Both the position numbers and the translations under genes were made by a program. The notes under the pieces are model-generated. The model was not told where the DNA came from. It saw nothing but the letters and a program-made list of their open reading frames with translations, and made no database searches. From assembly GCA_963790205.1 (NCBI GenBank), contig CAWBNQ010000001.1:1120001-1184000 (forward strand): a DNA stretch of 64,000 nt. Direction: 5' to 3'. Shown here piece after piece: positions 1 through 64,000 of this stretch (positions are counted from its first letter, which is position 1; each line of letters starts with the position of its first letter). This stretch comes from Nitrospirota bacterium (GTDB lineage: Bacteria; Nitrospirota; UBA9217).

Positions 1-2
1 AT

Positions 3-2645
3 ACAATAATAGCGTACACAAGCACATCCGTTACCGCAGTTTTCGGGATTGCGGGTCTTGCAGCCTGGTGGCTCGTTCATCCGCGCTCCGACAGTCTTTT
101 GATGGCCCCGGCAACGGCCGTGTCGTTCATGATGCTGGGCAGTGCCTTGCTGCTCAAGGCCGGAGGGGGCAGCCGTCCTTTCGTTCGGCAGTCGGCCCGG
201 GGCATTACGATCGCGGTGACCTTCTTTTCCATCCTGGTCGTATTGCAGGCTGTCGCGGGCATCGTGCTCGGGATGGAAATATTCTTCCCCCGCGCCGATG
301 GAGCTTCCCCGCAGGTTCCGATCGACCGCATGCACGCTGTTACCGCCGCAATTTTTTCATTGTCAGGGCTTTCCGCCATACCGCTTTTTTTCAAGAGCGT
401 CTCAAAAATCCCCATAAAATATGTCTCGGTTGCGATGTCCTCACTGTTGTTCACCGCAGGCGCTCTTCTTGCGGCTTCCTGCTGGGAGGGGACGCCGCTT
501 CTCTATAACGGCAACACCATATTGGTAAACTTGTCCACGGCGCTCGGCTTTCTCACGCTCGGGCTCGGAGTTCATTCATTGTCAGCCCTGCAGAGTCCCT
601 CCGAGAAGTGTGAAGACGACCTTGAACGCCATTCTCTGAGAAGAGAGCTTCCGGCGGTCCTCACTCTGAGTACTGGAATTGCCTTGGCTGTTGTATTCTT
701 CACCATTGTGCACCGGCTGGAATTTAAGGCAATTCAGAATGAATTCAACCGTGACACCGAAAACTTCTCGGTGGCGCTTGAGAGGGGTGTTGAAGGGAAA
801 CTGAACGCACTCCGCGACCTCGAGGGTTTTTACGGATCTTCCGCTCACGTGACAAGGGCCGCTTTCCATACCTATGTGAACAACGTATTATCGCACAATG
901 CCGGTATTTATGCTCTTCAATGGATGCCTCGCGTCGCGGGCGCAGAGCGAAGCGCCTACGAGGCCGCCGCGACCAGGAACGGTTTTTCACAATTCCGCTT
1001 TACGAAGCTGAACGCGCAAAGGCAGGTCGTCACTGCCGATGAGCGGGATGAGTACTTTCCCGTCTACTATACGGAGCCATACCGGGAAAACAGGATGACG
1101 CTCGGTCTGGACCTCGCATCGATTCCCGCCCGCAAGCTACTTCTCGATAAGGCACGGGATACGGGAGCGGCGGTAGCCACTGGCAGGCTCAGGTTGCTCC
1201 AGGAAAAAGGCGACAAATACGCCTTTCTCGCAATACAGCCCGTCTATCGCACTGGTTTGCCTCATTATACGCTTAAAGACCGTCGAAGGAATCTGATCGG
1301 CTTTGTTTCCGGAGTTTTTTATATCGGAGAACTGGCCGAAGCTGCATTAAAAGGAATTAATCTGGAAGGAATTAAAATCTCCCTGGTTGACGATTCCGCT
1401 CCGCCGGATGAGGCCGCGCTCTACTCAAATCTCACACAAGAGAATTCCGCAGGCAGCATTTTATACTTTCTCACAACACTGAATATCGCGGACCGAAAAT
1501 GGGCGGTGGAATTCTACCCGACAGATCAGTACCTGTCGGCGCATAAGACCCCCTACTCATGGGCGATTCTCGGCTGTGGGTTCGGTTTTACCATTCTGCT
1601 TACCTTATACGCTTCCAAGAGAGAACGATATGCTTCGGAAATCGAGCGATCAAACAAAATCATCGGAACTGTCCTGAACAGCATAGACGCAGCTATCTCT
1701 ATCATCGGTTCAAAAGATTTGAAGATACTGGCGTGCAACAAGGTGTTCATGCAAGAGGCAGGAGTGGAGGAGGAGATCGTTGGCAAGCCGTGCCACGAGG
1801 TGCTGTATAAGAGAGTACCAACCTGTCGCGAGGAATGCATCGTGAGACGCGCGATGGAAACAGGGGAGCATGCCGTCCGCGAGCATCTCCATTACACCCC
1901 TGACGGAGCAGAAAGACATCGCGAGGTCAGCGTTTTTCCGGTCAAAGACGCTACGGGAAGCGTGATACAGATAGTACATGTTTCACAGGACATAACCGAG
2001 CGCAAGCAGGTGGAGCAGGCGCGGCTTCAGGAGCAGGAAATGCGCCGGCTGTCCGCGGAACGGCAGGTCGTCGAAGCGCAGCTCCGTATCCTGCAGGCCC
2101 AGATAGAGCCCCATTTCCTGTTCAATACCCTTGCAAACATAGTCAGTCTTGTTGACAACGAACCGGCAGCCGCCAAGCAAATGCTCCAATATTTCACGAC
2201 CTATTTGCGCCAGTCGCTGCAGCAGTCCAGGAAGGACAGTTCCACGCTGGGCCAGGAGGCGGACCTGCTCAAGGGCTACCTCAGCATCTTCAAGCTGCGG
2301 CTCGGTCCGCGATTGCAATTCAAAATAGATATTCCCGAAGGATTGCGCGAATTGCCGGTCCCTCCGATGCTCTTGCAGCCTCTGGTGGAAAACTCGATTA
2401 TCCATGGCATCGAACCGAAGGTCGAGGGCGGCACGATAACAGTCGCGGCAGAAAGACATGAGACACTTCTTCGGCTGGTGATCTCGGACACCGGCCTTGG
2501 CTTCACGGACCTGGTAAAAGCGAACGGCATGGGCATCAATAATGTGAAATCGCGCCTCCAGGCGCTCTACGCAGATCGCGCCGGTCTTGTTCTCGACGAG
2601 AACACCCCCTGCGGTGTAACCGCGGTCCTTGAGGTGCCGTTATGA
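3..2645 (+). CDS. LytS/YehU-family sensor histidine kinase (TM helices, CHASE, PAS, His_kinase, HATPase); 5' end lies outside the window
   Basis: Frame is open from nt 3 (TIIAYTSTSVTAVFGIAG...). LytS H-box LQAQIEPHFLFNTL, N-box LQPLVENSIIHG, G-boxes DTGLG and GMGINNV. CHASE-like EYFPVYYTEPY...LGLDL. Confidence 0.9.
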   Translation, partial: TIIAYTSTSVTAVFGIAGLAAWWLVHPRSDSLLMAPATAVSFMMLGSALLLKAGGGSRPFVRQSARGITIAVTFFSILVVLQAVAGIVLGMEIFFPRADGASPQVPIDRMHAVTAAIFSLSGLSAIPLFFKSVSKIPIKYVSVAMSSLLFTAGALLAASCWEGTPLLYNGNTILVNLSTALGFLTLGLGVHSLSALQSPSEKCEDDLERHSLRRELPAVLTLSTGIALAVVFFTIVHRLEFKAIQNEFNRDTENFSVALERGVEGKLNALRDLEGFYGSSAHVTRAAFHTYVNNVLSHNAGIYALQWMPRVAGAERSAYEAAATRNGFSQFRFTKLNAQRQVVTADERDEYFPVYYTEPYRENRMTLGLDLASIPARKLLLDKARDTGAAVATGRLRLLQEKGDKYAFLAIQPVYRTGLPHYTLKDRRRNLIGFVSGVFYIGELAEAALKGINLEGIKISLVDDSAPPDEAALYSNLTQENSAGSILYFLTTLNIADRKWAVEFYPTDQYLSAHKTPYSWAILGCGFGFTILLTLYASKRERYASEIERSNKIIGTVLNSIDAAISIIGSKDLKILACNKVFMQEAGVEEEIVGKPCHEVLYKRVPTCREECIVRRAMETGEHAVREHLHYTPDGAERHREVSVFPVKDATGSVIQIVHVSQDITERKQVEQARLQEQEMRRLSAERQVVEAQLRILQAQIEPHFLFNTLANIVSLVDNEPAAAKQMLQYFTTYLRQSLQQSRKDSSTLGQEADLLKGYLSIFKLRLGPRLQFKIDIPEGLRELPVPPMLLQPLVENSIIHGIEPKVEGGTITVAAERHETLLRLVISDTGLGFTDLVKANGMGINNVKSRLQALYADRAGLVLDENTPCGVTAVLEVPL

Positions 2646-3397
2646 GCGTACGGGTTTTGATCGCCGATGATGAACCAAAACTGGCAAAGTATCTTGCCGA
2701 ACGTCTGGTCGCACTCTGGCCCGGCGTCGAAGTCTGCGACACCGCAGCAAACGGCGACGAAGCGCTCGCAAAAATACAGGAGCGGAAACCCGACGTGGCC
2801 TTCCTCGATATCAAGATGCCGGGGATGTCCGGGCTGGAGGTCGCCAGAAAGATCAGCCATCCCTGTCTGGTGGTCTTTGTGACGGCATACCATAAGTATG
2901 CCGTGGACGCATTCGAGGAGGAGGCAGTCGATTACCTGCTCAAACCGGTGAACGATGAGCGGCTCAAAAGGACGATAACCCGCATACAAGAACGCCAGGC
3001 CGGCAAGGGCGGGGACCGGAACCTGGAAACGCTCTTGTCCAAGCTCGCCCAGACGATGGAACGCAAGGATGATTATGTGCGCTACTTCCGCGCGACCTCG
3101 GGCAAGGTCACCCGCCTCATCTCCGCCAGCGACGTCCTCTTTATACGGGCACACTCGAAATATACGCTCGTTATTACGAAGGAAGGAGAGTTTTTGATGC
3201 GCCTTTCCCTGAGCCAGCTCATCAAGCAGCTCAATCCTGAACAGTTCTGGCAAATCCATCGTTCCACGATCGTAAACGCTTCCAAGGTCATTTCCGTAAT
3301 GCAAACAGGCCGCGAAGAGCACGTGCTCCGTATCTGTGATCATGAGGCACTTCTGCCGGTGAGCAGGTCGTTTCTCCATTTGTTTAAACAGATGTGA
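2642..3397 (+). CDS. LytTR-family response regulator
   Basis: REC motifs IADDE, FLDIKMPG, FVTAY, DYLLKP. LytTR domain FWQIHRSTIVN...VSRS. 4-nt overlap with the kinase. Confidence 0.95.
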   Translation: MSVRVLIADDEPKLAKYLAERLVALWPGVEVCDTAANGDEALAKIQERKPDVAFLDIKMPGMSGLEVARKISHPCLVVFVTAYHKYAVDAFEEEAVDYLLKPVNDERLKRTITRIQERQAGKGGDRNLETLLSKLAQTMERKDDYVRYFRATSGKVTRLISASDVLFIRAHSKYTLVITKEGEFLMRLSLSQLIKQLNPEQFWQIHRSTIVNASKVISVMQTGREEHVLRICDHEALLPVSRSFLHLFKQM

Positions 3398-3480
3398 AGG
3401 CAAAACAGGCGCTGCCGTATCGCCTTCAAGGATCATGATACTTTATTATCAATTTTCAAAGCCCTTCCCCTCCGAATAAG

Positions 3481-3571
3481 CGTCGTTATTCATTCCCTGT
3501 GGTCGTATTTCAATCCCTGGAATTCTTCTTTGGTCGCAAAGTAGTTGCAAGAGAGGTTGTCGCCCTATAAT
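3481..3571 (+). promoter_or_regulatory. Tandem 20-bp imperfect direct repeat (candidate LytTR site) upstream of a sigma70-like promoter
   Basis: cgtcgttattcattccctgt (3481-3500) and ggtcgtatttcaatccctgg (3501-3520) match at 15/20. TTGCAA at 3545-3550, TATAAT at 3566-3571. Confidence 0.5.
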
Positions 3572-3739
3572 ATTGTACCCATTCTAAAATAATCCATTTT
3601 GTGTGAAGGGGTTCAGATTTCCGTTTTTTGGTGCTATACTTAGCCCTATATACCAAGAGGTTGAATCCGTATGTTTGGCAAAAAAATGGTCAATGGTCAG
3701 ATGGGAAAGAAGATCAAAACGAAGACCGACAGTATGCTT

Positions 3740-3930
3740 ACAGGTATGTCTTCGACCATCCCTATGCAGTGGTCACCGATGCCTCGGGCAAGTTCTTCAT
3801 AAAAGATATCCCGCGGAGATCTATACTATCGAAGCCCGGCACGAGGCGCTGGGAAACGAAAAAATCGCCGACGTAAACATCGAAAGTGGAAAGCCATCAC
3901 CATAAGGCTGAAATATACCAAGAAACAATA
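3740..3930 (+). pseudogene. Frameshifted fragment paralogous to the C-terminus of the downstream cupredoxin-like gene
   Basis: YVFDHPYAVVTDASGKFFIKDIP / AEIYTIEARHEALGNEKIADVNIESGK in different frames aligns with ILDNPYGATTNAKGEFTIKDIPAGTYTVEAWHEALGKVKEANVKVESGK. Confidence 0.75.
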
Positions 3931-3954
3931 ATTCTCTGATCAAGAAGGAGGTAC

Positions 3955-4671
3955 ATGATGCGAAAAGGTAGTATTTTTCTCAGTGTCTTTGCAGTAATGT
4001 TTTCTTTGTCCTCGGTTTCCTTTGCCTATGAAACAATCGAGGTCAAAAATGGAGGAAGCATTGAGGGAGTAGTGGAGTTTGCAGGAGCCAATGTTCCGAA
4101 GGACCCGATACTCCACCTCAGCTCGGAGACGAAATACTGCGGGAAAAGCCTTCCCGCGGAAAAATATATGATCAAGGACCGGAAGATCGAAAATGTGATC
4201 GTGTATCTCGTGGATGTCAAGTCCGGGAAGGCCGTTCCGACCACGCCCATCACCCTGACCAACATAAAATGCGCGTTTGAACCCCACGTTGCCGTGGGCT
4301 TCAAGGGTGGCAAGATCACCCAGCGGAACGATGATCCCATCTTCCACAATATCCATACCTATTTGAACGGAAGGACGATGTACAACATCGGTCTTCCTGA
4401 AAAAGGTTCTTCGGTCACGAAACCGCTGCTCCGGGACGGACTCTTGGAAGTGACCTGCGACAGCCATCCCTGGATGCACGGCTTCGTCCAGATACTCGAC
4501 AATCCCTATGGCGCAACCACCAATGCAAAAGGTGAATTTACGATCAAGGACATACCCGCCGGCACGTATACGGTTGAAGCCTGGCATGAAGCGCTGGGCA
4601 AAGTCAAGGAAGCGAACGTCAAGGTTGAAAGCGGAAAGACCACTAAGATCAAGATAGAATACAAAAAATAA
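3955..4671 (+). CDS. Secreted cupredoxin-like protein with carboxypeptidase-regulatory-like domain
   Basis: Signal peptide ending SFA-YE. FHNIH...CDSHPWM gives a His...Cys-x2-His-x2-Met type-1 copper ligand pattern. RBS AAGGAGG. Confidence 0.75.
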   Translation: MMRKGSIFLSVFAVMFSLSSVSFAYETIEVKNGGSIEGVVEFAGANVPKDPILHLSSETKYCGKSLPAEKYMIKDRKIENVIVYLVDVKSGKAVPTTPITLTNIKCAFEPHVAVGFKGGKITQRNDDPIFHNIHTYLNGRTMYNIGLPEKGSSVTKPLLRDGLLEVTCDSHPWMHGFVQILDNPYGATTNAKGEFTIKDIPAGTYTVEAWHEALGKVKEANVKVESGKTTKIKIEYKK

Positions 4672-4711
4672 AGGCGGTGCCATTCTAACAACTACATCTA
4701 AGGAGGAGGTC

Positions 4712-5974
4712 ATGAAAAAAGGAATTTTTTTATCGGTCCTGTCACTGCTGCTCGCTGTCATCCTGATGCCGCTCGAGTCCCAGGCTGTTCCATCCTATGC
4801 CCGGCAGGTCAAGAAGCCCTGCACCGCCTGCCACACCGTCTGGGGGAACCTGAACCAGTACGGCAGGCAGTTCAAGGTCAAGGCCTACACGGACGTGAGC
4901 CCCGACTGGGAGATGATCAACAAGGACAACATGAACCTGCCCGTGACCGCCCCGTTTTCCACGAGGGTCGTCATGGAGCCTCTGGTACATGAGAGCGGTC
5001 TCTCAACCCCGGGCTCGAGTGATGTAAACCAGGTCGCGATCTTCATGGCGGGCAGGGTTTTTGACTACGCCGGCATATTTACGAGCGCCGAGGCTGATGG
5101 TTTTGGCTCTACGGGCGGCACTTTTTCCATACCGACAGTTAAAGTGGCCTTCCAGTATCCGCTGGGAGAGGGGAATACCATCGGCCTGGTCTCCTTCGCA
5201 GGGCTTGCTGCGTCAGCAGACCCTTTTAACAGCATCGGGGGCAGGGACCGGGACCTGCTTTTTGATGACGGGACGCCCTTTATCCTGAACACCGGCTGGA
5301 CGTTCAACTTCTGGAGCCCGAACAACTTCGGTGAAGTTCTTCACGGTTATTTCATCGGGAACCGTCTCTATGCAGCCGTCGGCGTGATGAGAGGCGGAAG
5401 CGCAGGGGACGGTATCGGCGGCCTGGCGAATAATGATAAGTCGGACCCCAATGATATGTACTCGCGCATCGCCTGGGACCAGAAGCTTCCGAACGGCGCG
5501 GTCACCGTCGGGCTTGTTAACTATAACGGCACCCAGCGGATGCTTGACATCGCCGGTAACCCTGCGTACGATTCCAAGGTCAAGAGGACCTATGCCGACC
5601 TGTCGCTGGAGCAGAATTACGGAGAGGACCACCTCGTCGAAGTGCAGGCCATCTACGGAGGCGGCAAGGACGAGGACGCCTTCGGCAACAGCACGGACAG
5701 AAAGTTCAACGGCTCCTATCTTGAGGCCGATTATTATTATGACAGGACCTTCGGGGTGATCGGCGCCATCAACAACATCACCTATAAGGATGTCGTTCTC
5801 GGGGTCGACCCGAATCCGATGGATACGCAAAAGCAGTGGATGGCCGGTTTCAATTACCTGCCCTGGCTGAACACGAAATTAGCCCTTCAATTCAGCAGCA
5901 CCAAAACGACGCTTGTGGACGGCACGAGCTCGACCGACAGGATAAGCAAGGTCATTCTGGATCTGCTGTTCTAA
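4712..5974 (+). CDS. cyc2: Cyc2-like monoheme cytochrome c-porin fusion (outer membrane)
   Basis: Signal peptide, then AVPSYARQVKKPCTACHTVWGNLNQYGRQFKVKAY, matching the Cyc2 N-terminal pattern PxF/YARQ-x4-CxxCH...GRxFK. Beta-strand-rich remainder ending in Phe (DLLF). Confidence 0.75.
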   Translation: MKKGIFLSVLSLLLAVILMPLESQAVPSYARQVKKPCTACHTVWGNLNQYGRQFKVKAYTDVSPDWEMINKDNMNLPVTAPFSTRVVMEPLVHESGLSTPGSSDVNQVAIFMAGRVFDYAGIFTSAEADGFGSTGGTFSIPTVKVAFQYPLGEGNTIGLVSFAGLAASADPFNSIGGRDRDLLFDDGTPFILNTGWTFNFWSPNNFGEVLHGYFIGNRLYAAVGVMRGGSAGDGIGGLANNDKSDPNDMYSRIAWDQKLPNGAVTVGLVNYNGTQRMLDIAGNPAYDSKVKRTYADLSLEQNYGEDHLVEVQAIYGGGKDEDAFGNSTDRKFNGSYLEADYYYDRTFGVIGAINNITYKDVVLGVDPNPMDTQKQWMAGFNYLPWLNTKLALQFSSTKTTLVDGTSSTDRISKVILDLLF

Positions 5975-5985
5975 CATTTATGTGA

Positions 5986-6020
5986 GCCCCCCGGGGGACG
6001 GACCCGCCCCCCGGGGTTTC
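5986..6020 (+). terminator. GC-rich intercistronic hairpin (terminator or mRNA stabiliser)
   Basis: ccccggggg-acggacccgc-cccccgggg followed by ttt. Confidence 0.55.
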
Positions 6021-6043
6021 CCCTACAAAAGCAGGAGGTAGCG

Positions 6044-7789
6044 ATGGCGGAAGCCGGCGTAAGCAAGGGCATCCTCAAAGGCATTATAAAGTTTACTGCC
6101 ATACTCGGCGCAGGGTTCGTACTCCTTGCCGTATTGAAAAAAGTGCTGCCCCTGCCCACGGAAGACGGGTACCGGTTTTTCCCCCTGATCGGCAGCAGGG
6201 ACTGGATCTGGATCGTGGCCCAGCTCCACTTGAATTTTGCCGCTTTTGTCCTCGGGGTCCCCATCTTCGCCGTGACCATGGAGTACCTCGGATGGAAAAA
6301 GGGAGAAGCGAGACTGGACCGGATCGCTTATGATTTCACCAAGCTCTTCACGCTCGCCTATACCGTGACGGCGGTGCTGGGCTCGGTCTTCCTCGTGAGC
6401 CTTCCGCTCCTCTACCCGAAATTCATCGATTACATGATGAAGATCCTCGGGCCCACTTGGTGGCTGTACCTCATCGTGATGTATGGCGAGGTGTTTGTCT
6501 GCTATTATTATTTCTATTCCTGGCAAAAAATGAAGGGCCGGAAGGGCCTGCATGTGCTCCTGGGCGTGCTGTTAAACGTCCTGGGCGCGACGCTTTTGTT
6601 GATCACGAGCGCCTGGGTCGGGTTCATGACTACCCCGGCCGGCGTGAGCCCGGACGGCGAGCTTTTGAGCAGGTGGGCCGCGATCCATACGCACATGTGG
6701 ATCCCTCTGTTCCTGCACCGGTTCGTGGCCAATATCGTGTTCGGGGCCGGCATCGCGGCGGCCTATGCCGCGTTCCGGTTCATTACGGCCAGGACGCCCG
6801 AAGAAAAGGCGTACTATGACTGGATGGGATACACCTCCGCGATCATCTCGATCGGGGCCTCTCTTCTGCTTCCCGGAGTCGGCTATCTTCTCGGCGTTGA
6901 AATTTATTCCTTCAACGAGCAGATGGGTATCCAGCTTATGGGCGGGTTCTTTGCGTGGCTCTGGGTCATGCAGGCGATCATGATCGGGGCGATCCTGTTT
7001 TTTATCAACTATTATCTCTGGATATCGCTCCAGAAGATGCCGGGCGGGGAGCGGTATTACAAGTACGTGAAATTCCTGTTCATCGTTCTTCTTCTCGGAT
7101 ACGCCGTATGGATCACGCCGCACGACGTGGCGCTGAGCCTGGAAGAGGCGCGGCGCACGGGCACGTACCACCCGGCCCTCGGGAAACTCGGCGTGATGGC
7201 GGCCAAGAATACGGCGGTCATCCTGTCCTACCTCGCGACATTCCTGAGCTTCGCCATTTTCCGGATGAGCAATAAGGAACCGACCGTGTCCTGGGCAAAG
7301 ACCGGTCACCGGGCGCGCGCGATCATCATAGTCGTCTCGGCCGCGGGCGTGCTGGCGCTCGGCATCTACAGCTACCTGGTTCCGGCCGCGGTACGGGTGA
7401 AGGTGCTTTCGCCCATCCAGTTCGGACTCTTCTTTGTCGGCCTTGCCGCACTCTACATCCTGGACAACTACATGTACAAGGGCGCGAAGATAATCGGTGA
7501 GCCGCGGTGGGGCAGGATGCCAGAGCGGTCGCAGTATGCGCTCATCGCGATCACCGTGACCTTTACCTGGCTCATGGGGATGCTGGGCTACATGAGGGCG
7601 GGCGCCAGGCAGTACTGGCATGTGTACGGGATCATGAAGAACACGAGCCCCGACGCCTTTCTGCCCACCCACGGCTATGCATCGGTCGTGGTCACGATCG
7701 TAACGTTGCTCTTCTTTGTGCTCATCTCCCTGGTGTTCTGGAGCATCATGAAGCTCGAGCAAGTCGCTGAAAAAAGGAGGGGGCACTGA
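6044..7789 (+). CDS. Cytochrome bd-like oxidase subunit I (CydA-like, Nitrospira/anammox-type, OR-N-like)
   Basis: Polytopic membrane protein. QLHLNFAAFVLG (heme b595 His region), LFLHRFVANI (b558 His region), GYMRAGARQYW (GRQPW-like). No cydB nearby. Confidence 0.8.
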   Translation: MAEAGVSKGILKGIIKFTAILGAGFVLLAVLKKVLPLPTEDGYRFFPLIGSRDWIWIVAQLHLNFAAFVLGVPIFAVTMEYLGWKKGEARLDRIAYDFTKLFTLAYTVTAVLGSVFLVSLPLLYPKFIDYMMKILGPTWWLYLIVMYGEVFVCYYYFYSWQKMKGRKGLHVLLGVLLNVLGATLLLITSAWVGFMTTPAGVSPDGELLSRWAAIHTHMWIPLFLHRFVANIVFGAGIAAAYAAFRFITARTPEEKAYYDWMGYTSAIISIGASLLLPGVGYLLGVEIYSFNEQMGIQLMGGFFAWLWVMQAIMIGAILFFINYYLWISLQKMPGGERYYKYVKFLFIVLLLGYAVWITPHDVALSLEEARRTGTYHPALGKLGVMAAKNTAVILSYLATFLSFAIFRMSNKEPTVSWAKTGHRARAIIIVVSAAGVLALGIYSYLVPAAVRVKVLSPIQFGLFFVGLAALYILDNYMYKGAKIIGEPRWGRMPERSQYALIAITVTFTWLMGMLGYMRAGARQYWHVYGIMKNTSPDAFLPTHGYASVVVTIVTLLFFVLISLVFWSIMKLEQVAEKRRGH

Positions 7790-8304
7790 TGAAAAAAGGC
7801 ATCCTGAAGCTCGCGGGCATCATCGTGGGCCTGAACTTCTTGTTCATGTACATCGGCCTCGAATTTCTGCCCCAGTCCGAGTCCCGGCCGCCGAAGGTCA
7901 TCAAGATCGAGGAAGGCATCTCCCAGGACGATCTCATCCATGTGGGTGAAGAGATCGTGTTCGGGAAAGGCCAGTGCATGGTCTGTCATCCGGTAAAACC
8001 GGAAGCGGGCATGAGGGCCCCGGCAATGTCCACCATCGGGGCGGAGATCGAAAAGGAGGCGAAGGAGCGGGGGATCACACCGGAAGAGCATGCCTTCGAG
8101 GCGCTCGTGAACCCGTCCAAATACATCGTGAAGGGCTTCGAAGACATCATGTCGCCCGTGCACACGCCCCCGACGTCCTTGACCGACGGAGAGATCATCG
8201 CGGTGGTCGCTTATCTGCAGAGCCAGGGTGGAAAAGTGACGGTATCCTATCCCGGGTCCGTTCCGGTCCTGAAAGACCAGATATCGAAAGCAGGAGGGAA
8301 GTAA
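7789..8304 (+). CDS. Membrane-anchored monoheme cytochrome c
   Basis: N-terminal TM helix, CMVCH, downstream Met candidates. Confidence 0.85.
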   Translation: MKKGILKLAGIIVGLNFLFMYIGLEFLPQSESRPPKVIKIEEGISQDDLIHVGEEIVFGKGQCMVCHPVKPEAGMRAPAMSTIGAEIEKEAKERGITPEEHAFEALVNPSKYIVKGFEDIMSPVHTPPTSLTDGEIIAVVAYLQSQGGKVTVSYPGSVPVLKDQISKAGGK

Positions 8305-8305
8305 G

Positions 8306-9109
8306 ATGCAATTCATATTTCCCATCATCACCATACTGGGCGTGGCGATCGCGATCGCCTCCAGCCGGAAAAGCGCCCCGTTCTTTCAGTTCATCGGCAT
8401 CCTTGCCGCCATCTACGCCGGATTAAAGAGCGTGTCGCTCGTGATGCCCCCGCTGCCGGGGCAGGTCGTCCACATGTTCATGATCATGTCCTTTTTTTCG
8501 TTCCTCGTCTATTTCTCGATCCAGGACGAAACGCTCAAGGCCTTTCTCGAGCCCATGCGGGCGGTGCTTGCCGACGACGACAAAAAAATCCCGAGGATCG
8601 TCATCGTCTACATCCTCATCCCCGTGCTGGCCGGATATTTCACCTACGCCGCGGTAAAGCCCGCCTTTGAACCGCCGCTCTCGCCGAGGATCACGCATCC
8701 CGAGCCGCCGTCGCAGATCGACTTCAAAGGAAATACCATAAATATTCTCGGACTGGAAAACCCCTTGCGCAAGGATACGGCCAATTTCACGGCTAATGTA
8801 CAAGAGGGGAAAGTCATTTACTTTCAGAACTGCTTCTTCTGCCACGGCGCAGACCTCGACGGGCGGGGACAGTTCGCCCAGGCGTTCAACCCGCCGCCCC
8901 CTCCCTTCCGGGGCACGGATACGATCGCGCAATTGCCGGAGTCGTATGTTTTCTGGCGCATTGCAAAAGGATGGAGGGGCCTTCCGCCGGGCGCGACCCC
9001 GTGGGATTCAGCCATGCCCTCATTCGAGGATATGCTGACCCAGGATCAAATATGGAAGGCAATTCTCTACATTTACGACGCTACCGGCAACAAACCGAGG
9101 ACGTGGTGA
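8306..9109 (+). CDS. Multi-pass membrane monoheme cytochrome c
   Basis: About 4 hydrophobic segments, then CFFCHG...SAMPSF. Confidence 0.85.
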   Translation: MQFIFPIITILGVAIAIASSRKSAPFFQFIGILAAIYAGLKSVSLVMPPLPGQVVHMFMIMSFFSFLVYFSIQDETLKAFLEPMRAVLADDDKKIPRIVIVYILIPVLAGYFTYAAVKPAFEPPLSPRITHPEPPSQIDFKGNTINILGLENPLRKDTANFTANVQEGKVIYFQNCFFCHGADLDGRGQFAQAFNPPPPPFRGTDTIAQLPESYVFWRIAKGWRGLPPGATPWDSAMPSFEDMLTQDQIWKAILYIYDATGNKPRTW

Positions 9110-9131
9110 CATGCGAAAGGGAGATTTTACC

Positions 9132-10559
9132 ATGAGGCTGCTTATAGCCATTATCCTGCTGGCGTTAATTCCCATTGCCGCTTTCCCCGAAGAGAAGGGA
9201 AAGGCCATCTATGACCAGTGGTGCTCGTCGTGCCACGGCGAAAAAGGGGACGGGAAGGGCCCTGCTGCCGATTTCGTGTGGCCGAAACCGAGAGACTTTA
9301 CCAAAGGTACGTTCAAGTTCAAATCGACCGGGTCCGGCGAGCCTCCCCTCGATTCTGACATCATGCGCACGATCCGGGAGGGGAACCCCGGCACCTCGAT
9401 GCCGGCTTGGAAGCGGTTCAGCGATGACGAGGTAAAGTCGCTGGTGGCGTATATCAAAGCGTTTTCGCCCGATACCTTTTCGATACAGGGCACCCCTTTC
9501 AAGATCGGAAGCCCTTCGGGCAGCAAAGACAAGATGACGGCACTGGGGAAGGAGATGTACCAGACCGCGAAGTGCTGGGAATGCCACGGCAAGGCGGGAA
9601 GGGGCGACGGCGAGAAGGGCTGGCAGGAAAAGTTCAAGGACGATTGGGGGAACAGGATCTATCCCGCCGACCAGACCCACCCCTGGGAATACCGGGCCGG
9701 CAGCGATCTGAAGGACGTGTTCAAGACGATTTCCGTGGGTTTTGATGGAACGCCCATGACCTCCTACGGGGACACGGTCCCGGATGAGAAAAGATGGGCC
9801 CTTGCGTATTACGTGCTGTCGCAGCAGCAGATAAGGAACCTCGGCCCGGCATTGCGGGTAAAGAAGGTGAAAGACCTCCCCGCTGCAACGGACGACCCGG
9901 TCTGGAAGAGCGTGGACTACCTCGACCTTCCGATGGCCGGGCAGGTGATCTTCGACCCGCGTGATTTTACGGCCCTCATAACGAACGCGAGGGTGCGCGG
10001 CGTCTACACCGGTTCGGAGCTGGCGGTGATGGTCGAATGGACCGACAAGCAGCAGAATCCGGCCAAGGGCGACGGCAGCCTCCCTCCTGATGCCGCGCGC
10101 ATACAGTTCCCCACGAAGATGACGGAAGGCGCCCGGCCGTATTTTTTCATGGGAGACAAGAAACTCGGGGTCAACGTCTGGCAGTGGAAGGCATCGGACA
10201 ATCTCGCGAACGAATTCATCGCAGCGGGACCGGATGAGGTCACGCAGCAGGAAAAACAGGATGTAAAGGTCGTTCCAACATATACCGAGGGGCAATACAG
10301 GATTCTCTTCACGAGGCCGCTCAATACGGGCGACGAGAAACATACGGTCTTCGAGATCGGAAAGTTCATGCCTTTTTCAGTTACCCTGTATGACGGCAGG
10401 AATCATGAGGCGGACAAGAAGGGCGCGATCTCCGCGTGGTACTATATGATGCTGGAACCCCCGACGCCGGCAACCGTGTATATTTTCCCGCCGATAGTAT
10501 TCTTGATTTTCCTGGGAATCGGGCTGCTGCTGCATAAAACAGTGAAGAACAGAGAATAG
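9132..10559 (+). CDS. Diheme cytochrome c fused to an ethylbenzene-dehydrogenase gamma-like (heme b, NxrC-like) domain, C-terminal TM anchor
   Basis: CSSCHG and CWECHG, PKPRDFT, GTSMPAW. C-terminal domain with EWTD...DAARIQFP...FFMGD...WQWKA. Signal peptide from ATG 9132 (upstream ATG at 9111). Confidence 0.8.
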   Translation: MRLLIAIILLALIPIAAFPEEKGKAIYDQWCSSCHGEKGDGKGPAADFVWPKPRDFTKGTFKFKSTGSGEPPLDSDIMRTIREGNPGTSMPAWKRFSDDEVKSLVAYIKAFSPDTFSIQGTPFKIGSPSGSKDKMTALGKEMYQTAKCWECHGKAGRGDGEKGWQEKFKDDWGNRIYPADQTHPWEYRAGSDLKDVFKTISVGFDGTPMTSYGDTVPDEKRWALAYYVLSQQQIRNLGPALRVKKVKDLPAATDDPVWKSVDYLDLPMAGQVIFDPRDFTALITNARVRGVYTGSELAVMVEWTDKQQNPAKGDGSLPPDAARIQFPTKMTEGARPYFFMGDKKLGVNVWQWKASDNLANEFIAAGPDEVTQQEKQDVKVVPTYTEGQYRILFTRPLNTGDEKHTVFEIGKFMPFSVTLYDGRNHEADKKGAISAWYYMMLEPPTPATVYIFPPIVFLIFLGIGLLLHKTVKNRE

Positions 10560-10569
10560 GCGCGGTAAT

Positions 10570-11565
10570 ATGTATAAAAAAATATTCATTCCCATCGATA
10601 ATTCGAAATATTCCCGTTTTTGCACGGACATCGGCGTGTCCCTGGCAGCGCGGTTCGGCTCGGAACTGACCGGCAGCCACGTGTACAGCGCGGCGCTGCA
10701 CGACAAGCGGTTCCGGGACATGGAGGTGGGACTTCCCGGGCACTACCAGGAGGAAGAAAGGCTGAAGAAATCAAGACAGGTCCATGATTCCCTGATCGGG
10801 GACGGCCTTAAGATGATCTCGGACGCCTATCTCGAATCCTTTAAAAAGGAATGCCGGGATTCCGCGGTGCCTTTCAACTGTAAAATGATGGAGGGGAAGA
10901 ACTGGTCGGAGCTCGTAAAAGATGTTCGAAGCAGCGGGTATGATCTGGTGATCATGGGGATCCTCGGCCTGGGTGCGATGAACGGCAACCTCATTGGAAG
11001 CGTGTGCGAACGGGTCGTGCGAAAAGTTGACGCCGACATCCTGGTGATTAAAAACGGCGCGCCTCTGAGCGGCAGACTGGTCGTGGCGATCGACGGGAGC
11101 GATCATTCCTTTTCCGCTTTGAAAAAAGCGCTGGCCCTCTGCAAGCGATTTCATGCGAAGATCGAAGCCGTATCCGTCTACGACCCCTATTTTCACCGGC
11201 GTGCTTTTCAGGCGCTTGTGGGGGTGCTTTCCGACGAAGCGGGAAAGATGTTTCGGTTCAAGGAGCAGGAAAAGCTCCACGATGAGATCATAGACGACGG
11301 GTTGGGCAAAATATACCAGGGCTACCTTGAACAAGCCGTTCAGATGGGGTCCGCTGAAGGGGTAGCAGTGAAAAGCACCCTTCTCGCAGGAAAGGCTTAT
11401 GACGAAATACATAAGCACCTGGAAAAAGATCCGCCGTCTCTTCTCATCGTAAGCCGCTTCGGCGCCCACAGGACCGACGAACAGGACATCGGCAATACCG
11501 CGGAGAACCTGCTCCGCCTCGCGCCGTGCAATCTGCTCATCACCGGCAGTTCTCATGCTGAGTAG
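10570..11565 (+). CDS. Tandem universal stress protein (2 x Usp)
   Basis: YKKIFIPIDNS, GSVCERVVR, LVVAIDGS, IGNTAENLLRLAPC. Confidence 0.9.
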   Translation: MYKKIFIPIDNSKYSRFCTDIGVSLAARFGSELTGSHVYSAALHDKRFRDMEVGLPGHYQEEERLKKSRQVHDSLIGDGLKMISDAYLESFKKECRDSAVPFNCKMMEGKNWSELVKDVRSSGYDLVIMGILGLGAMNGNLIGSVCERVVRKVDADILVIKNGAPLSGRLVVAIDGSDHSFSALKKALALCKRFHAKIEAVSVYDPYFHRRAFQALVGVLSDEAGKMFRFKEQEKLHDEIIDDGLGKIYQGYLEQAVQMGSAEGVAVKSTLLAGKAYDEIHKHLEKDPPSLLIVSRFGAHRTDEQDIGNTAENLLRLAPCNLLITGSSHAE

Positions 11566-11666
11566 CTCCTGACCGGATGCTGGAAAAAACCTCGCCCCCA
11601 AAGGAGATTATGCCGGCTGCTCTTCCCTCCGCGTCCTCTGCGAGCCCTGTGGCACATAGGTTTTTT

Positions 11667-12941
11667 ATGAACGACCTTCACGTCATATCCTGGAACGTTA
11701 CCAGGCGGTGCAATCTCGAATGCGCCCACTGCTACCTTCCCGCGACCACCAGAAAAGAGCGTCCCGGACTCTCATCCGCAGACGAACTCACCACGCAGGA
11801 GGCCTTTCAGCTTATCGACCGGATCGCATCCGTCAATCCCGAGGTCATGCTGATCCTTTCCGGGGGCGAGCCCCTCCTGCGGGAGGACATTTTTGAGCTG
11901 TCGACGTATGCATCGGGCAAGGGAATGATGGTCGTTTTGGGGTCCAACGGCCTCCTTATCAATGAAGCCGCGGCCCGCATGATGAAACAGAGCGGGGTGT
12001 CCGGGATAAGCATCAGTCTCGATTCCGTCAACCCCGAAATTCACGATGCCGTTCGCTCGCACACGGGCGCGTGGGAAAAGGCGGTTTCGGCAATCACGAT
12101 CTGTAAAAAGGAAGGGCTGTCAGTCCAGATCAATACGGTCGTTACCGGAAAGAACCATGACGAGCTGCCGCAATTGATCGCCTATGCCCGCGACCTCGGG
12201 GCGAAGGTCTTCAGTCCTTTTTTCCTGGTCTGCACCGGCAGGGGAGAAGAGATGACGGACCTCTCTCCGCTGCAATATGAAAAAGTCCTGTCGTTGATCG
12301 CCGAAGCGCAGGAGAAGCGCGATGATATCATGATACGGACACGGTGCGCACCCACGGTAAGACGGATCCTGCATCAGAAAAAACCCGGGTCGCGTCTTCT
12401 CACGATGGGCGCGGGCCGCTGTCTTGCGGGACGATCCTATTGCAGGATCACGCCCGAAGGGGACGTTACCCCTTGCCCGTATTTGCCCCTTTCAACGGGG
12501 AATATCCGGGAGCAGGACTTCGGCGACATCTGGCAAAATTCCGCGGTCTTTAATTCCCTGAGAAACCCCTCGCTCAAGGGCAAATGCAAAAAATGCGCAT
12601 ACCGGCTTCTCTGCGGCGGCTGCAGGGCGAGGGCGTACGCCGCCGGTCATAACGATTACCTGGGAGAAGATCCGTGGTGCGACTACCTGCCTCAAGGAGG
12701 AACTGTGATAAAATCGCCGACCTTTGAAACGAATGCGGAAGCAGCAGAGTCCGCGACATCAACACCCCTCTGGACCGCAGAGGCGGAGGAGCGCCTGAAA
12801 AAGGTCCCCTCGTTCGTCCGAAATATGGTGCGAGGCGCCGTCGTGCGCTATGCGGTCGAACATAAATGCCGGGAAATCACCCCGCAATTGATGGATGAAG
12901 TCCGGAAAAAGTCAGGAATGGGAGGAATGCATGGACATTGA
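11667..12941 (+). CDS. Radical SAM/SPASM protein (AhbD/NirJ-like) with C-terminal PCP_red-like domain
   Basis: CNLECAHC, SGGEP, SPASM cysteines (CLAG, PCPY, CKKC, CGGC). Tail WTAEAEERLKKVPSFVR. Start could be 11577. Confidence 0.85.
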   Translation: MNDLHVISWNVTRRCNLECAHCYLPATTRKERPGLSSADELTTQEAFQLIDRIASVNPEVMLILSGGEPLLREDIFELSTYASGKGMMVVLGSNGLLINEAAARMMKQSGVSGISISLDSVNPEIHDAVRSHTGAWEKAVSAITICKKEGLSVQINTVVTGKNHDELPQLIAYARDLGAKVFSPFFLVCTGRGEEMTDLSPLQYEKVLSLIAEAQEKRDDIMIRTRCAPTVRRILHQKKPGSRLLTMGAGRCLAGRSYCRITPEGDVTPCPYLPLSTGNIREQDFGDIWQNSAVFNSLRNPSLKGKCKKCAYRLLCGGCRARAYAAGHNDYLGEDPWCDYLPQGGTVIKSPTFETNAEAAESATSTPLWTAEAEERLKKVPSFVRNMVRGAVVRYAVEHKCREITPQLMDEVRKKSGMGGMHGH

Positions 12942-13212
12942 CGGTCTCTTAACAGAACAGGAAAAAACGTTTTTCCACCGAGTGGCAAAGCGGAAAATGC
13001 TTTTCCTGGCGTCAAGCATTGCGACGGTCGTCGTTGCCGCATCAATCCTTGTATATCACGGCCTGGTCGCTCACGACATGAACGACCTCCGGTTCGCCAT
13101 CATAATCATCCTCCTGCTCTCCGGCCGCGCATATATGAGGCTTTATAAGAGCGCCGTGATCTTCAGCAAGCTGAAACCCGGGCCGGTCACAGAACAGTCG
13201 AAACACGTTTGA
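12931..13212 (+). CDS. Small two-TM hypothetical protein
   Basis: GGAGG RBS, overlaps the previous stop, two hydrophobic stretches. Confidence 0.6.
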   Translation: MDIDGLLTEQEKTFFHRVAKRKMLFLASSIATVVVAASILVYHGLVAHDMNDLRFAIIIILLLSGRAYMRLYKSAVIFSKLKPGPVTEQSKHV

Positions 13213-13356
13213 TGCATTCCTGAAAAGCACGTTTGCCACGGAGACACACCCTGCTGTTGCCAAAACGCGGGTGCAGGCAGAGACACGGGGTCCCTCTACA
13301 GATTCCCCGCGCTCTCTTCTCGCCGCCGCCCGCTGTAAAATTCTATCAGAGCAACA

Positions 13357-13806
13357 ATGATGAGAAAGCCGATCATAGCCATAGTGGCAGTTTCGCTCGT
13401 CATCGCCGGCGTCTATTATCTTCACCGCGGTCCAAGCGCGGTGCCGGACGATAAGAAGGGAAAGATAGAAAAATTCATAAGAGCACTGGCTGCCGATACC
13501 TTGGAACAGGATTACCGAAGTCACGGCATCACTATTACTGTTCTGGTAACCAACGTAACGATCGACCGTATAACAAAAAAAGAAACAGAGCAGGACAATG
13601 TGTATTTTGCCCAGGGGAAAATCTCTTATATCATAAAAGGGAAACGAACGTGGCGGGACAAGGAGGGGAACCTTATACAGCTTGGACCCGAGCAGGAGAT
13701 CACCCACTGGTACACCTGCGGCGTTCTTGAAGACAGGTATCTCGGCGCTCTCTTCAAAGACGACAGAAATCGTCTCCAGTTTTACGCCGACAATCCCATG
13801 CAGTGA
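13357..13806 (+). CDS. Membrane-anchored hypothetical protein
   Basis: N-terminal TM helix followed by a soluble domain. Confidence 0.65.
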   Translation: MMRKPIIAIVAVSLVIAGVYYLHRGPSAVPDDKKGKIEKFIRALAADTLEQDYRSHGITITVLVTNVTIDRITKKETEQDNVYFAQGKISYIIKGKRTWRDKEGNLIQLGPEQEITHWYTCGVLEDRYLGALFKDDRNRLQFYADNPMQ

Positions 13807-13824
13807 TATATTCTCCTCCATTCC

Positions 13825-13910
13825 GCAATCCGAAATCGCCAATCCGCAATCGAATAAATCCCCATCGAATTGCTTGACAAAAACAGGCCGTATACTATAA
13901 TCGATCAGAA
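13825..13910 (+). repeat. Copy 1 of an ~85-bp direct repeat carrying a TTGACA-N16-TATAAT promoter
   Basis: Matches 15731-15815 with 5 substitutions and 1 indel by eye. TTGACA at 13874, TATAAT at 13896. Confidence 0.9.
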
Positions 13911-13956
13911 CTACCCACGAAAGAAGAATTACTTTCCCCTGGATTTGAAAGTATTG

Positions 13957-14268
13957 ATGCTGGGAGAGCGAAAATTGCTGGTCCCGAATGCTGAAAAGGT
14001 GAACATCACAAGGGACACCCTCACCGTTGACTTGAGCGACGGAAGGACCATTTCCGTTCCGCTCGCATGGTTCCCTAGACTGCTCCATGCCACGAACCAG
14101 GAACGCAAGCATTGGAAGCTTATCGGCAAGGGGCAGGGCATCCACTGGGAGGACATCGACGAGGACATCAGCGTCGGAGGACTGCTTACGGGAAGGCCGT
14201 CAGGGGAAACGCAAGAATCTTTCAAGAAGTGGCTGGAGCGGCGACAAACCAAGCGCAGGGCGCATTGA
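13957..14268 (+). CDS. DUF2442-family protein (putative antitoxin)
   Basis: LTVDLSDGRTISVPLAWFPRLLHAT...GIHWEDIDEDISV. Confidence 0.85.
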   Translation: MLGERKLLVPNAEKVNITRDTLTVDLSDGRTISVPLAWFPRLLHATNQERKHWKLIGKGQGIHWEDIDEDISVGGLLTGRPSGETQESFKKWLERRQTKRRAH

Positions 14269-14292
14269 CGCAAGTCTGAGTCAGGTGAGACG

Positions 14293-14949
14293 ATGCTGCG
14301 ATTTCAAAGACCGCCGGATGCTGTGTTTCAGGCTATACTGCGCGATAGCATGGATTTTTCAATCGACTTTATCCATATTCTGATTGAGAATAACGAATAC
14401 GACGAGTCGCGCGCGAGAGAAGACATGAAGTCGGATTGCCCCGCGATGGCAAAAGTATTCACTCCGTCGCTTGCCCGGACCACGCTGCTGAAATTAAGAA
14501 AGTGTCTGGACAGGCCTGAAATATATTCTCTGAATAACTACCATTATCTCCTCCTCTTTGACGCAATTGCTTATTATGCCGACATACACAATGATATGAT
14601 TCCAATGGCGGAAAGCAGGGGAGAGAGAAAAGAAGCGTCCTTTGTGGACCCATTTTACATTGAAACAATTGACGTGGACGGCCTTCTTGGGTTGTATTTT
14701 TTTGACACGGATTTTTTAACCGACGCGGAAACGATGCTGAATGTTCCGGACTGGTTTAGAGCTTCATACAGCCCGGAAACGTTTGGTTTGTCTCTGGGAA
14801 TGTTGCCGCATGACGAGGAATTGGAACTGAAAATCGATACGGATGAAGATGCGGGCTTGTATAAGGTGACTCCGTCCGATTACTTCGGCCCGAAATCAAA
14901 GGTATATCCTGATTTTGATTATTGCCATGACCAGCATCCTGAAAAATAA
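14293..14949 (+). CDS. Acidic hypothetical protein
   Basis: 218-aa ORF with RBS-like AGGTGA. No recognised motif. Confidence 0.65.
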   Translation: MLRFQRPPDAVFQAILRDSMDFSIDFIHILIENNEYDESRAREDMKSDCPAMAKVFTPSLARTTLLKLRKCLDRPEIYSLNNYHYLLLFDAIAYYADIHNDMIPMAESRGERKEASFVDPFYIETIDVDGLLGLYFFDTDFLTDAETMLNVPDWFRASYSPETFGLSLGMLPHDEELELKIDTDEDAGLYKVTPSDYFGPKSKVYPDFDYCHDQHPEK

Positions 14950-15008
14950 AGCTCATGCGGCGTTTGGCCCCTTTAGAATCCTTTGACGATAAAGACCGCG
15001 CGCCCTTC

Positions 15009-15035
15009 TTGACAATATCATTTAAATGATATAAT
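15009..15035 (+). promoter_or_regulatory. TA promoter with perfect 18-bp palindromic operator
   Basis: TTGACA at 15009, ATATCATTTAAATGATAT palindrome at 15015-15032, TATAAT at 15030. Confidence 0.75.
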
Positions 15036-15063
15036 ATTGCGAATGCGGTAACAAGGAGGCCCC

Positions 15064-15336
15064 ATGCCGGTGATAAAACCCATTTCCGACCTGCGCAACA
15101 AGGCGAACGAGATCTCGGACCTCGCCCACAAGCTGAATGAACCCATCTTTATAACCAAAAACGGCGAGGGCGACATGGTCGTTATGTCCATGGCGCGATA
15201 CGCGCAGTTTCAGTTGAAGCTCGACCTTTTCAGCAAACTTGCCGTGGCCCAAAACCAGATCGCCTCCGGCGACAAGGGGAGAACGCTCAAGCAGGTCATG
15301 ACGGACCTCAGGAAAAGGCTTCATGAGCCCGCGTAA
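15064..15336 (+). CDS. Phd/YefM-family antitoxin
   Basis: IKPISDLRN...EPIFITKNGEGDMVVMS. Confidence 0.92.
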   Translation: MPVIKPISDLRNKANEISDLAHKLNEPIFITKNGEGDMVVMSMARYAQFQLKLDLFSKLAVAQNQIASGDKGRTLKQVMTDLRKRLHEPA

Positions 15337-15631
15337 GCTTGCGGTCAAGCTCCTCAGGATCGCGGAAGACGATCTCGCCGAAATCATCACGTTTATTGCG
15401 GAGGATGACATAGTCGCCGCCGAAAAGCTTGCCGACAAAATTGAGACCCGGCTTGCACGGCTCGCGGACCATCCCGCTCTTGGCAGAATCCCGGCTGAAG
15501 AGGAGCTCGCCCGGCTTGGCTACCGCTATCTTGTCGTTGACAATTATCTTGTTTTCTATACCGTGAGCGCACAGACAGTCCTTATCCACCGGGTCATTCA
15601 CGGCGCGAGAGACTACGTCAATCTGCTTTAG
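15323..15631 (+). CDS. RelE/ParE-family toxin
   Basis: AEDDLAEIITFIA...YRYLVVDNYLVFY...HRVIHGARDY. Overlaps the antitoxin gene. Confidence 0.92.
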   Translation: MSPRKLAVKLLRIAEDDLAEIITFIAEDDIVAAEKLADKIETRLARLADHPALGRIPAEEELARLGYRYLVVDNYLVFYTVSAQTVLIHRVIHGARDYVNLL

Positions 15632-15730
15632 CGGGGCGCTGGAAATATTCCGCATTCCGCATGACAGTCGTCTTGCGTTTGAGCTTCCTGCACTCTGAAC
15701 TCTGAACTTTGAACTGCAATTAGCCAATCT

Positions 15731-15815
15731 GCAATCCGAAATCGCCAATCCGCAATCGAATAAATCCCATCGAATCTCTTGACAAAAGCAGGCCGTGTAC
15801 TATAATCGACCAGAA
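15731..15815 (+). repeat. Copy 2 of the ~85-bp promoter-containing direct repeat
   Basis: TTGACA at 15779, TATAAT at 15801. Confidence 0.9.
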
Positions 15816-15835
15816 TTGCATTGGGAGGTAAGTTC

Positions 15836-16156
15836 ATGAAGATCGACATTACTCAGCTTGCCGAGGATGAACTCATTGATCTCCACCGCCGAATCACCGA
15901 ACGCTTGCGTTTTCTGAGTCAAACACGGGCGCACCATAAGATGCTGGAATTCAAGGTGGGAGATCGGGTGAGCTTCAAACCGGACGACCGTCCTGCGCTT
16001 TGTGGCGTGCTGACCAAGTATAACAAAAAAACAGTCACGATCATTACCGACAACGGGGAGCACTGGAACGTCGCATCGGGGCTCCTGACGTTGGCGAAGG
16101 AAGTGAAAGCTTCGGAAAGTAAGCAGTCAAACGTCATTCAAATGCCCAAGCGGTAA
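15836..16156 (+). CDS. Hypothetical protein (possible SH3/KOW-like beta-barrel)
   Basis: GGAGG RBS. FKVGDRVSF...GVLTKYNKKTVTI...WNVA. Confidence 0.75.
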   Translation: MKIDITQLAEDELIDLHRRITERLRFLSQTRAHHKMLEFKVGDRVSFKPDDRPALCGVLTKYNKKTVTIITDNGEHWNVASGLLTLAKEVKASESKQSNVIQMPKR

Positions 16157-16265
16157 GGAGTGAGCGCAACGCGTGCAACAACGGGTTGCCCCGATATACT
16201 TTTCTGAAATACACAACAGTTCATACTGAAGCTTGTGAATTACCTTTGATCAGGCTACAATTCTA

Positions 16266-19200
16266 ATGGGAATTAAATTGCATGAACTGTTAATTAACAA
16301 GGATTCATCAAGCGTAAAAGCATATCTGCAGGAATTGCCCTCGCACGAAAAGGGGGATGCATTCGAAAAACTCCTCGCCGAGCTTTACCGGGGCAATGGC
16401 TGGCTCGTTTCGGTCCAGGGCGGTCGGGGCGACGAAGGCGCGGACATTCTTCTCTATCATCCCAAGTCTCCTCAGACCGTTTCCTTCATCGTTCAAGCCA
16501 AGAACCACGCAAAACCTCTCACCCTGGACCAGACTCGCATCGAGCTCATTAAATTTGAACAACAGGCGGCACCCCGCTACAAGTGTCAGCAGTTCCGTAT
16601 CGTCGCGATTAACGGTTTCGTTCAAGAGGCAGACAAACTGGGACAATTCAATATTCTGCTCGACTCCTGGAGCTATGTAGAATCTCTGCATAAACGTTAC
16701 GACCCGGGCATGAACGCAGAGCCCAAAATTGAGTTGTACGCTCACAACCGCGCAACATATGAGAATATCCAGGACCTTTGGCAGGATAATGATCATGTCG
16801 CAGTAATACAGGCCACCGGCACAGGCAAGAGCTTTCTGATCGCGCAGCCTTTGGCCGACTTCCAGGGTAAACGCAAGATCGTCCTCGCCCCGTCTCATTT
16901 CATACTCGACCAGCAGAAATCCAAGGCGCCTTGGGCCAATGAAAAAACTACATACTGGACCTATGCGGGCCTTGCGCAAAAGAGTGAAACTGCGGTTAAA
17001 GCCCTCAAGTGCGCCCTTATCGTGCTCGATGAGTTTCATCGGTGTGGTGCCGATGTGTGGGGCAAGAGTGTTCAGATGCTGCTCGATACTCATCCTGATG
17101 CAAAGGTCCTCGGTACAACAGCAACACCCATCCGCTACCTGGATGAGAACCGGAACATGGCTGAAGAGCTTTTCGACGGTGTGGTGGCAACAGAGCTTTC
17201 CCTTGCCGAAGCTATCGTCAAGCGTATCCTGCCAGCCCCGACGTACATTAGTGCCCTTTATACAATGGAAGAGGAGGTTCGCAATCTTCTCACTGATATA
17301 GAGGCAAGCAAAAGACCTGAAGAAGAAAAGGTGGCGCTTAGGGCTGAGATACAAGCTCTCAAAGTCGATTGGGAAAAGACCTCGGGTATACCCGAGATAC
17401 TAAAAAAACATCTGCCCTCTGGCATCAATAAACTGATAGTTTTTTGCAGAGACCAGCAGCATCTCGACGAGATGGAGATTGAGGTGCAGAAGTGGTTCCA
17501 GAAGGCCGGGGTGCACCATTTTAGGGAAAAGTATCGGGTCATTAGTGCAGACCCGGCGAGTAAGAAAAACCTGCAATGTTTCAAGGATGCTGACGACAAG
17601 GATACTGTACATCTACTCTTCGCCATCGATATGCTGAACGAGGGTTTGCATATACCTGAAGTCGGCGCAGTTATCCTCCTCAGGCCCACAGTGAGCCCTA
17701 TAATATTCTACCAGCAGATCGGTAGATGCATCGAGGTAGGCAAGGACCACACGCCGATTATTTTCGATTTGGTCAATAACTTCCAGAACCTCAGGGTGAC
17801 GGATTTTCTTGTAGATCTTCAAATAGCAAAAGAGGAAGAGAAGCGGAAGCGGTCAGCATTCGATTTGGAAGATTATGCTCCTGGAATCCACATAGAAGAA
17901 CTTACCCGGCCGATCGAAGCGATATTCGAGTCTATTTACGAGCGCCTTAGCCCATGGGAGACGCAATTTGCCGCGCTGCTAACATTCAAGGAAAAGCACG
18001 GACACTGCAATGTTCCTCAGTCCTATGCCGATAATCCTGCTCTCGGTACATGGGTTAATAATCAGCGTGCATTGAAGAAAAAGAATCGTTTGCCAAATGA
18101 CCGCATACACCGATTAGAGACAATCGGCTTCGTCTGGGGTCCGCTTGCTGATACTTGGGAGCAGATGTTTGTGATGCTTCTCGCATTCAAGGAAAAGCAC
18201 GGACACTGCAATGTCCCTCAGTCCTATACCGATAATCCTGCTCTGGGTCCGTGGGTTAATACGCAACGTGCATATAAGAAAAATAATCGATTGCCAGAAG
18301 ACCGCTTGCAACGGTTGGAGAAAACCGGCTTTATTTGGGATCTGCTCGATGACGCTTGGGAGCAAATGTTTTCTGAGCTCCACAAATTTAAGGAAAAACA
18401 TGGGCACTGCAATGTTCCTCAGACGTATGATGATAATCCTGCTCTCGGGACATGGAGCAACAATCAGCGTACATTGAAGAAAAAGAATCGATTGCCAGAA
18501 GGTCGTGTGCATCGTTTGGAGGAAATCGGCTTCATCTGGGGTCCGCGCGATGATGTTTGGGAGCAAATGTTTGCTGCACTTCGCGCATTTAAGCAAAAAC
18601 TGGGACACTGCAATGTTCCGACGGTTTATAACGATAATCCCGTTCTCGGCAGATGGGTTGATATGCAGCGCCAGATGAAGAAAAAGAATCGATTGCCAGA
18701 AGAACGTGTTCAGCTGTTGGAAAAAATCGGCTTCATTTGGGATCCGTACGATGACGCTTGGGAACAAATGTTTGCGGCACTTCGCACTTTTAAGGAAGAA
18801 CATGGACACTGCAAGGTTTCTAAGTCCTATGCCGAGAATCCTGCTCTTGGTACCTGGGTGGGTACGCAGCGTGTGCGAAAGAAACGACTGCCAGAAGACC
18901 GCGTACAGCGATTGGAGGAAATCGGCTTCATCTGGAATCCGTACGATGACGCATGGGAGCAAATGTTTGTTGCGCTTCGCACGTTTAAGCAAAAACAGGG
19001 ACACTGCAATGTTCCTGCGGTTTATGACGATAATCCTGTTCTCGGTAGATGGGTTAATACTCAGCGTTCGATGAAGAAAAAAAATCAACTGTCAGAAGAC
19101 TACATGCGGAGACTGGAAGACATCGGCTTCATTTGGGATCTGCTAGATGACGCCTGGGAGCAGATGTTTGCTGCACTTAGCACGTTTAAAAAAAATAATC

Positions 19201-19367
19201 GACACTGTAATGTTCCGGCTTTGTATACCGACAATCCTGTTCTCGGTTCATGGGTTAATAGGCAACGTTCGATGAAGAAAAAGAATCGATTGCCAGAAGA
19301 CCGCGTTCAGCGACTGGAGGAAATAGGATTTGCTTGGACTCTGCGAGAAATAAGTAAGAAGACGTGA
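16266..19367 (+). CDS. Mrr-like restriction endonuclease + SF2 helicase + 7 helicase-associated (HA) repeats
   Basis: GDAFEKLL...DEGADIL...VQAK (Mrr D..QxK). ATGTGKS, DEFH, TATP, MLNEGLH, QQIGR helicase motifs. Seven WEQMF..L..FK..HGHCNVP..LG.WV..QR..RLE.IGF.W units. Confidence 0.9.
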   Translation: MGIKLHELLINKDSSSVKAYLQELPSHEKGDAFEKLLAELYRGNGWLVSVQGGRGDEGADILLYHPKSPQTVSFIVQAKNHAKPLTLDQTRIELIKFEQQAAPRYKCQQFRIVAINGFVQEADKLGQFNILLDSWSYVESLHKRYDPGMNAEPKIELYAHNRATYENIQDLWQDNDHVAVIQATGTGKSFLIAQPLADFQGKRKIVLAPSHFILDQQKSKAPWANEKTTYWTYAGLAQKSETAVKALKCALIVLDEFHRCGADVWGKSVQMLLDTHPDAKVLGTTATPIRYLDENRNMAEELFDGVVATELSLAEAIVKRILPAPTYISALYTMEEEVRNLLTDIEASKRPEEEKVALRAEIQALKVDWEKTSGIPEILKKHLPSGINKLIVFCRDQQHLDEMEIEVQKWFQKAGVHHFREKYRVISADPASKKNLQCFKDADDKDTVHLLFAIDMLNEGLHIPEVGAVILLRPTVSPIIFYQQIGRCIEVGKDHTPIIFDLVNNFQNLRVTDFLVDLQIAKEEEKRKRSAFDLEDYAPGIHIEELTRPIEAIFESIYERLSPWETQFAALLTFKEKHGHCNVPQSYADNPALGTWVNNQRALKKKNRLPNDRIHRLETIGFVWGPLADTWEQMFVMLLAFKEKHGHCNVPQSYTDNPALGPWVNTQRAYKKNNRLPEDRLQRLEKTGFIWDLLDDAWEQMFSELHKFKEKHGHCNVPQTYDDNPALGTWSNNQRTLKKKNRLPEGRVHRLEEIGFIWGPRDDVWEQMFAALRAFKQKLGHCNVPTVYNDNPVLGRWVDMQRQMKKKNRLPEERVQLLEKIGFIWDPYDDAWEQMFAALRTFKEEHGHCKVSKSYAENPALGTWVGTQRVRKKRLPEDRVQRLEEIGFIWNPYDDAWEQMFVALRTFKQKQGHCNVPAVYDDNPVLGRWVNTQRSMKKKNQLSEDYMRRLEDIGFIWDLLDDAWEQMFAALSTFKKNNRHCNVPALYTDNPVLGSWVNRQRSMKKKNRLPEDRVQRLEEIGFAWTLREISKKT
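17955..19340 (+). repeat. Intragenic tandem repeat, 7 x 201 bp (one unit 195 bp)
   Basis: Unit-initial TGG codons at 17955, 18156, 18357, 18558, 18759, 18954, 19155. Confidence 0.95.
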
Positions 19368-19401
19368 CACGTTCGATAAAGGTTTACGTTTAAGTAAAAT
19401 G

Positions 19402-19430
19402 AAAAAGCCGGGCATAGTGCCCGGCTTTAA
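19402..19430. terminator. Probable bidirectional intrinsic terminator
   Basis: aaaaagccgggca-tag-tgcccggcttt between convergent ORFs. Confidence 0.75.
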
Positions 19431-19440
19431 ATTAGATGGT

Positions 19441-19704
19441 TCAATGTAGAAATTTCTTCTTAGACCATAGGAGAAAAATAATTGTTATCAACGATGCCAA
19501 TATTTTGATGCTATAATCCTCATTTTCAAAAATCGTTAAAAAGGCAATATGTTCTGCTTTATAAATGTACAGAGCCAAGTTCAGGAGAAGAACTCCTATC
19601 ATTGTTCTCCTGAGATCATCCGTCGAGGCAAATTCTATGCCCCAACCTTGGCCCCAATAAATCAAAATAACAAACAATTTGATCGATTGAGGCCGCCTTA
19701 TCAT
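19441..19704 (-). CDS. AT-rich small membrane ORF or gene remnant
   Basis: 87-aa hydrophobic ORF in low-GC DNA, ending at the terminator. Confidence 0.3.
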   Translation of the reverse strand: MIRRPQSIKLFVILIYWGQGWGIEFASTDDLRRTMIGVLLLNLALYIYKAEHIAFLTIFENEDYSIKILASLITIIFLLWSKKKFLH

Positions 19705-20100
19705 GGATTAACCTCTTGCCCATGTAGGCGGCAGTAGTCTTTGAACCATTTTTGTGCCTCCCTAGTTTTTGAATTAAACTTAAGGAAGTATTGTCAGCGA
19801 TTCCAAATGACCACTTATATGGTCAATGCATGTTCACCCCCTTTTCTGCGACAGAATATACTTCATTAAGAATTGCAACCACTATAAAGCAGAATCGTCA
19901 TCTTGTCAATTTTTTAAGTTTATTTAAGCTTTAAGATAAAATGGCAATAGTTACATGAAGATATGATTGGTGTCATCTTTCATTTATCATAAGCTGGTCT
20001 GCTTTCCGTTGTTCCGAAAATCAAGTCCGACCTTGCTTTTTCAACGATTTTAAGGTACTGTCTTTTCACCGAAAACGATTCATTTATTAGAGAAAACACC

Positions 20101-22305
20101 ATGTCCATCGAAAAGAAATTCGACATATCGTTCATCTCATCCCTTGCCCTGCGTGAAAAACAGATACAGCAGAATTACCGGCCCATCATCGCCGTGCATA
20201 AGTGGTTTGCGCGGAGGCCGGGGACGTTGTTTCGCGGGCTGATTCTTTCCGAGTTCGGAGACAAACCTCTCCGGGATACGTTCTATTCGTCCAACAATCT
20301 CTCCGGTCTTACGATACTCGATCCCTTCATGGGTGGCGGCACTCCTCTTCTTGAAGCGAACCGTCTTGGCTGTGATGTGATTGGCTATGACATCAATCCC
20401 ATGGCGTATTGGATTGTGCGGCAGGAGATCGAGCATCTGGACTTGCAGGCTTATCGCAAGGCGGCGGATGATCTCATCAAAGGGCTGGAGCTGGAGGTCG
20501 GGAGTTATTACAAAACGACCTGCCTTGAGTGCGGATCGAGAGCAGCCGATGTTAAGTACTTTCTCTGGGTAAAGCAACATACCTGCACTAGCTGCGGCAA
20601 GGCGAACGATCTCTTCCCTGGTTATCTTCTTTCTGAAGACAGACGGCATACGGAGAATGTGTATGTGTGCGCAGCCTGCGGCGAGCTTCACGGCGCAAAG
20701 GACCGGGCCAAACCGGGCAAATGCAAGTCCTGCGGAGAACGGATCGTCATCGAAGGTCCGGCGAAAAGAAGCAAATATGAATGCAAGCACTGCGGCAAAG
20801 CAAACTCATATTCATTCAAGCCTGAGCATCCGCCGATTCACCGGATGTATGCCATGGAGTATCACTGTAAAAAATGCAAATCGCAGCACGAGGGAAGGTT
20901 TTTTAAGAAGCCTTCGCGGATGGATCTGGCCAAATATACGGTGGCCTCAAACCGGTTGAGCAGTATGAAGACCTTGTTTGTGCCCGATGATGTGATATTG
21001 GGGGGCGATGAGACAGCACGGCTCCATCGATGGGGGTACCAGAAATATAATGAGATGTTCAATGCGCGTCAGCTTCTCGGGCTGGAGCTGAGCTGCCGTG
21101 TAATTGCGAAAATTACAAATGAGCGCGTGCGTAATGCGGTTGCTACCAATCTTTCGGACTTGCTTCGATATCAGAACATGCTTTGCAGGTATGATTCAAT
21201 GGCGCTTAAGTCCCTCGATATCTTTTCGGTCCACGGTTTCCCCGTCGGGCTTGTGCAGTGCGAGTCGAACATTCTTGGGATCGTTAACGGCGGCGGGGTG
21301 AACATCGGGAGCGGCGGGTGGGGCAACATCATCGACAAGTATTATAAGGCCAAAGCATATTGCGATGCGCCTTTTGAGATACGGCACGAAGGGGGACGCA
21401 AGATCCAGGTCCCTATCCCTGATGAATGGATCGGGGACCGGCGTAATGGGACTGTCCCTCTGAGCAAACGTCATGCCCGGCTTCATAGCCAAAGCTCCAT
21501 GGAGGCGGACATTCAACCTGGGTCAGTAGATGCTGTCTTTACCGATCCGCCTTATTACGGGAACGTGCAGTATGCTGAGCTGATGGATTTTTGTTACGTC
21601 TGGCTCCGGAAACTTATTGACGATCCTGCATTTAAACACCACACGACACGGGACCAGCAGGAGCTTACCGGCAACGTTAACATGGAACGGGGGCTCGATC
21701 ATTTCACCGAAGGACTGTCAAACGTGTTCCAGAAAATGGCCCTGGCCTTAAAGCCCGGCCACCCTTTAGCGTTCACCTATCATCACAACACTCTCGAAGC
21801 CTACTATCCGATCGCTATTGCCATGCTCGATTCAGGCCTGGTCTGTTCCGCGTCCCTGCCGTGCCCGGCCGAGATGGGGGCTTCGATCCATATCAGCGGG
21901 ACGGGATCATCCATTGTCGATACGGTCTTCGTTTGCCGGAGCACAGGCTCTGTGCCTTCCCAATGGCTCGCAAAGACCGCGGGCGCCCTTGCCGGGTTGG
22001 TGAAAGACGATATCGAAAAGCTGCGGAAAGCGGGTCTGAAAGAAACACGCGGCGATGTTCGGTGCATTATCTACGGACACCTTATCCGACTTGCTGTCTG
22101 GGACCTGCGCCACGGATGGGACAAGACGAAACCAACAAAGGAAAAAACAGCGGCAATCGCAGCGCAGATACAAGAGTTCGGAGGGTTATTAGCGGTCGAA
22201 GAGTCTTTAAGCGAGGGTATGGAGCAGCCGGCCTTGGTACGAACTTCCGCTGTCAGGGAAGAAACTCAAAAGTATGGAGCGAGCGACGATGAAATTTCCT
22301 TTTGA
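20101..22305 (+). CDS. DUF1156-type amino (N6A/N4C) DNA methyltransferase with Cys-rich insert
   Basis: HKWFARRP, DPFMGGG (motif I), TDPPYY (motif IV), several CxxC pairs. Confidence 0.9.
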   Translation: MSIEKKFDISFISSLALREKQIQQNYRPIIAVHKWFARRPGTLFRGLILSEFGDKPLRDTFYSSNNLSGLTILDPFMGGGTPLLEANRLGCDVIGYDINPMAYWIVRQEIEHLDLQAYRKAADDLIKGLELEVGSYYKTTCLECGSRAADVKYFLWVKQHTCTSCGKANDLFPGYLLSEDRRHTENVYVCAACGELHGAKDRAKPGKCKSCGERIVIEGPAKRSKYECKHCGKANSYSFKPEHPPIHRMYAMEYHCKKCKSQHEGRFFKKPSRMDLAKYTVASNRLSSMKTLFVPDDVILGGDETARLHRWGYQKYNEMFNARQLLGLELSCRVIAKITNERVRNAVATNLSDLLRYQNMLCRYDSMALKSLDIFSVHGFPVGLVQCESNILGIVNGGGVNIGSGGWGNIIDKYYKAKAYCDAPFEIRHEGGRKIQVPIPDEWIGDRRNGTVPLSKRHARLHSQSSMEADIQPGSVDAVFTDPPYYGNVQYAELMDFCYVWLRKLIDDPAFKHHTTRDQQELTGNVNMERGLDHFTEGLSNVFQKMALALKPGHPLAFTYHHNTLEAYYPIAIAMLDSGLVCSASLPCPAEMGASIHISGTGSSIVDTVFVCRSTGSVPSQWLAKTAGALAGLVKDDIEKLRKAGLKETRGDVRCIIYGHLIRLAVWDLRHGWDKTKPTKEKTAAIAAQIQEFGGLLAVEESLSEGMEQPALVRTSAVREETQKYGASDDEISF

Positions 22306-23317
22306 AGTTCCTTTCGAGGAAGTGCAGGCGGACCTGGACCAGTATGTAACAGCCGTGTTCTCCGGGCTGGAATCGGAATTTCTGACCATGCCCAAGGGGG
22401 CCGGGTTCATCGATTATCCGGTATTCGAGCAAGGCTATGAGGCCCTCAAGCAGGCGACAGCAGGGTTCCGCAACTTCACGCCCGAGGCTGTGAAGAGTTG
22501 TGTGCTCTCGAATCCCATATCCCTGATCGTCATTCGCACCATGCTGGGCTTTACTCCGCCGGAGTGGGCTTATGTGGCCTCGCAGCATGCGAAAATAGAC
22601 GTGCCCCAGAATTTCGTCCGCACTCTGGACAGGAAAGTCCGCGTGACCCCTCTCTCGCCGCTCAAGGCCAAGGGCGCGACAGCTGAGCGGCTGGAAGCAT
22701 TGGTGAACGTGGCGTGTTCATTGCTCTCGGCAGGCGTTCCATCCACGAGCCCTGACAGGCTTCATCGACTCGACAAGGCGGACACCAGGTCGGGGCTGGA
22801 CAGCATCAGGGCCATGGCGGATTTGGGCGCGCCTTATGCTATGCTCCTCTATGAGCGGTTCCTCGGCAGGCCCTTTGCCGGACATCGAGATTCGGTGAGC
22901 GAACTGATCGGCGACATTCTCGAATCGGCAATCGAGAACGTATTGCACAAAGCAGGCATTACGGCCAGGAAAACGAAGCGGGCTGAAAAAATCCAGGGCT
23001 TTGATCAGTCTCCGGATTTCATCATCCCGAGCGAGTTCAACCCGCAAATCATTATCGAAGCGAAGATCACAGAAGACGATGGAACGGCCCGCGATAAAGT
23101 TACGCGCATCCAGCATTTGGGCGAGCTGAGCATGGCAGGCCAGCCGAAGGGAAAACCGAAATATGAAGTCATCGCCTGCATAGCGGGCCGAGGGTTCGGG
23201 GTCCGCAGGGAAGACATGAAAAAGATGCTTCTCGCCACGCGAGGGAAGGTATTCACGCTGCAGAACCTGGATAAGCTTGTGGAATGTACAAGGCTGAAGG
23301 AATTCAAAACAAAGTAA
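22289..23317 (+). CDS. Putative type II restriction endonuclease (PD-(D/E)xK)
   Basis: GDILESAIE...SPDFIIP...IIIEAK. Overlaps the MTase stop. Confidence 0.75.
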   Translation: MKFPFEVPFEEVQADLDQYVTAVFSGLESEFLTMPKGAGFIDYPVFEQGYEALKQATAGFRNFTPEAVKSCVLSNPISLIVIRTMLGFTPPEWAYVASQHAKIDVPQNFVRTLDRKVRVTPLSPLKAKGATAERLEALVNVACSLLSAGVPSTSPDRLHRLDKADTRSGLDSIRAMADLGAPYAMLLYERFLGRPFAGHRDSVSELIGDILESAIENVLHKAGITARKTKRAEKIQGFDQSPDFIIPSEFNPQIIIEAKITEDDGTARDKVTRIQHLGELSMAGQPKGKPKYEVIACIAGRGFGVRREDMKKMLLATRGKVFTLQNLDKLVECTRLKEFKTK

Positions 23318-23553
23318 GGTGGCTGATAAGCCCTTCGCTCCGGCTCATCAGTTTTCAATTGCGTTATTCGTGCATTTATAGTAGTCTCACTTCACACGGG
23401 AGGCCCTTCTTTAGAGCAAGAGCGGTTTTACCGGCACGTCTTCCTCCTCCCCTTGCATGACCGCTTTACCCGATTTTTCTTTAAGAACGACCAGGAAGCA
23501 CTACCCGGTTTTTCGCGAATTCTGCTGCAGCTTTTTTGTCTCATCGTTGACTG

Positions 23554-24855
23554 ATGGAAGAGGAGCGTGTCGCAATGGCGAAAGGCATAGTGGTCGGAGA
23601 CGGGGCGAGGCTCGATTATGCGACCCTGCGCTTTCTGGACGATCCCGCGGTCGAGCGGGCCTTCCTCGACGACTATTACCGCAGGTCCATCAACCAGATG
23701 CGGATCGCCATTGTTCTGGCGATCGTGCTCACCGCGGCCTTCGGGTTCCGCGACGTGTGGATCACGCCGGCGGTGAAAGAGAGGCTCTGGTTCGTCCGCT
23801 ACGCGGTCATGTGTCCGTTCTTCCTTGCCGTGCTTCTCTTTTCATTTTCATCCTTTGCGAGACGTTTCATGCAGCTCGGCATCTCGCTCGGCATGCTTGT
23901 ATGCGGCCTCGGGATCATTGCGATGATCGTCATCGCTCCCGCCCCGGGGAATTACCTGTATTATGCCGGCTTGCTCATGATACCCATGTTCCCCCCGACC
24001 ATCAGGGTGCGGTTCATCTATTCAGCGGCCATATCGTGGACGATTATCGCAGCCTATGAGATTGCGGCGATCCGGTTCACCGACACCTCTCTGCCGGTTC
24101 TCATCAACAATAATTTCTTTTTGCTTACGTCCACGGCCATCGGCATGATCACCAACTATATGCTCGAACTGTATGCGCGCAAGAATTTCATCCAGCAGAT
24201 CCAGCTCGAAGAAGAGCGGGAAAAGTCCGAGCGTTTGCTGCTGAACATTCTGCCCGCCTCCATCGCCGAGCGGCTCAAGCAAAAGCAGGAGACCATCGCC
24301 GACGGGTTCGCCGAGGCCACGGTCCTGTTCGCCGACATCGCGGGGTTTACCCGGCTGGCAGCGAGCCGGTCTCCCCGGGAGGTCGTCGGCATGCTGAACG
24401 ACATCTTCTCCGAATTCGACCGCCTTGCCGAAAAACACGGCGTCGAGAAGATCAAGACCATCGGGGACGCGTACATGGCGGTTGCCGGGCTGCCGGTCAA
24501 CACGCCGGACCACGCGGCGGCAATCGTCGAGCTCGCGCTCGACATGCAAGACGCGGTCGCCCGGCGCGGCGCCGTTGGGGACGGGCCGATCTCTCTCCGC
24601 ATCGGGATCAACACGGGCCCCGTCGTGGCCGGCGTCATCGGAACGAAAAAATTCATCTACGACGTGTGGGGTGATACGGTGAATACCGCAAGCCGGATGG
24701 AGTCCCACGGGGTGGAGGGAGGGATACAGGTCACCGAAGAGACCTACCGGAGACTGAAGCACGCGTATCGTCTGGAGGAGCGGGGGCCCTTGAAGATAAA
24801 AGGCAAGGGAGAGATGCGCACCTACCTGCTCTCCGGGAGAATGGGCTCGGCATAA
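23554..24855 (+). CDS. Membrane-bound class III adenylate/guanylate cyclase
   Basis: About 6 TM helices. LLLNILP, FADIAGFT, KIKTIGDAYM, YDVWGDTVNTASRMES. Confidence 0.95.
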   Translation: MEEERVAMAKGIVVGDGARLDYATLRFLDDPAVERAFLDDYYRRSINQMRIAIVLAIVLTAAFGFRDVWITPAVKERLWFVRYAVMCPFFLAVLLFSFSSFARRFMQLGISLGMLVCGLGIIAMIVIAPAPGNYLYYAGLLMIPMFPPTIRVRFIYSAAISWTIIAAYEIAAIRFTDTSLPVLINNNFFLLTSTAIGMITNYMLELYARKNFIQQIQLEEEREKSERLLLNILPASIAERLKQKQETIADGFAEATVLFADIAGFTRLAASRSPREVVGMLNDIFSEFDRLAEKHGVEKIKTIGDAYMAVAGLPVNTPDHAAAIVELALDMQDAVARRGAVGDGPISLRIGINTGPVVAGVIGTKKFIYDVWGDTVNTASRMESHGVEGGIQVTEETYRRLKHAYRLEERGPLKIKGKGEMRTYLLSGRMGSA

Positions 24856-25104
24856 GCGCATGCTTGCCGCTGTTTTTATTCTGTGAACGGTGAAAACCCA
24901 GGGGGCGGGGCTGGGGTATGAGCAGGAGTACGGCGATACTCGAAGCAATTTTCAGTTTACAATTTATTGTCCCGGCTCGTCCGAGTCGGGTTGACACCTG
25001 GGCTTCATAACTATTTGACTTTTAAGGCCGTTGGCTATACTCTTTCGGGGTCTCAGCTTCATCCGCGGTGCGGGCTGCCTGCCATGATAAAAAAAGGAGC
25101 TGTC

Positions 25105-26097
25105 ATGCTTTCCTCGGAACGTCTCGTCACTGCCGTTCATGATCTTCTTCGCATTGCCCTCGTATCAATCCCCGCCCTGCTTCTGTCCTGCTCTTCCCAA
25201 CAGGAGAGCGAACAGATGTTCACCATCACGGCCGAAGAGCTGCAAACGCAGAAGCTCGCCTATTATTCAGATTACTTTTCCTTTATCGGCAGCGACGACC
25301 GGGGGATGGTCGCCTTTGCGCTGGACAACAACCGGGGACGGGACGGCGACTCGTGGCAGGCCGAGCACTTTGTGGCGCTGCACGATGAGAAGACGGGGTG
25401 GCAGGCCGTCACCGGCAGCGGCCCCTATTATAATGTTACGAGACAGCTCGAAACCATTCCTAACTCACCCGATTTTTCATTCGAGGGGACCGCAAACACC
25501 GGGCTGAAGATCCTCAGCGGAACGAATGTGCTCGAACTCAAGATCGCGCCGGAGAAGGTCCAGATCGCCGAGAAAAGGGGCCTGGCTGAATACCGTCTTG
25601 GTTCGGCGGAGGCGACCCTTCTCTGGAGGGAGCGAACGCTCACGGGCCGCGTCATTCACGAATATCTCTTCGTGCCCGCCTTTAACCGCCTGACCCGGAA
25701 ATACGCCGGCGAGTTCAGCGATTTTCACGGCATCTATGCCTCGATTCAGAATGTCGGCGACCTGTATATTCATACGCAGAAAAGCAGGTTCTTTTCGCCC
25801 CTGATCGCGAGGCAGGAAGGGTTCCTGTTCCTCAACGGGCGGGGATACCGTTTGTCGTCACTGGGCGTGAGCGTTCGAAAAACGTCCTTTGCCCCGGGAT
25901 TCTACCGGTGGCCGGCAGGGTGGGAGGGCAGTTTTGCGGCAGGTCTCGATCATTATGCGTTCACCGGCCGGATCACGGACAGAAAGACGATCAGCAACTG
26001 GGTGACCGGCGGCTTCGCCATGGGGATCGTGAAAGGGAGCCTGGTTTCCGCTCACGAGACATGGACGCTGTACGGTTTGGGAGAGCTGATCATGTAA
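25105..26097 (+). CDS. Hypothetical beta-rich protein, possible lipoprotein
   Basis: AAGGAG RBS, LLLSC lipobox-like motif. Confidence 0.65.
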   Translation: MLSSERLVTAVHDLLRIALVSIPALLLSCSSQQESEQMFTITAEELQTQKLAYYSDYFSFIGSDDRGMVAFALDNNRGRDGDSWQAEHFVALHDEKTGWQAVTGSGPYYNVTRQLETIPNSPDFSFEGTANTGLKILSGTNVLELKIAPEKVQIAEKRGLAEYRLGSAEATLLWRERTLTGRVIHEYLFVPAFNRLTRKYAGEFSDFHGIYASIQNVGDLYIHTQKSRFFSPLIARQEGFLFLNGRGYRLSSLGVSVRKTSFAPGFYRWPAGWEGSFAAGLDHYAFTGRITDRKTISNWVTGGFAMGIVKGSLVSAHETWTLYGLGELIM

Positions 26098-26257
26098 TCA
26101 TCGCCTTTTGAATTTCCCCCACTCCGCCGGGAGATGGCCGGGTCGGGGACTGTTTTACCTTCGCATTGCGAAGGCAGGTTGTCATGATGCCCGGGAATTT
26201 AAGGAGAGGTCCTGATTCCTTGATTTAAATCGAGCGCCTTTTCCGGAGAGAGCAGCC

Positions 26258-27097
26258 ATGGGAGTTATTGACTATTTCAAACCCGTTGAAACGATGACCG
26301 CTGAGGAAGTGCGGGAATTCCTCCGGAGCCGGGACCCCCGCGAGTACAATCTCATTGACGTTCGCCAGCCCGGGGAGTACGAGCAGGGCCATATCCCCGG
26401 CGCGAGACTCATCCCCGTGGCCGAGCTTCCGGGCAGGCTCGCGGAGCTGGACCCCGGCAAGCCAGTCATAACGTACTGAGGATCGGGCATGCGCAGCCGT
26501 GCCGCTGCGTCAATGCTCCAGACCGCGGGGTTCGCGACCGCCCGCAGCATGCTGGGCGGCATCCGGGCCTGGGAGGGGCTGACTGCGCCGGGCCAGCCCG
26601 AGGCGGGCATGGCGTACTTTACGATAGCGGCGCGAGCGGAGGAACTCACGGCCCTCGCGTGGCTTTTGGAGGAAGGCTCCCGCAGGTTCTACGAAGAGGC
26701 ACAACGGTCCCGTGCGGACAGCGACGTTCAAAAGCTCCTTTCCGGCCTTGTCTCGGCGGAAAAGCATCACAAGGCATCCCTGGAAAATCTCTATCAGACA
26801 CTCACCGGCTCCCGGCCGGGACAGGGATTCCCCTCGTCGCTTTTGCCCGATGCGATGCCGGGAGACTACCTGGAAGGCGGCGTGCGGGTGAGCGAGGCGC
26901 TCGCGTGGGCAAAGGGAAAAAGCACAAAGGAATTCCTGGAACTGGCGATGTCCCTTGAGGCGGCTTCCTACGACCTGTACATAAAAATGGAGCGGCGCGT
27001 TGAAGGGGAAAACTCTAAAAAGGTCTTCGGCCTCCTCGCCAATGAAGAGAAGATGCACCTCGAGAGCCTCGCGTCGCTCCTGGACAGGAAGGTTTGA
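26258..27097 (+). CDS. Rhodanese + ferritin-like (rubrerythrin-type) fusion; probable selenoprotein (UGA at 26477-26479)
   Basis: ORFs 26258-26479 and 26489-27097 are in frame. The joined sequence ITY-U-GSGMRS puts UGA at the rhodanese catalytic Cys (CxxGxRS). ExxH motifs AEKHH and EEKMH. Confidence 0.85.
26487..26516 (+). promoter_or_regulatory. Bacterial SECIS-like hairpin
   Basis: Stem gcgcagc/gctgcgt with loop cgtgcc starting 18 nt after the UGA. Outer pairing gcat/atgc. Confidence 0.7.
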
Positions 27098-27453
27098 GGA
27101 AGATCGAAGAGGGGGCGCCGTGGGTTTCAAGGAAACAAGGCCCGGGCTGCTTGCGGACAATCCGTTCACGGGACGCCCGTCCCTGCGGGTACGACGGCGT
27201 CCTTCAAGGTCATGACGGGGACCTCTTATGGCGCTCTTGCCATTTCCGGGAATATCTTTTGCGCTTCGTAAGAACCTGCAGTGTTCATCAGGCAATGCCC
27301 GCGAAAGCATCCGGGACAAGAACGCCCGAACGCCCGCGCCGGGGGAATGACCTCACTCCTTTGCCGATCTCCTGCTATAATTCAAGGAGAGAGAAGTCAT
27401 ACCGCTGCCCAATACAGGCGAGCTTCCCATAATCCGGATTATGGAGGTCCCCG

Positions 27454-28368
27454 ATGGCTGAAACCAGAAAGATCCGAAAAGTGATCAAGGGCAAACCCAC
27501 ACTCGAAGGCGCGGGTGTGCATCTCAGGCGCGTATTCGGGAACAGCGAAGTCCCGTTGTTCGATCCCTTCCTGCTGTTCGACGATTTCCGCAACACCGAT
27601 CCCTACCAATACATTAAAGGCTTCCCCTGGCACCCGCATCGGGGGATCGAGACGATCACCTACGTGCTCAAGGGCGATGTCGAACACGGAGACAGCATGG
27701 GAAACAAAGGAGTCATCTCCTCGGGCGACACCCAATGGATGACCGCGGGGAGCGGCATCATCCACCAGGAGATGCCGAAGGGAGACGATGAGGGCGTGAT
27801 GGAGGGCTTTCAGCTCTGGGCCAATCTCCCGAAGTCCCGCAAGATGATGGGCCCCCGGTACCGCGACATACAAAGCTCGCAGGTCCCGGAGGTGGTGACG
27901 AAGAGCGGCGCGAAGATCAAGGTCATCTGCGGGACCGTGGAGGGGACGCAGGGCCCGGTCAGGGACATCGTCATCGACCCGGAGTATCTCGATGTCACGC
28001 TGCCGGCCCTCTCGGAGTTCGTCCATAGGACCACGCGGGGCCACACCGTGTTTGCCTACGTCATCGGCGGCAAGGGCGTCTTCTGCAACGAGAAGGACCC
28101 CTTCGCCTACGACGCCGGGGGGGTGAACTACTTCGACATGGAGCGCGATGCCTACATCCGCAACGGGACGGCGGTCCTCTTCGACGACGGCGACCAGGTA
28201 ACGGTCGCGGCGCAGGGTGAACCGGTCCGCTTCCTGCTCATCTCCGGCAAACCCATTGGCGAGCCCGTGGCCTGGTACGGCCCGATCGTGATGAATACGG
28301 AGGAGGAACTGCGGATAGCGTTTGAGGAGTACCGGGCCGGCACGTTCATCAAGTACAAAAAACAGTAA
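27454..28368 (+). CDS. Pirin-family protein
   Basis: DPFLLFD, GFPWHPHRGIETITY, QWMTAGSGIIHQE, GPIVMN. Confidence 0.95.
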   Translation: MAETRKIRKVIKGKPTLEGAGVHLRRVFGNSEVPLFDPFLLFDDFRNTDPYQYIKGFPWHPHRGIETITYVLKGDVEHGDSMGNKGVISSGDTQWMTAGSGIIHQEMPKGDDEGVMEGFQLWANLPKSRKMMGPRYRDIQSSQVPEVVTKSGAKIKVICGTVEGTQGPVRDIVIDPEYLDVTLPALSEFVHRTTRGHTVFAYVIGGKGVFCNEKDPFAYDAGGVNYFDMERDAYIRNGTAVLFDDGDQVTVAAQGEPVRFLLISGKPIGEPVAWYGPIVMNTEEELRIAFEEYRAGTFIKYKKQ

Positions 28369-28725
28369 ACTCAAGGTCAGAACACAAGGCAGCCCCGTCG
28401 GCTACGGCGTACGGAGAACGATCACAAATTTTTTTTATGGAGTTTCCCGGCCGGCGTTGCGGCAATAATTTCAAACTCTGCCTGTCAGCCTTTTTTGACA
28501 TTGCCTTATTGCGGCGGCCTGCGTGTCTTTGTTCGGAAGATCAGGCCCATCCTTTTTCTCACCGGGCCCATGAGGTCCCGTCCTCGCCGTCAGGTCCTCC
28601 CCTGGTCCCCCCGGAAATATCCTCTTGATTTTAGAAAAGAATCAATGGTACTATCGCCCATTGTGCGAACGGAACACGCCTTGAGGGCCCCCATGCAAAA
28701 CAATCGTACGCGCCGGAAGACGGAG

Positions 28726-29568
28726 ATGCCGGACTTCCCCTTGAGGTCGATCTGTTTGCCCTTGCTCTTCGCAGTGCTCCCGCTGTTGTTTTTTTGCCCG
28801 TCGAAAGCGCATGCCGCTGATTATCTTACCGTGAGCGGGTGTTCCATAAGCAATGTAGGCTATTTGACCGATCTTGCCGATGAATATGAAAGACGAACAG
28901 GCGTAAAGATATTCGTCAGGGGGGGCGGCAGCGTCGTGGGCATAGAGGACCTCAGGAGCGGCAAGATCGATTTTGCCGCGTCGTGCAGGCCCAGGGCCGC
29001 GGGAGATCCCGCGGACATCACGTACATCCAGGTCGCCTGGGACGCGCTGGCCTTCATCGTCCATAAGTCCAATCCGGTGGAAAACGTCACGCTCGGCGAG
29101 GTGCGGTCGATCTATGCCGGCAAGGTGACCAATTGGAAGCAGCTCAAGGGCCGCGATGCCCCGATACAAGTATTCATTTCCCGGACGGGGAAAGGCCTCT
29201 CCGGCGTGGAAGCGTCCACCAAACAACTGGTCCTGAACGGGAAGGAACCCCGGGGGTCCGCGAACACCGTTTTTGTCGCGTCCTCGGGCATTGTCGAGCA
29301 GATGGTGGAAGAAAGCCCCGAAGGCTTTGCCACCACGGGCGTCACGAGCGCCAGGAAACGGAACGTAAAGATCCTGAAGGTAAACGGCGTCACCCCCACG
29401 AACAAGGCCATTATCGATAACCGGTATTCCCTGAAGCGGCCGCTCTTCATCCTCATGCCGAAAAACCCCAAGCCGGAGGTGAAAAAGTTCGTTGATTTCA
29501 CCCTGAGCAAAGCGGGACAGCGGTTCATACAATCGTTGAACGTCATATCGATTCTGGACGTTAAATGA
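28726..29568 (+). CDS. PstS-like periplasmic binding protein
   Basis: Signal peptide (AHA). GGGSVVGI, VAWDALAFIVHKSNPV, IYAGKVTNW, YSLKRPLF. Confidence 0.85.
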   Translation: MPDFPLRSICLPLLFAVLPLLFFCPSKAHAADYLTVSGCSISNVGYLTDLADEYERRTGVKIFVRGGGSVVGIEDLRSGKIDFAASCRPRAAGDPADITYIQVAWDALAFIVHKSNPVENVTLGEVRSIYAGKVTNWKQLKGRDAPIQVFISRTGKGLSGVEASTKQLVLNGKEPRGSANTVFVASSGIVEQMVEESPEGFATTGVTSARKRNVKILKVNGVTPTNKAIIDNRYSLKRPLFILMPKNPKPEVKKFVDFTLSKAGQRFIQSLNVISILDVK

Positions 29569-31781
29569 ATTCCTCACTGCACAAAAGGGTAACGATATTC
29601 ATAACGCTGGTAATCTTCATGAGCGGCGCCCTCAGCACGTATCTCTTTACCTCGGCCTTCAGCCGCAGCAAGGAACGGGGACTCATTCTCCGGGGTACGA
29701 CGCTCTGCACTTCGCTCTCCAAGGCCGCGGAGGAGGGCCTTGCCAAAGAAGACCTCAGCCTCATTAAAAAAGCCTCCCATATCATACAAGCGCCGGACGT
29801 CACCCTGGCACAGGTGTATTCGAACATTTGGGAGCCGCTCGATTCCTACCCCGTCAGCAGCTGGAAAAATCCCCCGCTTGCGGAGGCCGTCAGTCATTTC
29901 AAAGCCGGCTCAGCGCCGTTCCACACGAAGATTGCCGGCGGGTATGACTTTTACAGCCCGATCTTGTTCAGCGCTTTTGAGGAATCACCGCCCACCACCA
30001 TCGGCTATGTCCGGGTCACCCTGTCGTCCGCCGCGTTTCACAGGGAGGTGAGGACGCTCGCCGCCATCAATATCGCGGTTTCGATCGTCATCATGTTCTT
30101 CGCGATCCTGTCGCTCAACATCCTTATCCAGCGCTTTGTGGTAAGGCCCGTCATGGCCCTCCACCAGTCGATCTCGCGGTTTAAGAGCGGCGCCCCGGCC
30201 GGGGACGCGATCATCCCCGGGGGGACCACAGGTGAGATCCGCGAACTTGCCCTGGAATTCAACCGGATGTGCGCAACGGTCAAGGAAAATGAGAATAAGC
30301 TCGTTGAGTCGGACCGGCGCATACGGTCGCTCTTTGACCGGGTCGAACATGCCATTTTCAGGACCGACAAGGACGGCGAGATCGTGGAAGCGAACAGCAG
30401 GTTCCGCAGGATGTTCGGCAAGGTGACGGGGCTGTGCGACATCATGATCGGAGACCTGAACGCCGCCACCTGCCTCAGAAAAGCGGCCTCGGAAAAGGCG
30501 CTTCATATCGAAGACAAGGCCGCCGCGTGGAACGGGGAAGAGCTCGTTATCTCGCTGTCCTTGTATCCCGAGCGGGACGACGGCGGCGACGTCAAGGGTT
30601 TTGACGGATATATCATCGATATCACGGAAAAGAAGAGGCTGGAAGAACGGCTGATGCGGTCCCAAAAGCTGGAAGCGGTCGGCACCCTTGCGGCCGGCAT
30701 GGCCCATGACTTCAACAACCTCCTGACGGCCATACTCGGCTATTCCGGGATCCTGCTGAAAATGGTAAAGGAGGGCGACCCGTTCTACAAGCCGACCTCC
30801 GTGATCCACGCTGCCGCGAAGCGGGGCGCGGAACTGGGAAGAAAGATCCTCGCCGTCACCCGCAAGGAGAAAATGGCGACAAAGCCGGTGAACATCAACG
30901 ACATCATCCTGCACTCCATGGACCTGCTCCAGAGAAGCCTCCCCAAGGACATCGAGATCGTCATGAAGCTCAAGGACGCCCTCCCGATGACGAACGCGGA
31001 CCCGTCGCAAATGCAGCAGGTGATCATCAATCTGGCGGTAAACGCCCGCGATGCCATGCCCGGCGGGGGCAAGCTGATCATAGAGACCTCGGTGGCCGGC
31101 CCGGCGAACGGTACAGGCGACCATGCCGGCGCGGACGGGTCCGGGTTCATCAAGCTGTCCGTGTCGGACACGGGCGAGGGCATCGATTCCGAGACGCAGG
31201 CAAAGATCTTCGATCCGTTTTTTACGACCAAAGAGGTTGGAAAAGGCACGGGACTCGGCCTCTATATCGTGCACTCCATCGTAAACAACCACGGCGGATA
31301 CATCAATCTCTACAGCGAACCGCAGAAGGGAACGCGGTTCAACATCTATCTTCCCATCGCGAAAGGCGACGCAGTGGAAGCGCCGCCTGAGGCCGTGGAC
31401 GTGAGGGGCGCCGGGACGATCCTCGTTATCGACGACGAGCCCGATGTCAGGGAACTGTGTAAAGACGTACTGGCCCCCCTCGGCTACACGGTCCTGCTTG
31501 CGGAAAATGCCGGCGCGGGCATCAACCTTTACCGGGAAAAGCAGAACGAAATCGCCCTGGTCATTCTGGACATGATCATGCCCAGAATGGGGGGCACCGA
31601 GGTGTTCCACGCGCTCCGGACGATCAACAGGAACGTCAAGGTCCTCCTGTACTCGGGCTACGGCCACGTCAATTTTGCCGGGATCGACGAACTGCTGAAA
31701 CAAGGCGCAAACGGATTCATCCAGAAACCGTTCTCAGCCCAGGACATCGGCATTGCCATAAAAAACGTTCTCTCGGAATAA
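29565..31781 (+). CDS. Hybrid sensor histidine kinase (HAMP, PAS, HisKA, HATPase, REC)
   Basis: [39 protein letters not shown]. Confidence 0.95.
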
Positions 31782-31985
31782 GTCCGAGCAGCGCCCCGAA
31801 GGAAGATCGAGGTTCTTTGCTCCTGGTTTCCCCATAGTGCTATTCACTTCAGAGTGGATGGAACATCACACCACAATCAAACTTGGCTCATCAAGATACA
31901 TGATGGACGTTTATTTCTTTTTTCAATTTTTCATTACTGGTCTTCTTACAAGTGCATTCGCGAGAAACTTTTCGAGGTGAAATGA

Positions 31986-32043
31986 ATCTAACCTGTCGTT
32001 CCTTACGCCGACCGCTTCGCGGCGTGTGAACTCATCGTTAGCC
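31986..32043 (+). mobile_element. Integron attC-like site 1
   Basis: R'' ATCTAAC ... R' GTTAGCC. Inner GTTC/GAAC and acgccg/cggcgt stem. 58 bp. Confidence 0.75.
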
Positions 32044-32076
32044 TTCTGACATTGATACACGCGACAGCTGAAAAAA

Positions 32077-32721
32077 ATGGTGACCTCCGCGTACATATTC
32101 TTCGGTTTAATCGGCTTCGCTCTATTCGCCGGCGCCACATGGCGCTTCTCTTCCCGTCGTCATTCACTCCCCTGTCCCTCGTGGTTGCGCTGGCTTGTCG
32201 AATTGGACAATCCTTTCACTAAGACCAATCGGGCGGCGTTTATCGTCCAGCATTTGGACCTTGAACAGGGCATGGCCGTATTGGATGTCGGCTGCGGTCC
32301 CGGGCGGCTGACCATCCCGGTCGCCAAACGTGTCGGCCCGCGGGGCGCAGTGGTGGCTATGGATATCCAGCCCGGCATGCTTTCCCTGGCTCGGGGAAAA
32401 GCACAGGCTGCGAATCTGGCTAATATTCGATTTCTTCAGGCCGGGGCGGGCGAAGGCGCATTGGGGCGTAATCAGTTTGACCGGGCGCTGCTCGTGACGG
32501 TATTAGGCGAGATTCCGGATAGGAAAACCGCGCTGAAAGAGATTTTTGATGCCTTAAATCCCGGCGGCATACTGTCCGTGACGGAAATCATATTTGATCC
32601 CCATTTCCAGGGCCGCCCCACAGTAGTGCGCCTTGCTGGCGAGGCAGGGTTTCGAGAGAAAATGTTCTTTGGGAATCGTATTGCGTTTACTGTGAACTTT
32701 GAGAAACCGCAGAGCGTCTAA
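32077..32721 (+). CDS. Class I SAM-dependent methyltransferase (gene cassette)
   Basis: VLDVGCGPG, AMDIQ, LNPGG. Stop codon lies inside the R'' box of the next attC. Confidence 0.9.
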   Translation: MVTSAYIFFGLIGFALFAGATWRFSSRRHSLPCPSWLRWLVELDNPFTKTNRAAFIVQHLDLEQGMAVLDVGCGPGRLTIPVAKRVGPRGAVVAMDIQPGMLSLARGKAQAANLANIRFLQAGAGEGALGRNQFDRALLVTVLGEIPDRKTALKEIFDALNPGGILSVTEIIFDPHFQGRPTVVRLAGEAGFREKMFFGNRIAFTVNFEKPQSV

Positions 32722-32800
32722 CAACGCCATCGACTCGGAGAGGAAGAAGCTGCGCTCCCTCGTGGAGCCGCTCTCGATGCGGTTATGGCGGACGTTATCC
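32716..32800 (+). mobile_element. Integron attC-like site 2
   Basis: R'' GTCTAAC. L'' GCCAT(C)GAC pairs with L' GTTATGGC, leaving one extrahelical base. R' GTTATCC. 85 bp. Confidence 0.7.
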
Positions 32801-32811
32801 GCCACCATCTA

Positions 32812-33795
32812 CTATAGATAATCCTCCCGCCTTATGACGCCGGCGACCGGGTCCCCTTTTAAAAACCGTTTTATGTTTTCAGCAGCCCTGCGCGCGCCAT
32901 CGTCGCTTATACCGGGGACCATGGCCGAATTATGCGGTGAGCCCAGGACGTTGGGCAGCGCAAAAAAAGGGTGGTTTATGCGGAACTCGCCATACTTGAA
33001 CGGTTCGATCCACCAAGCGTCGATGCCTGCCGCAAAATCAGGATGACTGGCGAGATGCTCGTAGAGAGCGCGTTCGTCGACGATATCTCCCCGCGCAACA
33101 TTTATGAGGATCGCGTCCGGCTTCATCCACTCGAGTTCGCGTTTCCCGATCAGCCCGCGCGTCGCCTTGGCCAGCGGAAGCGAAATGACCACGACGTCCG
33201 ATACGGAGAGGACCTGCTTCATATCTTTGAGCGTGCCGATAAATTCCACCGGCTCGTCAGTCCTGCCGCTGGTGTTCACGGCATGGATGCGGACGCCGAA
33301 GTTCCTCATCAGGCGGGCAACAGCGCGGCCGATGCCACCGAAGCCGAGAATGCCGCAGACCGAACCGCGCAGCATACGATTGAGCCTTGCCTGGTTGAAC
33401 TCGCCCCGCGCCATTTTTTGATGCTCCCGGAAAAGGCCTTTTGCCAGGGCGAGCGCCATGGCGAGGACGTGCTCCGCCATGGGCTCCGCATAGGCGCCGG
33501 CGTTGCTTGCGATCATGATGTCCCGGGGCAAACCGGCGAACGGCACCTGGTCCGCGCCCGCGGACAGGAGCTGGATCAGGCGGACGTTCCGGAGCAGGCC
33601 GAACTCGCTCGGCCCCAGCTCTTTTGGCGGGTTCCACGACAGAAGGATGGTTGCTTCGATGAGTGTTTGCTCCCGGAGCCCCGACGGCATATCAGCAAGA
33701 AAGGAAAGCCTCGCCTCCCCGCCGAAGAGCCCTTGCAGCTGCGCTCGTCTTGCTTCCCCGGCGGCAGGGGTGACGACGATGTGATGGTTTTTCAT
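32812..33795 (-). CDS. D-isomer-specific 2-hydroxyacid dehydrogenase
   Basis: GILGFGGIG, INVARG, SPHNS. Confidence 0.95.
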   Translation of the reverse strand: MKNHHIVVTPAAGEARRAQLQGLFGGEARLSFLADMPSGLREQTLIEATILLSWNPPKELGPSEFGLLRNVRLIQLLSAGADQVPFAGLPRDIMIASNAGAYAEPMAEHVLAMALALAKGLFREHQKMARGEFNQARLNRMLRGSVCGILGFGGIGRAVARLMRNFGVRIHAVNTSGRTDEPVEFIGTLKDMKQVLSVSDVVVISLPLAKATRGLIGKRELEWMKPDAILINVARGDIVDERALYEHLASHPDFAAGIDAWWIEPFKYGEFRINHPFFALPNVLGSPHNSAMVPGISDDGARRAAENIKRFLKGDPVAGVIRREDYL

Positions 33796-34140
33796 GGTTT
33801 TTCTCCAGGGCGTTCATTATGAAGTGCCGAGCGTTTATACCGTATATTATAGGACAATTATGAGAAGGATGTGGACAAGACAACGGCTGTGGGCTGGTTA
33901 ACGACACCGTCAAGGTGACGCTCTCTGAAAAAATCGAGTGTTGAATCCCTCAAGAAAAAGGCCGAGCAGCATCACACGTCGCATCAAAAAATGATACGCC
34001 AGCTTGTTGACCGGCACGCCTCCGTCATCAGAAAGGCGCCTGGCAAATCAATGTCGTTGGGTCGGAAAAACGCAGCGCAGCCGCCCCTTGCGGCCGGTTT
34101 CTTTCTTTACATTCACACCTCGATGTGCTAATAAATTCCC

Positions 34141-36894
34141 ATGAAATCGTTCGGCCTCATGGCGGCGGCTTTGTGTCTAGTGCTTCTTGCAAGGCCCGTC
34201 CCGTCCTTCTCTTCTCAATTCTCCGGCCTGCCTATAACCCAAGTCGTGATCCAGGACGACGAGGGGCGTCCCTGGCCCCACCCCGAGCAGCTTGCGCCGC
34301 TCCTCAACGTGAGGCCCGGCGATACGTTCTCGAGCGAAACCATCGGGAACGGCATATCATACCTCTACCTGAAGGGACTGTTTAAGGACATTCGCGTTGA
34401 CGGATTTCCCGACAACGGCGGCGTCAAGCTCGTGTACACCTTGTTCCCCATCACCGTGGTGGAGAAGGTCGTGATCGAGGGCAACCATGCCCTGTCGGAA
34501 TCGAAGATCAGGGACGCGATTCCCCGGGTCGAAGGCAAGGAGCTGCGTGAGAACAGGTTCCCAGACTACCAGTCCGCGATCACGGCGCTGTACCAGTCCG
34601 ACGGATACTACGATACGACCATGGACTTCCGGGTGGAGAAGCTCCCGGAACCCCATCGCGTGGCCCTCCGCATCGATATCCATGAGCCTCGGCCCCTGGT
34701 CATTGGAGCGATCGTTTTCCCGGGCAACACCGTATTCACGGAGAGGCAACTGCAAGGGGTGATGAAAAACAAAGCAGGGAAGCCGTTCAGGAGGGACGTG
34801 CTCCTTGATGCGGACCTGGAGGCAATCCTCGAAAAATATACCGGGGCCGGGTATCCGGCGGCAAAGGCGGGGCCGGTGGACGTCAGCTTCCGGGCCGGCA
34901 AGGCTTATGTCAGCGTTCCCATTGCCGAAGGGCCGAACGTGACGGCCCGGTTCTCCGGGAACCACGCATTCAGCGACAGCGCGCTCCGGAAGCAGGTCCT
35001 GATCTGGTCCGAGCACGATATCTCGGATGCCATCATCGACAGCAGCGCGGACAAGATCAAGAACCTCTATAAGGACAACGGGTACGCGAATGTCACGGTA
35101 ACGGTGAAGAAGACCGAGGCGCCCGGCAGGCTCGAGCTGGCCTTCGATGTCCGTGAAGGGCAGCGGATAACGGTGAAGAAAATCATCGTCCGCGGCAATA
35201 CGTACTTTACGTCGAAACAGATCAAGGCCGAAATGTCCCTGCGGGAGCCGGGCTGGTTCACGTCGAGCCCCTACCGGGAAGACCTGCTCGACAAGGACGT
35301 GGAATATATCCATGACCGCTACGAGAGCGAGGGGTTCCTCGATGCGAGCGTGAAGAAGAAGGTCGATTATGCGGACAACGGCGTCAAGGCCCTGATCGAG
35401 GTCGATATCGACGAGGGGCCGCAGACCCGGGTGGGGCAGGTGGCCTTTGAAGGCAACGCGGCCTTTACAACAGAGCAGTTGACCGCCATGCTCAGCCTGA
35501 AGCCCGGCGCCCCCTATAGCGAGCAGCTGGCGGACGAAGACCGCTACCGCATCCTGTCCGCCTATTCGAACAAGGGGTACCTCTACGCCCGGGTGGAGGT
35601 TGAGAAGAAAATCACCGATGCGAGCGCCAGCATCAAATACAAAATAACCGAGGACCGGCAGGTCAGGATCGGCAGGATCATCCTGCGCGGGAACGAGCGC
35701 ACGAAAGACAGCGTGATCATGCGCGAACTGCTCTTGAAGCCCGGCGATCCTTATGACTACGGCAAGATACTGATGAGCCAGCAGCGGATCTACCATCTCG
35801 GCTACTTCGGACAGGCGAAGTTCGAGCCGGTCCATCCCGGCGAGAAGGAGTACGTGAAGGACATGCTTCTATCCGTCGAAGAGCGGCCCGCGGGCGCCGT
35901 GGAAGTCGGCGTGGGGTACGGCGACTTCGACCACGCGCGGGGCTTTGCCGAAGTGTCCTACCGCAACCTCTGGGGCCGCGCAGAGCGTGCGAGCGTGAGA
36001 GTGGAGGAGAGCGGCATCGTCAAGCGCGCTGTCTTCAATTACCACCAGCCCTGGTTCCTGGGCTATAAAGTCGAGAGCAATCTCGGCATCGAGTGGTCCA
36101 ACTTGAAGCGGCTGAACCAGGACACCCGCGAGATCTATTATCAGACTCGCAGGACCGCCGTTTCCTACGGCCTCGAGAAGACGATCAACAGGCTCAAAAC
36201 ATCGCTCACCTACCAGTTCGAAAACGTAAACAACCATGACGTGCTGCCCCAGGCGATCCTGTCGCCCGATGACGTAGGTCGTGTGCGGGTGAGCAGCCTC
36301 ACGCCCGCCCTGGTCTGGGACCTCCGGGATGACATCTTCAACCCCCGTAAAGGATCGCTCCACGGGATCGCGCTGAAAGAGGCGCTGTCCGAACTGGGCT
36401 CCCAGGCGGATTTCACCAAGCTTACGGCCCAGAGCAGCTGGTATGTCCCCATAAGCGCCGGCATCCTCACTGCGCTGTCCGCCCGGGCAGGCATGACCTG
36501 GCCCCATCGGGAGACCAGCGAGGTCCCGATCCACGAGCGGTTCTATCTGGGCGGCAGCACCACCATCCGGGGCTATACCCAGGATTCGGTCGGGCCGAGT
36601 TCCATCGGGCCCGACGGCCAGCCGATCCCCCTGGGCGGGGCGAGCATGGCCGTGTTCAACGCCGAACTGCGCCTGAACCCGAGCGAGGGGTTCGGCTTTG
36701 TGCTGTTTAGCGACGCGGGCAACGTGTGGAGCGGCCAGGAGATACTGCTTGACGACCTGCGCGCTTCCTTCGGCGCCGGGATCCGCTACGGTACTCCCGT
36801 CGGCCCGCTCCGCATCGACTACGGCCAAAAGATCCACCGCCGGCCCGGCGAAAGTCCGGGCGAGCTCCACTTCAATATCGGCCATGCGTTCTGA
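34141..36894 (+). CDS. Omp85-family (BamA/TamA-like) outer membrane assembly protein with multiple POTRA domains
   Basis: Repeated I..GN..F...L / Y...GY POTRA units. RFYLGGSTTIRGY, TPVGPLRIDYG, terminal GHAF. Confidence 0.92.
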   Translation: MKSFGLMAAALCLVLLARPVPSFSSQFSGLPITQVVIQDDEGRPWPHPEQLAPLLNVRPGDTFSSETIGNGISYLYLKGLFKDIRVDGFPDNGGVKLVYTLFPITVVEKVVIEGNHALSESKIRDAIPRVEGKELRENRFPDYQSAITALYQSDGYYDTTMDFRVEKLPEPHRVALRIDIHEPRPLVIGAIVFPGNTVFTERQLQGVMKNKAGKPFRRDVLLDADLEAILEKYTGAGYPAAKAGPVDVSFRAGKAYVSVPIAEGPNVTARFSGNHAFSDSALRKQVLIWSEHDISDAIIDSSADKIKNLYKDNGYANVTVTVKKTEAPGRLELAFDVREGQRITVKKIIVRGNTYFTSKQIKAEMSLREPGWFTSSPYREDLLDKDVEYIHDRYESEGFLDASVKKKVDYADNGVKALIEVDIDEGPQTRVGQVAFEGNAAFTTEQLTAMLSLKPGAPYSEQLADEDRYRILSAYSNKGYLYARVEVEKKITDASASIKYKITEDRQVRIGRIILRGNERTKDSVIMRELLLKPGDPYDYGKILMSQQRIYHLGYFGQAKFEPVHPGEKEYVKDMLLSVEERPAGAVEVGVGYGDFDHARGFAEVSYRNLWGRAERASVRVEESGIVKRAVFNYHQPWFLGYKVESNLGIEWSNLKRLNQDTREIYYQTRRTAVSYGLEKTINRLKTSLTYQFENVNNHDVLPQAILSPDDVGRVRVSSLTPALVWDLRDDIFNPRKGSLHGIALKEALSELGSQADFTKLTAQSSWYVPISAGILTALSARAGMTWPHRETSEVPIHERFYLGGSTTIRGYTQDSVGPSSIGPDGQPIPLGGASMAVFNAELRLNPSEGFGFVLFSDAGNVWSGQEILLDDLRASFGAGIRYGTPVGPLRIDYGQKIHRRPGESPGELHFNIGHAF

Positions 36895-37106
36895 CACGCC
36901 GGCCGCTCAAATGCAGGTCCCTCCCGGGCGTACGCTAAAATTTACTGCCGGTCTCTCTGGACGGATATCGCTATCAGTGGTATCATTGCTTAATGGCACG
37001 ATAGCAAACCGGTCCATTCTCTAGAAATAAGGGCCAGGTCAGGCCTGCTCAACTGAGGTGTCAGCGCGTCCGGTTTCTACCTTTAGCGCCGGCTCCAAGA
37101 GAGTTC

Positions 37107-39044
37107 ATGAAAATACAGAAAAGGCTCATAGCGCTGGTAGGACTCGGGATGCTGCTCATCATGACGATCACGGTCTTATCGCTCCTGGACATCGCTTCCT
37201 CATTCTCCCGTACCACGAGGGACGTCAGGCAGGTCTCCACCGAGTTCCAGCGAATTTGGGACATCGAGAAGAACATCAATGACATGTCCGTCGCCGTGCA
37301 TAACTACCTTGAGAACGGCGGTAACGGCGGGTACCGGCAATCCTACGAAACATCGCGAATCGCGGTGCATAAGACGCTGAACGAGCTCGCCAGCCTCGAC
37401 CTCGACCGGAAAGAGACGGCCCTTATCAATTCCGTGACCGGCGACCTGGACCAGATGGAGAAGAAAGCAGGACGCATATTTTACCTGCGGTCTCCCGCCG
37501 GCAGGGACAAGGCGCTGGCTACCGACCTCGTGACCGAACTGGACAGCCTCCTCGTCTGGATGGGTCGTGACATCGAAAAATATCAGCAAGAGAACGCGAA
37601 CGAGATGGACTCGGTCCTGAACAAACTTTTAAAGCACAAGGCGATGACCAATGTTTTTTTTCTCATAACGCTGATCACCTCCGTCAGTTTTCTTCTCGCT
37701 TTCGGCCTGTACATTCACCGCAAGGTCTCTGTTCCGCTGAACGACCTCTGGGCCGGCACCGAGGCGATCAGCCGGGGCAATCTCGATTTTCAAATGCAGG
37801 TGCACGGTGATGGCGATATTGCGCGGCTCGGAGAACGATTCAATGAGATGGCCCAAAGGCTCAAACAATCTTATGCCGAGCTCGAACTGAGGCTGTTCGA
37901 CCGCACCCGGGAGCTGGCCGCGCTCGATGCGGTGGCGCTTACCTTGAGCCAGGCCGGCACTCTCAAGGACGTGCTCGACAAATCGTTGGCGAAGATCCTC
38001 GACAGCCTGGCGGGTATCGAGCCCAAGGGGGGCGTGTTCCTCTGCGATCCGGGCGGGGAAACCCTGCACCTGACGGCGCACAATGGGCTTTCACCGGAGT
38101 TCGTGGAGAACGAGGCCGTGATCAAAATGGGAGAGTGTCTCTGCGGCATGGTGGCTCAGAGCGGGGAGCTGCTGTTTACGGAGAACAGCTGCGACGTTCC
38201 AGCCCATACCCGCGGCCCCCGGGGAGAAGGACATTCGCACATCATTATCCCGATCAAGTCACGAGGCATCGTGCTCGGCGTCATCTTCGTTTATCCCCGG
38301 AAAGACTTCAAACTCAAGCCGTCGGACGTTCAGATGCTCGATGCGATCGGCGTCCAGCTCGGCATGGCCGTCGAGAACTTCCGCTTCTACGCGGAAGTGA
38401 AGGAGTCCAGCGAAAAGTTCTGGGATCTCTTTGAGAACTCCCGTGACATTCTCTTTACGACGGACAGTTCGGGCAAGCTGACCGCGGTAAACAAGGAAAC
38501 AGAGAAATTTACCGGCTACTCCAAGGTCGAGCTCTTCGGCAAAAGCATCCTCGATTTTCTCGCGCCTGACGGCGCCGAGCGCGCCAAAGAGATGCTCGCC
38601 GGCAGGGGGAAGGGCGGGACGAGCAGGCTTCCATGGGCCGAGTTCGAGATCGTCAAGCGCGACGGCAGCCGGGCCTTCATCGAGGTGAGGGCGCGGCAGA
38701 TCATGAAAGGACGGGGAACTGGCGGGCTTCCAGGTTTCGGCCCGGGACATGACGGAGCGGAAAAACCTCCGTGAGCTTCTGGTCAAGGCCGAGCGCCTCG
38801 GCGCCATCGGCCAGGTAGGGGTCGCCGTTCGGCACGAGATCAACAACCCCCTTACGACGGTCATCGGCAATATCGAGCTGTTGATAGAGCGCTACGAGGA
38901 CAAGGACGGGAACTGACGGCGCGGCTCGGGACGGTCCTCAACAATGCCCTCAGGATCAGCGAGATCGTCAAACGGCTCCAAGACATCAAGCAGGAGAAGA
39001 TCGTGGACTATCTCAAAGGCGTCAAAATGACGGACCTGAAGTAG
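37107..39044 (+). CDS. Membrane sensor HAMP-GAF-PAS-HisKA lacking HATPase; two compensating frameshifts (~38706 and ~38908)
   Basis: After MK the alternative frame reads DGELAGFQVSARDMTERK...VRHEINNPLT...; the original frame then resumes to YLKGVKMTDLK* (TAG 39042-39044). Confidence 0.8.
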
Positions 39045-39049
39045 GGAAC

Positions 39050-39727
39050 ATGCGACGATTGCGGATTTCAAATCGCGGATTGCGGAATGAGACACGGAAA
39101 ACAAAGGGAAGCGTCGGGGGCCTGACGGGGATTGCCCTTCTTCTGGCCATGCTCATCTCTCCTGCGGCTGCGCGCGCGGAGCTCGTTGACCGCATCGTCG
39201 CGTCGGTCAACAACGAGGTGATCACGTTGAGCGAGCTCGATCGGGCAGTGAGCTTCAACCTCGCGTTCGGCGGTAAAAACGGGGACAAGCTCAGGAACGA
39301 GACGCTCGAAGGGCTGATCAACCGGCATCTGCTCATCCAGGAGGCGTACCGCCTCAAGTTTGTCGAAGTGTCCGACCAGGACATCAATGCGGAAATAGAA
39401 AAACTCAAAACGCGGCTCGGATCGGACGAGGCCTTTGCCGGTTTTTTGGCGCGGCTGGACATCACCAGGGAGCAGCTGGGCCGCATGCTCGGCGAGCGGC
39501 TTCTCGTGGAGAAGTTCATCGAGAAAAAAATAGGACTGTACGTTCGCGTAAGCCGCGACGAAGCGCGGGACTATTTCAACAACCATCCCGCGGAGTTCAA
39601 GGATAAACGCTTTCAGGAAGCGCAAAAGACGATAACGGCCATGCTCACGGACCAGAAGCTCGAACAACAGGTGGCACAGTATCTCGCCGAGTTGAGGAGT
39701 AAAGCCGACATTCGGCTGGACCCCTGA
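39050..39727 (+). CDS. SurA N-terminal domain protein
   Basis: ELVDRIVASVNNEVITLSEL...YLAELRSKADI. True start uncertain. Confidence 0.85.
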   Translation: MRRLRISNRGLRNETRKTKGSVGGLTGIALLLAMLISPAAARAELVDRIVASVNNEVITLSELDRAVSFNLAFGGKNGDKLRNETLEGLINRHLLIQEAYRLKFVEVSDQDINAEIEKLKTRLGSDEAFAGFLARLDITREQLGRMLGERLLVEKFIEKKIGLYVRVSRDEARDYFNNHPAEFKDKRFQEAQKTITAMLTDQKLEQQVAQYLAELRSKADIRLDP

Positions 39728-39797
39728 GGGGTTTGAATGCGGAGTGTCGAATGCGGAATGGGTAAAACAGAAATGAAGACGGGAAACGGAGGAGACG

Positions 39798-40739
39798 ATG
39801 AAGACAATTATTCAAATTTTTTTAACTGTTCTACTGCTGACCGGCCTCTCCGCTTGCTTCGTCATCAAGGTAAACCTCGCACCGGAGACCCAGCCCCTTG
39901 AAGAGCAGGCGATTGAGGGCAAGGGAAAAGACAAGATCGTGCTCATGGACATAACGGGCGTCATTTCGAGTGAAGATGCCGGTTCGGTCCTGGGCGGCAG
40001 GAAAGAGCCGGGAATGCTCGCCCGGGTGCGGGAACAGCTCGACCGTGCGCGTCTCGACAAGAACGTAAAGGCACTGGTGATCCGGATCAACAGCCCCGGC
40101 GGCGGGGTGACCGCCTCGGACACGCTTTACCACGAGATCAAAAAATACAAGGAAGAAACGGGGGTCAAGATCGTCGCCCACTTTCTTGACACGGGAACAT
40201 CCGGCGCGTATTATGCGGCGCTTGCCGCGGACCGGATCACGGCGCAGCCCACGAGCATCACCGGCAGCATCGGCGTCACCATGCTCCGCATAGACGCAAC
40301 GGGGCTGATGCAGAAAATAGGCGTGCAGGCCCTCGAGATATCATCCGGCGCGGAGAAGGGCATGGGCTCGCCGTTCCGCCCGGTCTCTGTCGAGGAGAGA
40401 AAAATATTTCAGGGAATGATCGACAGCATGTACGGCCGCTTCGTGGGTGTTGTCGCCGAGGAGCGAAAGATGGACCCGGAGCGGGTGCGGCAGCTTGCCG
40501 ACGGCCGCATCTACACAAGCCAGGAAGCGCGGGAAGCGGGACTCATTGACGGGATCGGCTATCTTGAGGACGCTTTCAAACAGGCGAAGATTCTGGCGAA
40601 CCTTGATCAGGCAACGATCGTCACCTATCTGAGACCGGGCGAATACCGGTCTAACATCTACTCCCTGAACCTGGTCAACATCAATTTCGGCGACCTCGCC
40701 GGCCCCGGGGTCAGGTTCGCCTATCTGTGGCTGCCGTAA
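39798..40739 (+). CDS. sppA: Signal peptide peptidase SppA (36K type)
   Basis: RINSPGG, SGAYY, TGSIGV, DGRIYT. Lipobox LSAC. Confidence 0.92.
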   Translation: MKTIIQIFLTVLLLTGLSACFVIKVNLAPETQPLEEQAIEGKGKDKIVLMDITGVISSEDAGSVLGGRKEPGMLARVREQLDRARLDKNVKALVIRINSPGGGVTASDTLYHEIKKYKEETGVKIVAHFLDTGTSGAYYAALAADRITAQPTSITGSIGVTMLRIDATGLMQKIGVQALEISSGAEKGMGSPFRPVSVEERKIFQGMIDSMYGRFVGVVAEERKMDPERVRQLADGRIYTSQEAREAGLIDGIGYLEDAFKQAKILANLDQATIVTYLRPGEYRSNIYSLNLVNINFGDLAGPGVRFAYLWLP

Positions 40740-40746
40740 GGAGCTG

Positions 40747-40792
40747 TGAATTCCGGAGTGAGCGCATTCCCCGCGTATGCCTGTGAACAACC
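40747..40792 (+). repeat. Dispersed REP-like element (GGAGTGAGCGYATTCCC...)
   Basis: Near reverse complement of 41780-41824. Related copy at 46165-46200. Confidence 0.75.
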
Positions 40793-41044
40793 CAAGGCGT
40801 TTACCCGTGCAGTGAAGGCGTTCGTAAAGAACTGGTGAAGAAGCTAAAACAGTTTTGTCTCGCCCCGGTAAGTGCGGCATTTGCAGAAAGACTTTATTTT
40901 TAAGATGGTTAGCTCTGCGTGCGCTGCAGCAATTCTATTTTTTTCGTTCTCTCGTGTCGCAGCCCCCAGCTTTTTTTCAAAGATAGTTCTTGAACAAGTC
41001 CCCTTGTTGTGGTAAATTTGCTACAGTTTCGCCGGGGAGGTAGT

Positions 41045-41605
41045 ATGGGAAAAAGTCTTTTGGTTTTATTTCTCATTATGCTCCTGTCATGCAGTTCGTC
41101 ATACGCGTCGAACACCTCAGCCGCTTCCCGGGATTACCGCATGGCGAACAATCTGTATGCTTCCGACCAGTTCCAAGACGCCATCAGCCTGTATCAGAAG
41201 CTTCTTGCTTCTCCGCCTCACGGTGTTACCGCAAGCGAAATTCATACCAGGATCGGAGACAGCTATTTCCATCTTGGCTCTTTTAACAACGCACTTGACG
41301 CGTACCGCGCTGCGCTCAGGGACCAGAAGGAATCAGAGCGGCCGGTGACCCAGTACTGGATCGGGTTCTGCTGTTTTCTTCTCGGCAGGGATGCCGAGGC
41401 GGTGACTGAATTTTTGAAAATACCGCAACGCTATCCCGGGGCGGGGATGTGGGTCGGCACGGCATATTACTGGGCAGGCAGGGCCAGCGAACGCATGGGA
41501 AAGACCGAAGAGGCCTCGAGATATTACCGCAAGGCGGGAGGGAACGGCCGCTCCACGCAGGGCAAGTTCGCGTTCAAGAAAGCCGCGGCAGTCAAAAGGC
41601 CGTGA
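41045..41605 (+). CDS. Secreted TPR protein (YbgF/BamD-like)
   Basis: Signal peptide or lipobox, TPR-like helices (IGDSYFHLG, YWIG, YYWAG). Confidence 0.8.
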   Translation: MGKSLLVLFLIMLLSCSSSYASNTSAASRDYRMANNLYASDQFQDAISLYQKLLASPPHGVTASEIHTRIGDSYFHLGSFNNALDAYRAALRDQKESERPVTQYWIGFCCFLLGRDAEAVTEFLKIPQRYPGAGMWVGTAYYWAGRASERMGKTEEASRYYRKAGGNGRSTQGKFAFKKAAAVKRP

Positions 41606-41683
41606 GGGGTCAGGCGTAAGGGGTGAGGAGAGCAGGTTTTCCCCTTCCGCCTGCGTCTCACGCCACACGGATTGAATCTCCCA

Positions 41684-41824
41684 GCAGCAAATGAAGGTTC
41701 GAATAGGCATCTGCAGGGAATCTCGATTCTTAAGGGTAGAACATAATTGTATTCGCTCGCGAACCCCGCAACAAATGAAGGTTCGTATAGGCATCCGCGG
41801 GGAATACGCTCACTCCAGAATTCA
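41684..41824 (-). repeat. REP-like palindromic element with a 38-bp partial duplication
   Basis: gcagcaaatgaaggttcgaataggcatctgcagggaat (41684-41721) recurs at 41768-41805. Internal ccccgc/gcgggg stem. Confidence 0.75.
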
Positions 41825-41827
41825 AAG

Positions 41828-43528
41828 ATGCTGAAAGAACTAAACATCAAAAACTTTGCCATTATCGACCAGCTCCGCGTTGAATTCACGGCGGGACTGA
41901 ACGTGTTCACCGGCGAGACCGGCGCGGGCAAGTCCATCGTTGTTGACGCGCTGAACCTCGCGCTCGGCGAGCGCGCGAGCGCCGACCTCATCCGCACGGG
42001 TTGCCTGGAGGCGGTGGTGGAGGCCGCCTTTGAACTCAACGGCCGCGGTACTGCGGACGTGACGGCATTGCTTTCCGGACAGGGCATCGAGATGAATCCC
42101 GGCGAGGACCTGATCGTGCGCAGGGTGCTCTCCTCAGCGGGAAAGAACAAGGTCTACATCAACGGGAGCCTGGCGAACCTGGCGACGCTCTCGGCGCTCG
42201 GCGCGAGCCTCGCCGACATCCACGGTCAGCACGAGCACCAGTCCCTCCTTTCGCTTGAACGCCAGATGGAGATGCTTGATTCCTTCGGCGGACTCGGGCC
42301 GCTTCACGACGCCTTTTCTCATGCATACCACCGGCTCCAGGAAGTCCGGAAGGAATTGGGCGAGCTTGAGGCGGGCGAGCGGGACCGGGCGCATCGCGAA
42401 GACATGCTCCGCTTCCAGAAGAACGAGATCGAGGCGGCGATGCTCAAGCCCGGTGAGGACGCCGGGCTCGCGAACGAGCAGAAACTCCTGGCCAATTCGG
42501 AAAAGATCGCCGGGCTTTCGCGGGCCGCGGACGAAGCACTCTATTCAGCGGACAATTCCGTCCTGTCCGGGCTCAAAAAGGCCATAACGGGCATGAAAGA
42601 GATCGCGGCCATCGACAACCGGCTTATGCCGGCGCTCGAACTGTGTGAAGCGGGCAGGGCGCAGATCGAAGAGGTTGCGCGCGAGATGTCGGCCTATGCC
42701 GATCGCGTGGAGTTCGATCCCGACCGGCTTGAACAGATCGGGGACCGGCTCGACCTTATCCAGAAGCTCAAGAAGAAGTACGGCAGCACCATCGAGGAGA
42801 TCATCGAATTCGGCGCCAAAGCGGCGGCCGGGCTCGAGCGCATGGAACGGAGCACCGAGGAGATCGAGCGGCTTAACAAGGAGATTCAAGCCGTCAAGTC
42901 CGGGCTGACCGCTGGCGCGCAGGAGCTTACGAAGAAGCGGGCGGTTGCTGCGCGGGAGCTCGAAAAAAAGATCGAGACCGAGCTCGCTCACCTCGGTATG
43001 GCGAAAACGACCTTTATCGTGAAGATCACGCAGGAACCGGGCGACGACACCCTCGACGGCCATAAACTCGGGCCGCGCGGCGTGGACCGTGTTGAATTCC
43101 TTATTTCGCCGAATCCGGGCGAGGACCCGAAGTCTCTTGCGAAGATCGCCTCCGGGGGAGAGCTTTCCCGCATCATGCTTGCGCTCAAGACGATCCTCGT
43201 GGAAGGCGACAACATTCCCACGCTTGTTTTCGACGAGGTGGATGCCGGCATCGGGGGCGCGGTCGCGGAAGAGGTCGGCAAGAAGCTCAAGCGGGTAGCG
43301 GTCAAGCGGCAGGTCTTTTGCATCACCCATCTGCCTCAGATCGCGAGCATGGCAACGAGCCACTACGGCGTCTCAAAGTCGGTGAAGAAGGAGCGGACGA
43401 ACACTGAAGTGCGGCTGCTCGGAACGAAAGAACGTATGAACGAGATCGCGCGCATGCTTGGTGGAAAAATTATTACCGAGGCGACACTCAGGCATGCCGA
43501 AGAGATGATCAATCGGGGAACTGCATAA
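41828..43528 (+). CDS. recN: DNA repair protein RecN
   Basis: MLKELNIKNFAII, TGETGAGKS, IHGQHEHQ, ASGGELSR, FDEVDAG, ITHLPQ. Confidence 0.97.
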   Translation: MLKELNIKNFAIIDQLRVEFTAGLNVFTGETGAGKSIVVDALNLALGERASADLIRTGCLEAVVEAAFELNGRGTADVTALLSGQGIEMNPGEDLIVRRVLSSAGKNKVYINGSLANLATLSALGASLADIHGQHEHQSLLSLERQMEMLDSFGGLGPLHDAFSHAYHRLQEVRKELGELEAGERDRAHREDMLRFQKNEIEAAMLKPGEDAGLANEQKLLANSEKIAGLSRAADEALYSADNSVLSGLKKAITGMKEIAAIDNRLMPALELCEAGRAQIEEVAREMSAYADRVEFDPDRLEQIGDRLDLIQKLKKKYGSTIEEIIEFGAKAAAGLERMERSTEEIERLNKEIQAVKSGLTAGAQELTKKRAVAARELEKKIETELAHLGMAKTTFIVKITQEPGDDTLDGHKLGPRGVDRVEFLISPNPGEDPKSLAKIASGGELSRIMLALKTILVEGDNIPTLVFDEVDAGIGGAVAEEVGKKLKRVAVKRQVFCITHLPQIASMATSHYGVSKSVKKERTNTEVRLLGTKERMNEIARMLGGKIITEATLRHAEEMINRGTA

Positions 43529-43686
43529 TTACGGAATTCGCCCTGCACTCGCGCTGAACACAATACTTAAACCCATTGTCGTACCATCTCGCCGGGAATC
43601 GCGAGACGGGAATCAAGGGCCTCATAAACGCTGTGTGCAGGCGGATCGCGGAACACGGAATGAAAGAAAGAAGGCAGGTCGCAGAG

Positions 43687-43893
43687 ATGGGCAAAGTCGT
43701 CATCAGGAGAGAATACTGCAAGGGGTGCGAGCTCTGCACTACAGCGTGCGCAAAGAAGCTTTTGAAGATCGGCACGGAGTTCAACAAGAGCGGGTATTAT
43801 ACCGTCGAGTACTGCGGCGAGGAGGGCGCGTGCACGGGCTGCGCGCTCTGCGCCGAGATGTGCCCTGATATCGCGATTGAGGTGTGGAAGTGA
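43687..43893 (+). CDS. 2x[4Fe-4S] ferredoxin (2-oxoacid:ferredoxin oxidoreductase delta subunit)
   Basis: CKGCELCTTAC and CTGCALCAEMCP. Confidence 0.92.
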   Translation: MGKVVIRREYCKGCELCTTACAKKLLKIGTEFNKSGYYTVEYCGEEGACTGCALCAEMCPDIAIEVWK

Positions 43894-44090
43894 GGAGCGC
43901 GAGACACATAAGAACGATCGCAACATAAATTTCAAAACTCCGGATTTCGACCATTTGAACAGTTTGTTTTTTGAGTGTTGGCACTTCGGGTTTGTTCGAG
44001 ATGCGGTGTCTGTGAATTGAGAATTGAGGAAGAAGGCAGCGCGGGTTTTTAGCCCGTGTGAGTTTATCATACGCCAGAGGGAACGAAAGA

Positions 44091-45182
44091 ATGTCCAAAC
44101 TGCTCATCACCGGAAATGAAGCACTGGCCGAGGCCGCTGTACGCGCAGGCTGCCGCCGTTATTTCGGCTACCCGATCACGCCGCAGAACGAGATACCGGA
44201 ATACCTCTCCCGCCGTCTGCCCGAGGTCGGCGGGACCTTTGTCCAGGCCGAGAGCGAGATCGCTGCGATCAATATGGTTTACGGCGCCGTAGCCGTGGGG
44301 GAGCGCGCCATGACCTCCTCATCCAGCCCCGGCATCAGCCTCATGCAGGAGGCCCTCTCGTTCATGGCCGCGTCGGAGCTCCCGGCGGTCATTGTGAACA
44401 TGCAGCGCGGCGGGCCGGGGCTCGGCAATATCTCGCCGTCCCAGGCCGATTATTTTCAGGCCGTGAAAGGCGGCGGCCACGGGGATTACAAGCTGCTCGT
44501 CTATGCTCCGTCGACCATCCAGGAGATCGTGGACCTGACCGTGCGCGCCTTTGAGAAGGCGGACGAGTACCGCAACCCGGTGATGATCCTCGGCGACGGC
44601 GTGCTGGGACAGATGATGGAGCCCGTGGAACTTCCCGACATCAAGCCCAAGCAGGTGGACAAGCCCTGGGCGCTGACGGGCGCTGCGGGCAGGCCGGGCA
44701 AGGTCATCCGTTCGCTCTACATGCTGCCCGGCGAAGAAGGCGGACTCGAGCGGCAGAACTATAAGCTGAAGGCCAAGTACGAGCGTATGGCAGAGCACGA
44801 AGTAATGTATGAGACCGTCCTGACCGATGATGCCGAGATCGTGGTGGTGGCCTTCGGCACGTCGGCGCGCATCGCGAAAACAGCAGTGAACCTCGCGCGG
44901 AATGAGGGGATCAAGGCCGGGTTGATCCGGCCGATCACGCTTTTCCCGTTCCCGGAAAAGATCATCGCAAGCATTGCCGAGCGCGTTGAGCGATTCCTTG
45001 TTGTGGAGATGAATATGGGCCAGATGGTCGAAGACGTCCGGCTCGCGGTGAACGGCAAAGCACCCGTTTCGTTCTACGGCAGGCCGGGCGGCGCCATGCT
45101 CGCGGTCGAAGATATCCTGAGCGCCGTCCATAATTGTGTCCGCGGGGACGCGCCGCAGCCGATTCACGCCGGTTCCGAATAA
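44091..45182 (+). CDS. vorB: 2-oxoacid:ferredoxin oxidoreductase alpha subunit (VorB-type)
   Basis: [43 protein letters not shown]. Confidence 0.9.
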
Positions 45183-45213
45183 GTCGGGGACACTCCGGGA
45201 AGAGGAGCCTCTT

Positions 45214-46149
45214 ATGCCGAAGGTAAAAAACATACTCGATCTGATAGGGAACACGCCGATGCTGAAGCTCACCAAGCTAACGGCGGAAGACCATGCCGAG
45301 GTCTGGGCGAAGCTCGAGGGGTTCAATCCCGGCGGGAGCGTGAAGGACCGGCCGGCGCTCGCGATGATCGAGGATGCCGAGAAAAAGGGCAAGCTCAAAA
45401 AGGGCATGAAGATCGTGGAGCCCACGAGCGGCAATACCGGCATCGGCCTCGCCATGGTCGCCTCGGTCAAGGGCTATCCCGTCATCCTCACGATGCCCGA
45501 GTCCATGACCCTTGAGCGGCGCAGACTGCTCCAGGCCTACGGCGCAGAACTCGTGCTCACACCCGCGGACAAAGGCATGAAGGGCGCCATTGCAAAGGCC
45601 GACGAGATCGTCGCGTCAGGCACGGAATATTTCAAGCCCGACCAGTTCGGGAACCCCGCGAATCCGGCGGTGCACCGCAAGGTGACGGCAAAAGAGATCA
45701 TGAAACAGATGGGCGCGAAAAAAATAGACGCCTTCGTCTCGGGCGTGGGCACCGGCGGCACGATCACGGGCGTGGGCGAGGCGCTGAGGAAAAAATTCAA
45801 AAACATTAAAATATTCGCCGTAGAACCCGCTGCCTCGCCGGTCCTTTCCGGCGGCCAGCCCGGACCGCACATCATCCAGGGCATCGGCGCCGGTTTTGTT
45901 CCAACGATCCTGAACACGAAGGTATACGACGAGGTCATCCAGGTGACGAACGACCAGGCCGCTGAGACGGCGCGGCGCCTGGCCCACGAAGAAGGCCTGC
46001 TGGTGGGAGTCTCTTCCGGGGCCGCCTGCTGGGCGGCGCTTCAGGTGGCCGCGCGGCTCGGAAAGGGCAAGAGGATCGTGACCGTGTTCCCCGACGGCGG
46101 CGAACGCTACCTGACCACCGGAGTGTTCGAGCGAAAGAGCGGGGCATGA
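45214..46149 (+). CDS. cysK: Cysteine synthase A
   Basis: [36 protein letters not shown]. Confidence 0.95.
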
Positions 46150-46164
46150 GCGAGTATTTTTTTT

Positions 46165-46200
46165 GAATCCAGGAGTGAGCGTATTCCCGGCAGCCTGTCA
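46165..46200 (+). repeat. Dispersed REP-like element, partial copy
   Basis: tgaatccaggagtgagcgtattcccggcagcctgt resembles 40747-40785. Confidence 0.6.
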
Positions 46201-46224
46201 CAAGGAGCGTCAAAGAAAGCATTC

Positions 46225-46818
46225 ATGAAATCCCTCCTGCTTCGTGCAAAAAATATTCTCATTCGTCCCCGGGAAGAATGGCTGGTGATCAAGGAAGAGC
46301 CGGCAACGTATTCGGGCATCATCTTCCGCTACGTCGGTGTTCTTGCCGCGCTCCCGCCGGCAGCAGCCGTGGCGGGCAGGTTTATATTCGACAGAAATAT
46401 TCAGGACAACAAGGTCGCTTTTTCTTTCACGTACGTTCTGCTTACGGACCTGCTCTGGTACTGCATGTATGTCCTCAATGTTATGATAACCGGGGCAATC
46501 GTCACCGCGATTGTGACAGCTCCTGCTTCTCGATTGAACGGCATCCAGGGGCTGAAGATCGCCGCCTACTCGTTCACGCCGCTTGTCTTCGCAGGCTTTA
46601 TCGCGGTTATCCCGGGGACGGGCTGGATTTTTGATGTCGCTATCGTATACAGCATGTATCTCCTGTATCTCGGCATTGTCTCTCTGGCGTCAATAGGGAA
46701 AAAGCAGGCGGCATGGTATGCGGTCGCTTCATTTCTTTCCGCGGGGGTCATTGTCGGCGTTATGGATATGCTGGAATATTTTTTTGAATCCCTCATCATG
46801 AACAGGATCGTATCCTGA
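46225..46818 (+). CDS. Yip1-family membrane protein
   Basis: RAKNILIRPREEWLVI, AAYSFTP, YLLYLG. Confidence 0.85.
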   Translation: MKSLLLRAKNILIRPREEWLVIKEEPATYSGIIFRYVGVLAALPPAAAVAGRFIFDRNIQDNKVAFSFTYVLLTDLLWYCMYVLNVMITGAIVTAIVTAPASRLNGIQGLKIAAYSFTPLVFAGFIAVIPGTGWIFDVAIVYSMYLLYLGIVSLASIGKKQAAWYAVASFLSAGVIVGVMDMLEYFFESLIMNRIVS

Positions 46819-47939
46819 TGAAACCCGTCTATCTCGATTATAACGCAAGCACGCCGGTCGCCCCAAAGGTGCTCGATGAGATGCTGCCGTACCTGAAAGA
46901 CAGATTCGGCAACCCGTCGAGCGCTCACCCGTTCGGCGTCGCGTGCCGGGCCGGCATAGAGCAGGCGCGGGAGCGGATGGCGATGCTTCTCGGGTGCGAG
47001 GCCTCGGAGCTCATATTCACGAGCGGGGCCACGGAATCGAACAATATGGTGATCAAGGGGATCGCCAAGGCGGCAGGAAAAGGAAAGCATTTCATCACCT
47101 CCCTGATCGAGCACCCGGCGGTGCTGGAACCGTGCCGCCATCTCGAACGCTTCGGATACCGGGTGACCTATCTGCCGGTTGACCGGTTTGGAATGGTGGA
47201 TCCCGCTGATCTCGAGAATGCCATCACGCCGGACACCGCGCTCGTGACGATCATGCACTCGAACAACGAGGTCGGGACGATCCAGGACATTGCCGAGCTT
47301 GCCCGGATAGCATTGTCCCGCGGAGTGCTGTTCCACACGGATGCCGCGCAGAGCGTTGGCAAAGTGCGTGTCCAAGTGAAGGACCTCGGCGTGGACTTCC
47401 TGACCGTGGCTGGCCACAAGTTCTATGCGCCGAAAGGGATCGGCGCTCTGTACATCAAGAACGGCCGCAAACTCCTGCCGATGCTGCACGGCGCCGGACA
47501 TGAACATGGCCTGCGGCCCGGGACGGAGAATGCCGCCTTCATCGTTGGACTCGGCGCAGCGGCAATGATCGCGGCGCCGATCCTCGATACCGAAGGCTCG
47601 CGCCAGATGAAGCTGGGGAAGAGGCTGTTCGAGGGATTGCAAAAGGCCGGACTGAAAGTGCATCTGAACGGCCATCCCGAAAAGAAGCTCCCGAACACCT
47701 GGAACATCAGCTTTGAAGGATTTACCGCGATGGACGTGATGGATGCCCTCGGCAGAGAGATAGCTGTTTCTCCTGGCGCAGCCTGCCACGGCGACCTCGT
47801 GGAACCATCGCATGTTCTTGTTGCCATGGGAATTGATCCTTCTCTCGCACGTGGGGCCATTCGCTTCAGTTTCGGCAGAGAGACGACGGAAGCTGAAATT
47901 GATACTGTTGTGCAGACGGTGAAAAACAGTCTGCGTTAG
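46818..47939 (+). CDS. Group I cysteine desulfurase / selenocysteine lyase-like PLP enzyme
   Basis: YLDYNASTP, GNPSS, FTSGATESNN, HTDAAQ, GHKFY, PGAACH. Confidence 0.92.
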   Translation: MKPVYLDYNASTPVAPKVLDEMLPYLKDRFGNPSSAHPFGVACRAGIEQARERMAMLLGCEASELIFTSGATESNNMVIKGIAKAAGKGKHFITSLIEHPAVLEPCRHLERFGYRVTYLPVDRFGMVDPADLENAITPDTALVTIMHSNNEVGTIQDIAELARIALSRGVLFHTDAAQSVGKVRVQVKDLGVDFLTVAGHKFYAPKGIGALYIKNGRKLLPMLHGAGHEHGLRPGTENAAFIVGLGAAAMIAAPILDTEGSRQMKLGKRLFEGLQKAGLKVHLNGHPEKKLPNTWNISFEGFTAMDVMDALGREIAVSPGAACHGDLVEPSHVLVAMGIDPSLARGAIRFSFGRETTEAEIDTVVQTVKNSLR

Positions 47940-48013
47940 GTGAGCTTCCGATATGACTTCTCGCATTTTAGCGTGATATCAAGGTTTGCTCAATTAGTTA
48001 TCTTCGCACAAAT

Positions 48014-48412
48014 ATGAAAACTAATTCTTTTAAAACCATTTTCTTGATTAGCCTTCTTGGCGCATTTGTAACAGCAGCCGCATACGTACTTGCGATATAC
48101 CTTCGGATGCCGTCTTCAGACGGTGCTTATCAAATTGGATTTCATAAATTACTCGGCGATCCGTTTGTCATGACGATAGCTCTAACTTTTGCTATTCTCA
48201 TTGGCCTCGTCGTTTCTCCAATCCTATATTTCTTTTTACGTCAGAAGAATCTGAAAATAGCGTATCCTGTCATTCAACTTCTCGTGGTTATCGCGATATT
48301 TATTATTCCTGATAACGGCAAAGACGTGATCATAGGCGCATGCATAGCTATGATAAGCTCGGCATTTATATTATGGCTTAGTCCAATTGCAAAATTGAAT
48401 CCTCCGAGCTGA
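48014..48412 (+). CDS. AT-rich 4-TM hypothetical protein (possible cassette gene)
   Basis: Low-GC ORF followed by an attC-like structure. Confidence 0.65.
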   Translation: MKTNSFKTIFLISLLGAFVTAAAYVLAIYLRMPSSDGAYQIGFHKLLGDPFVMTIALTFAILIGLVVSPILYFFLRQKNLKIAYPVIQLLVVIAIFIIPDNGKDVIIGACIAMISSAFILWLSPIAKLNPPS

Positions 48413-48420
48413 TATCAACA

Positions 48421-48476
48421 CGATAACAACTCCGTCGAGCGGGTCGCTGAAAAACGCGCCTCACGTCGGCGTTCTA
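48421..48476 (+). mobile_element. Degenerate attC-like site
   Basis: gataac...CGT(C)GAG...CTCACG...gttct. L boxes pair with one extra C; R boxes imperfect. Confidence 0.45.
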
Positions 48477-48524
48477 TTTGTAAGTTATAAACCCCTTGTT
48501 GATATGAGAACGTAAGGAAATAAT

Positions 48525-49910
48525 ATGTCCGGAGAAACCATACTCATAGTTGACGACGAGGAAAGCGTGCGCAAGAGCCTTGCCGGTGTCATGCGGGACG
48601 AGGGGTACGAGGTCGTGACCGCGGCTTCGGGCAAAGAGGGGATCGAGCTGCTCTCTGAGGCGCAGCCGTCGATCGCCCTGCTCGATATCGCCATGCCCGA
48701 CATGGACGGGATCGCGACGCTGCAGAAGATCCGGGAGCTCAAGCCGGACCTGCCGGTGATCATGGTCACGGGGCACGGGACCATCGAGACCGCGGTCAAG
48801 ACCACGAAGATGGGCGCGTACGATTTCATTGTGAAGCCGCCGGCGCTGGAGCACCTCGCGCTGGTGGTGAAGCACGGGCTCGAGGAATCGCGGCTGCGCG
48901 AGGAGAATGAGTCGCTCAGGAAAAGCATCGAGCGGCACAGCGAGCTCGTGGGCGAGAGCGGGAAGATCAAGGAGCTCAAGCGCCAGATCTCCCTCGCGGG
49001 ACCCACGAACGGATGGGTACTGATCCACGGCGAGAGCGGCACGGGCAAGGAGCTCGTGGCGCGAGCCATCCACCGCGCAAGCAAACGGGAGGGCGGCCCC
49101 TTCGTGGAGGTGAACTGCGCCGCCATCCCCCAGGAACTTATCGAAAGCGAGCTGTTCGGACACGAGAGGGGATCTTTCACCGGCGCGACCGGCATGAAGC
49201 GGGGCAAGTTCGAGCTCGCCCACAACGGGACCATATTCCTCGATGAGATCGCGGACATGAGCATGGCCACGCAAGCCAAAGTGCTTCGCGTGCTCGAAGG
49301 GCAGGAATTCCAGCGTGTGGGCGGGGTTAAGACGCTCAAGGCCGATGTGCGGGTGATCGCCGCATCGAACAAGAACCTTGCCGATGAGATCAGGAGAGGC
49401 ACGTTCCGCGAAGACCTCTATTACCGCCTCAACGTGATCCCCCTGGAGGTCCCCCCGCTCCGCGAACGGAAAGACGACATCCCCCGGCTGGTGCACTATT
49501 TTCTGCAGGAGTTCTCGACCGAGTACGGACAGAAGTCGAAGACCATCGACGATGATGCCCTCGCCTTCTTTGTCCGGTATCGGTGGCCGGGCAACGTGCG
49601 TGAGCTGAGAAACATCATCGAACGGCTGATCATCATGGTCCCCGGCCCCGTGCTCAGGGCCCAGGACGTGCCGCCTCCCCTCAGCTCGCTCCCGCAGGAA
49701 GGCCGTGCCCCGGTCCTTTCGAACGGAGGCCGGGCCGGTCACGACCATGCCACGCTCAAGGACGCCCGCGCGGAGTTCGAGCGGGAGTTCATCGCACAGA
49801 AGCTCAAGGAATACGGCGGCAACGTGAGCAGGACCGCCGACGCCATCGGCGTGGAGCGCAGCAACCTGCACCGAAAGATCAAGGCGCTGGGGATAGAGCT
49901 GGAAGACTGA
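48525..49910 (+). CDS. Sigma54-dependent response regulator (NtrC/NtrX family)
   Basis: REC domain, GESGTGKE, GSFTGA, FLDEI, WPGNVREL, Fis-type HTH. Confidence 0.95.
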   Translation: MSGETILIVDDEESVRKSLAGVMRDEGYEVVTAASGKEGIELLSEAQPSIALLDIAMPDMDGIATLQKIRELKPDLPVIMVTGHGTIETAVKTTKMGAYDFIVKPPALEHLALVVKHGLEESRLREENESLRKSIERHSELVGESGKIKELKRQISLAGPTNGWVLIHGESGTGKELVARAIHRASKREGGPFVEVNCAAIPQELIESELFGHERGSFTGATGMKRGKFELAHNGTIFLDEIADMSMATQAKVLRVLEGQEFQRVGGVKTLKADVRVIAASNKNLADEIRRGTFREDLYYRLNVIPLEVPPLRERKDDIPRLVHYFLQEFSTEYGQKSKTIDDDALAFFVRYRWPGNVRELRNIIERLIIMVPGPVLRAQDVPPPLSSLPQEGRAPVLSNGGRAGHDHATLKDARAEFEREFIAQKLKEYGGNVSRTADAIGVERSNLHRKIKALGIELED

Positions 49911-49928
49911 GGGAAAGCAGGTGAAGCA

Positions 49929-49985
49929 GGCTGAGGTTAAGGGTAAGCCTGATAAGTTTTCAACCTAAACCTTAGCCTCAGCCTG
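49929..49985. repeat. Hexamer simple repeat (AGGTTN) with inverted partner
   Basis: ggctgaggttaagggtaag...caacctaaaccttagcctcagcc. Confidence 0.7.
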
Positions 49986-50010
49986 CATTCATCCCTGACA
50001 CAATACACCC

Positions 50011-50850
50011 GTGATCGAGACCACCAACCTCACCAAATACTTCGGATCCCTCGGCGCCGTCCAGTCCGTCAGCTTCACCGTCGGCAAGGGAGAGGTCTTC
50101 GGGCTTCTCGGCCCGAACGGCGCGGGCAAGACAACGACGATCCGCATGCTGACCACGCTGCTGTCGCCGACGTCCGGCAGTGCGCGTGTTGCGGGACACG
50201 ACGTGCTTTCGGACCAGCTCGGGGTCAAACGCTCGATCGGCGTGGTGCCGCAGATGCTGAACCTTGACATCGACCTCACCTGCGCCGAAAATCTCGAATA
50301 CCACGGCAGGCTCCACAAGATGACGCCGCCGGACAGGAAAGCGAGGATCGAGGAACTTCTCCGGTTCGCCGGCCTGTGGGAAAAAAAAGACACGCCCGTG
50401 GAGCATCTCTCGGGCGGCATGCGCCGCAGGCTTCTGATCGCCCGGGGCTTGATGCATCGTCCTGCTGTTGTTTTCATGGACGAACCCACCGTCGGCCTGG
50501 ATCCGCAGGCGCGGCGGCTTATCTGGGGCCTGATCGGGGAACTCAAACGGAGCGGGATCACCATCCTGCTCACGACGCATTACATTGAAGAGGCCGACGC
50601 GCTTTGCGACCGCGTGGCGATCATGCGGCAGGGCCAGATCATAGCTCTCGATACGCCGGCAGCGCTCAAGGCAGGCGTGGGAAAATTTTCGCTTGAATGC
50701 ATCGGTAACCGCGATGTCCCGCGGAAGTTCTTCCAGACGCGGGAAGAAGCGATCGACGCGGGCCGCGCTACCGGCTGCGACCTGCTGGTCCGCGAGTCGA
50801 CGCTCGAGGATGCGTTCATCAGTCTGACCGGAGAAAGAATAGAAACATAA
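50011..50850 (+). CDS. ABC transporter ATP-binding protein (NodI/DrrA-like)
   Basis: GPNGAGKT, LSGGM, DEPT, TTHY. Confidence 0.95.
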   Translation: MIETTNLTKYFGSLGAVQSVSFTVGKGEVFGLLGPNGAGKTTTIRMLTTLLSPTSGSARVAGHDVLSDQLGVKRSIGVVPQMLNLDIDLTCAENLEYHGRLHKMTPPDRKARIEELLRFAGLWEKKDTPVEHLSGGMRRRLLIARGLMHRPAVVFMDEPTVGLDPQARRLIWGLIGELKRSGITILLTTHYIEEADALCDRVAIMRQGQIIALDTPAALKAGVGKFSLECIGNRDVPRKFFQTREEAIDAGRATGCDLLVRESTLEDAFISLTGERIET

Positions 50851-50854
50851 GTTA

Positions 50855-50930
50855 TAGGTTGAGGATGAGGTTAAGGTTTAGCGAAGACCTTAGAAATCCT
50901 CCCTCCTCAGCCTGAAACCTTAGCCTAAGG
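50855..50930. repeat. Hexamer simple repeat with inverted partner
   Basis: taggttgaggatgaggttaaggttt...cctcagcctgaaaccttagcct. Confidence 0.7.
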
Positions 50931-50936
50931 TCCTTT

Positions 50937-51665
50937 ATGAATTTTTATCCGATCATTTGGAAAGAGATGCTGCTTATCCGCAAGAAGCCCTGGCGGTTCC
51001 TCGCGTCGAGCCTGGTCATGCCGGTCCTCTATCTCGTGACCTTCGGCTGGGGGCTGGGCCGCGGGATGAACGTGAGCGGCGGAAGGTATCTGGAATTCGT
51101 CCTGCCCGGCATCCTCGCGCTCTCGGCCATGAACAACAGCTTCGGCCCTGTTTCGACGTCGCTCAATATCAGCAAGCTCTATACCAAGACGCTGGAGGAG
51201 GTGCTTGTCTCGCCCGTGAGCCCCTGGGACATCACGCTGGGCAGGACCCTCACGGGGCTTGCGCGGGGAATGTTCTCGGCGCTCATGCTGATGCTGGTCG
51301 GGCTCGCGTCGGGAGTGCATTTGCATTATTCTCCGGGCTTCTTTATCGTACTCGCGCTCACCGCGGCCTGCTTCGGAGCCGCAGGCGTGGCCGCGGCCAT
51401 GCTCGCCCGTACGCACGAGGACATGGCGAATTTCAACAGCTTCTTCATCATTCCCATGTCGTTTCTGGCGGGGACGTTCTTTTCGCCTGACCGCCTCCCG
51501 GAGCCGTTCATGAGCCTCGTCCTGGCCTATCCGCTCACGCACGCGAGCCTGCTCTTGCGGGCGCTTGCTTCCGGCGGCAATCCGTCCACGGGCTCTATGC
51601 TCGTGCTCGCGGCGTATACGGTCGTATTTTTTTACCTCGCGGGAAGACTGGTGAGGAGGTCTTAG
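50937..51665 (+). CDS. ABC-2 type permease
   Basis: YLEFVLPGILAL, PMSFLAGTFF, PLTHA. Confidence 0.93.
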   Translation: MNFYPIIWKEMLLIRKKPWRFLASSLVMPVLYLVTFGWGLGRGMNVSGGRYLEFVLPGILALSAMNNSFGPVSTSLNISKLYTKTLEEVLVSPVSPWDITLGRTLTGLARGMFSALMLMLVGLASGVHLHYSPGFFIVLALTAACFGAAGVAAAMLARTHEDMANFNSFFIIPMSFLAGTFFSPDRLPEPFMSLVLAYPLTHASLLLRALASGGNPSTGSMLVLAAYTVVFFYLAGRLVRRS

Positions 51666-51740
51666 GTTCAGGCTTAGGTTCAGGCTTAGGTTAAGGTTGA
51701 GGTTCAGGCTTCTCTCAACCTTTCCCTTGACCTCAAACTT
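51663..51740. repeat. Hexamer tandem repeat (AGGYTN x8) with inverted partner
   Basis: taggttcaggcttaggttcaggcttaggttaaggttgaggttcaggct...ctcaacctt...ttgacctc. Confidence 0.8.
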
Positions 51741-51749
51741 TTTAAACTC

Positions 51750-52304
51750 ATGGCATCTGCATTCACTCATATATTTTTCGGAGAAGCCCTCGGCAAGATC
51801 TACACCGAAGAGAGGATGCCTGCGAAGTTCTGGGTCCTGGCAGGGGCATGCTCCGTCGTTCCCGATCTCGATATCATCGCTTTCTATCTGCGGGTCCCCT
51901 ACAGCCATGTGTTCGGACATCGGGGATTTACACACTCCCTCCTGTTTGCGGCGATCGCGGGAATGCTGACGGCCCTCCTTGCATTCCGCGATGTGCCCCG
52001 CTGGTCCGGGAAGTGGTGGAGGCTCACGCTCTTCTTTTTCCTTGTCACCGCGTCCCACGGCATTCTCGACGCCATGACGAACGGCGGGTACGGCATCGGG
52101 TTCTTCATCCCCTTTGACACCACGCGCTACTTTCTGCCTTGGCGGCCGCTCGTGGTCTCGCCCATCGGCGTCCACGGCTTCTTCAGCCGGTGGGGCTGGG
52201 ACGTGATGAAGAGCGAGTTCATCTGGGTCTGGCTGCCGATGACCGCGCTTTCTGCCTGGGTGATCGTTTTCCGGAAAAAGAAGAAAAACAATCTCTCTTC
52301 CTGA
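51750..52304 (+). CDS. YdjM/YbcI-like membrane metal-dependent hydrolase
   Basis: TH, PDLD, HRGFTHS, SHGILD. Confidence 0.92.
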   Translation: MASAFTHIFFGEALGKIYTEERMPAKFWVLAGACSVVPDLDIIAFYLRVPYSHVFGHRGFTHSLLFAAIAGMLTALLAFRDVPRWSGKWWRLTLFFFLVTASHGILDAMTNGGYGIGFFIPFDTTRYFLPWRPLVVSPIGVHGFFSRWGWDVMKSEFIWVWLPMTALSAWVIVFRKKKKNNLSS

Positions 52305-52452
52305 CCGCCTTCTCTCTGCACCCGCATTTGTCGTGATCACCCTGCATGAAAGCCCTCTTTTCCTGTTTTCGATTGACTTTTCGCGGCCAGGGGGCTAATA
52401 TTTCAGTCTGTATTCCCGTCAAACCATCAGGAAACTCAAGGGTTCCGGACCA

Positions 52453-54648
52453 ATGCCCAAAGTACAATTCATCTTTGCGATCCATAATCACCAGCCGGTC
52501 GGGAATTTCGATTTTGTCGCGGAAGAAGCGTACCAGAAATCCTACCTTCCGTTCGTCAAGCTTCTGGAGAAGCATTCGAAGATCAAGATCACGCTGCACT
52601 ACACGGGTATTCTCTACCATTTTTTCGAGCGGCACCATCCTGATTTCATCGATATGCTCAAGAGGCTGGTGGCCGAAGGCAGGGCGGAGATCCTGTCCGG
52701 CGGGTTCTATGAGCCGATCCTCGCGGTGCTGCCCGATGACGACAAGGTCGGCCAGATCAGGATGCTTACGGACTACGTCCGCCGGACGCTGGGCTACGAT
52801 GCCGGGGGCATGTGGCTCGCGGAGCGGGTCTGGGAGCCGCACCTGCCGAAGTCCATTGTCGCGGCGGGCATCAACCACGTGGTGGTCGATGACTTTCACT
52901 TCAAGATGGCCGGGCTCCGCGACGACGAGCTCGACGGTTACTACCTCACCGAGGAGCAGGACGGTGTCCTCCGCATCTTTCCCGGGAGCGAGCGGCTCCG
53001 GTATCTGATCCCCTTCCGCCGGCCTGAGGAAACGGTCGAGCTTCTCGCCTCCCTGCGGTCGACGGAGCGGAACAGGCTCGCGGTCATGGCCGATGACGGA
53101 GAAAAGTTCGGTGTCTGGCCCGAGACGTATCGCACCGTGTATGAAGAAGGGTGGCTCGACCGGTTCTTTACGCTGATCGAACAGAACCACGAGTGGCTCG
53201 AGACCACGACCTTTTCCGAATATCTGAAAAAAGAGCCGCCCCGCGGCAGGGTCTACCTTCCCACGGCGTCCTATATGGAGATGGGCGAATGGTCTCTTCC
53301 GACGCGGGCCATGAAGGAATACGACGAGGCCCTGGCAAAGGTGAAGAATTCGCCTGAGTTCGACGGTCTGCGGCCGTTCATCAAGGGCGGGTTCTGGAGA
53401 AACTTTCTCGCGAAGTATTCCGAGAGCAACCACATGCACAAGCGGATGGTGATGGTAAGCCGCAAGGTCCGCGAGGCCCTGGACGCTCCTGAAGGCCCGG
53501 GCGCCGGAAAGACCGTGCCGACGTCGCGTATGGTCGACCACCTCTATCAATCACAGTGCAACGACTCCTACTGGCATGGGGTCTTCGGGGGGCTCTATCT
53601 TCCGCACCTTCGCTCTGCGGTGTACGAGCACCTGATCCAGGCGGAGTACCTGGCGGATACGATACTGAACCGACGAGGGACGAGGGACGAAGGACGAGGA
53701 AAAAAAAAGAATAATAATTCGGCATCCTGGCTGGAAATTGAAACGGGCGATTTTGACTGTGACGGAAGCGAAGAAGTGATGCTCAACTCCGAGCTCCTGA
53801 ACATATTCATCGATCCGGCGGAGGGCGGCAGGATCTCCGAACTCGACTGGAAGCCCCGTTCGTTCAACCTTACGAACACGCTTACGCGCAGACGCGAAGT
53901 CTATCACGAAAAAATTCTTCAGATGGTCAAGGACCAGTCGGCCGTTTTCACGGAAGGCGGGGCGAAGACGATTCACGAACGGGTGGCGGTGAAGGAGGAT
54001 GGTCTGCAGTATCACCTCCTCTACGACTGGTACACGCGCGGATCGCTGCTCGACCATTTCCTGGGATCGGGCGTGGACCTGGCGAGCTTTATGCGGTCCG
54101 AATACTATGAGGCGGGAGATTTCGTCCTCGGCGCTTACGGCGTGAAGAAAAACAGGGCGAACGGGCGGGCGGGCGTTATCCTTGAGCGCAGTGGAAACGT
54201 GGCCGGGCTCGGCGTGAAGCTGCAGAAGGAGCTGTCCCTGCGCAGCGCTCTGCCCGGTTTTACGGTCAAGTATGCGATCACGAACCTGAGCGCTGAAGAG
54301 CTGAACACCTCCTTCGGACCCGAGTTCAATTTTTCGCTCCTTGCGGGCGATGCTCATGACCGGTACTACGACATCCCCGGCCATGTTCTGGACAGGAGAA
54401 ACCTTGCGTCGATCGGTGAGACGAACAACGTGAACCAGGTGGGCCTCGTCGACGAGTGGCTCAAACTCAGGCTCTCTCTCGTCTTCAGCCAGCCCGCGGT
54501 GCTCTGGCGCGCGCCGGTCGAAACGGTCTCCCAGTCCGAAGCGGGCTTCGAGCGGGTGTATCAGAGCTCGATGGTGATGCCGATCTGGCGCATTTCGCTC
54601 GGGCCGGGAGCGTCCTGGCAAGCCGAGATCACGGTGAAGGTCGAATAG
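52453..54648 (+). CDS. GH57 4-alpha-glucanotransferase / alpha-amylase
   Basis: HNHQP, GGFYEPIL, WLAERVWEP, DDGEKFG, QCNDSYWHG. Confidence 0.93.
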   Translation: MPKVQFIFAIHNHQPVGNFDFVAEEAYQKSYLPFVKLLEKHSKIKITLHYTGILYHFFERHHPDFIDMLKRLVAEGRAEILSGGFYEPILAVLPDDDKVGQIRMLTDYVRRTLGYDAGGMWLAERVWEPHLPKSIVAAGINHVVVDDFHFKMAGLRDDELDGYYLTEEQDGVLRIFPGSERLRYLIPFRRPEETVELLASLRSTERNRLAVMADDGEKFGVWPETYRTVYEEGWLDRFFTLIEQNHEWLETTTFSEYLKKEPPRGRVYLPTASYMEMGEWSLPTRAMKEYDEALAKVKNSPEFDGLRPFIKGGFWRNFLAKYSESNHMHKRMVMVSRKVREALDAPEGPGAGKTVPTSRMVDHLYQSQCNDSYWHGVFGGLYLPHLRSAVYEHLIQAEYLADTILNRRGTRDEGRGKKKNNNSASWLEIETGDFDCDGSEEVMLNSELLNIFIDPAEGGRISELDWKPRSFNLTNTLTRRREVYHEKILQMVKDQSAVFTEGGAKTIHERVAVKEDGLQYHLLYDWYTRGSLLDHFLGSGVDLASFMRSEYYEAGDFVLGAYGVKKNRANGRAGVILERSGNVAGLGVKLQKELSLRSALPGFTVKYAITNLSAEELNTSFGPEFNFSLLAGDAHDRYYDIPGHVLDRRNLASIGETNNVNQVGLVDEWLKLRLSLVFSQPAVLWRAPVETVSQSEAGFERVYQSSMVMPIWRISLGPGASWQAEITVKVE

Positions 54649-54698
54649 ATATTGAAAATTGTTGGATGCTTGCAGAGAGAAAAGGGGTCAACGAATAC

Positions 54699-56471
54699 AT
54701 GAAAAAAACAATCGCGATGTTCCTGCTGGTATTGTCATTCGGCGCTTCCGCCGTTTCCGCTGAAAAGCCGCTGGGTATCGACGAGTTCAATTCCGTCGAC
54801 GAACTCGCGGGCGCCATTGCAGCGTACTTTCCCAAGGTACAGGGGGTGGTAACGGCCATACAGAATGACAAGCTCACGCTTACCCTCAGCAATAAGGATG
54901 GACTGACACCCGGGATGGAACTCACGCTCTGGAGGGACGGCAAGGAAATCCTCCACCCCGTTACCGGCGCGGTGATCGGCCACATGGAGGACGAGGTGGG
55001 CTCGGTCGAAGTGGTCTCCGTCAACGACACGTCATCCACGGCCGTTGTGAGGAAAAAACTGCGGGAACCGAAGCCGGGCGACAAGGCGAGGATCACGCCG
55101 AAGAAGATCAACCTGGCGATCGTTCCGCTGACAGCGGCGCGCCCGGAGGTCGTGCAGGGACTGTCCGATCGGCTGACCGACTACGGCCGTTTCACGGTGC
55201 TCGACAAGGAAAAGGTCGCCGGGTTCCTCAAAGACAGGAAACAGCGCGACACCTCGCTGATCAGGGAGATGGGCCGGCAATTTAACCTCGACGCCGTCGC
55301 GACGCTCGGCATTTATCCTACCGAGGGCAAGGTTCTGGTGGTGGCCAGGATTTTTTACGCCGCGGACGCCAGCCCGCTCGATACGATCATTGCCACGATC
55401 GAGCTGAAATCCAAAAAAGACACGCTCGGCGAGATCAAGCCGTTCTTCATGCCGGCGAAGGAAGAAAAGAGCATCACGCCGGAGCTTCCCTTCGACGCCC
55501 GGTATTTTACGGCGGCTGATTTCGAGGGGGACGGCAGGCTCGAGTACGCCTTTTCCGACGGGTCGAAACTGCATGTGTACCGCCACGAGCCCGCCGGATG
55601 GCGCGAGGTTTGGACAGAGACCGTTCCGTCCGCATCAGAAGGCATACAACACATCAATATCGACTCAGCGGACATCAACGGTAACGGCAAACCGGAGATT
55701 TTTGTGACCGCCATGCTGAACGGGAGCGTGTTTTCCTATGTTGTCGAGTTTCAGGACGGCTCATTTCGCCGCATTGCCGACGTCCCGGGGTTCCTCAGGG
55801 TCGTCAGCTATCCCGGCAAAAATCCGATGCTTCTGGGCCAGGCCTACGATCCGAAAACGTTCTATACCGGCCAGCCCCGGCTCTATTCATGGCAGGACGG
55901 GAAATACGTCCCCGGTGCCGAATTCCCCCTTCCCAAGGGAGTGGTACTGTACGGGTTTACCTTTGCCTCGCTCGGGGAAGAGCGGCCGCTCCTCGTTGCA
56001 TTCGATGATGATGACTACCTTCTCGTCTATTCAAAAGACGCTGTCATCTGGAAAAGCGGGGAAAAGTACGCGGCTGCGGTCACCTCTGTTTACAAGCCCC
56101 CGACCGGCATAGGCGCCGTCCTGTCCAAGGATGCGATCCAGGGAGACAAGTCCCTGCGGGTGCGGATACCGGGCAGGGTCGTTGCTGCCGACATCAACGG
56201 CGACGGCAGGGACGAGATCATCGTCCCGAAGAACATCGGGGACACGTTCCTGGGCATCGGCGCAATCAAAGAGGCAGAGGTGGTAAGCCTGAACTGGACC
56301 GGGGCGCGGCTCGAGCAGCGTTGGAACATCAAAGACATTCCCGGCGCCGTGCTCGACTTTCAACTCCTGCGGACGGACAAGGGCGGGACACAGATTCTCA
56401 CCCTCGTGCGGACCAAGGGCAGTCTCTTCACCAAGGACCGGCAGCAGGTGATGAGCTATTCAATGCGGTAA
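54699..56471 (+). CDS. Secreted FG-GAP/VCBS-repeat protein
   Basis: Signal peptide. ADFEGDGRLE, ADINGNGKPEI, ADINGDGRDEI. Confidence 0.8.
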   Translation: MKKTIAMFLLVLSFGASAVSAEKPLGIDEFNSVDELAGAIAAYFPKVQGVVTAIQNDKLTLTLSNKDGLTPGMELTLWRDGKEILHPVTGAVIGHMEDEVGSVEVVSVNDTSSTAVVRKKLREPKPGDKARITPKKINLAIVPLTAARPEVVQGLSDRLTDYGRFTVLDKEKVAGFLKDRKQRDTSLIREMGRQFNLDAVATLGIYPTEGKVLVVARIFYAADASPLDTIIATIELKSKKDTLGEIKPFFMPAKEEKSITPELPFDARYFTAADFEGDGRLEYAFSDGSKLHVYRHEPAGWREVWTETVPSASEGIQHINIDSADINGNGKPEIFVTAMLNGSVFSYVVEFQDGSFRRIADVPGFLRVVSYPGKNPMLLGQAYDPKTFYTGQPRLYSWQDGKYVPGAEFPLPKGVVLYGFTFASLGEERPLLVAFDDDDYLLVYSKDAVIWKSGEKYAAAVTSVYKPPTGIGAVLSKDAIQGDKSLRVRIPGRVVAADINGDGRDEIIVPKNIGDTFLGIGAIKEAEVVSLNWTGARLEQRWNIKDIPGAVLDFQLLRTDKGGTQILTLVRTKGSLFTKDRQQVMSYSMR

Positions 56472-56619
56472 GAGCGGCGCTGCTTCATGCCGTGAACAAA
56501 AAACCGCCCAGACCGTCGGGGGCGGCGTAAACCGTTCTGCAGAGGGCGCTTTGACTCCGGCGTTTCTTGTCCCTGCCCGGCCTCCTGTGCGTTGTTACGA
56601 AGTGGAGAAACGAAAGAGC

Positions 56620-57390
56620 ATGAAGAGTAAAAATACGACTGTTGAAGAACTCCGCGCGAGCGTTGAGAGGAACAATATCCCGAAACACGTCGCCATCATC
56701 ATGGACGGCAACGGAAGGTGGGCGCTCCGGAGGGGATTGCCTCGGATCGCCGGACACAAGAGGGGCGCAGACACCGCACGGCGCGTGACGGAGCACTGCA
56801 GAAAGCTCGGTGTCCCGGTGTTGACCCTTTACGCTTTCTCCGACGAAAACTGGGGCAGGCCGAAGGAAGAAGTGGGCTTCCTCATGGACATGCTGGGGTC
56901 CTTCCTGAAGGCCGAGATCGCGGCGATGAAAGCGAATGGCATCAGGTTCCGCACGATCGGCAGGATCGAGCGTTTCCCCTCGTCGGTGCGAAGGTGGATC
57001 GAAAAAGCGGTGTCCGAGACCGCGGACAATGGGGGGCTGGTCCTGAACCTCGCGCTTTCCTACGGGGGCAGGGGAGAAATCCTGGAAGCGATCAAACGCA
57101 TGAACCTGGCGAAGGGAGCCGCGGACAAGCTTACCGAAGAGGTCTTTTCGTCGTATCTCGATACTGCGGACCTGCCGGACCCCGACCTGATCATCCGTAC
57201 GAGCGGCGAAAAACGCATCAGCAACTTCCTCCTCTGGCAGGCCGCGTATGCCGAGCTCTATTTCACCGATACCCTCTGGCCGGACTTTGAAGAAAAGGAC
57301 CTCCTCGCCGCCATCCTCGATTACCAGGGGCGTCATCGCCGTTTCGGCCTGACGCAGGAGCAGCTCGCCCATACGAACGGACGGCGATAG
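56620..57390 (+). CDS. uppS: Undecaprenyl diphosphate synthase
   Basis: HVAIIMDGNGRW, FSDENWGRP, RTSGEKRISNFLLWQ. Confidence 0.97.
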   Translation: MKSKNTTVEELRASVERNNIPKHVAIIMDGNGRWALRRGLPRIAGHKRGADTARRVTEHCRKLGVPVLTLYAFSDENWGRPKEEVGFLMDMLGSFLKAEIAAMKANGIRFRTIGRIERFPSSVRRWIEKAVSETADNGGLVLNLALSYGGRGEILEAIKRMNLAKGAADKLTEEVFSSYLDTADLPDPDLIIRTSGEKRISNFLLWQAAYAELYFTDTLWPDFEEKDLLAAILDYQGRHRRFGLTQEQLAHTNGRR

Positions 57391-57421
57391 CCAGGGAACC
57401 AGGCCATTATTGCCATTACTT

Positions 57422-58231
57422 ATGAAGAACAACCTTTACATACGGATCATTACAGGACTCCTGTTCCTCCCCATTTTTTATTTCGTCGCGTGGAAGCTCC
57501 CGATGGCCTATTTCACGGCGCTGGTGATGGCAGCCGCAGCCGTCGGACAGTACGAGTTCTACCGCATGGCGTACATGCGGGGTTTTCATCCGAACAAGGC
57601 GCTCGGCATGGTGCTTGGCGCGCTGGTTGTCATGGAGTTCTATCACCGGCTGGCGTCTGGCCCGGGCCCGGTCCTTTCGATCACCGCATCCACGATCCTG
57701 GTCCTGATCGCACGGCTGTTATCTTCCCGCCCCGTCGATGGCGCGATCGAGGACATCTCATCGACGTTGTCGGGGATATTCTACGTGGCCTTGCTGTTTG
57801 CCTTCCAGGTATCGATCCGCGCCGGGATGCACGGCAGGCAGTGGCTCGTATTCCTCTACTTTGTAATTTGGGCATCGGACATCGGCGCTTACTCCATCGG
57901 CATCCCTTTCGGCAAGCACCGGCTGTACGAGAAAATAAGCCCGAAGAAGAGCATTGAAGGGCTTATCGGCGCCCTGGCCGCGGCCGCGGGCATGGCGCTT
58001 CTCTGCAGGAGCTGGTTCATGCCTCCGGTCAGTACGGGGGAGGCGATTGCGCTGGGGCTTGTATTGGCCTCTGTCGGCACGCTCGGCGACCTTGCGGAGT
58101 CGCTCTTCAAACGCGCGGCCGGAGTCAAGGATTCGGGCGGCATTATCCCCGGCCACGGCGGGATCCTCGACCGCATGGACAGCATGCTGTTTGCCGCGCC
58201 GGTTTTGTACTTCTATCTCGGGATAAGATAA
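57422..58231 (+). CDS. cdsA: Phosphatidate cytidylyltransferase
   Basis: SPKKSIEG, GDLAESLFKR, KDSG..IPGHGGILDRMD. Confidence 0.97.
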   Translation: MKNNLYIRIITGLLFLPIFYFVAWKLPMAYFTALVMAAAAVGQYEFYRMAYMRGFHPNKALGMVLGALVVMEFYHRLASGPGPVLSITASTILVLIARLLSSRPVDGAIEDISSTLSGIFYVALLFAFQVSIRAGMHGRQWLVFLYFVIWASDIGAYSIGIPFGKHRLYEKISPKKSIEGLIGALAAAAGMALLCRSWFMPPVSTGEAIALGLVLASVGTLGDLAESLFKRAAGVKDSGGIIPGHGGILDRMDSMLFAAPVLYFYLGIR

Positions 58232-58273
58232 CCCGATGCGGAATTCTGGATTCGGAGTGCGGAGTTATCAGGA

Positions 58274-59440
58274 TTGAAGAACATTTCCATACTGGGATCT
58301 ACAGGCTCGATCGGGCAATCGACGCTTTCCGTGGTCGAGATGTTTCCCGACCGCTTCAAGGTCGTAGCGCTTGCAGCGGGGAATAACGTCGACATCCTTG
58401 AAAGACAGGTACGGCAGTTCAGGCCCGCGATGGTCTCCGTTGTGAGCCCCCTTGCCGCCGAGAACCTCAAAAAACGCTGCGCCGACGTGAACCTCCGCGT
58501 CCTCTCCGGCGTTGAAGGCATGATCCAGGTGGCGGCGGCGGAAGAAGCCCAGATAACCGTCTCCGCCATTGTCGGGACCGCCGGGCTCGTGCCGACCCTG
58601 GCCGCGATCCGCGCGGGGAAGACGATAGCGCTTGCAAATAAGGAAGTCCTGGTGACCGCCGGCGAGCTCGTCATGGCCGAATGCAAGAGCCGGGGGGTCA
58701 AGCTCCTCCCGGTGGACAGCGAGCACAGTGCAATATTTCAGTGTTTGAGCGCAGGTGCGAACAAGGACATCCGCAAGCTGATCCTGACGGCCTCGGGTGG
58801 ACCGTTCCGGAGCTTTTCAAAAAAGGACCTCGCAAAAGCGACCCTGGCGCAGGCGCTCAAGCATCCGAACTGGAGCATGGGCAGGAAGATAACCATCGAT
58901 TCCGCCACGCTTGTGAACAAGGGACTCGAGGTGATCGAAGCCCGGTGGCTTTTCGACATGAAACCGGAAATGATCAAGGTGCTCGTGCACCCGCAGAGCA
59001 TCGTCCATTCCATGGTGGAATATGCCGATGGCGCGGTCATGGCGCAGCTCGGCATGCCCGACATGAAAGGGCCGATCGCCTATGCGCTCTCGTATCCCGA
59101 GCGGCTCGACAAGGTTTCGCCGGCGCTCGACCTCGCCGCCGTGGGCACGCTCACTTTTGAGGAACCCGACCTGGAGCGGTTCCCCTGTCTGTCCTATGCC
59201 TTTCACGCGCTCGGGGCGGGGGGCAGCATGCCGGCGGCGCTGTCGGCGGCAAACGAAGTGGCGGTTAAATATTTTCTGGACGGAAAGATCGACTATACGG
59301 ACATCGCCCGGGTGATCAAAGCAACGATGGACGCCCATACGCCGTCGCCGATCAGGACCGTTGAGGATGCGCTCAAGGCGGACCTCTGGGCGCGGCAGGA
59401 AGCGGAGAGAGTGATTGCGGAAGTGGTGAGTGGAAAGTAA
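58274..59440 (+). CDS. dxr: 1-deoxy-D-xylulose 5-phosphate reductoisomerase
   Basis: GSTGSIG, LANKE, PVDSEH, HPNWSMG. TTG start. Confidence 0.97.
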   Translation: MKNISILGSTGSIGQSTLSVVEMFPDRFKVVALAAGNNVDILERQVRQFRPAMVSVVSPLAAENLKKRCADVNLRVLSGVEGMIQVAAAEEAQITVSAIVGTAGLVPTLAAIRAGKTIALANKEVLVTAGELVMAECKSRGVKLLPVDSEHSAIFQCLSAGANKDIRKLILTASGGPFRSFSKKDLAKATLAQALKHPNWSMGRKITIDSATLVNKGLEVIEARWLFDMKPEMIKVLVHPQSIVHSMVEYADGAVMAQLGMPDMKGPIAYALSYPERLDKVSPALDLAAVGTLTFEEPDLERFPCLSYAFHALGAGGSMPAALSAANEVAVKYFLDGKIDYTDIARVIKATMDAHTPSPIRTVEDALKADLWARQEAERVIAEVVSGK

Positions 59441-59515
59441 GAAGTACGAAGTAATGAAGTACGAAATAGCTGTTACTGTCCAGTTTTTACATTTTACGAT
59501 TCTGAAGGAGTCAAC

Positions 59516-60799
59516 ATGACGTTAATTTATTTTCTCATCGTGATCGGCATCCTCGTATTCGTGCACGAGTTCGGTCACTTTATCATGGCAAAACGGGCAG
59601 GTGTGCGCATCGAGAAATTCTCGCTCGGCATGGGGCCGAAGCTCTTCGGCTACAAGAAAGGCGATACGGAGTACGTCATCTCGGCGCTCCCGCTCGGCGG
59701 CTACGTAAAGATGGCCGGTGAAAACCCCGATGAGGAGCCGACGGGCTCGCCGGACGAGTTCCAGTCGAAGACCGTGTGGCAGCGCGCAAAGATCGCTTTC
59801 ACCGGGCCTCTCACGAACATTGTGCTCGCTTTTCTCGTGATGCCGATCGTTTTCATGGTCGGGACCTATACCATGGGGCCGGCGGTGGTGGGGTTCGTGG
59901 AAAAGGGGTCGCCGGCTGAACTGTCCGGTATCAGGGTCGGCGACGTCATTGAGAAGATCAACGGAAGAACCATCGTCGACTGGGAAAAGGCCGAGATGCT
60001 GATTGCCGTCAATCCCAACACGGACATCAAGGTCGTGATCGATCGAAACGGCGAAAAGAAGATACTGATTCTGCGGCCGAAGCTCGATCCCCAACACAAT
60101 ATCGGGACGTCCGGGCTGTACCCGGATATTCCCGTGGAAGTCGGCAAGCTGAAAGCGGGGTTCCCCGCAGAGAAGGCGGGTTTAAAGGTCAACGACAAAG
60201 TCCTGTCCGTGGACGGCCGGACGGTATATTACTGGAACCAGTTTTCCTCCCTCATAAAAGACAGCCGGGGGAAAAAGCTCGAGCTTATGGTTGAGCGCGA
60301 CGGAAAGCGTTTGCCGATCTTCGTTGTCCCGGTCATGGACAACGGACGATACGTCATCGGCGTCGAGCCGGTCGTACGGATGATCTTCAAAAAGTACGGG
60401 TTTGTCGAGTCACTGGGCCTGGGGTTCGATAAGACCATCGAGTTTATCGATCTTACGTTTATCACGCTCAAGAAATTGCTGACGTTCAACCTTTCGATCA
60501 AGACGCTCGGCGGCCCGGTGCTGATCGCGCAGATGTCGGGTCAGGCGGCCTCAGCCGGGCTTTCGTCCTTTCTGTCGTTCCTGGCCATGATCAGCATCTC
60601 GCTCGGCATTCTGAACCTGATGCCCATTCCGGTCCTGGACGGGGGGCTTATTTTGTTCCTTATTATTGAGGCGATCAGGAAAAAGCCCTTGAAGCGTAAA
60701 ACCATGGAAATAGCGCAGAGCATCGGCGCAGCGGCGCTGATCACGCTGATCGGGGTGGTGTCCTACAATGACGTTATGAGGATGTTCTTCAGTAAATGA
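59516..60799 (+). CDS. rseP: RIP metalloprotease RseP
   Basis: HEFGH, two PDZ-like domains, NLMPIPVLDGG. Confidence 0.96.
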   Translation: MTLIYFLIVIGILVFVHEFGHFIMAKRAGVRIEKFSLGMGPKLFGYKKGDTEYVISALPLGGYVKMAGENPDEEPTGSPDEFQSKTVWQRAKIAFTGPLTNIVLAFLVMPIVFMVGTYTMGPAVVGFVEKGSPAELSGIRVGDVIEKINGRTIVDWEKAEMLIAVNPNTDIKVVIDRNGEKKILILRPKLDPQHNIGTSGLYPDIPVEVGKLKAGFPAEKAGLKVNDKVLSVDGRTVYYWNQFSSLIKDSRGKKLELMVERDGKRLPIFVVPVMDNGRYVIGVEPVVRMIFKKYGFVESLGLGFDKTIEFIDLTFITLKKLLTFNLSIKTLGGPVLIAQMSGQAASAGLSSFLSFLAMISISLGILNLMPIPVLDGGLILFLIIEAIRKKPLKRKTMEIAQSIGAAALITLIGVVSYNDVMRMFFSK

Positions 60800-60804
60800 T
60801 GTTT

Positions 60805-60888
60805 CCCCTCACCTCGGTCCTCTCCCCGGCGGGGAGGGGAGGCCGATTGCGCCCTCGCCCAAAGAGGAGAGGGAAGGGTGAGGGGGAT
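60805..60888. repeat. Palindromic intergenic repeat (CCCCTCACC...GGTGAGGGG)
   Basis: cccctcacc-tcggtcctctcccc...ggggaggg...ccctc...gagagggaag-ggtgagggg nested hairpins. Confidence 0.75.
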
Positions 60889-60894
60889 TTCTCA

Positions 60895-61990
60895 ATGAAC
60901 GTGAGCAATACAATAGTACGAAAAAATACGAGACAGATAACCCTCGGGACCGCCAGGATCGGCGGCACCGCGCCCGTGGTCGTCCAGTCCATGTGCAATA
61001 CGGACACTCGCGATGCAACGAGGACGCTCGAACAGATCAGCCGTCTCGAACAGGCGGGCTGCGAGATCGTGCGCCTGGCGGTCCCTGATGAAGCAGCAGC
61101 GAAGGCGCTGGGCTCGATCAGGAAGGGAACGAGGATCCCGCTGATCGCCGATATCCATTTCGACTATCGTCTTGCGCTCGAAGCCGTAAAGCAGGGCGTT
61201 GACGGACTCAGGATCAATCCCGGCAACATCGGCGGAAAGAGCAAAGTTTCAGAAGTGGTGCGCGCGTGTAAGGACCGGGGCATCCCGATCCGTATCGGCG
61301 TGAACGCGGGTTCGCTCGAAAAGGACCTGCTCGAAAAGTATCAGCCATCCTACACCCGAGGCCATTGTCGAGAGCGCCTTCGGGCATATCAGAATTCTCG
61401 AAGACCTGAATTTTACGGACCTCAAAGTTTCGCTCAAAGCCTCGGACGTGCTCACCACGGTTGCGTCCTACCGGTTATTCTCGGAGAAATCGGACTATCC
61501 GCTCCACATCGGCATCTCGGAGGCAGGCACGCTCTTTTCCGGCACGATCAAGTCGAGCGTGGGACTCGGGATACTTCTTGCCGAAGGCATCGGCGATACG
61601 ATGCGGGTATCGCTCACCGCTGACCCCGTCGAAGAAGTGCGTGTCGCATGCGAGATCCTGAAGTCGCTCAAGGTCCGCCAGCGCGGAGTGAACATCATCT
61701 CCTGTCCGACCTGCGGCAGGACCGAGATCGACATCATCGGTCTTGCCCAGGAAGTGGAGAAGCGGCTTGCGCACATCAAGGAGCCGATCACCGTCGCGGT
61801 CATGGGCTGCGTGGTGAACGGGCCGGGCGAGGCGCGCGAGGCGGACGTGGGCATCGCCGGCGGTAAGGGCGTGGGCCTTTTGTTCAAGCACGGCGATATT
61901 CTCAAAAAGTTCGACGAGAAGGAACTGGCTGACGTGCTGGTGAAGGAAGTGGAAGAGATCGTACATAAGCAAGTAAACAGCAAGAAGTAG
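60895..61990 (+). CDS. ispG: HMBPP synthase IspG with +1 frameshift near 61342 (likely assembly error)
   Basis: VQSM, ADIHFD, RINPGNIG, GVNAGSL, then second frame HPTPEAIVES...SCPTCGR...MGCVVNGPGE. Confidence 0.93.
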
Positions 61991-62071
61991 GGAGTAAACA
62001 GCGAGGCAAATTTATTTGCCTACTGCCTACTGCGTACTTCATACTGTATTTTACTCGACCGGAGGTTAATA

Positions 62072-63764
62072 GTGCGCTATTCCCATCTCTTCATTCCGAC
62101 CTTGAAGGAGGCTCCGTCCGAGGCCGAGGCGGTGTCGCACAAGCTCATGGTGCGCGCGGGCTATGTGCGCCAGCTTGCGGCGGGGCTTTATATCTATCTG
62201 CCCTTAGGCCAGCGGGTTATGCACAAGATCAACCAGATCATCCGGGAGGAGATGAACGCCATCGGCGGCCAGGAAGTGACCATGCCGGTGCTGAACCCCG
62301 CCGAGGTCTGGCAGCAGACCGGGCGGTGGGACGCGATCGGCGACGAGATGTTCAGGCTCAAGGACCGCGGCGACCGCGACATGTGCCTTGCCATGACGCA
62401 TGAGGAGACCATGACGTGGCTGGCGGCGCACGATCTCCGGTCTTACCGCGACCTGCCGCAGATCTGGTACCAGGTCCAGACCAAGCTTCGGGACGAGGCG
62501 CGGCCCAAGAGCGGCATCCTGCGCACCCGCGAGTTCACCATGAAAGACTCATACAGCTTCGATTGCGACGAAGCGGGTCTCGATAAGTCCTATCAGCTCC
62601 ACCTCGAAGCGTACAAAAAGATTTACAGCCGGTGCGGCATCAAGTTCTACGTGGTCCAGAGCGACACCGGCATGATGGGCGGCTCCATGGCGCACGAGTA
62701 CATGGCGCCCTCCCCGGCCGGCGAGGATGACGTGGCGCTGTGCGACGGCTGCGGCTACGCGGCGAACGTGGAACTGGCGTTGTCCGTGCCGAACTTGCCG
62801 AATGTTCCCGATTGGAAGTATGAAGAAGTCGCGACACCGGAAAAACGGACCATCGAGGAGGTGACGCGCTTCTTAAAGGTCGACGCCCGACCTTTTGATC
62901 AAGTCCATCCTTGTGATAAGCGATAACGGACCCGTCCTTGCTCTGGTGCGCGGCGACCAGATGCTTCATGAGAAAAAACTGTCGAAGCTCATCGGCCCTC
63001 ACCGCCCGGCGCAGAAAGAAGAAGTGAAGGAACACCTCGGCGTGCCTGCCGGTTTCATCGGCCCCATGGGCCACACGATCAGAAAGATCGCCGATCCATC
63101 CCTCAAGGAAGGGTCCTTCATCGCCGGCGCAAACAAGGAGGGCTATCACGTAAAGGGCGTGAGCGCGGACAAGCATTTTGCGGACGCCGAATTTGCCGAT
63201 ATCCATGTTGCGGCCGCGGGCGACGCCTGCGCTCAGTGCGGCAAGCCGCTCCGGATCGAGCGCGTGATCGAGATCGGCAATATCTTCAAGCTCGGGACGA
63301 AGTATTCCGTTCCCCTCAAGGCGAATTATCTCGACGAGAACGGCGCGGAGAAGCCGATCATCATGGGCAGCTACGGCATCGGGCCGGCCCGGATCGCGGC
63401 CGCGGCCATCGAGCAGGGGAACGACGAGAACGGCATGATCTGGCCGCTTGCGATCGCGCCCTATCAGGTGATGGTCCTGCCGGTGAACGTGAAGGACGCG
63501 AAGTCCATGGATATCGCGGAAGAGCTGTATGCCGCCCTGGAAGAAAAAGGCTTCGAGGTCCTGATGGACGACCGCGACGAGCGCGCGGGCATCAAGTTCA
63601 AGGACGCGGACCTTATCGGCATCCCCTACCGCATCATCATCGGCGAGAAGAACCTGAAGGAGGGCCTGGTGGAGGTGAAGGAGCGAAAGACGGGCCGGGT
63701 CGAAAAGATAAGGATCGAAGAGGCTGTTGAGAAAATGGCGAAGACGCTGGTGCTGGAAGGATAA
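62072..63764 (+). CDS. proS: Proline-tRNA ligase with +1 frameshift near 62888 (likely assembly error)
   Basis: [29 protein letters not shown]; second frame [26 protein letters not shown]. Confidence 0.93.
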
Positions 63765-63955
63765 AAAAGTCAGGAGTTCAGAGTCCATAGTTCGTAGCAC
63801 AGCGGCATAGAGGGCGTGCGGGCTGGCAGCTTAATTTCGCTGGGAGGAACAGATAATTGTGGTTGATAAAAAATCCGTACTATGCTCTCGAAATAAAAGA
63901 ACTTGAATTTAGCCTGGAAAGCTCCTATAATGCGAGTTTATGGAGGGTTCGCTTA

Positions 63956-64000
63956 ATGGAAGAGATCGTCAAACTTGCCCTGACCCCGCATCAGACTGCA
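63956..64000 (+). CDS. Start of an unidentified CDS running off the window
   Basis: GGAGG RBS, upstream TATAAT, reads MEEIVKLALTPHQTA. Confidence 0.4.
   Translation, partial: MEEIVKLALTPHQTA

What the first reader, a model, noticed from the sequence alone, without database searches (positions are those of the whole stretch)
3955..13806. Cupredoxin + Cyc2-like cytochrome-porin + bd-like oxidase cluster: candidate extracellular electron uptake chain
Seen: co-directional, closely spaced genes for a secreted type-1-Cu-motif protein, an outer-membrane monoheme cytochrome-barrel, a CydA-like oxidase, three membrane c-cytochromes (1+1+2 CxxCH), Usp and an AhbD/NirJ-like enzyme. Known: the Acidithiobacillus rus operon links Cyc2, cytochrome c, rusticyanin and an aa3 oxidase for Fe(II) oxidation; bd-like oxidase/cytochrome modules occur in Nitrospira, anammox bacteria and Ca. 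Manganitrophus. Inference: this is an analogous outer-membrane-to-terminal-oxidase wire built on a bd-like enzyme, possibly for Fe(II) or Mn(II) oxidation. No molybdopterin catalytic subunit is present, so Cyc2 is the obvious electron entry point.
Basis: partly seen in the sequence, partly recalled or inferred. Interest (0 to 1): 0.88.

Follow-up and report, generated by a model that had tools for sequence, protein, structure and literature searches.

The report
Iron-electron porin wired to membrane relay
Nine tightly packed genes join an outer-membrane haem porin of the family that takes electrons from iron to a copper protein and a never-purified inner-membrane haem complex, which likely relays those electrons into the respiratory chain rather than passing them to oxygen, so the cluster would let one test what this widespread complex really does.

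Summary
The host is a Nitrospirota (Thermodesulfovibrionales-like) genome. 4712-5974 is a Cyc2: haem motif, modelled 16-strand porin, 54% identical to a protein published as Cluster 2-type. The blue-copper-motif gene precedes Cyc2 in 20 of 21 related loci, and the bd-like gene follows it in 13 of 21. Genes 6044-10559 are the known, never-purified OR-N/TO_1 module of Nitrospira, anammox bacteria and Manganitrophus.

The 'terminal oxidase' step is unproven. The closest Cyc2-free copies (72-77% identical) lie among nos genes (7 of 8) or before a heme-copper oxidase. More distant copies sit beside clade III NosZ, Nar/NXR or ActB-ActE. Two CydA glutamates are lost, and the host already has aa3 and two bd oxidases.

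Best reading (0.36): Fe(II) → Cyc2 → cupredoxin → module as a membrane relay. Rivals: O2 reductase (0.33), outward Fe(III) reduction (0.20). The Usp gene tracks the module, and with the radical-SAM gene it is a likely maturation pair.

Each part is known; I found no paper linking them in one operon. This scan noted the same arrangement in other genomes before. Verdict: new variant of a known kind, interest 0.6.

The parts
3730..3900 (+). Frameshifted remnant of the C-terminal third of a second cupredoxin-like gene; intact as a tandem paralogue in several relatives
   Evidence: tblastn hits in two frames, 42-69% identity over 26-42 aa; a paralogue precedes the intact gene in L061, L065, L066, L075, L080, L081
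3955..4671 (+). g1: secreted 238-aa protein with a type-1 copper motif (H131, C168-x2-H171-x2-M174) and a C-terminal CarboxypepD_reg domain; predicted periplasmic electron shuttle
   Evidence: Motif read from the sequence, kept in all 14 Cyc2-adjacent close homologues aligned; Pfam PF13620; only weak PDB hits to a blue copper protein (E 0.009) and NirK, none to rusticyanin; Atlas neighbours include 'Blue (Type 1) copper domain protein'
4712..5974 (+). g2: Cyc2 fused monohaem cytochrome-porin, 420 aa, probably Cluster 2
   Evidence: Signal-like N-terminus, A-x-P-x-Y-A-R-Q before CTACH, C-terminal Phe; AlphaFold 16 strands at residues 82-418, pLDDT 82, haem segment under 50; porin fold hits; 54% identical to locus L068, whose protein cluster holds HAM50271, published as Cluster 2-type
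5989..6018 (+). GC-rich hairpin just after the cyc2 stop; could stabilise or end a g1-g2 transcript (inferred)
   Evidence: A similar stem is in 11 of 14 g2-g3 spacers folded, absent from the three short spacers of L069, L075, L077; the core pattern occurs only twice in the 4.3-Mb genome
6044..7789 (+). g3: OR-N (probably OR-N2) cytochrome bd-like membrane protein, 581 aa, 14 helices, no CydB beside it
   Evidence: PF01654 partial; model pLDDT 86 with 14 long helices; top 10 fold hits are all CydA; H62, E149, H170, H225, M385, R522 kept; Y142 at the E99 position, A519 at the E445 position, M294/M299 at the K252/E257 positions
7789..8304 (+). g4: membrane-anchored monohaem cytochrome c
   Evidence: One CxxCH, one hydrophobic helix; PF00034
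8306..9109 (+). g5: monohaem cytochrome c with 3-4 N-terminal membrane helices
9111..10559 (+). g6: dihaem c domain + EB_dh (EbdC/NxrC-like haem b) domain + C-terminal anchor; alt_NxrC_2 architecture
   Evidence: PF13442 x2 and PF09459; TIGR03477; PDB hits 6h5l_B, NXR-C 7b04_C, EbdC 2ivf_C; M349 and K439 at the likely haem b ligand positions (ligand identities recalled)
10570..11565 (+). g7: tandem-Usp protein; likely dedicated accessory factor of the module
   Evidence: PF00582 x2; orthologues in 8 of 64 family genomes, 7 of them the 7 module carriers; one copy in each of 5 of 5 distant module carriers
11577..12941 (+). g8: AhbD/NirJ-like radical SAM-SPASM enzyme with a PCP_red tail; likely haem-tailoring or haem-supply factor for the module
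   Evidence: separate shorter paralogues elsewhere in the genome at 37% and 30%; a full-length homologue lies next to the Usp orthologue in 4 of 5 distant carriers and on the same contig in the fifth
12943..13212 (+). g9: 89-aa two-helix membrane protein with no family hit (start codon not settled)
   Evidence: Follows g8 in L061, L062, L065, L066, L069, L075, L077 and L016; no Pfam or NCBIfam hit
13357..13806 (+). g10: 149-aa exported protein of unknown function, loosely associated
   Evidence: Near the cluster in 3 of 21 loci, in different places and strands; no Atlas hit at 0.9 or above

Best explanation
The nine genes are a conserved operon-like unit whose Cyc2 porin likely takes electrons from dissolved Fe(II), likely passes them through a predicted blue-copper shuttle to the haem chain of g6-g5-g4, and then to the bd-like protein g3, which likely works as a relay into the membrane (quinone) chain rather than as an oxygen reductase. 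In this reading most electrons would leave the copper protein for the host's aa3 oxidase or NO reductase, encoded elsewhere. The module would be the uphill branch, the role bc1 has in Acidithiobacillus. Shown: gene content, order, folds, residue losses, gene contexts, tree position. Inferred: co-transcription, copper and haem binding, Fe(II) as substrate, direction of flow, quinone coupling, and g7/g8 as maturation factors.
For: (1) Cyc2 identity; a tested Cyc2 in each cluster oxidises Fe(II). (2) g1 precedes Cyc2 in 20 of 21 loci (the other starts at a contig edge) and also precedes Cyc2-free modules, so it links the two parts. (3) Of 401 Nitrospirota genomes, 26 matched g3 at E<=1e-138. The 8 closest Cyc2-free copies (72-77%) are 7 among nos genes and 1 before a heme-copper oxidase; nosZ is in view in 6 of the 7 and nosL follows g6 in at least 5. 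(4) The tree puts the 13 Cyc2-linked copies among these; monophyly of the nos-linked copies is rejected, p-AU 0.004. (5) In a second phylum, 6 of 15 loci have the module beside clade III NosZ (2), Nar or NXR-like genes (2), cbb3 (1) or aa3 genes (1). (6) In 13 of 69 metagenome loci ActB-ActE of alternative complex III run straight into g3 with no ActC, the quinol-site subunit (role of ActC recalled). (7) The same cluster type lies in the nxr cluster of an anammox bacterium, and reverse electron flow to the quinone pool has been proposed for it. (8) E99 and E445 equivalents are lost. (9) Carriers already have oxidases: host aa3 and two CydAB; strong COX1 matches in 7 of 7 family carriers, one of them partial, and 3 of 3 other carriers.
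Against: The canonical quinol-site residues (K252/E257) are absent, as for the whole OR-N family, so a new quinone site must be assumed and none was located. His19, E107, the b558 ligands and R448 are kept, which fits O2 chemistry. g3 shares nearly all tabulated residues with the Nitrospiraceae paralogue that, by gene context, matches the proposed terminal oxidase. In L095 a related cupredoxin-Cyc2 pair lies beside a cbb3 oxidase. The five nos- or oxidase-linked genomes tested all have cytochrome b (petB-like) and NrfD genes, so they do not need the module as their only quinol link. COX1 is in 62 of 64 family genomes, so its presence in carriers is not specific. 9 of 15 second-phylum loci and most metagenome loci show no such partner, and related loci are not independent events. 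Lifting electrons from Fe(II) to menaquinone is energetically steep (own reasoning).
Confidence: 0.36

Rival explanations
1. One reading: Fe(II) → Cyc2 → cupredoxin → g6/g5/g4 → g3, with g3 a high-affinity cytochrome c-fed O2 reductase. This is a rus-operon analogue with a bd-like enzyme in place of aa3.
For: CydA fold. His19, E107, H186, M393 and R448 equivalents kept; invariant extra His170, His526 and Tyr142 could complete an active site. The literature calls TO_1/OR-N a putative O2 reductase fed by cytochrome c. Nitrospira lack a heme-copper oxidase and need such an enzyme. A related Cyc2 pair sits beside cbb3 in L095. In nos operons the module could scavenge O2.
Against: No OR-N protein has been shown to reduce O2 in the passages read. 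E99 and E445 are lost, there is no CydB, and the genome has no OR-N1 partner. Repeated placement inside nos, L-nosZ, nar/nxr and actBE contexts needs a separate scavenging story each time. The host already has three O2 reductases.
Confidence: 0.33
2. Outward wire: quinol from H2, formate or CO oxidation → g3 module → cupredoxin → Cyc2 → dissolved Fe(III). Cyc2 would serve as a terminal metal reductase.
For: The nearest relatives of the module serve electron-accepting enzymes (NosZ, heme-copper oxidase), and the Cyc2-linked clade arose among them. The host has formate dehydrogenases, a NiFe hydrogenase, CO dehydrogenase, AcsB and dsr genes. Cyc2 with rusticyanin has been proposed as a terminal Fe(III) reductase route in A. 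ferrooxidans.
Against: The Cyc2 tests described in the passages read were Fe(II) oxidation. The host has separate multihaem cytochrome clusters that could serve outward transfer. The cupredoxin-Cyc2 pair persists without the module in 7 of 21 loci. It also needs the unproven quinone site.
Confidence: 0.2
3. The wire is real but the extracellular substrate is not iron (Mn(II), another metal, humic quinones, an electrode), or g3 reduces NO rather than O2 or quinone.
For: Function is uncertain for much of Clusters 2 and 3. Cyc2 and TO_1 are both Mn(II)-oxidation candidates in Manganitrophaceae. The module is often among denitrification genes.
Against: No positive sign for another substrate was found. 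The host and the tested nos carriers hold other COX1/NorB-family genes.
Confidence: 0.11

Closest known systems
Cyc2 fused cytochrome-porin Fe(II) oxidases (A. ferrooxidans Cyc2, Cluster 2; Mariprofundus Cyc2PV-1; Leptospirillum Cyt572; 'Ca. Mariimomonas' Cyc2)
   Same: Signal peptide, N-terminal A-x-P-x-[FY]-A-R-Q motif, single CxxCH, 16-strand porin, over 365 aa. Same clade as HAM50271, described as Cluster 2-type.
   Different: PxL after the haem motif reads G-N-L here (P-N-L in the alignment consensus). No tested Cyc2 was available for direct comparison. The tested Thermodesulfovibrionia Cyc2 is Cluster 3. Activity is untested.
TO_1 of Ca. Manganitrophus / bd-like_3 + alt_NxrC_2 cluster of Nitrospira, Nitrospina and anammox (kustd1709-1712); OR-N family of Murali et al.
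   Same: bd-like subunit + two c-cytochromes + dihaem/haem b protein in the same order; 14 helices; no quinol-loop residues; 39-40% identity to three Nitrospiraceae paralogues; a Usp gene also lies in the anammox cluster.
   Different: Here Cyc2 is inserted between the cupredoxin-like gene and the bd-like gene, and no NXR or OR-N1 partner was found in the genome. Whether cyc2 adjoins TO_1 in Manganitrophus could not be checked (paper not held).
Acidithiobacillus rus operon (cyc2, cyc1, coxBACD, rus) with the uphill bc1 branch
   Same: Same logic: outer-membrane Cyc2, periplasmic blue copper carrier, c-type cytochromes and a membrane complex in one transcription unit (operon layout recalled).
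   Different: g1 is not a rusticyanin homologue by sequence search. There is no heme-copper oxidase in the cluster, and the membrane complex is CydA-derived.
Canonical cytochrome bd quinol oxidase (CydAB)
   Same: Fold and several haem and proton-path residues.
   Different: No CydB, no Q-loop K252/E257, no E99 or E445, five more helices, own cytochrome c partners.

Membership tests
Cyc2 | Signal peptide followed by a single N-terminal CxxCH | tested here: met
   Hydrophobic stretch 4-22, CTACH at 37-41, the only motif; no SignalP run
Cyc2 | AXPXFAR[Q/K][T/Y] motif upstream of CxxCH (PMC8406198) | tested here: met
   A-V-P-S-Y-A-R-Q-V at the right spacing, with F→Y and T→V; close homologues read F and T at these places
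Cyc2 | PXL motif just after CxxCH | tested here: inconclusive
   Window protein has G-N-L; the consensus of 115 homologues has P-N-L. The motif is not unique to Cyc2
Cyc2 | At least 365 aa with a C-terminal beta-barrel porin | tested here: met
   420 aa, 16 strands, porin fold hits E 3e-10 to 5e-7
Cyc2 Cluster 2 | Best FeGenie HMM or placement in the reference tree | not testable with these tools
   Indirect only: 54% identity to, and a 97-99% SH-aLRT clade with, the HAM50271 locus, the only Cyc2 match in its genome, called Cluster 2-type in PMC13647500
Cyc2 | Fe(II) oxidase activity | not testable with these tools
   Needs biochemistry
OR-N1/N2 bd-like family, TO_1 | 14 transmembrane helices | tested here: met
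   14 long helices in the model; 13 by hydropathy; criterion
OR-N1/N2 bd-like family, TO_1 | His19 kept, quinol-binding site absent | tested here: met
   H62 invariant in 41 of 41; K252/E257 positions are Met
OR-N1/N2 bd-like family, TO_1 | Encoded with two c-cytochromes and a periplasmic cytochrome b | tested here: met
   g4, g5, g6; criterion
OR-N2 (versus OR-N1) | Published subfamily HMM or residue table | not testable with these tools
   bioRxiv supplements are closed and the journal version is not held; the N2 label rests on its lone occurrence and on earlier scan notes
Canonical cytochrome bd (qOR) | CydB partner, Q-loop K252/E257, E99 and E445 | tested here: not met
Terminal O2 reductase (function) | O2 reduction to water | not testable with these tools
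   Residue and context evidence point both ways
Type-1 copper protein | His ... Cys-x-His-x-Met ligand set | tested here: met
   H131, C168, H171, M174, conserved in Cyc2-adjacent homologues; copper binding not testable; no cupredoxin Pfam hit
rus operon | Rusticyanin homologue and aa3 oxidase genes in the cluster | tested here: not met
   No rusticyanin hit in PDB sequences at E<=1; the aa3 genes are on another contig
AhbD / NirJ2 equivalogs | NCBIfam cut-off of 500 bits | tested here: not met
   324.7 and 331.3 bits: related, but a distinct subfamily with a PCP_red tail

The most novel reading that the evidence does not exclude
The lone OR-N 'bd-like oxidase' module is not an oxidase. It is a third kind of quinone-to-periplasm oxidoreductase, after bc1 and alternative complex III, built on the CydA scaffold and fitted with a haem made by its own radical-SAM enzyme. 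In these Thermodesulfovibrionales it was moved out of an N2O-reductase operon to drive Cyc2 backwards as a terminal Fe(III) reductase.
Probability: 0.18. Interest if true: 0.92.

Novelty: new variant of a known kind. Interest (0 to 1): 0.6.

Why it matters
What the 'bd-like oxidases' of Nitrospira, Nitrospina, anammox bacteria and Manganitrophus do is still open; they are among the most expressed genes in those cells and lack experimental confirmation. This cluster puts one such module, its likely maturation genes, a soluble carrier and an easily assayed redox partner into about 9 kb. O2 reduction versus quinone relay can therefore be tested in one expression experiment. If the iron link holds, some dsr-bearing Thermodesulfovibrionales also exchange electrons with dissolved iron, which bears on who cycles iron at oxic-anoxic boundaries and on how cyc2 is read as a marker gene.

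Tried and rejected
Complex prediction of Cyc2 with g1 gave no verdict (score 0.08); not used either way. No RNA holder was listed, so co-transcription is untested. The promoter scan was at chance level (7 sites versus 6.6 expected); the terminator scan gave 18 versus 11.8 expected and did not list the hairpin after cyc2. No solved structure matches the Cyc2 profile by sequence.

The test 'do nos- or oxidase-linked carriers lack a complex III?' did not support the relay idea: 5 of 5 have cytochrome b and NrfD genes and 5 of 5 have heme-copper oxidases. A DsrD search was uninformative (1 of 64 over cut-off, none in the host), so the direction of the host's dsr pathway is unknown.

The careful tree did not finish; quick trees were used, and the AU-test group was named after seeing the first tree. 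Keffer supplements held no Nitrospirota names. Two papers were not held.

Rejected: chance arrangement (synteny); g3 as canonical CydA; g6 as the gamma subunit of an NXR in this genome (no NarG/NxrB-like match beyond generic FeS and Fdh hits); g1 as rusticyanin; g10 as a core member.

Full report
Observation. The ORF list shows ten co-directional genes from 3955 to 13806. The first nine are 40, 69, -1, 1, 1, 10, 11 and 1 nt apart; the tenth follows after 144 nt. Pfam and NCBIfam give a CarboxypepD_reg domain in g1, no real hit for g2, a partial CydA match for g3, cytochrome c domains in g4-g6 plus an EB_dh haem-b-type domain in g6, two Usp domains in g7, and radical SAM/SPASM/PCP_red in g8. 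The window lies in a 4.3-Mb, 98% complete genome. The 21 close Cyc2 loci found in named genomes are titled Nitrospirota, Nitrospiraceae, Thermodesulfovibrionales or Thermodesulfovibrionia, with one Thermodesulfobacteriota (four distant alphaproteobacterial loci of the 25 were left out of all counts).

g2 is a Cyc2. It meets the published criteria (PMC8406198, sections 12 and 13 read): length, single CxxCH, upstream motif with two substitutions, and porin. The PxL motif reads G-N-L here and P-N-L in the consensus of 115 homologues. The AlphaFold model has 16 strands from residue 82 to 418 (pLDDT 82; haem segment under 50) and matches Omp32, OmpF/C and similar porins. A profile of the family rings in 124 of 401 Nitrospirota genomes, mostly through the N-terminal motif; strong full-length matches are few. 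g2 is 54% identical to locus L068, whose cluster holds HAM50271. That is the only Cyc2 match in its genome. PMC13647500 (abstract, passages and supplement passages) describes a Cluster 2-type Cyc2 as orthologous to a protein of that genome and shows HAM50271. The tree groups g2 with it. Cluster 2 also holds A. ferrooxidans Cyc2 (PMC7029218, section 8). The assignment is indirect.

g1 carries H131, C168, H171 and M174, kept in all 14 close Cyc2-adjacent homologues aligned. Sequence search of the PDB gives only weak blue-copper and NirK hits and no rusticyanin. g1 lies directly before Cyc2 in 20 of 21 loci; the other begins at a contig edge. It also lies directly before g3 in all 8 close Cyc2-free modules, so it is the natural shuttle between the two parts.

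g3-g6 are a known module. The layout equals TO_1 of Ca. Manganitrophus (bioRxiv 2021.11.15.468770, passages) and the bd-like_3/alt_NxrC_2 cluster of Nitrospira, Nitrospina and anammox bacteria (PMC6606698, passages). The Kuenenia nxr cluster lists cydA, dihaem, monohaem, dihaem and uspA genes in matching order (PMC6423088, table passages; homology of kustd1713 to g1 not tested). g3 models with 14 helices, its ten best fold hits are all CydA, and it fits OR-N1/N2 of Murali et al. (bioRxiv 2021.01.16.426971, passages; supplements closed, and they hold the residue table that would settle the subfamily). It keeps the His19, E107, H186, M393 and R448 equivalents. It has Tyr at E99, Ala at E445 and Met at K252/E257 (roles of these E. 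coli residues partly recalled). PMC10839748 (passages) states that the O2-reductase function lacks experimental confirmation.

Synteny. g3 follows Cyc2 in 13 of 21 loci, is missing there in 7, and is cut off in 1. Two of the 13 are damaged: g3 is split in L066, and in L076 it is truncated with g5-g6 missing. In the host's family the module is patchy, 7 of 64 genomes counting the host, and all 7 have Cyc2 directly upstream. A GC-rich hairpin follows the cyc2 stop in 11 of 14 spacers folded and is almost unique in the genome. Usp orthologues occur in 8 of 64 family genomes: the 7 carriers and one 68%-complete genome. In 5 of 5 distant carriers there is one Usp orthologue and a full-length g8 homologue, adjacent in four. 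The host has separate shorter paralogues of g8. I infer that g7-g8 serve the module, possibly by supplying or tailoring a haem.

What the module is wired to elsewhere. Of 401 Nitrospirota genomes, 26 match g3 at E<=1e-138. The eight closest Cyc2-free copies are 72-77% identical. Six are in family f18, whose proteins NCBI names as Ca. Magnetobacterium and Magnetomonas, and one is in f23. These seven lie among nosR/D/F/Y genes, with TAT-type nosZ in view in six and nosL just after g6 in at least five. The eighth precedes heme-copper oxidase subunits. In quick trees the 13 Cyc2-linked copies group with the f23 nos-linked copy (SH-aLRT 96-99), and holding the nos-linked copies together is rejected (p-AU 0.004; 19 of 41 rows used; group named after seeing the first tree). 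In the phylum of L073, 16 of 301 genomes match. Of the 15 new loci, two have clade III NosZ beside the module, two have Nar or NXR-like genes, one cbb3 and one aa3 genes; nine show none of these. Among 69 metagenome loci (best 80 of at least 676 confirmed stretches), 13 have ActB then ActE directly before g3 with no ActC match, 6 have a heme-copper subunit I, and none gave a Cyc2 or NosZ hit. Many of these contigs are short; only two of the 13 show over 5 kb upstream of ActB, and related loci are not independent.

Host context. The genome has an A-type oxidase over the CtaD cut-off, a NorBC-like pair (named from sequence; no NCBIfam hit at 1e-25), two CydAB, an ACIII-like cluster, Rieske/cytochrome b genes, formate dehydrogenases, a NiFe hydrogenase, CO dehydrogenase, AcsB, dsr genes (dsrA split by a frameshift in this assembly) and several multihaem cytochrome clusters (hydrogenase and AcsB by recalled motifs). 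No nosZ, NarG/NxrB-type or OR-N1 gene was found with the queries used.

Mechanism. One function that all these partners need is a link between periplasmic high-potential carriers and the membrane quinone chain. It would run forwards for NosZ, Nar and oxidases, and backwards for NXR, as proposed. I therefore favour the relay reading slightly, with inward flow from Fe(II) because the Cyc2 tests in the papers read were Fe(II) oxidation. The case against is real. The canonical quinol site is absent, the O2-site His and part of the proton path are kept, Nitrospira need some OR-N protein to reduce O2, a related Cyc2 pair sits beside cbb3 in L095, and the nos- and oxidase-linked carriers have other quinol-oxidising candidates. 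If the module is a relay, outward flow to Fe(III) is plausible, as proposed for Cyc2 in A. ferrooxidans (PMC8790237, passages). PMC8387239 (passages) added nothing on the module.

Novelty. Cyc2 in Thermodesulfovibrionia is published (a Cluster 3 protein was tested), and the module is published. Searches for Cyc2 + bd-like + Nitrospirota (one paper listed, passages read), Thermodesulfovibrionales + cyc2, Cluster 2 + Nitrospirae, nosZ + bd-like + Nitrospirota + quinol, Nitrospirota + acid mine drainage + cyc2 + dsrAB (none) and Thermodesulfovibrionia + cyc2 + iron oxidation (listing only for most) showed no description of the joint operon or of the nos link. The library lacks most subscription papers, and the 2020 Manganitrophus paper was not held. 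Earlier notes of this scan record the same arrangement and the nos context in other genomes; these are unchecked AI notes, and I had found both contexts before that call. Verdict: a real, conserved new variant of known systems; interest 0.6.

Noticed in passing
window 3730-3900: Broken remnant of a second cupredoxin-like gene. Intact tandem paralogues in relatives have C-Y-x-H-P-W-Q, with Gln for the axial Met, and a short insertion after the first His; the host has another intact paralogue on contig C6.
   Followed up: partly
L072:2203-3873 and L078:11272-13089: Where the module is missing, Cyc2 is followed directly by a methyl-accepting chemotaxis protein in two loci, a possible metal- or redox-taxis link.
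   Followed up: no
L095:1907-6717: A more distant cupredoxin-Cyc2 pair lies next to cbb3-type oxidase genes and an Rrf2 regulator.
   Followed up: partly
L160, L167, L175 and ten more metagenome loci: actB-actE directly fused to the bd-like module without actA/C/D/F in the locus: a possible hybrid alternative complex III.
   Followed up: partly
L257:11144-12907 and L262:9050-10792: Clade III lactonase-type nitrous-oxide reductases, both over the NCBIfam cut-off, adjoin the module.
   Followed up: partly
G000:C14:63709-64873 (L118-L120): dsrA is split by a frameshift in this assembly; other genes (CO dehydrogenase, actB, one petB) are split too, which may be assembly indels. Small DsrE/H-like genes lie between dsrAB and dsrMKJOP.
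   Followed up: no
G000:C3:288099-317919: Large cluster of multihaem cytochromes (4 to 13 haems), with a duplicated 8-haem ~1080-aa protein and a possible outer-membrane partner; a candidate second extracellular electron route.
   Followed up: no
G000:C5:191644-192597: 318-aa protein with a Cyc2-like N-terminal motif and one haem, too short for Cyc2 and only weakly matched by the profile (E 0.085).
   Followed up: no
G000:C3:1050804-1053336 (L117): A second, distant CydA-like pair, one member with a C-terminal CxxCH, resembling the OR-C type.
   Followed up: no
window 99-3397: CHASE-PAS LytS-type kinase and LytTR regulator directly upstream of the cluster; not seen as a conserved neighbour in relatives.
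   Followed up: partly
window 13870-23317: Lower-GC stretch with DUF2442, a Phd-ParE toxin-antitoxin pair, an Mrr-helicase with seven helicase-associated repeats and a DNA methyltransferase: a likely defence or mobile island right after the cluster.
   Followed up: no
L063, L065, L066, L079: Octahaem and other multihaem cytochrome genes, and in L063 a Rieske/cytochrome b pair, lie next to the cupredoxin-Cyc2 genes in some relatives.
   Followed up: no

Follow-up and report, generated by a model that had tools for sequence, protein, structure and literature searches.

A gene in the analysed window (the whole stretch of DNA, 64,000 nucleotides) encodes a nuclease, a motor and seven HA units (PF03457) in one polypeptide, which raises the question of what the array recognises and to what end. 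Judged from its sequence, the protein is likely a stand-alone, one-gene defence enzyme that chooses foreign DNA by a long sequence. An even chance is given to the description as a restriction-like translocase-nuclease whose target is a long dsDNA site read by protein, in a manner nearer to zinc-finger arrays than to TALE or PUF proteins. This preferred reading starts from the domain order, the intact nuclease and Walker motifs, a helix face specific to each unit, the re-amplification of the array and the lack of a fused or regularly linked methyltransferase, all of which were observed.

Domain order and catalytic motifs

Pfam profiles bore out the preliminary description of an Mrr nuclease, an SF2 helicase and a seven-unit HA array in one gene (Table 1). 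Mrr_cat was matched with 32.9 bits (cut-off 21), ResIII, DEAD and Helicase_C matches spanned aa 155-489, and HA reached 519 bits over seven stretches (E 1e-159, cut-off 28.4). The D...(Q/E)xK motif of the nuclease is present (D60, Q77, K79). The motor contains Walker A (183-189), DEFH (255-258), TAT as motif III and QQIGR as motif VI. Walker A, DExH and motif III were invariant in 117-119 of 120 relatives. In motif VI (QxxGRxxR), the first Arg was invariant, while the second was found in none of 274 matched helicases and is absent here too; translocase activity is therefore not assured. The closest solved relative of the motor is SauUSI (7CLG, E 8e-22). RNA as the target, which had been considered earlier, is not supported, as SauUSI and the R subunits of Type I enzymes are the nearest relatives of the motor. 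No fused DNA methyltransferase and no SRA, PUA or EVE family was matched by Pfam in this protein, and the Pfam annotation of the 120 best longer forms likewise held no recognisable fused methyltransferase. The GC content of the gene is 48% compared to 55% for the genome.

Table 1. Features of the gene and its downstream flank, with positions in the window
Feature	Positions	Strand	Basis, or residues at unit positions 32/35/36/39
Whole gene	16266..19367	+	1033 aa: Mrr nuclease, SF2 motor, coupler, 7 HA units
Mrr-type PD-(D/E)xK nuclease, aa 30-125	16353..16640	+	PF04471 above cut-off; E34, D60, Q77-x-K79
SF2 helicase-like ATPase, aa about 155-505	16728..17780	+	Pfam, motifs, SauUSI 7CLG match
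Charged linker, putative coupler of motor and array	17781..17954	+	position between domains, conserved alignment columns
HA unit 1, aa 564-630	17955..18155	+	T, N, N, A
HA unit 2	18156..18356	+	P, N, T, A
HA unit 3 (in structure model)	18357..18557	+	T, N, N, T
HA unit 4 (in structure model)	18558..18758	+	R, D, M, Q
HA unit 5, 65 aa	18759..18953	+	T, G, T, V
HA unit 6	18954..19154	+	R, N, T, S
HA unit 7 and short tail	19155..19364	+	S, N, R, S
11-bp hairpin past the stop codon, terminator-like	19404..19428	.	consensus match only; T-run scored on minus strand

The C-terminal 470 aa consist of the seven HA units, for which Tandem Repeats Finder gave 6.7 copies of a 201-nt period with 76% matches. 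The count of seven 67-aa units given previously was right, but not the uniform length, as unit 5 is only 65 aa long and unit 7, counted with its tail, 70. The seven W..QR motifs quoted with it agree exactly with the sequence, whereas "near-identical" overstated the likeness of units that share 41-49 of 65-67 residues (61-73%). Hypervariability around W..QR was borderline in this array alone and emerged only across the family. Here, position 35 is N in five of seven units, columns 9, 15, 23, 25, 51, 56 and 62 likewise show four residues, and 5.7% of random four-column sets drawn from the 25 variable columns matched the divergence of the helix face. The pN/pS ratio in this array was 0.95 at the W..QR positions, compared to 0.61 for the remaining surface columns and a core value of 0.02.

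Family spread and gene neighbourhood

A genome scan with a single protein query returned no matches, while the scan with an alignment query succeeded. The family is wide, patchy and stand-alone, and combines an Mrr nuclease, a SauUSI-like SF2 motor and mostly 4-14 HA units without a methyltransferase. The repeat period was 64-72 aa in 95% of 772 intervals between units. None of 60 related genomes carried the gene family, which indicates an accessory distribution. No conserved neighbour gene was found across 33 loci, and the proposed single-gene nature was thereby upheld. A DNA methyltransferase lay at most two genes away at one of these loci, and PADLOC-matched neighbours occurred at at least eight (a raw count). 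About half had no defence or mobile neighbour, and resolvase or integrase genes adjoined several. Around the gene itself are a Phd/ParE pair and a type II RM pair. The downstream methyltransferase was rejected as a partner since it has its own DpnII/BanI-like nuclease and such a neighbour is not conserved. Homing-endonuclease-like behaviour was set aside, there being no common insertion site among the 33 loci.

In PADLOC-DB 2.0.0, no system protein matched over the full length; the best matches covered only motor residues about 247-528 and included mREase_IV (E 6e-19, motor only). This match and the missing cognate methyltransferase would suit a type IV enzyme, in which the HA units would detect a modification of base or backbone within a loose context and Mrr would cut the DNA bearing it, as SauUSI does via SRA. 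Mrr-family enzymes often cut modified DNA. PLD nucleases, described as a group of modification readers in PMC12191111 (section 9), are listed there with HA as one of their C-terminal specificity domains. The lack of an SRA, PUA or EVE match speaks against a type IV enzyme, and a single modification would not require 4-14 units with unit-specific faces. Moreover, HA is replaced on the same motor subfamily by five Myb repeats (L173) or by sigma4/HTH repeats (L188, L186, L181), so that the tail stands out as an exchangeable DNA reader. A type IV enzyme is thus considered unlikely.

The D..[QE]xK motif was kept in 96 of the 115 relatives having a nuclease region. Its decay in the other 19, together with mostly nuclease-less relatives heading polysaccharide operons, shows that the family is not purely defensive. 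Of the 69 loci whose flank was long enough to judge, 46 have polysaccharide genes following those relatives, and 45 of 96 relatives lie directly behind a tyrosine recombinase. When a cis target was sought by eye near the polysaccharide-operon helicases, only recombinase palindromes were visible. Such contexts, the HA arrays of Streptomyces TtrA and telomeric TniQ, 383 matching Streptomyces plasmid records and the resolvase or integrase neighbours would fit a site-directed DNA motor for mobility or regulation, with the nuclease optional and no part in defence. For the gene studied here, this is very unlikely given its intact nuclease motif, which most nuclease-bearing relatives share, the lack of a conserved context in that group and the surrounding Phd/ParE and RM pairs. 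The putative defence role is rated as reasonably probable.

Across the family, unit number changes through duplication, loss and replacement. Orthologous arrays were colinear in all five sets inspected. Of the suggestion that repeat shuffling changes specificity, the variation in unit number was retained and re-ordering was dropped.

The helix 2 face of the HA unit

An AF2 model of two units (pLDDT 93.8, pTM 0.70) placed the W..QR motif in helix 2, with residues 32/35/36/39 opposite the L30/W33/V34/Q37 face. The variable residues are clustered on one exposed, acid-poor helix face of the model, as binding of nucleic acid would require according to the preliminary description. D/E make up 4-6% of this face compared to 30-37% on the other helices, N/Q/H/R/K/S/T account for 65-67%, and the segment has a net charge of +4 to +6. 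A single-sequence AF2 model of four units was discarded (pLDDT 50).

The HA model has the three-helix fold of 2KTA (AF2 and VIA-align), which was the best of 48,161 chains (Z 7.8, rmsd 4.5, 73 aligned; next Z 4.5), and HA matched 2KTA with an E of 2.6e-12. The 2KTA paper (Mills et al. 2013; BVU_0683 of Bacteroides vulgatus) reportedly proposes DNA binding by the HA domain in its title, and specificity is said there to vary within the HA family. The present protein contains the same domain PF03457, but as seven units behind an intact nuclease and with a quantified unit-specific helix face. No DNA complex of an HA domain was among the structures found. Homeodomain, Myb or DNA-bound analogues were not among the 50 VIA-align matches listed, and hhalign gave a probability of 0.1 for HA against the five Myb units of L173; neither result shows that the folds differ. 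Foldseek of the model against the PDB gave no significant match. The spacing x32-W-V-x35-x36-Q-R-x39 presumably equals that of homeodomain 47-W48-F49-50-51-R52-R53-54. An Abd-B homeobox match (E 0.018) was rejected as chance because its alignment lies outside the variable helix. Among ESM Atlas clusters without PF03457, the top score was 0.75 and gave no lead. The array is predicted with good confidence to bind dsDNA.

A check of per-position variability and repeat number on homologues, as initially proposed, found that the helix 2 face escapes homogenisation and that unit number varies. Among 35 variable columns (90 arrays, 679 units), columns 35, 32, 36, 22 and 39 had the lowest within-array homogenisation (Fst 0.03-0.06), and the helix 2 face was below control columns in 114 of 121 arrays. 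In 22 hold-out arrays, it was lower than the helix 1 face in 15 and the helix 3 face in 18, the effect being small (0.13 vs 0.17 and 0.23). At matched scaffold identity (0.6-0.9), helix face identity was 0.43-0.79 in orthologous units compared to 0.17-0.39 in sister units and control columns were equal, though the test columns were partly picked on the same data and the control columns belonged to the binning set. Unit-specific signatures were kept in order across 14 orthologous arrays of 6-11 units. Loop 22/23 and linker 63/64 behave like the helix face. Ten other arrays supplied 44 young unit pairs, in which pN/pS was 1.72, a value biased upward by the selection of low-pS pairs, with local pS also raised (0.53). 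Co-variation of 32-36 (z 5.2) and 35-36 (z 5.1) ranked second and third of 325 pairs and may be ordinary helix coupling, since 52-56 (z 6.8) ranks above both. Adjacent units were weakly coupled, the highest z among 81 tests being 4.0.

Among orthologues, conservation of the helix face did not exceed that of the remaining surface (8 of 15 groups), so that purifying selection for a fixed specificity is not shown. This equality, the pN/pS of about 1 in this array and the 188 distinct residue pairs at 35/36 would be expected if the array were a non-specific DNA grip that adds affinity or processivity only, with relaxed constraint on the face and only basic residues mattering. Relaxed constraint poorly explains why the escape is limited to the helix face, loop 22/23 and the linker, or why ordered signatures persist in orthologous arrays; a mere grip is quite unlikely. 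A variable face could also bind phage proteins, like LRR or TPR arrays, and release non-specific DNA degradation in abortive infection. Pattern receptors typically have diversifying repeat surfaces, and hydrophobic residues occur at 35/36 (2-5% each). The exclusion of acids and the enrichment of polar and basic residues on the face, the replacement of HA by Myb and HTH arrays and the title of the 2KTA paper make such a protein sensor highly improbable. Modular, base-specific read-out by the array is rated as somewhat more likely than not.

Proposed mode of action and known systems

According to the preferred reading, the variable helix 2 of each HA unit likely sits in the DNA major groove. By analogy with SauUSI, binding of the site would trigger ATP hydrolysis and the motor would translocate or loop DNA. 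The Mrr nuclease would then break it, probably as a dimer or through colliding enzymes, as a single PD-(D/E)xK site cuts one strand. If each unit is assumed to cover about 3 bp, as zinc fingers and Myb repeats would suggest, the site would perhaps be 15-25 bp long. Self would be spared as such a long site would not occur in the host genome, making a methyltransferase unnecessary. Specificity would drift via duplication, loss, replacement and point change of units, as in zinc-finger arrays. The read-out would follow a grammar that depends on context instead of assigning one base to each unit; the many different 35/36 pairs argue against a small code, and a simple additive one is doubtful.

SauUSI has the order nuclease, SF2 and C-terminal target-recognition domain (PMC7913695). 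The present protein is likewise a single polypeptide with nuclease, SF2 motor, coupler and C-terminal recognition domain and no methyltransferase. It differs in its nuclease (Mrr PD-(D/E)xK, where SauUSI has an N-terminal PLD), in its recognition part (seven HA units and no C-terminal SRA/DUF3427 reader, compared to a single SRA domain) and in the lack of the second Arg in motif VI. The type ISP enzymes LlaGI and LlaBIII share the order of an N-terminal Mrr-family nuclease and an SF2 translocase; the HA array here replaces their methyltransferase-TRD half. C2H2 zinc-finger arrays (KRAB-ZNF, PRDM9) and TALEs are tandem modules with a homogenised scaffold, diversified contact positions and copy-number change. 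HA arrays share these traits and a near-fixed period, but their fold is unrelated and at least four positions vary instead of a two-residue code. The analogy to TALE/PUF drawn at the outset was not sustained, since these have 33-36-aa units, a two- or three-residue code and one base per unit, compared to 67-aa three-helix units with 188 different 35/36 pairs.

In the literature searched, outside subscription journals and supplements, neither proteins of the Mrr-SF2-HA type nor a code for HA were found to have been studied by experiment. Should the array read sequence, it would offer a third route to self/non-self discrimination, namely a long host-absent site read by protein modules without methylation or guide RNA. 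It would also be a new programmable DNA-binding scaffold, for which nature supplies thousands of variants from which to learn (4591 hits among 8000 scored candidates). Should the array be no more than a grip, the protein would be just another uncharacterised nuclease-helicase. The old question of what HA domains bind becomes directly testable with the four-position hypothesis and the sets of orthologues. Only tentatively, natural HA arrays might play the part of zinc-finger arrays in bacteria and viruses and read long DNA sites by a per-unit code that can be learnt; Mrr-SF2-HA proteins would then be methyltransferase-free single-gene immune nucleases that evolve targets by array rebuilding, and the same reader would aim TniQ-HA transposons and phase-variable capsule operon regulators.

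TniQ proteins and one PLD nuclease carry HA arrays in targeting position. Tn7-like TniQ-HA and Streptomyces TtrA resemble the present protein in that tandem HA domains occupy the part of an ATP-driven machine that targets DNA; they serve transposition or conjugation, not cleavage, and HA specificity is described there as unproven. In 301 genomes of one gut family, 14 TniQ matches were found in nine genomes, and as none carries HA, array-target pairs were not obtained. A relative of 753 aa with four HA units (L078) comes from Bacteroides vulgatus, the same species as 2KTA.

The Mrr-SF2-HA protein and its motor

The gene encodes an Mrr nuclease region, an SF2 motor and seven HA units (PF03457) in tandem with a period of 201 nt. 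The seven W..QR motifs quoted in the preliminary description were correct on re-reading of the units. It had also spoken of seven near-identical units of 67 aa; the number held, the near-identity did not, as pairwise identity among the units is 61–73% and unit 5 is shorter by two residues. The GC content is 48% for the gene vs. 55% for the genome, in which this was the one HA array found.

Features of the Mrr-SF2-HA gene and its surroundings (window coordinates unless given as aa)
Feature	Position	Strand	Basis or remark
Mrr-SF2-HA ORF	16266-19367	+	1033 aa
Mrr_cat	aa 30-125	+	Pfam
SF2 helicase domains	aa 155-489	+	Pfam
HA domains x7	unit starts aa 564, 631, 698, 765, 832, 897, 964	+	Pfam, unit alignment
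Tandem repeat	17982-19324		
DUF2442 gene	13870-14268		
Phd/YefM-ParE pair	15064-15631		
Type II-like RM pair	20101-23317		zinc-ribbon DUF1156-related methyltransferase; DpnII/BanI-like nuclease without Pfam match
Three ORFs without family match	14293-14949, 15821-16156, 19441-19704	(-) for the last	one is an 87-aa hydrophobic ORF in an AT-rich gap
93-bp direct repeat, two copies	13818-13910, 15724-15815		91% identical

The nuclease region was present in 115 of the best 120 homologues and its D..[QE]xK motif was kept in 96 of these 115; Walker A, DExH and motif III were invariant in 117–119 of the 120. Motif VI reads QQIGR without the second Arg, both here and in all 274 matched helicases (pooled set, duplicates included). 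The nearest solved structure for the motor was SauUSI (7CLG, E 8e-22), followed by a Type I R subunit and RadD, and PADLOC matched the motor portion only. SauUSI has the order nuclease, SF2, coupler and recognition domain, with translocation and cleavage activated by target binding (PMC7913695; bioRxiv 2025.10.16.682607). The working mode of the Mrr-SF2-HA protein may be alike, yet it falls outside the SauUSI group; it may likewise resemble the front half of a Type ISP enzyme in its working, yet it does not belong there either. Nineteen homologues (P0035, P0058, P0065 and 16 others), mostly Bacteroidota where named, have a decayed nuclease motif yet 8–14 HA units.

Variation of the HA units

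The helix face (unit positions 32, 35, 36 and 39 around W..QR in helix 2) varies among the units within one array and is passed on with each unit. Between orthologous units (208 arrays, 506 orthologous pairs, 16 groups), helix-face identity was 0.43, 0.58 and 0.79 at scaffold identities of 0.6–0.7, 0.7–0.8 and 0.8–0.9, compared to 0.17, 0.23 and 0.39 between sister units. Control columns did not differ between the two kinds of pairs at matched scaffold identity, in part by construction. Within arrays, the helix face was less identical than the control in 114 of 121 cases; among orthologues, it was more conserved in only 8 of 15 groups. A hold-out of 22 arrays gave the same direction weakly (15/22 and 18/22 against the helix 1 and helix 3 faces) and fully reproduced the exclusion of acids from the helix face (5.6% vs. 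30–34%). This pattern is not proof of base reading.

The positions had been called hypervariable, which applies across arrays and barely to the window's own. There, position 35 is N in five of seven units, 5.7% of random column sets were equally divergent, and pN/pS was 0.95 at the helix face, 1.29 at loop positions 22/23, 0.61 at other surface columns and 0.02 in the core. Across 90 de-replicated arrays (679 units), Fst was lowest, with 0.03–0.07, at columns 35, 32, 36, 22, 39, 23, 64 and 63, followed by 0.09–0.10 at 43 and 40 and 0.11–0.36 at the remaining 25 variable columns. Young unit pairs from ten other arrays had a pN/pS of 1.72, with selection bias present and local pS raised. The vocabulary at positions 35/36 is skewed but open, with 188 different pairs in 89 arrays (commonest SN, GT, SH, ST and NT). 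It differs from the di-residues of TALEs; the proposed TALE-like reading was not supported.

Repeat shuffling in the sense of re-ordering was not supported either, as no re-ordering was seen in the orthologous arrays inspected; 14 arrays of the P0003 group retain a constant order of as many as eleven units, each with its own signature. Repeat number does vary (4–14 units in 114 of the best 120 homologues). Homologue P0010 lacks front units present in P0002, P0024 and P0059 have four units in common at 97–98% and differ in the remainder, and internal unit pairs of ≥90% identity occurred in 7 of 208 arrays. In the unit tree, whose bootstrap had not fully settled, the seven units of the window's array form one clade (95/85) that excludes the units of P0009, a homologue with 83% core identity. 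It follows that rebuilding or homogenisation of the array took place once the two lineages had separated.

HA units as putative DNA readers

An AF2 model of two units (145 alignment rows; pLDDT 93.8, pTM 0.70) predicts three helices per unit, with W..QR within helix 2. On a helical wheel, positions 32, 35, 36, 39 and 43 lie at 140–240 degrees, facing away from L30, W33, V34 and Q37, and the segment has a net charge of +4 to +6. The spacing is the same as in homeodomains, where residues 47/50/51/54, set around W48 and R53, contact bases. As 2KTA alone stood out among the 50 best rows of the structure search (Z 7.8, rmsd 4.5, 73 aligned), we only infer a groove-binding pose. BFVD matches were HA proteins of giant viruses and phages, one with TM 0.81 across two units.

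On the same motor in other proteins, the HA tail is replaced by five Myb repeats (locus L173), sigma4/HTH repeats with NUMOD1 (L186, L188, L181) or repeats without Pfam name (L088, L015, L121). In published descriptions, HA occupies the DNA-binding position in TniQ proteins and in a PLD nuclease (PMC12191111). We consider this tail swapping, together with HA in DNA-binding positions, the best indirect reason to expect dsDNA reading by the array.

Viral contigs (L173:7995-9965, L174, L181, L186, L188) carry the SF2 motor without nuclease, with tails of tandem Myb or sigma4/HTH repeats and ends of NUMOD1 or, on visual inspection, AP2-like type. Unnamed C-terminal arrays follow Mrr-SF2 in L088:96-3032, L015, L047 and L093 and SF2 cores in L121 and L123. 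Long TniQ proteins (L248, L250, L254) end in Cys/His zinc-ribbon-like repeats (by eye), another modular targeting array.

Distribution, neighbourhood and possible roles

The architecture is common (at least 4591 matches among 8000 scored candidates) and goes under the automatic annotation 'Helicase associated domain protein'. The literature searched (main texts, few subscription journals) yielded no experimental study of such a protein, nor was there HA content in PMC10293859 and PMC12839542 (term searches) or PMC9122126. HA helicases occur in anti-CRISPR operons, according to PMC13551039. The gene was absent from 60 of 60 related genomes at E 1e-40.

In gut Firmicutes (L059-L083, L094-L164), SF2-HA helicases head polysaccharide operons behind an invertible segment carrying its own tyrosine recombinase. 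Among 96 gut loci, mostly without nuclease, the recombinase precedes the helicase in 45 (orientations 30 and 15). Polysaccharide genes lie within the next four ORFs in 46 of the 69 loci whose flank was long enough. A segment of 1462 bp bounded by 37-bp inverted repeats (L060:8511-9972) is inverted in L128 relative to L060. UpxY/LoaP antiterminators occupy the same position as the helicase. A term search found no paper combining all features of this arrangement. Since these loci are mostly nuclease-less, motor and HA array can serve without cutting, which widens the value of any HA code and keeps alive a site-directed DNA motor for mobility or regulation instead of defence.

From 77 genome and 79 metagenome loci, the 33 that combine the nuclease region with an HA array were examined for their neighbours. 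PADLOC-matched neighbours (33 picked by hand from 170, E 1e-20, raw count) occurred in eight: Dsr1; SoFic; IIG; DarTG and GajA; PDC-S02; Drt3b and type IV; and GmrSD-like in two. TA or Mrr genes lie near three further loci. No neighbour was conserved, the commonest families (resolvases, integrases) reaching at most 4 of the 33, and a DNA methyltransferase lay within two genes in one. Rather doubtfully, HA arrays might be protein-programmed long-site DNA readers with a learnable per-unit code, a zinc-finger counterpart; Mrr-SF2-HA proteins would then be methyltransferase-free single-gene immune nucleases retargeted by array rebuilding, and the same reader would aim TniQ-HA transposons and capsule-operon regulators.

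In the window, the gene stands between the Phd/ParE pair and a methyltransferase accompanied by its own nuclease. The 93-bp repeat flanks DUF2442, an orphan ORF and the Phd/ParE pair; it consists of a short element (∼10–14 genome copies) and a strong sigma70-like promoter present only in these two copies.
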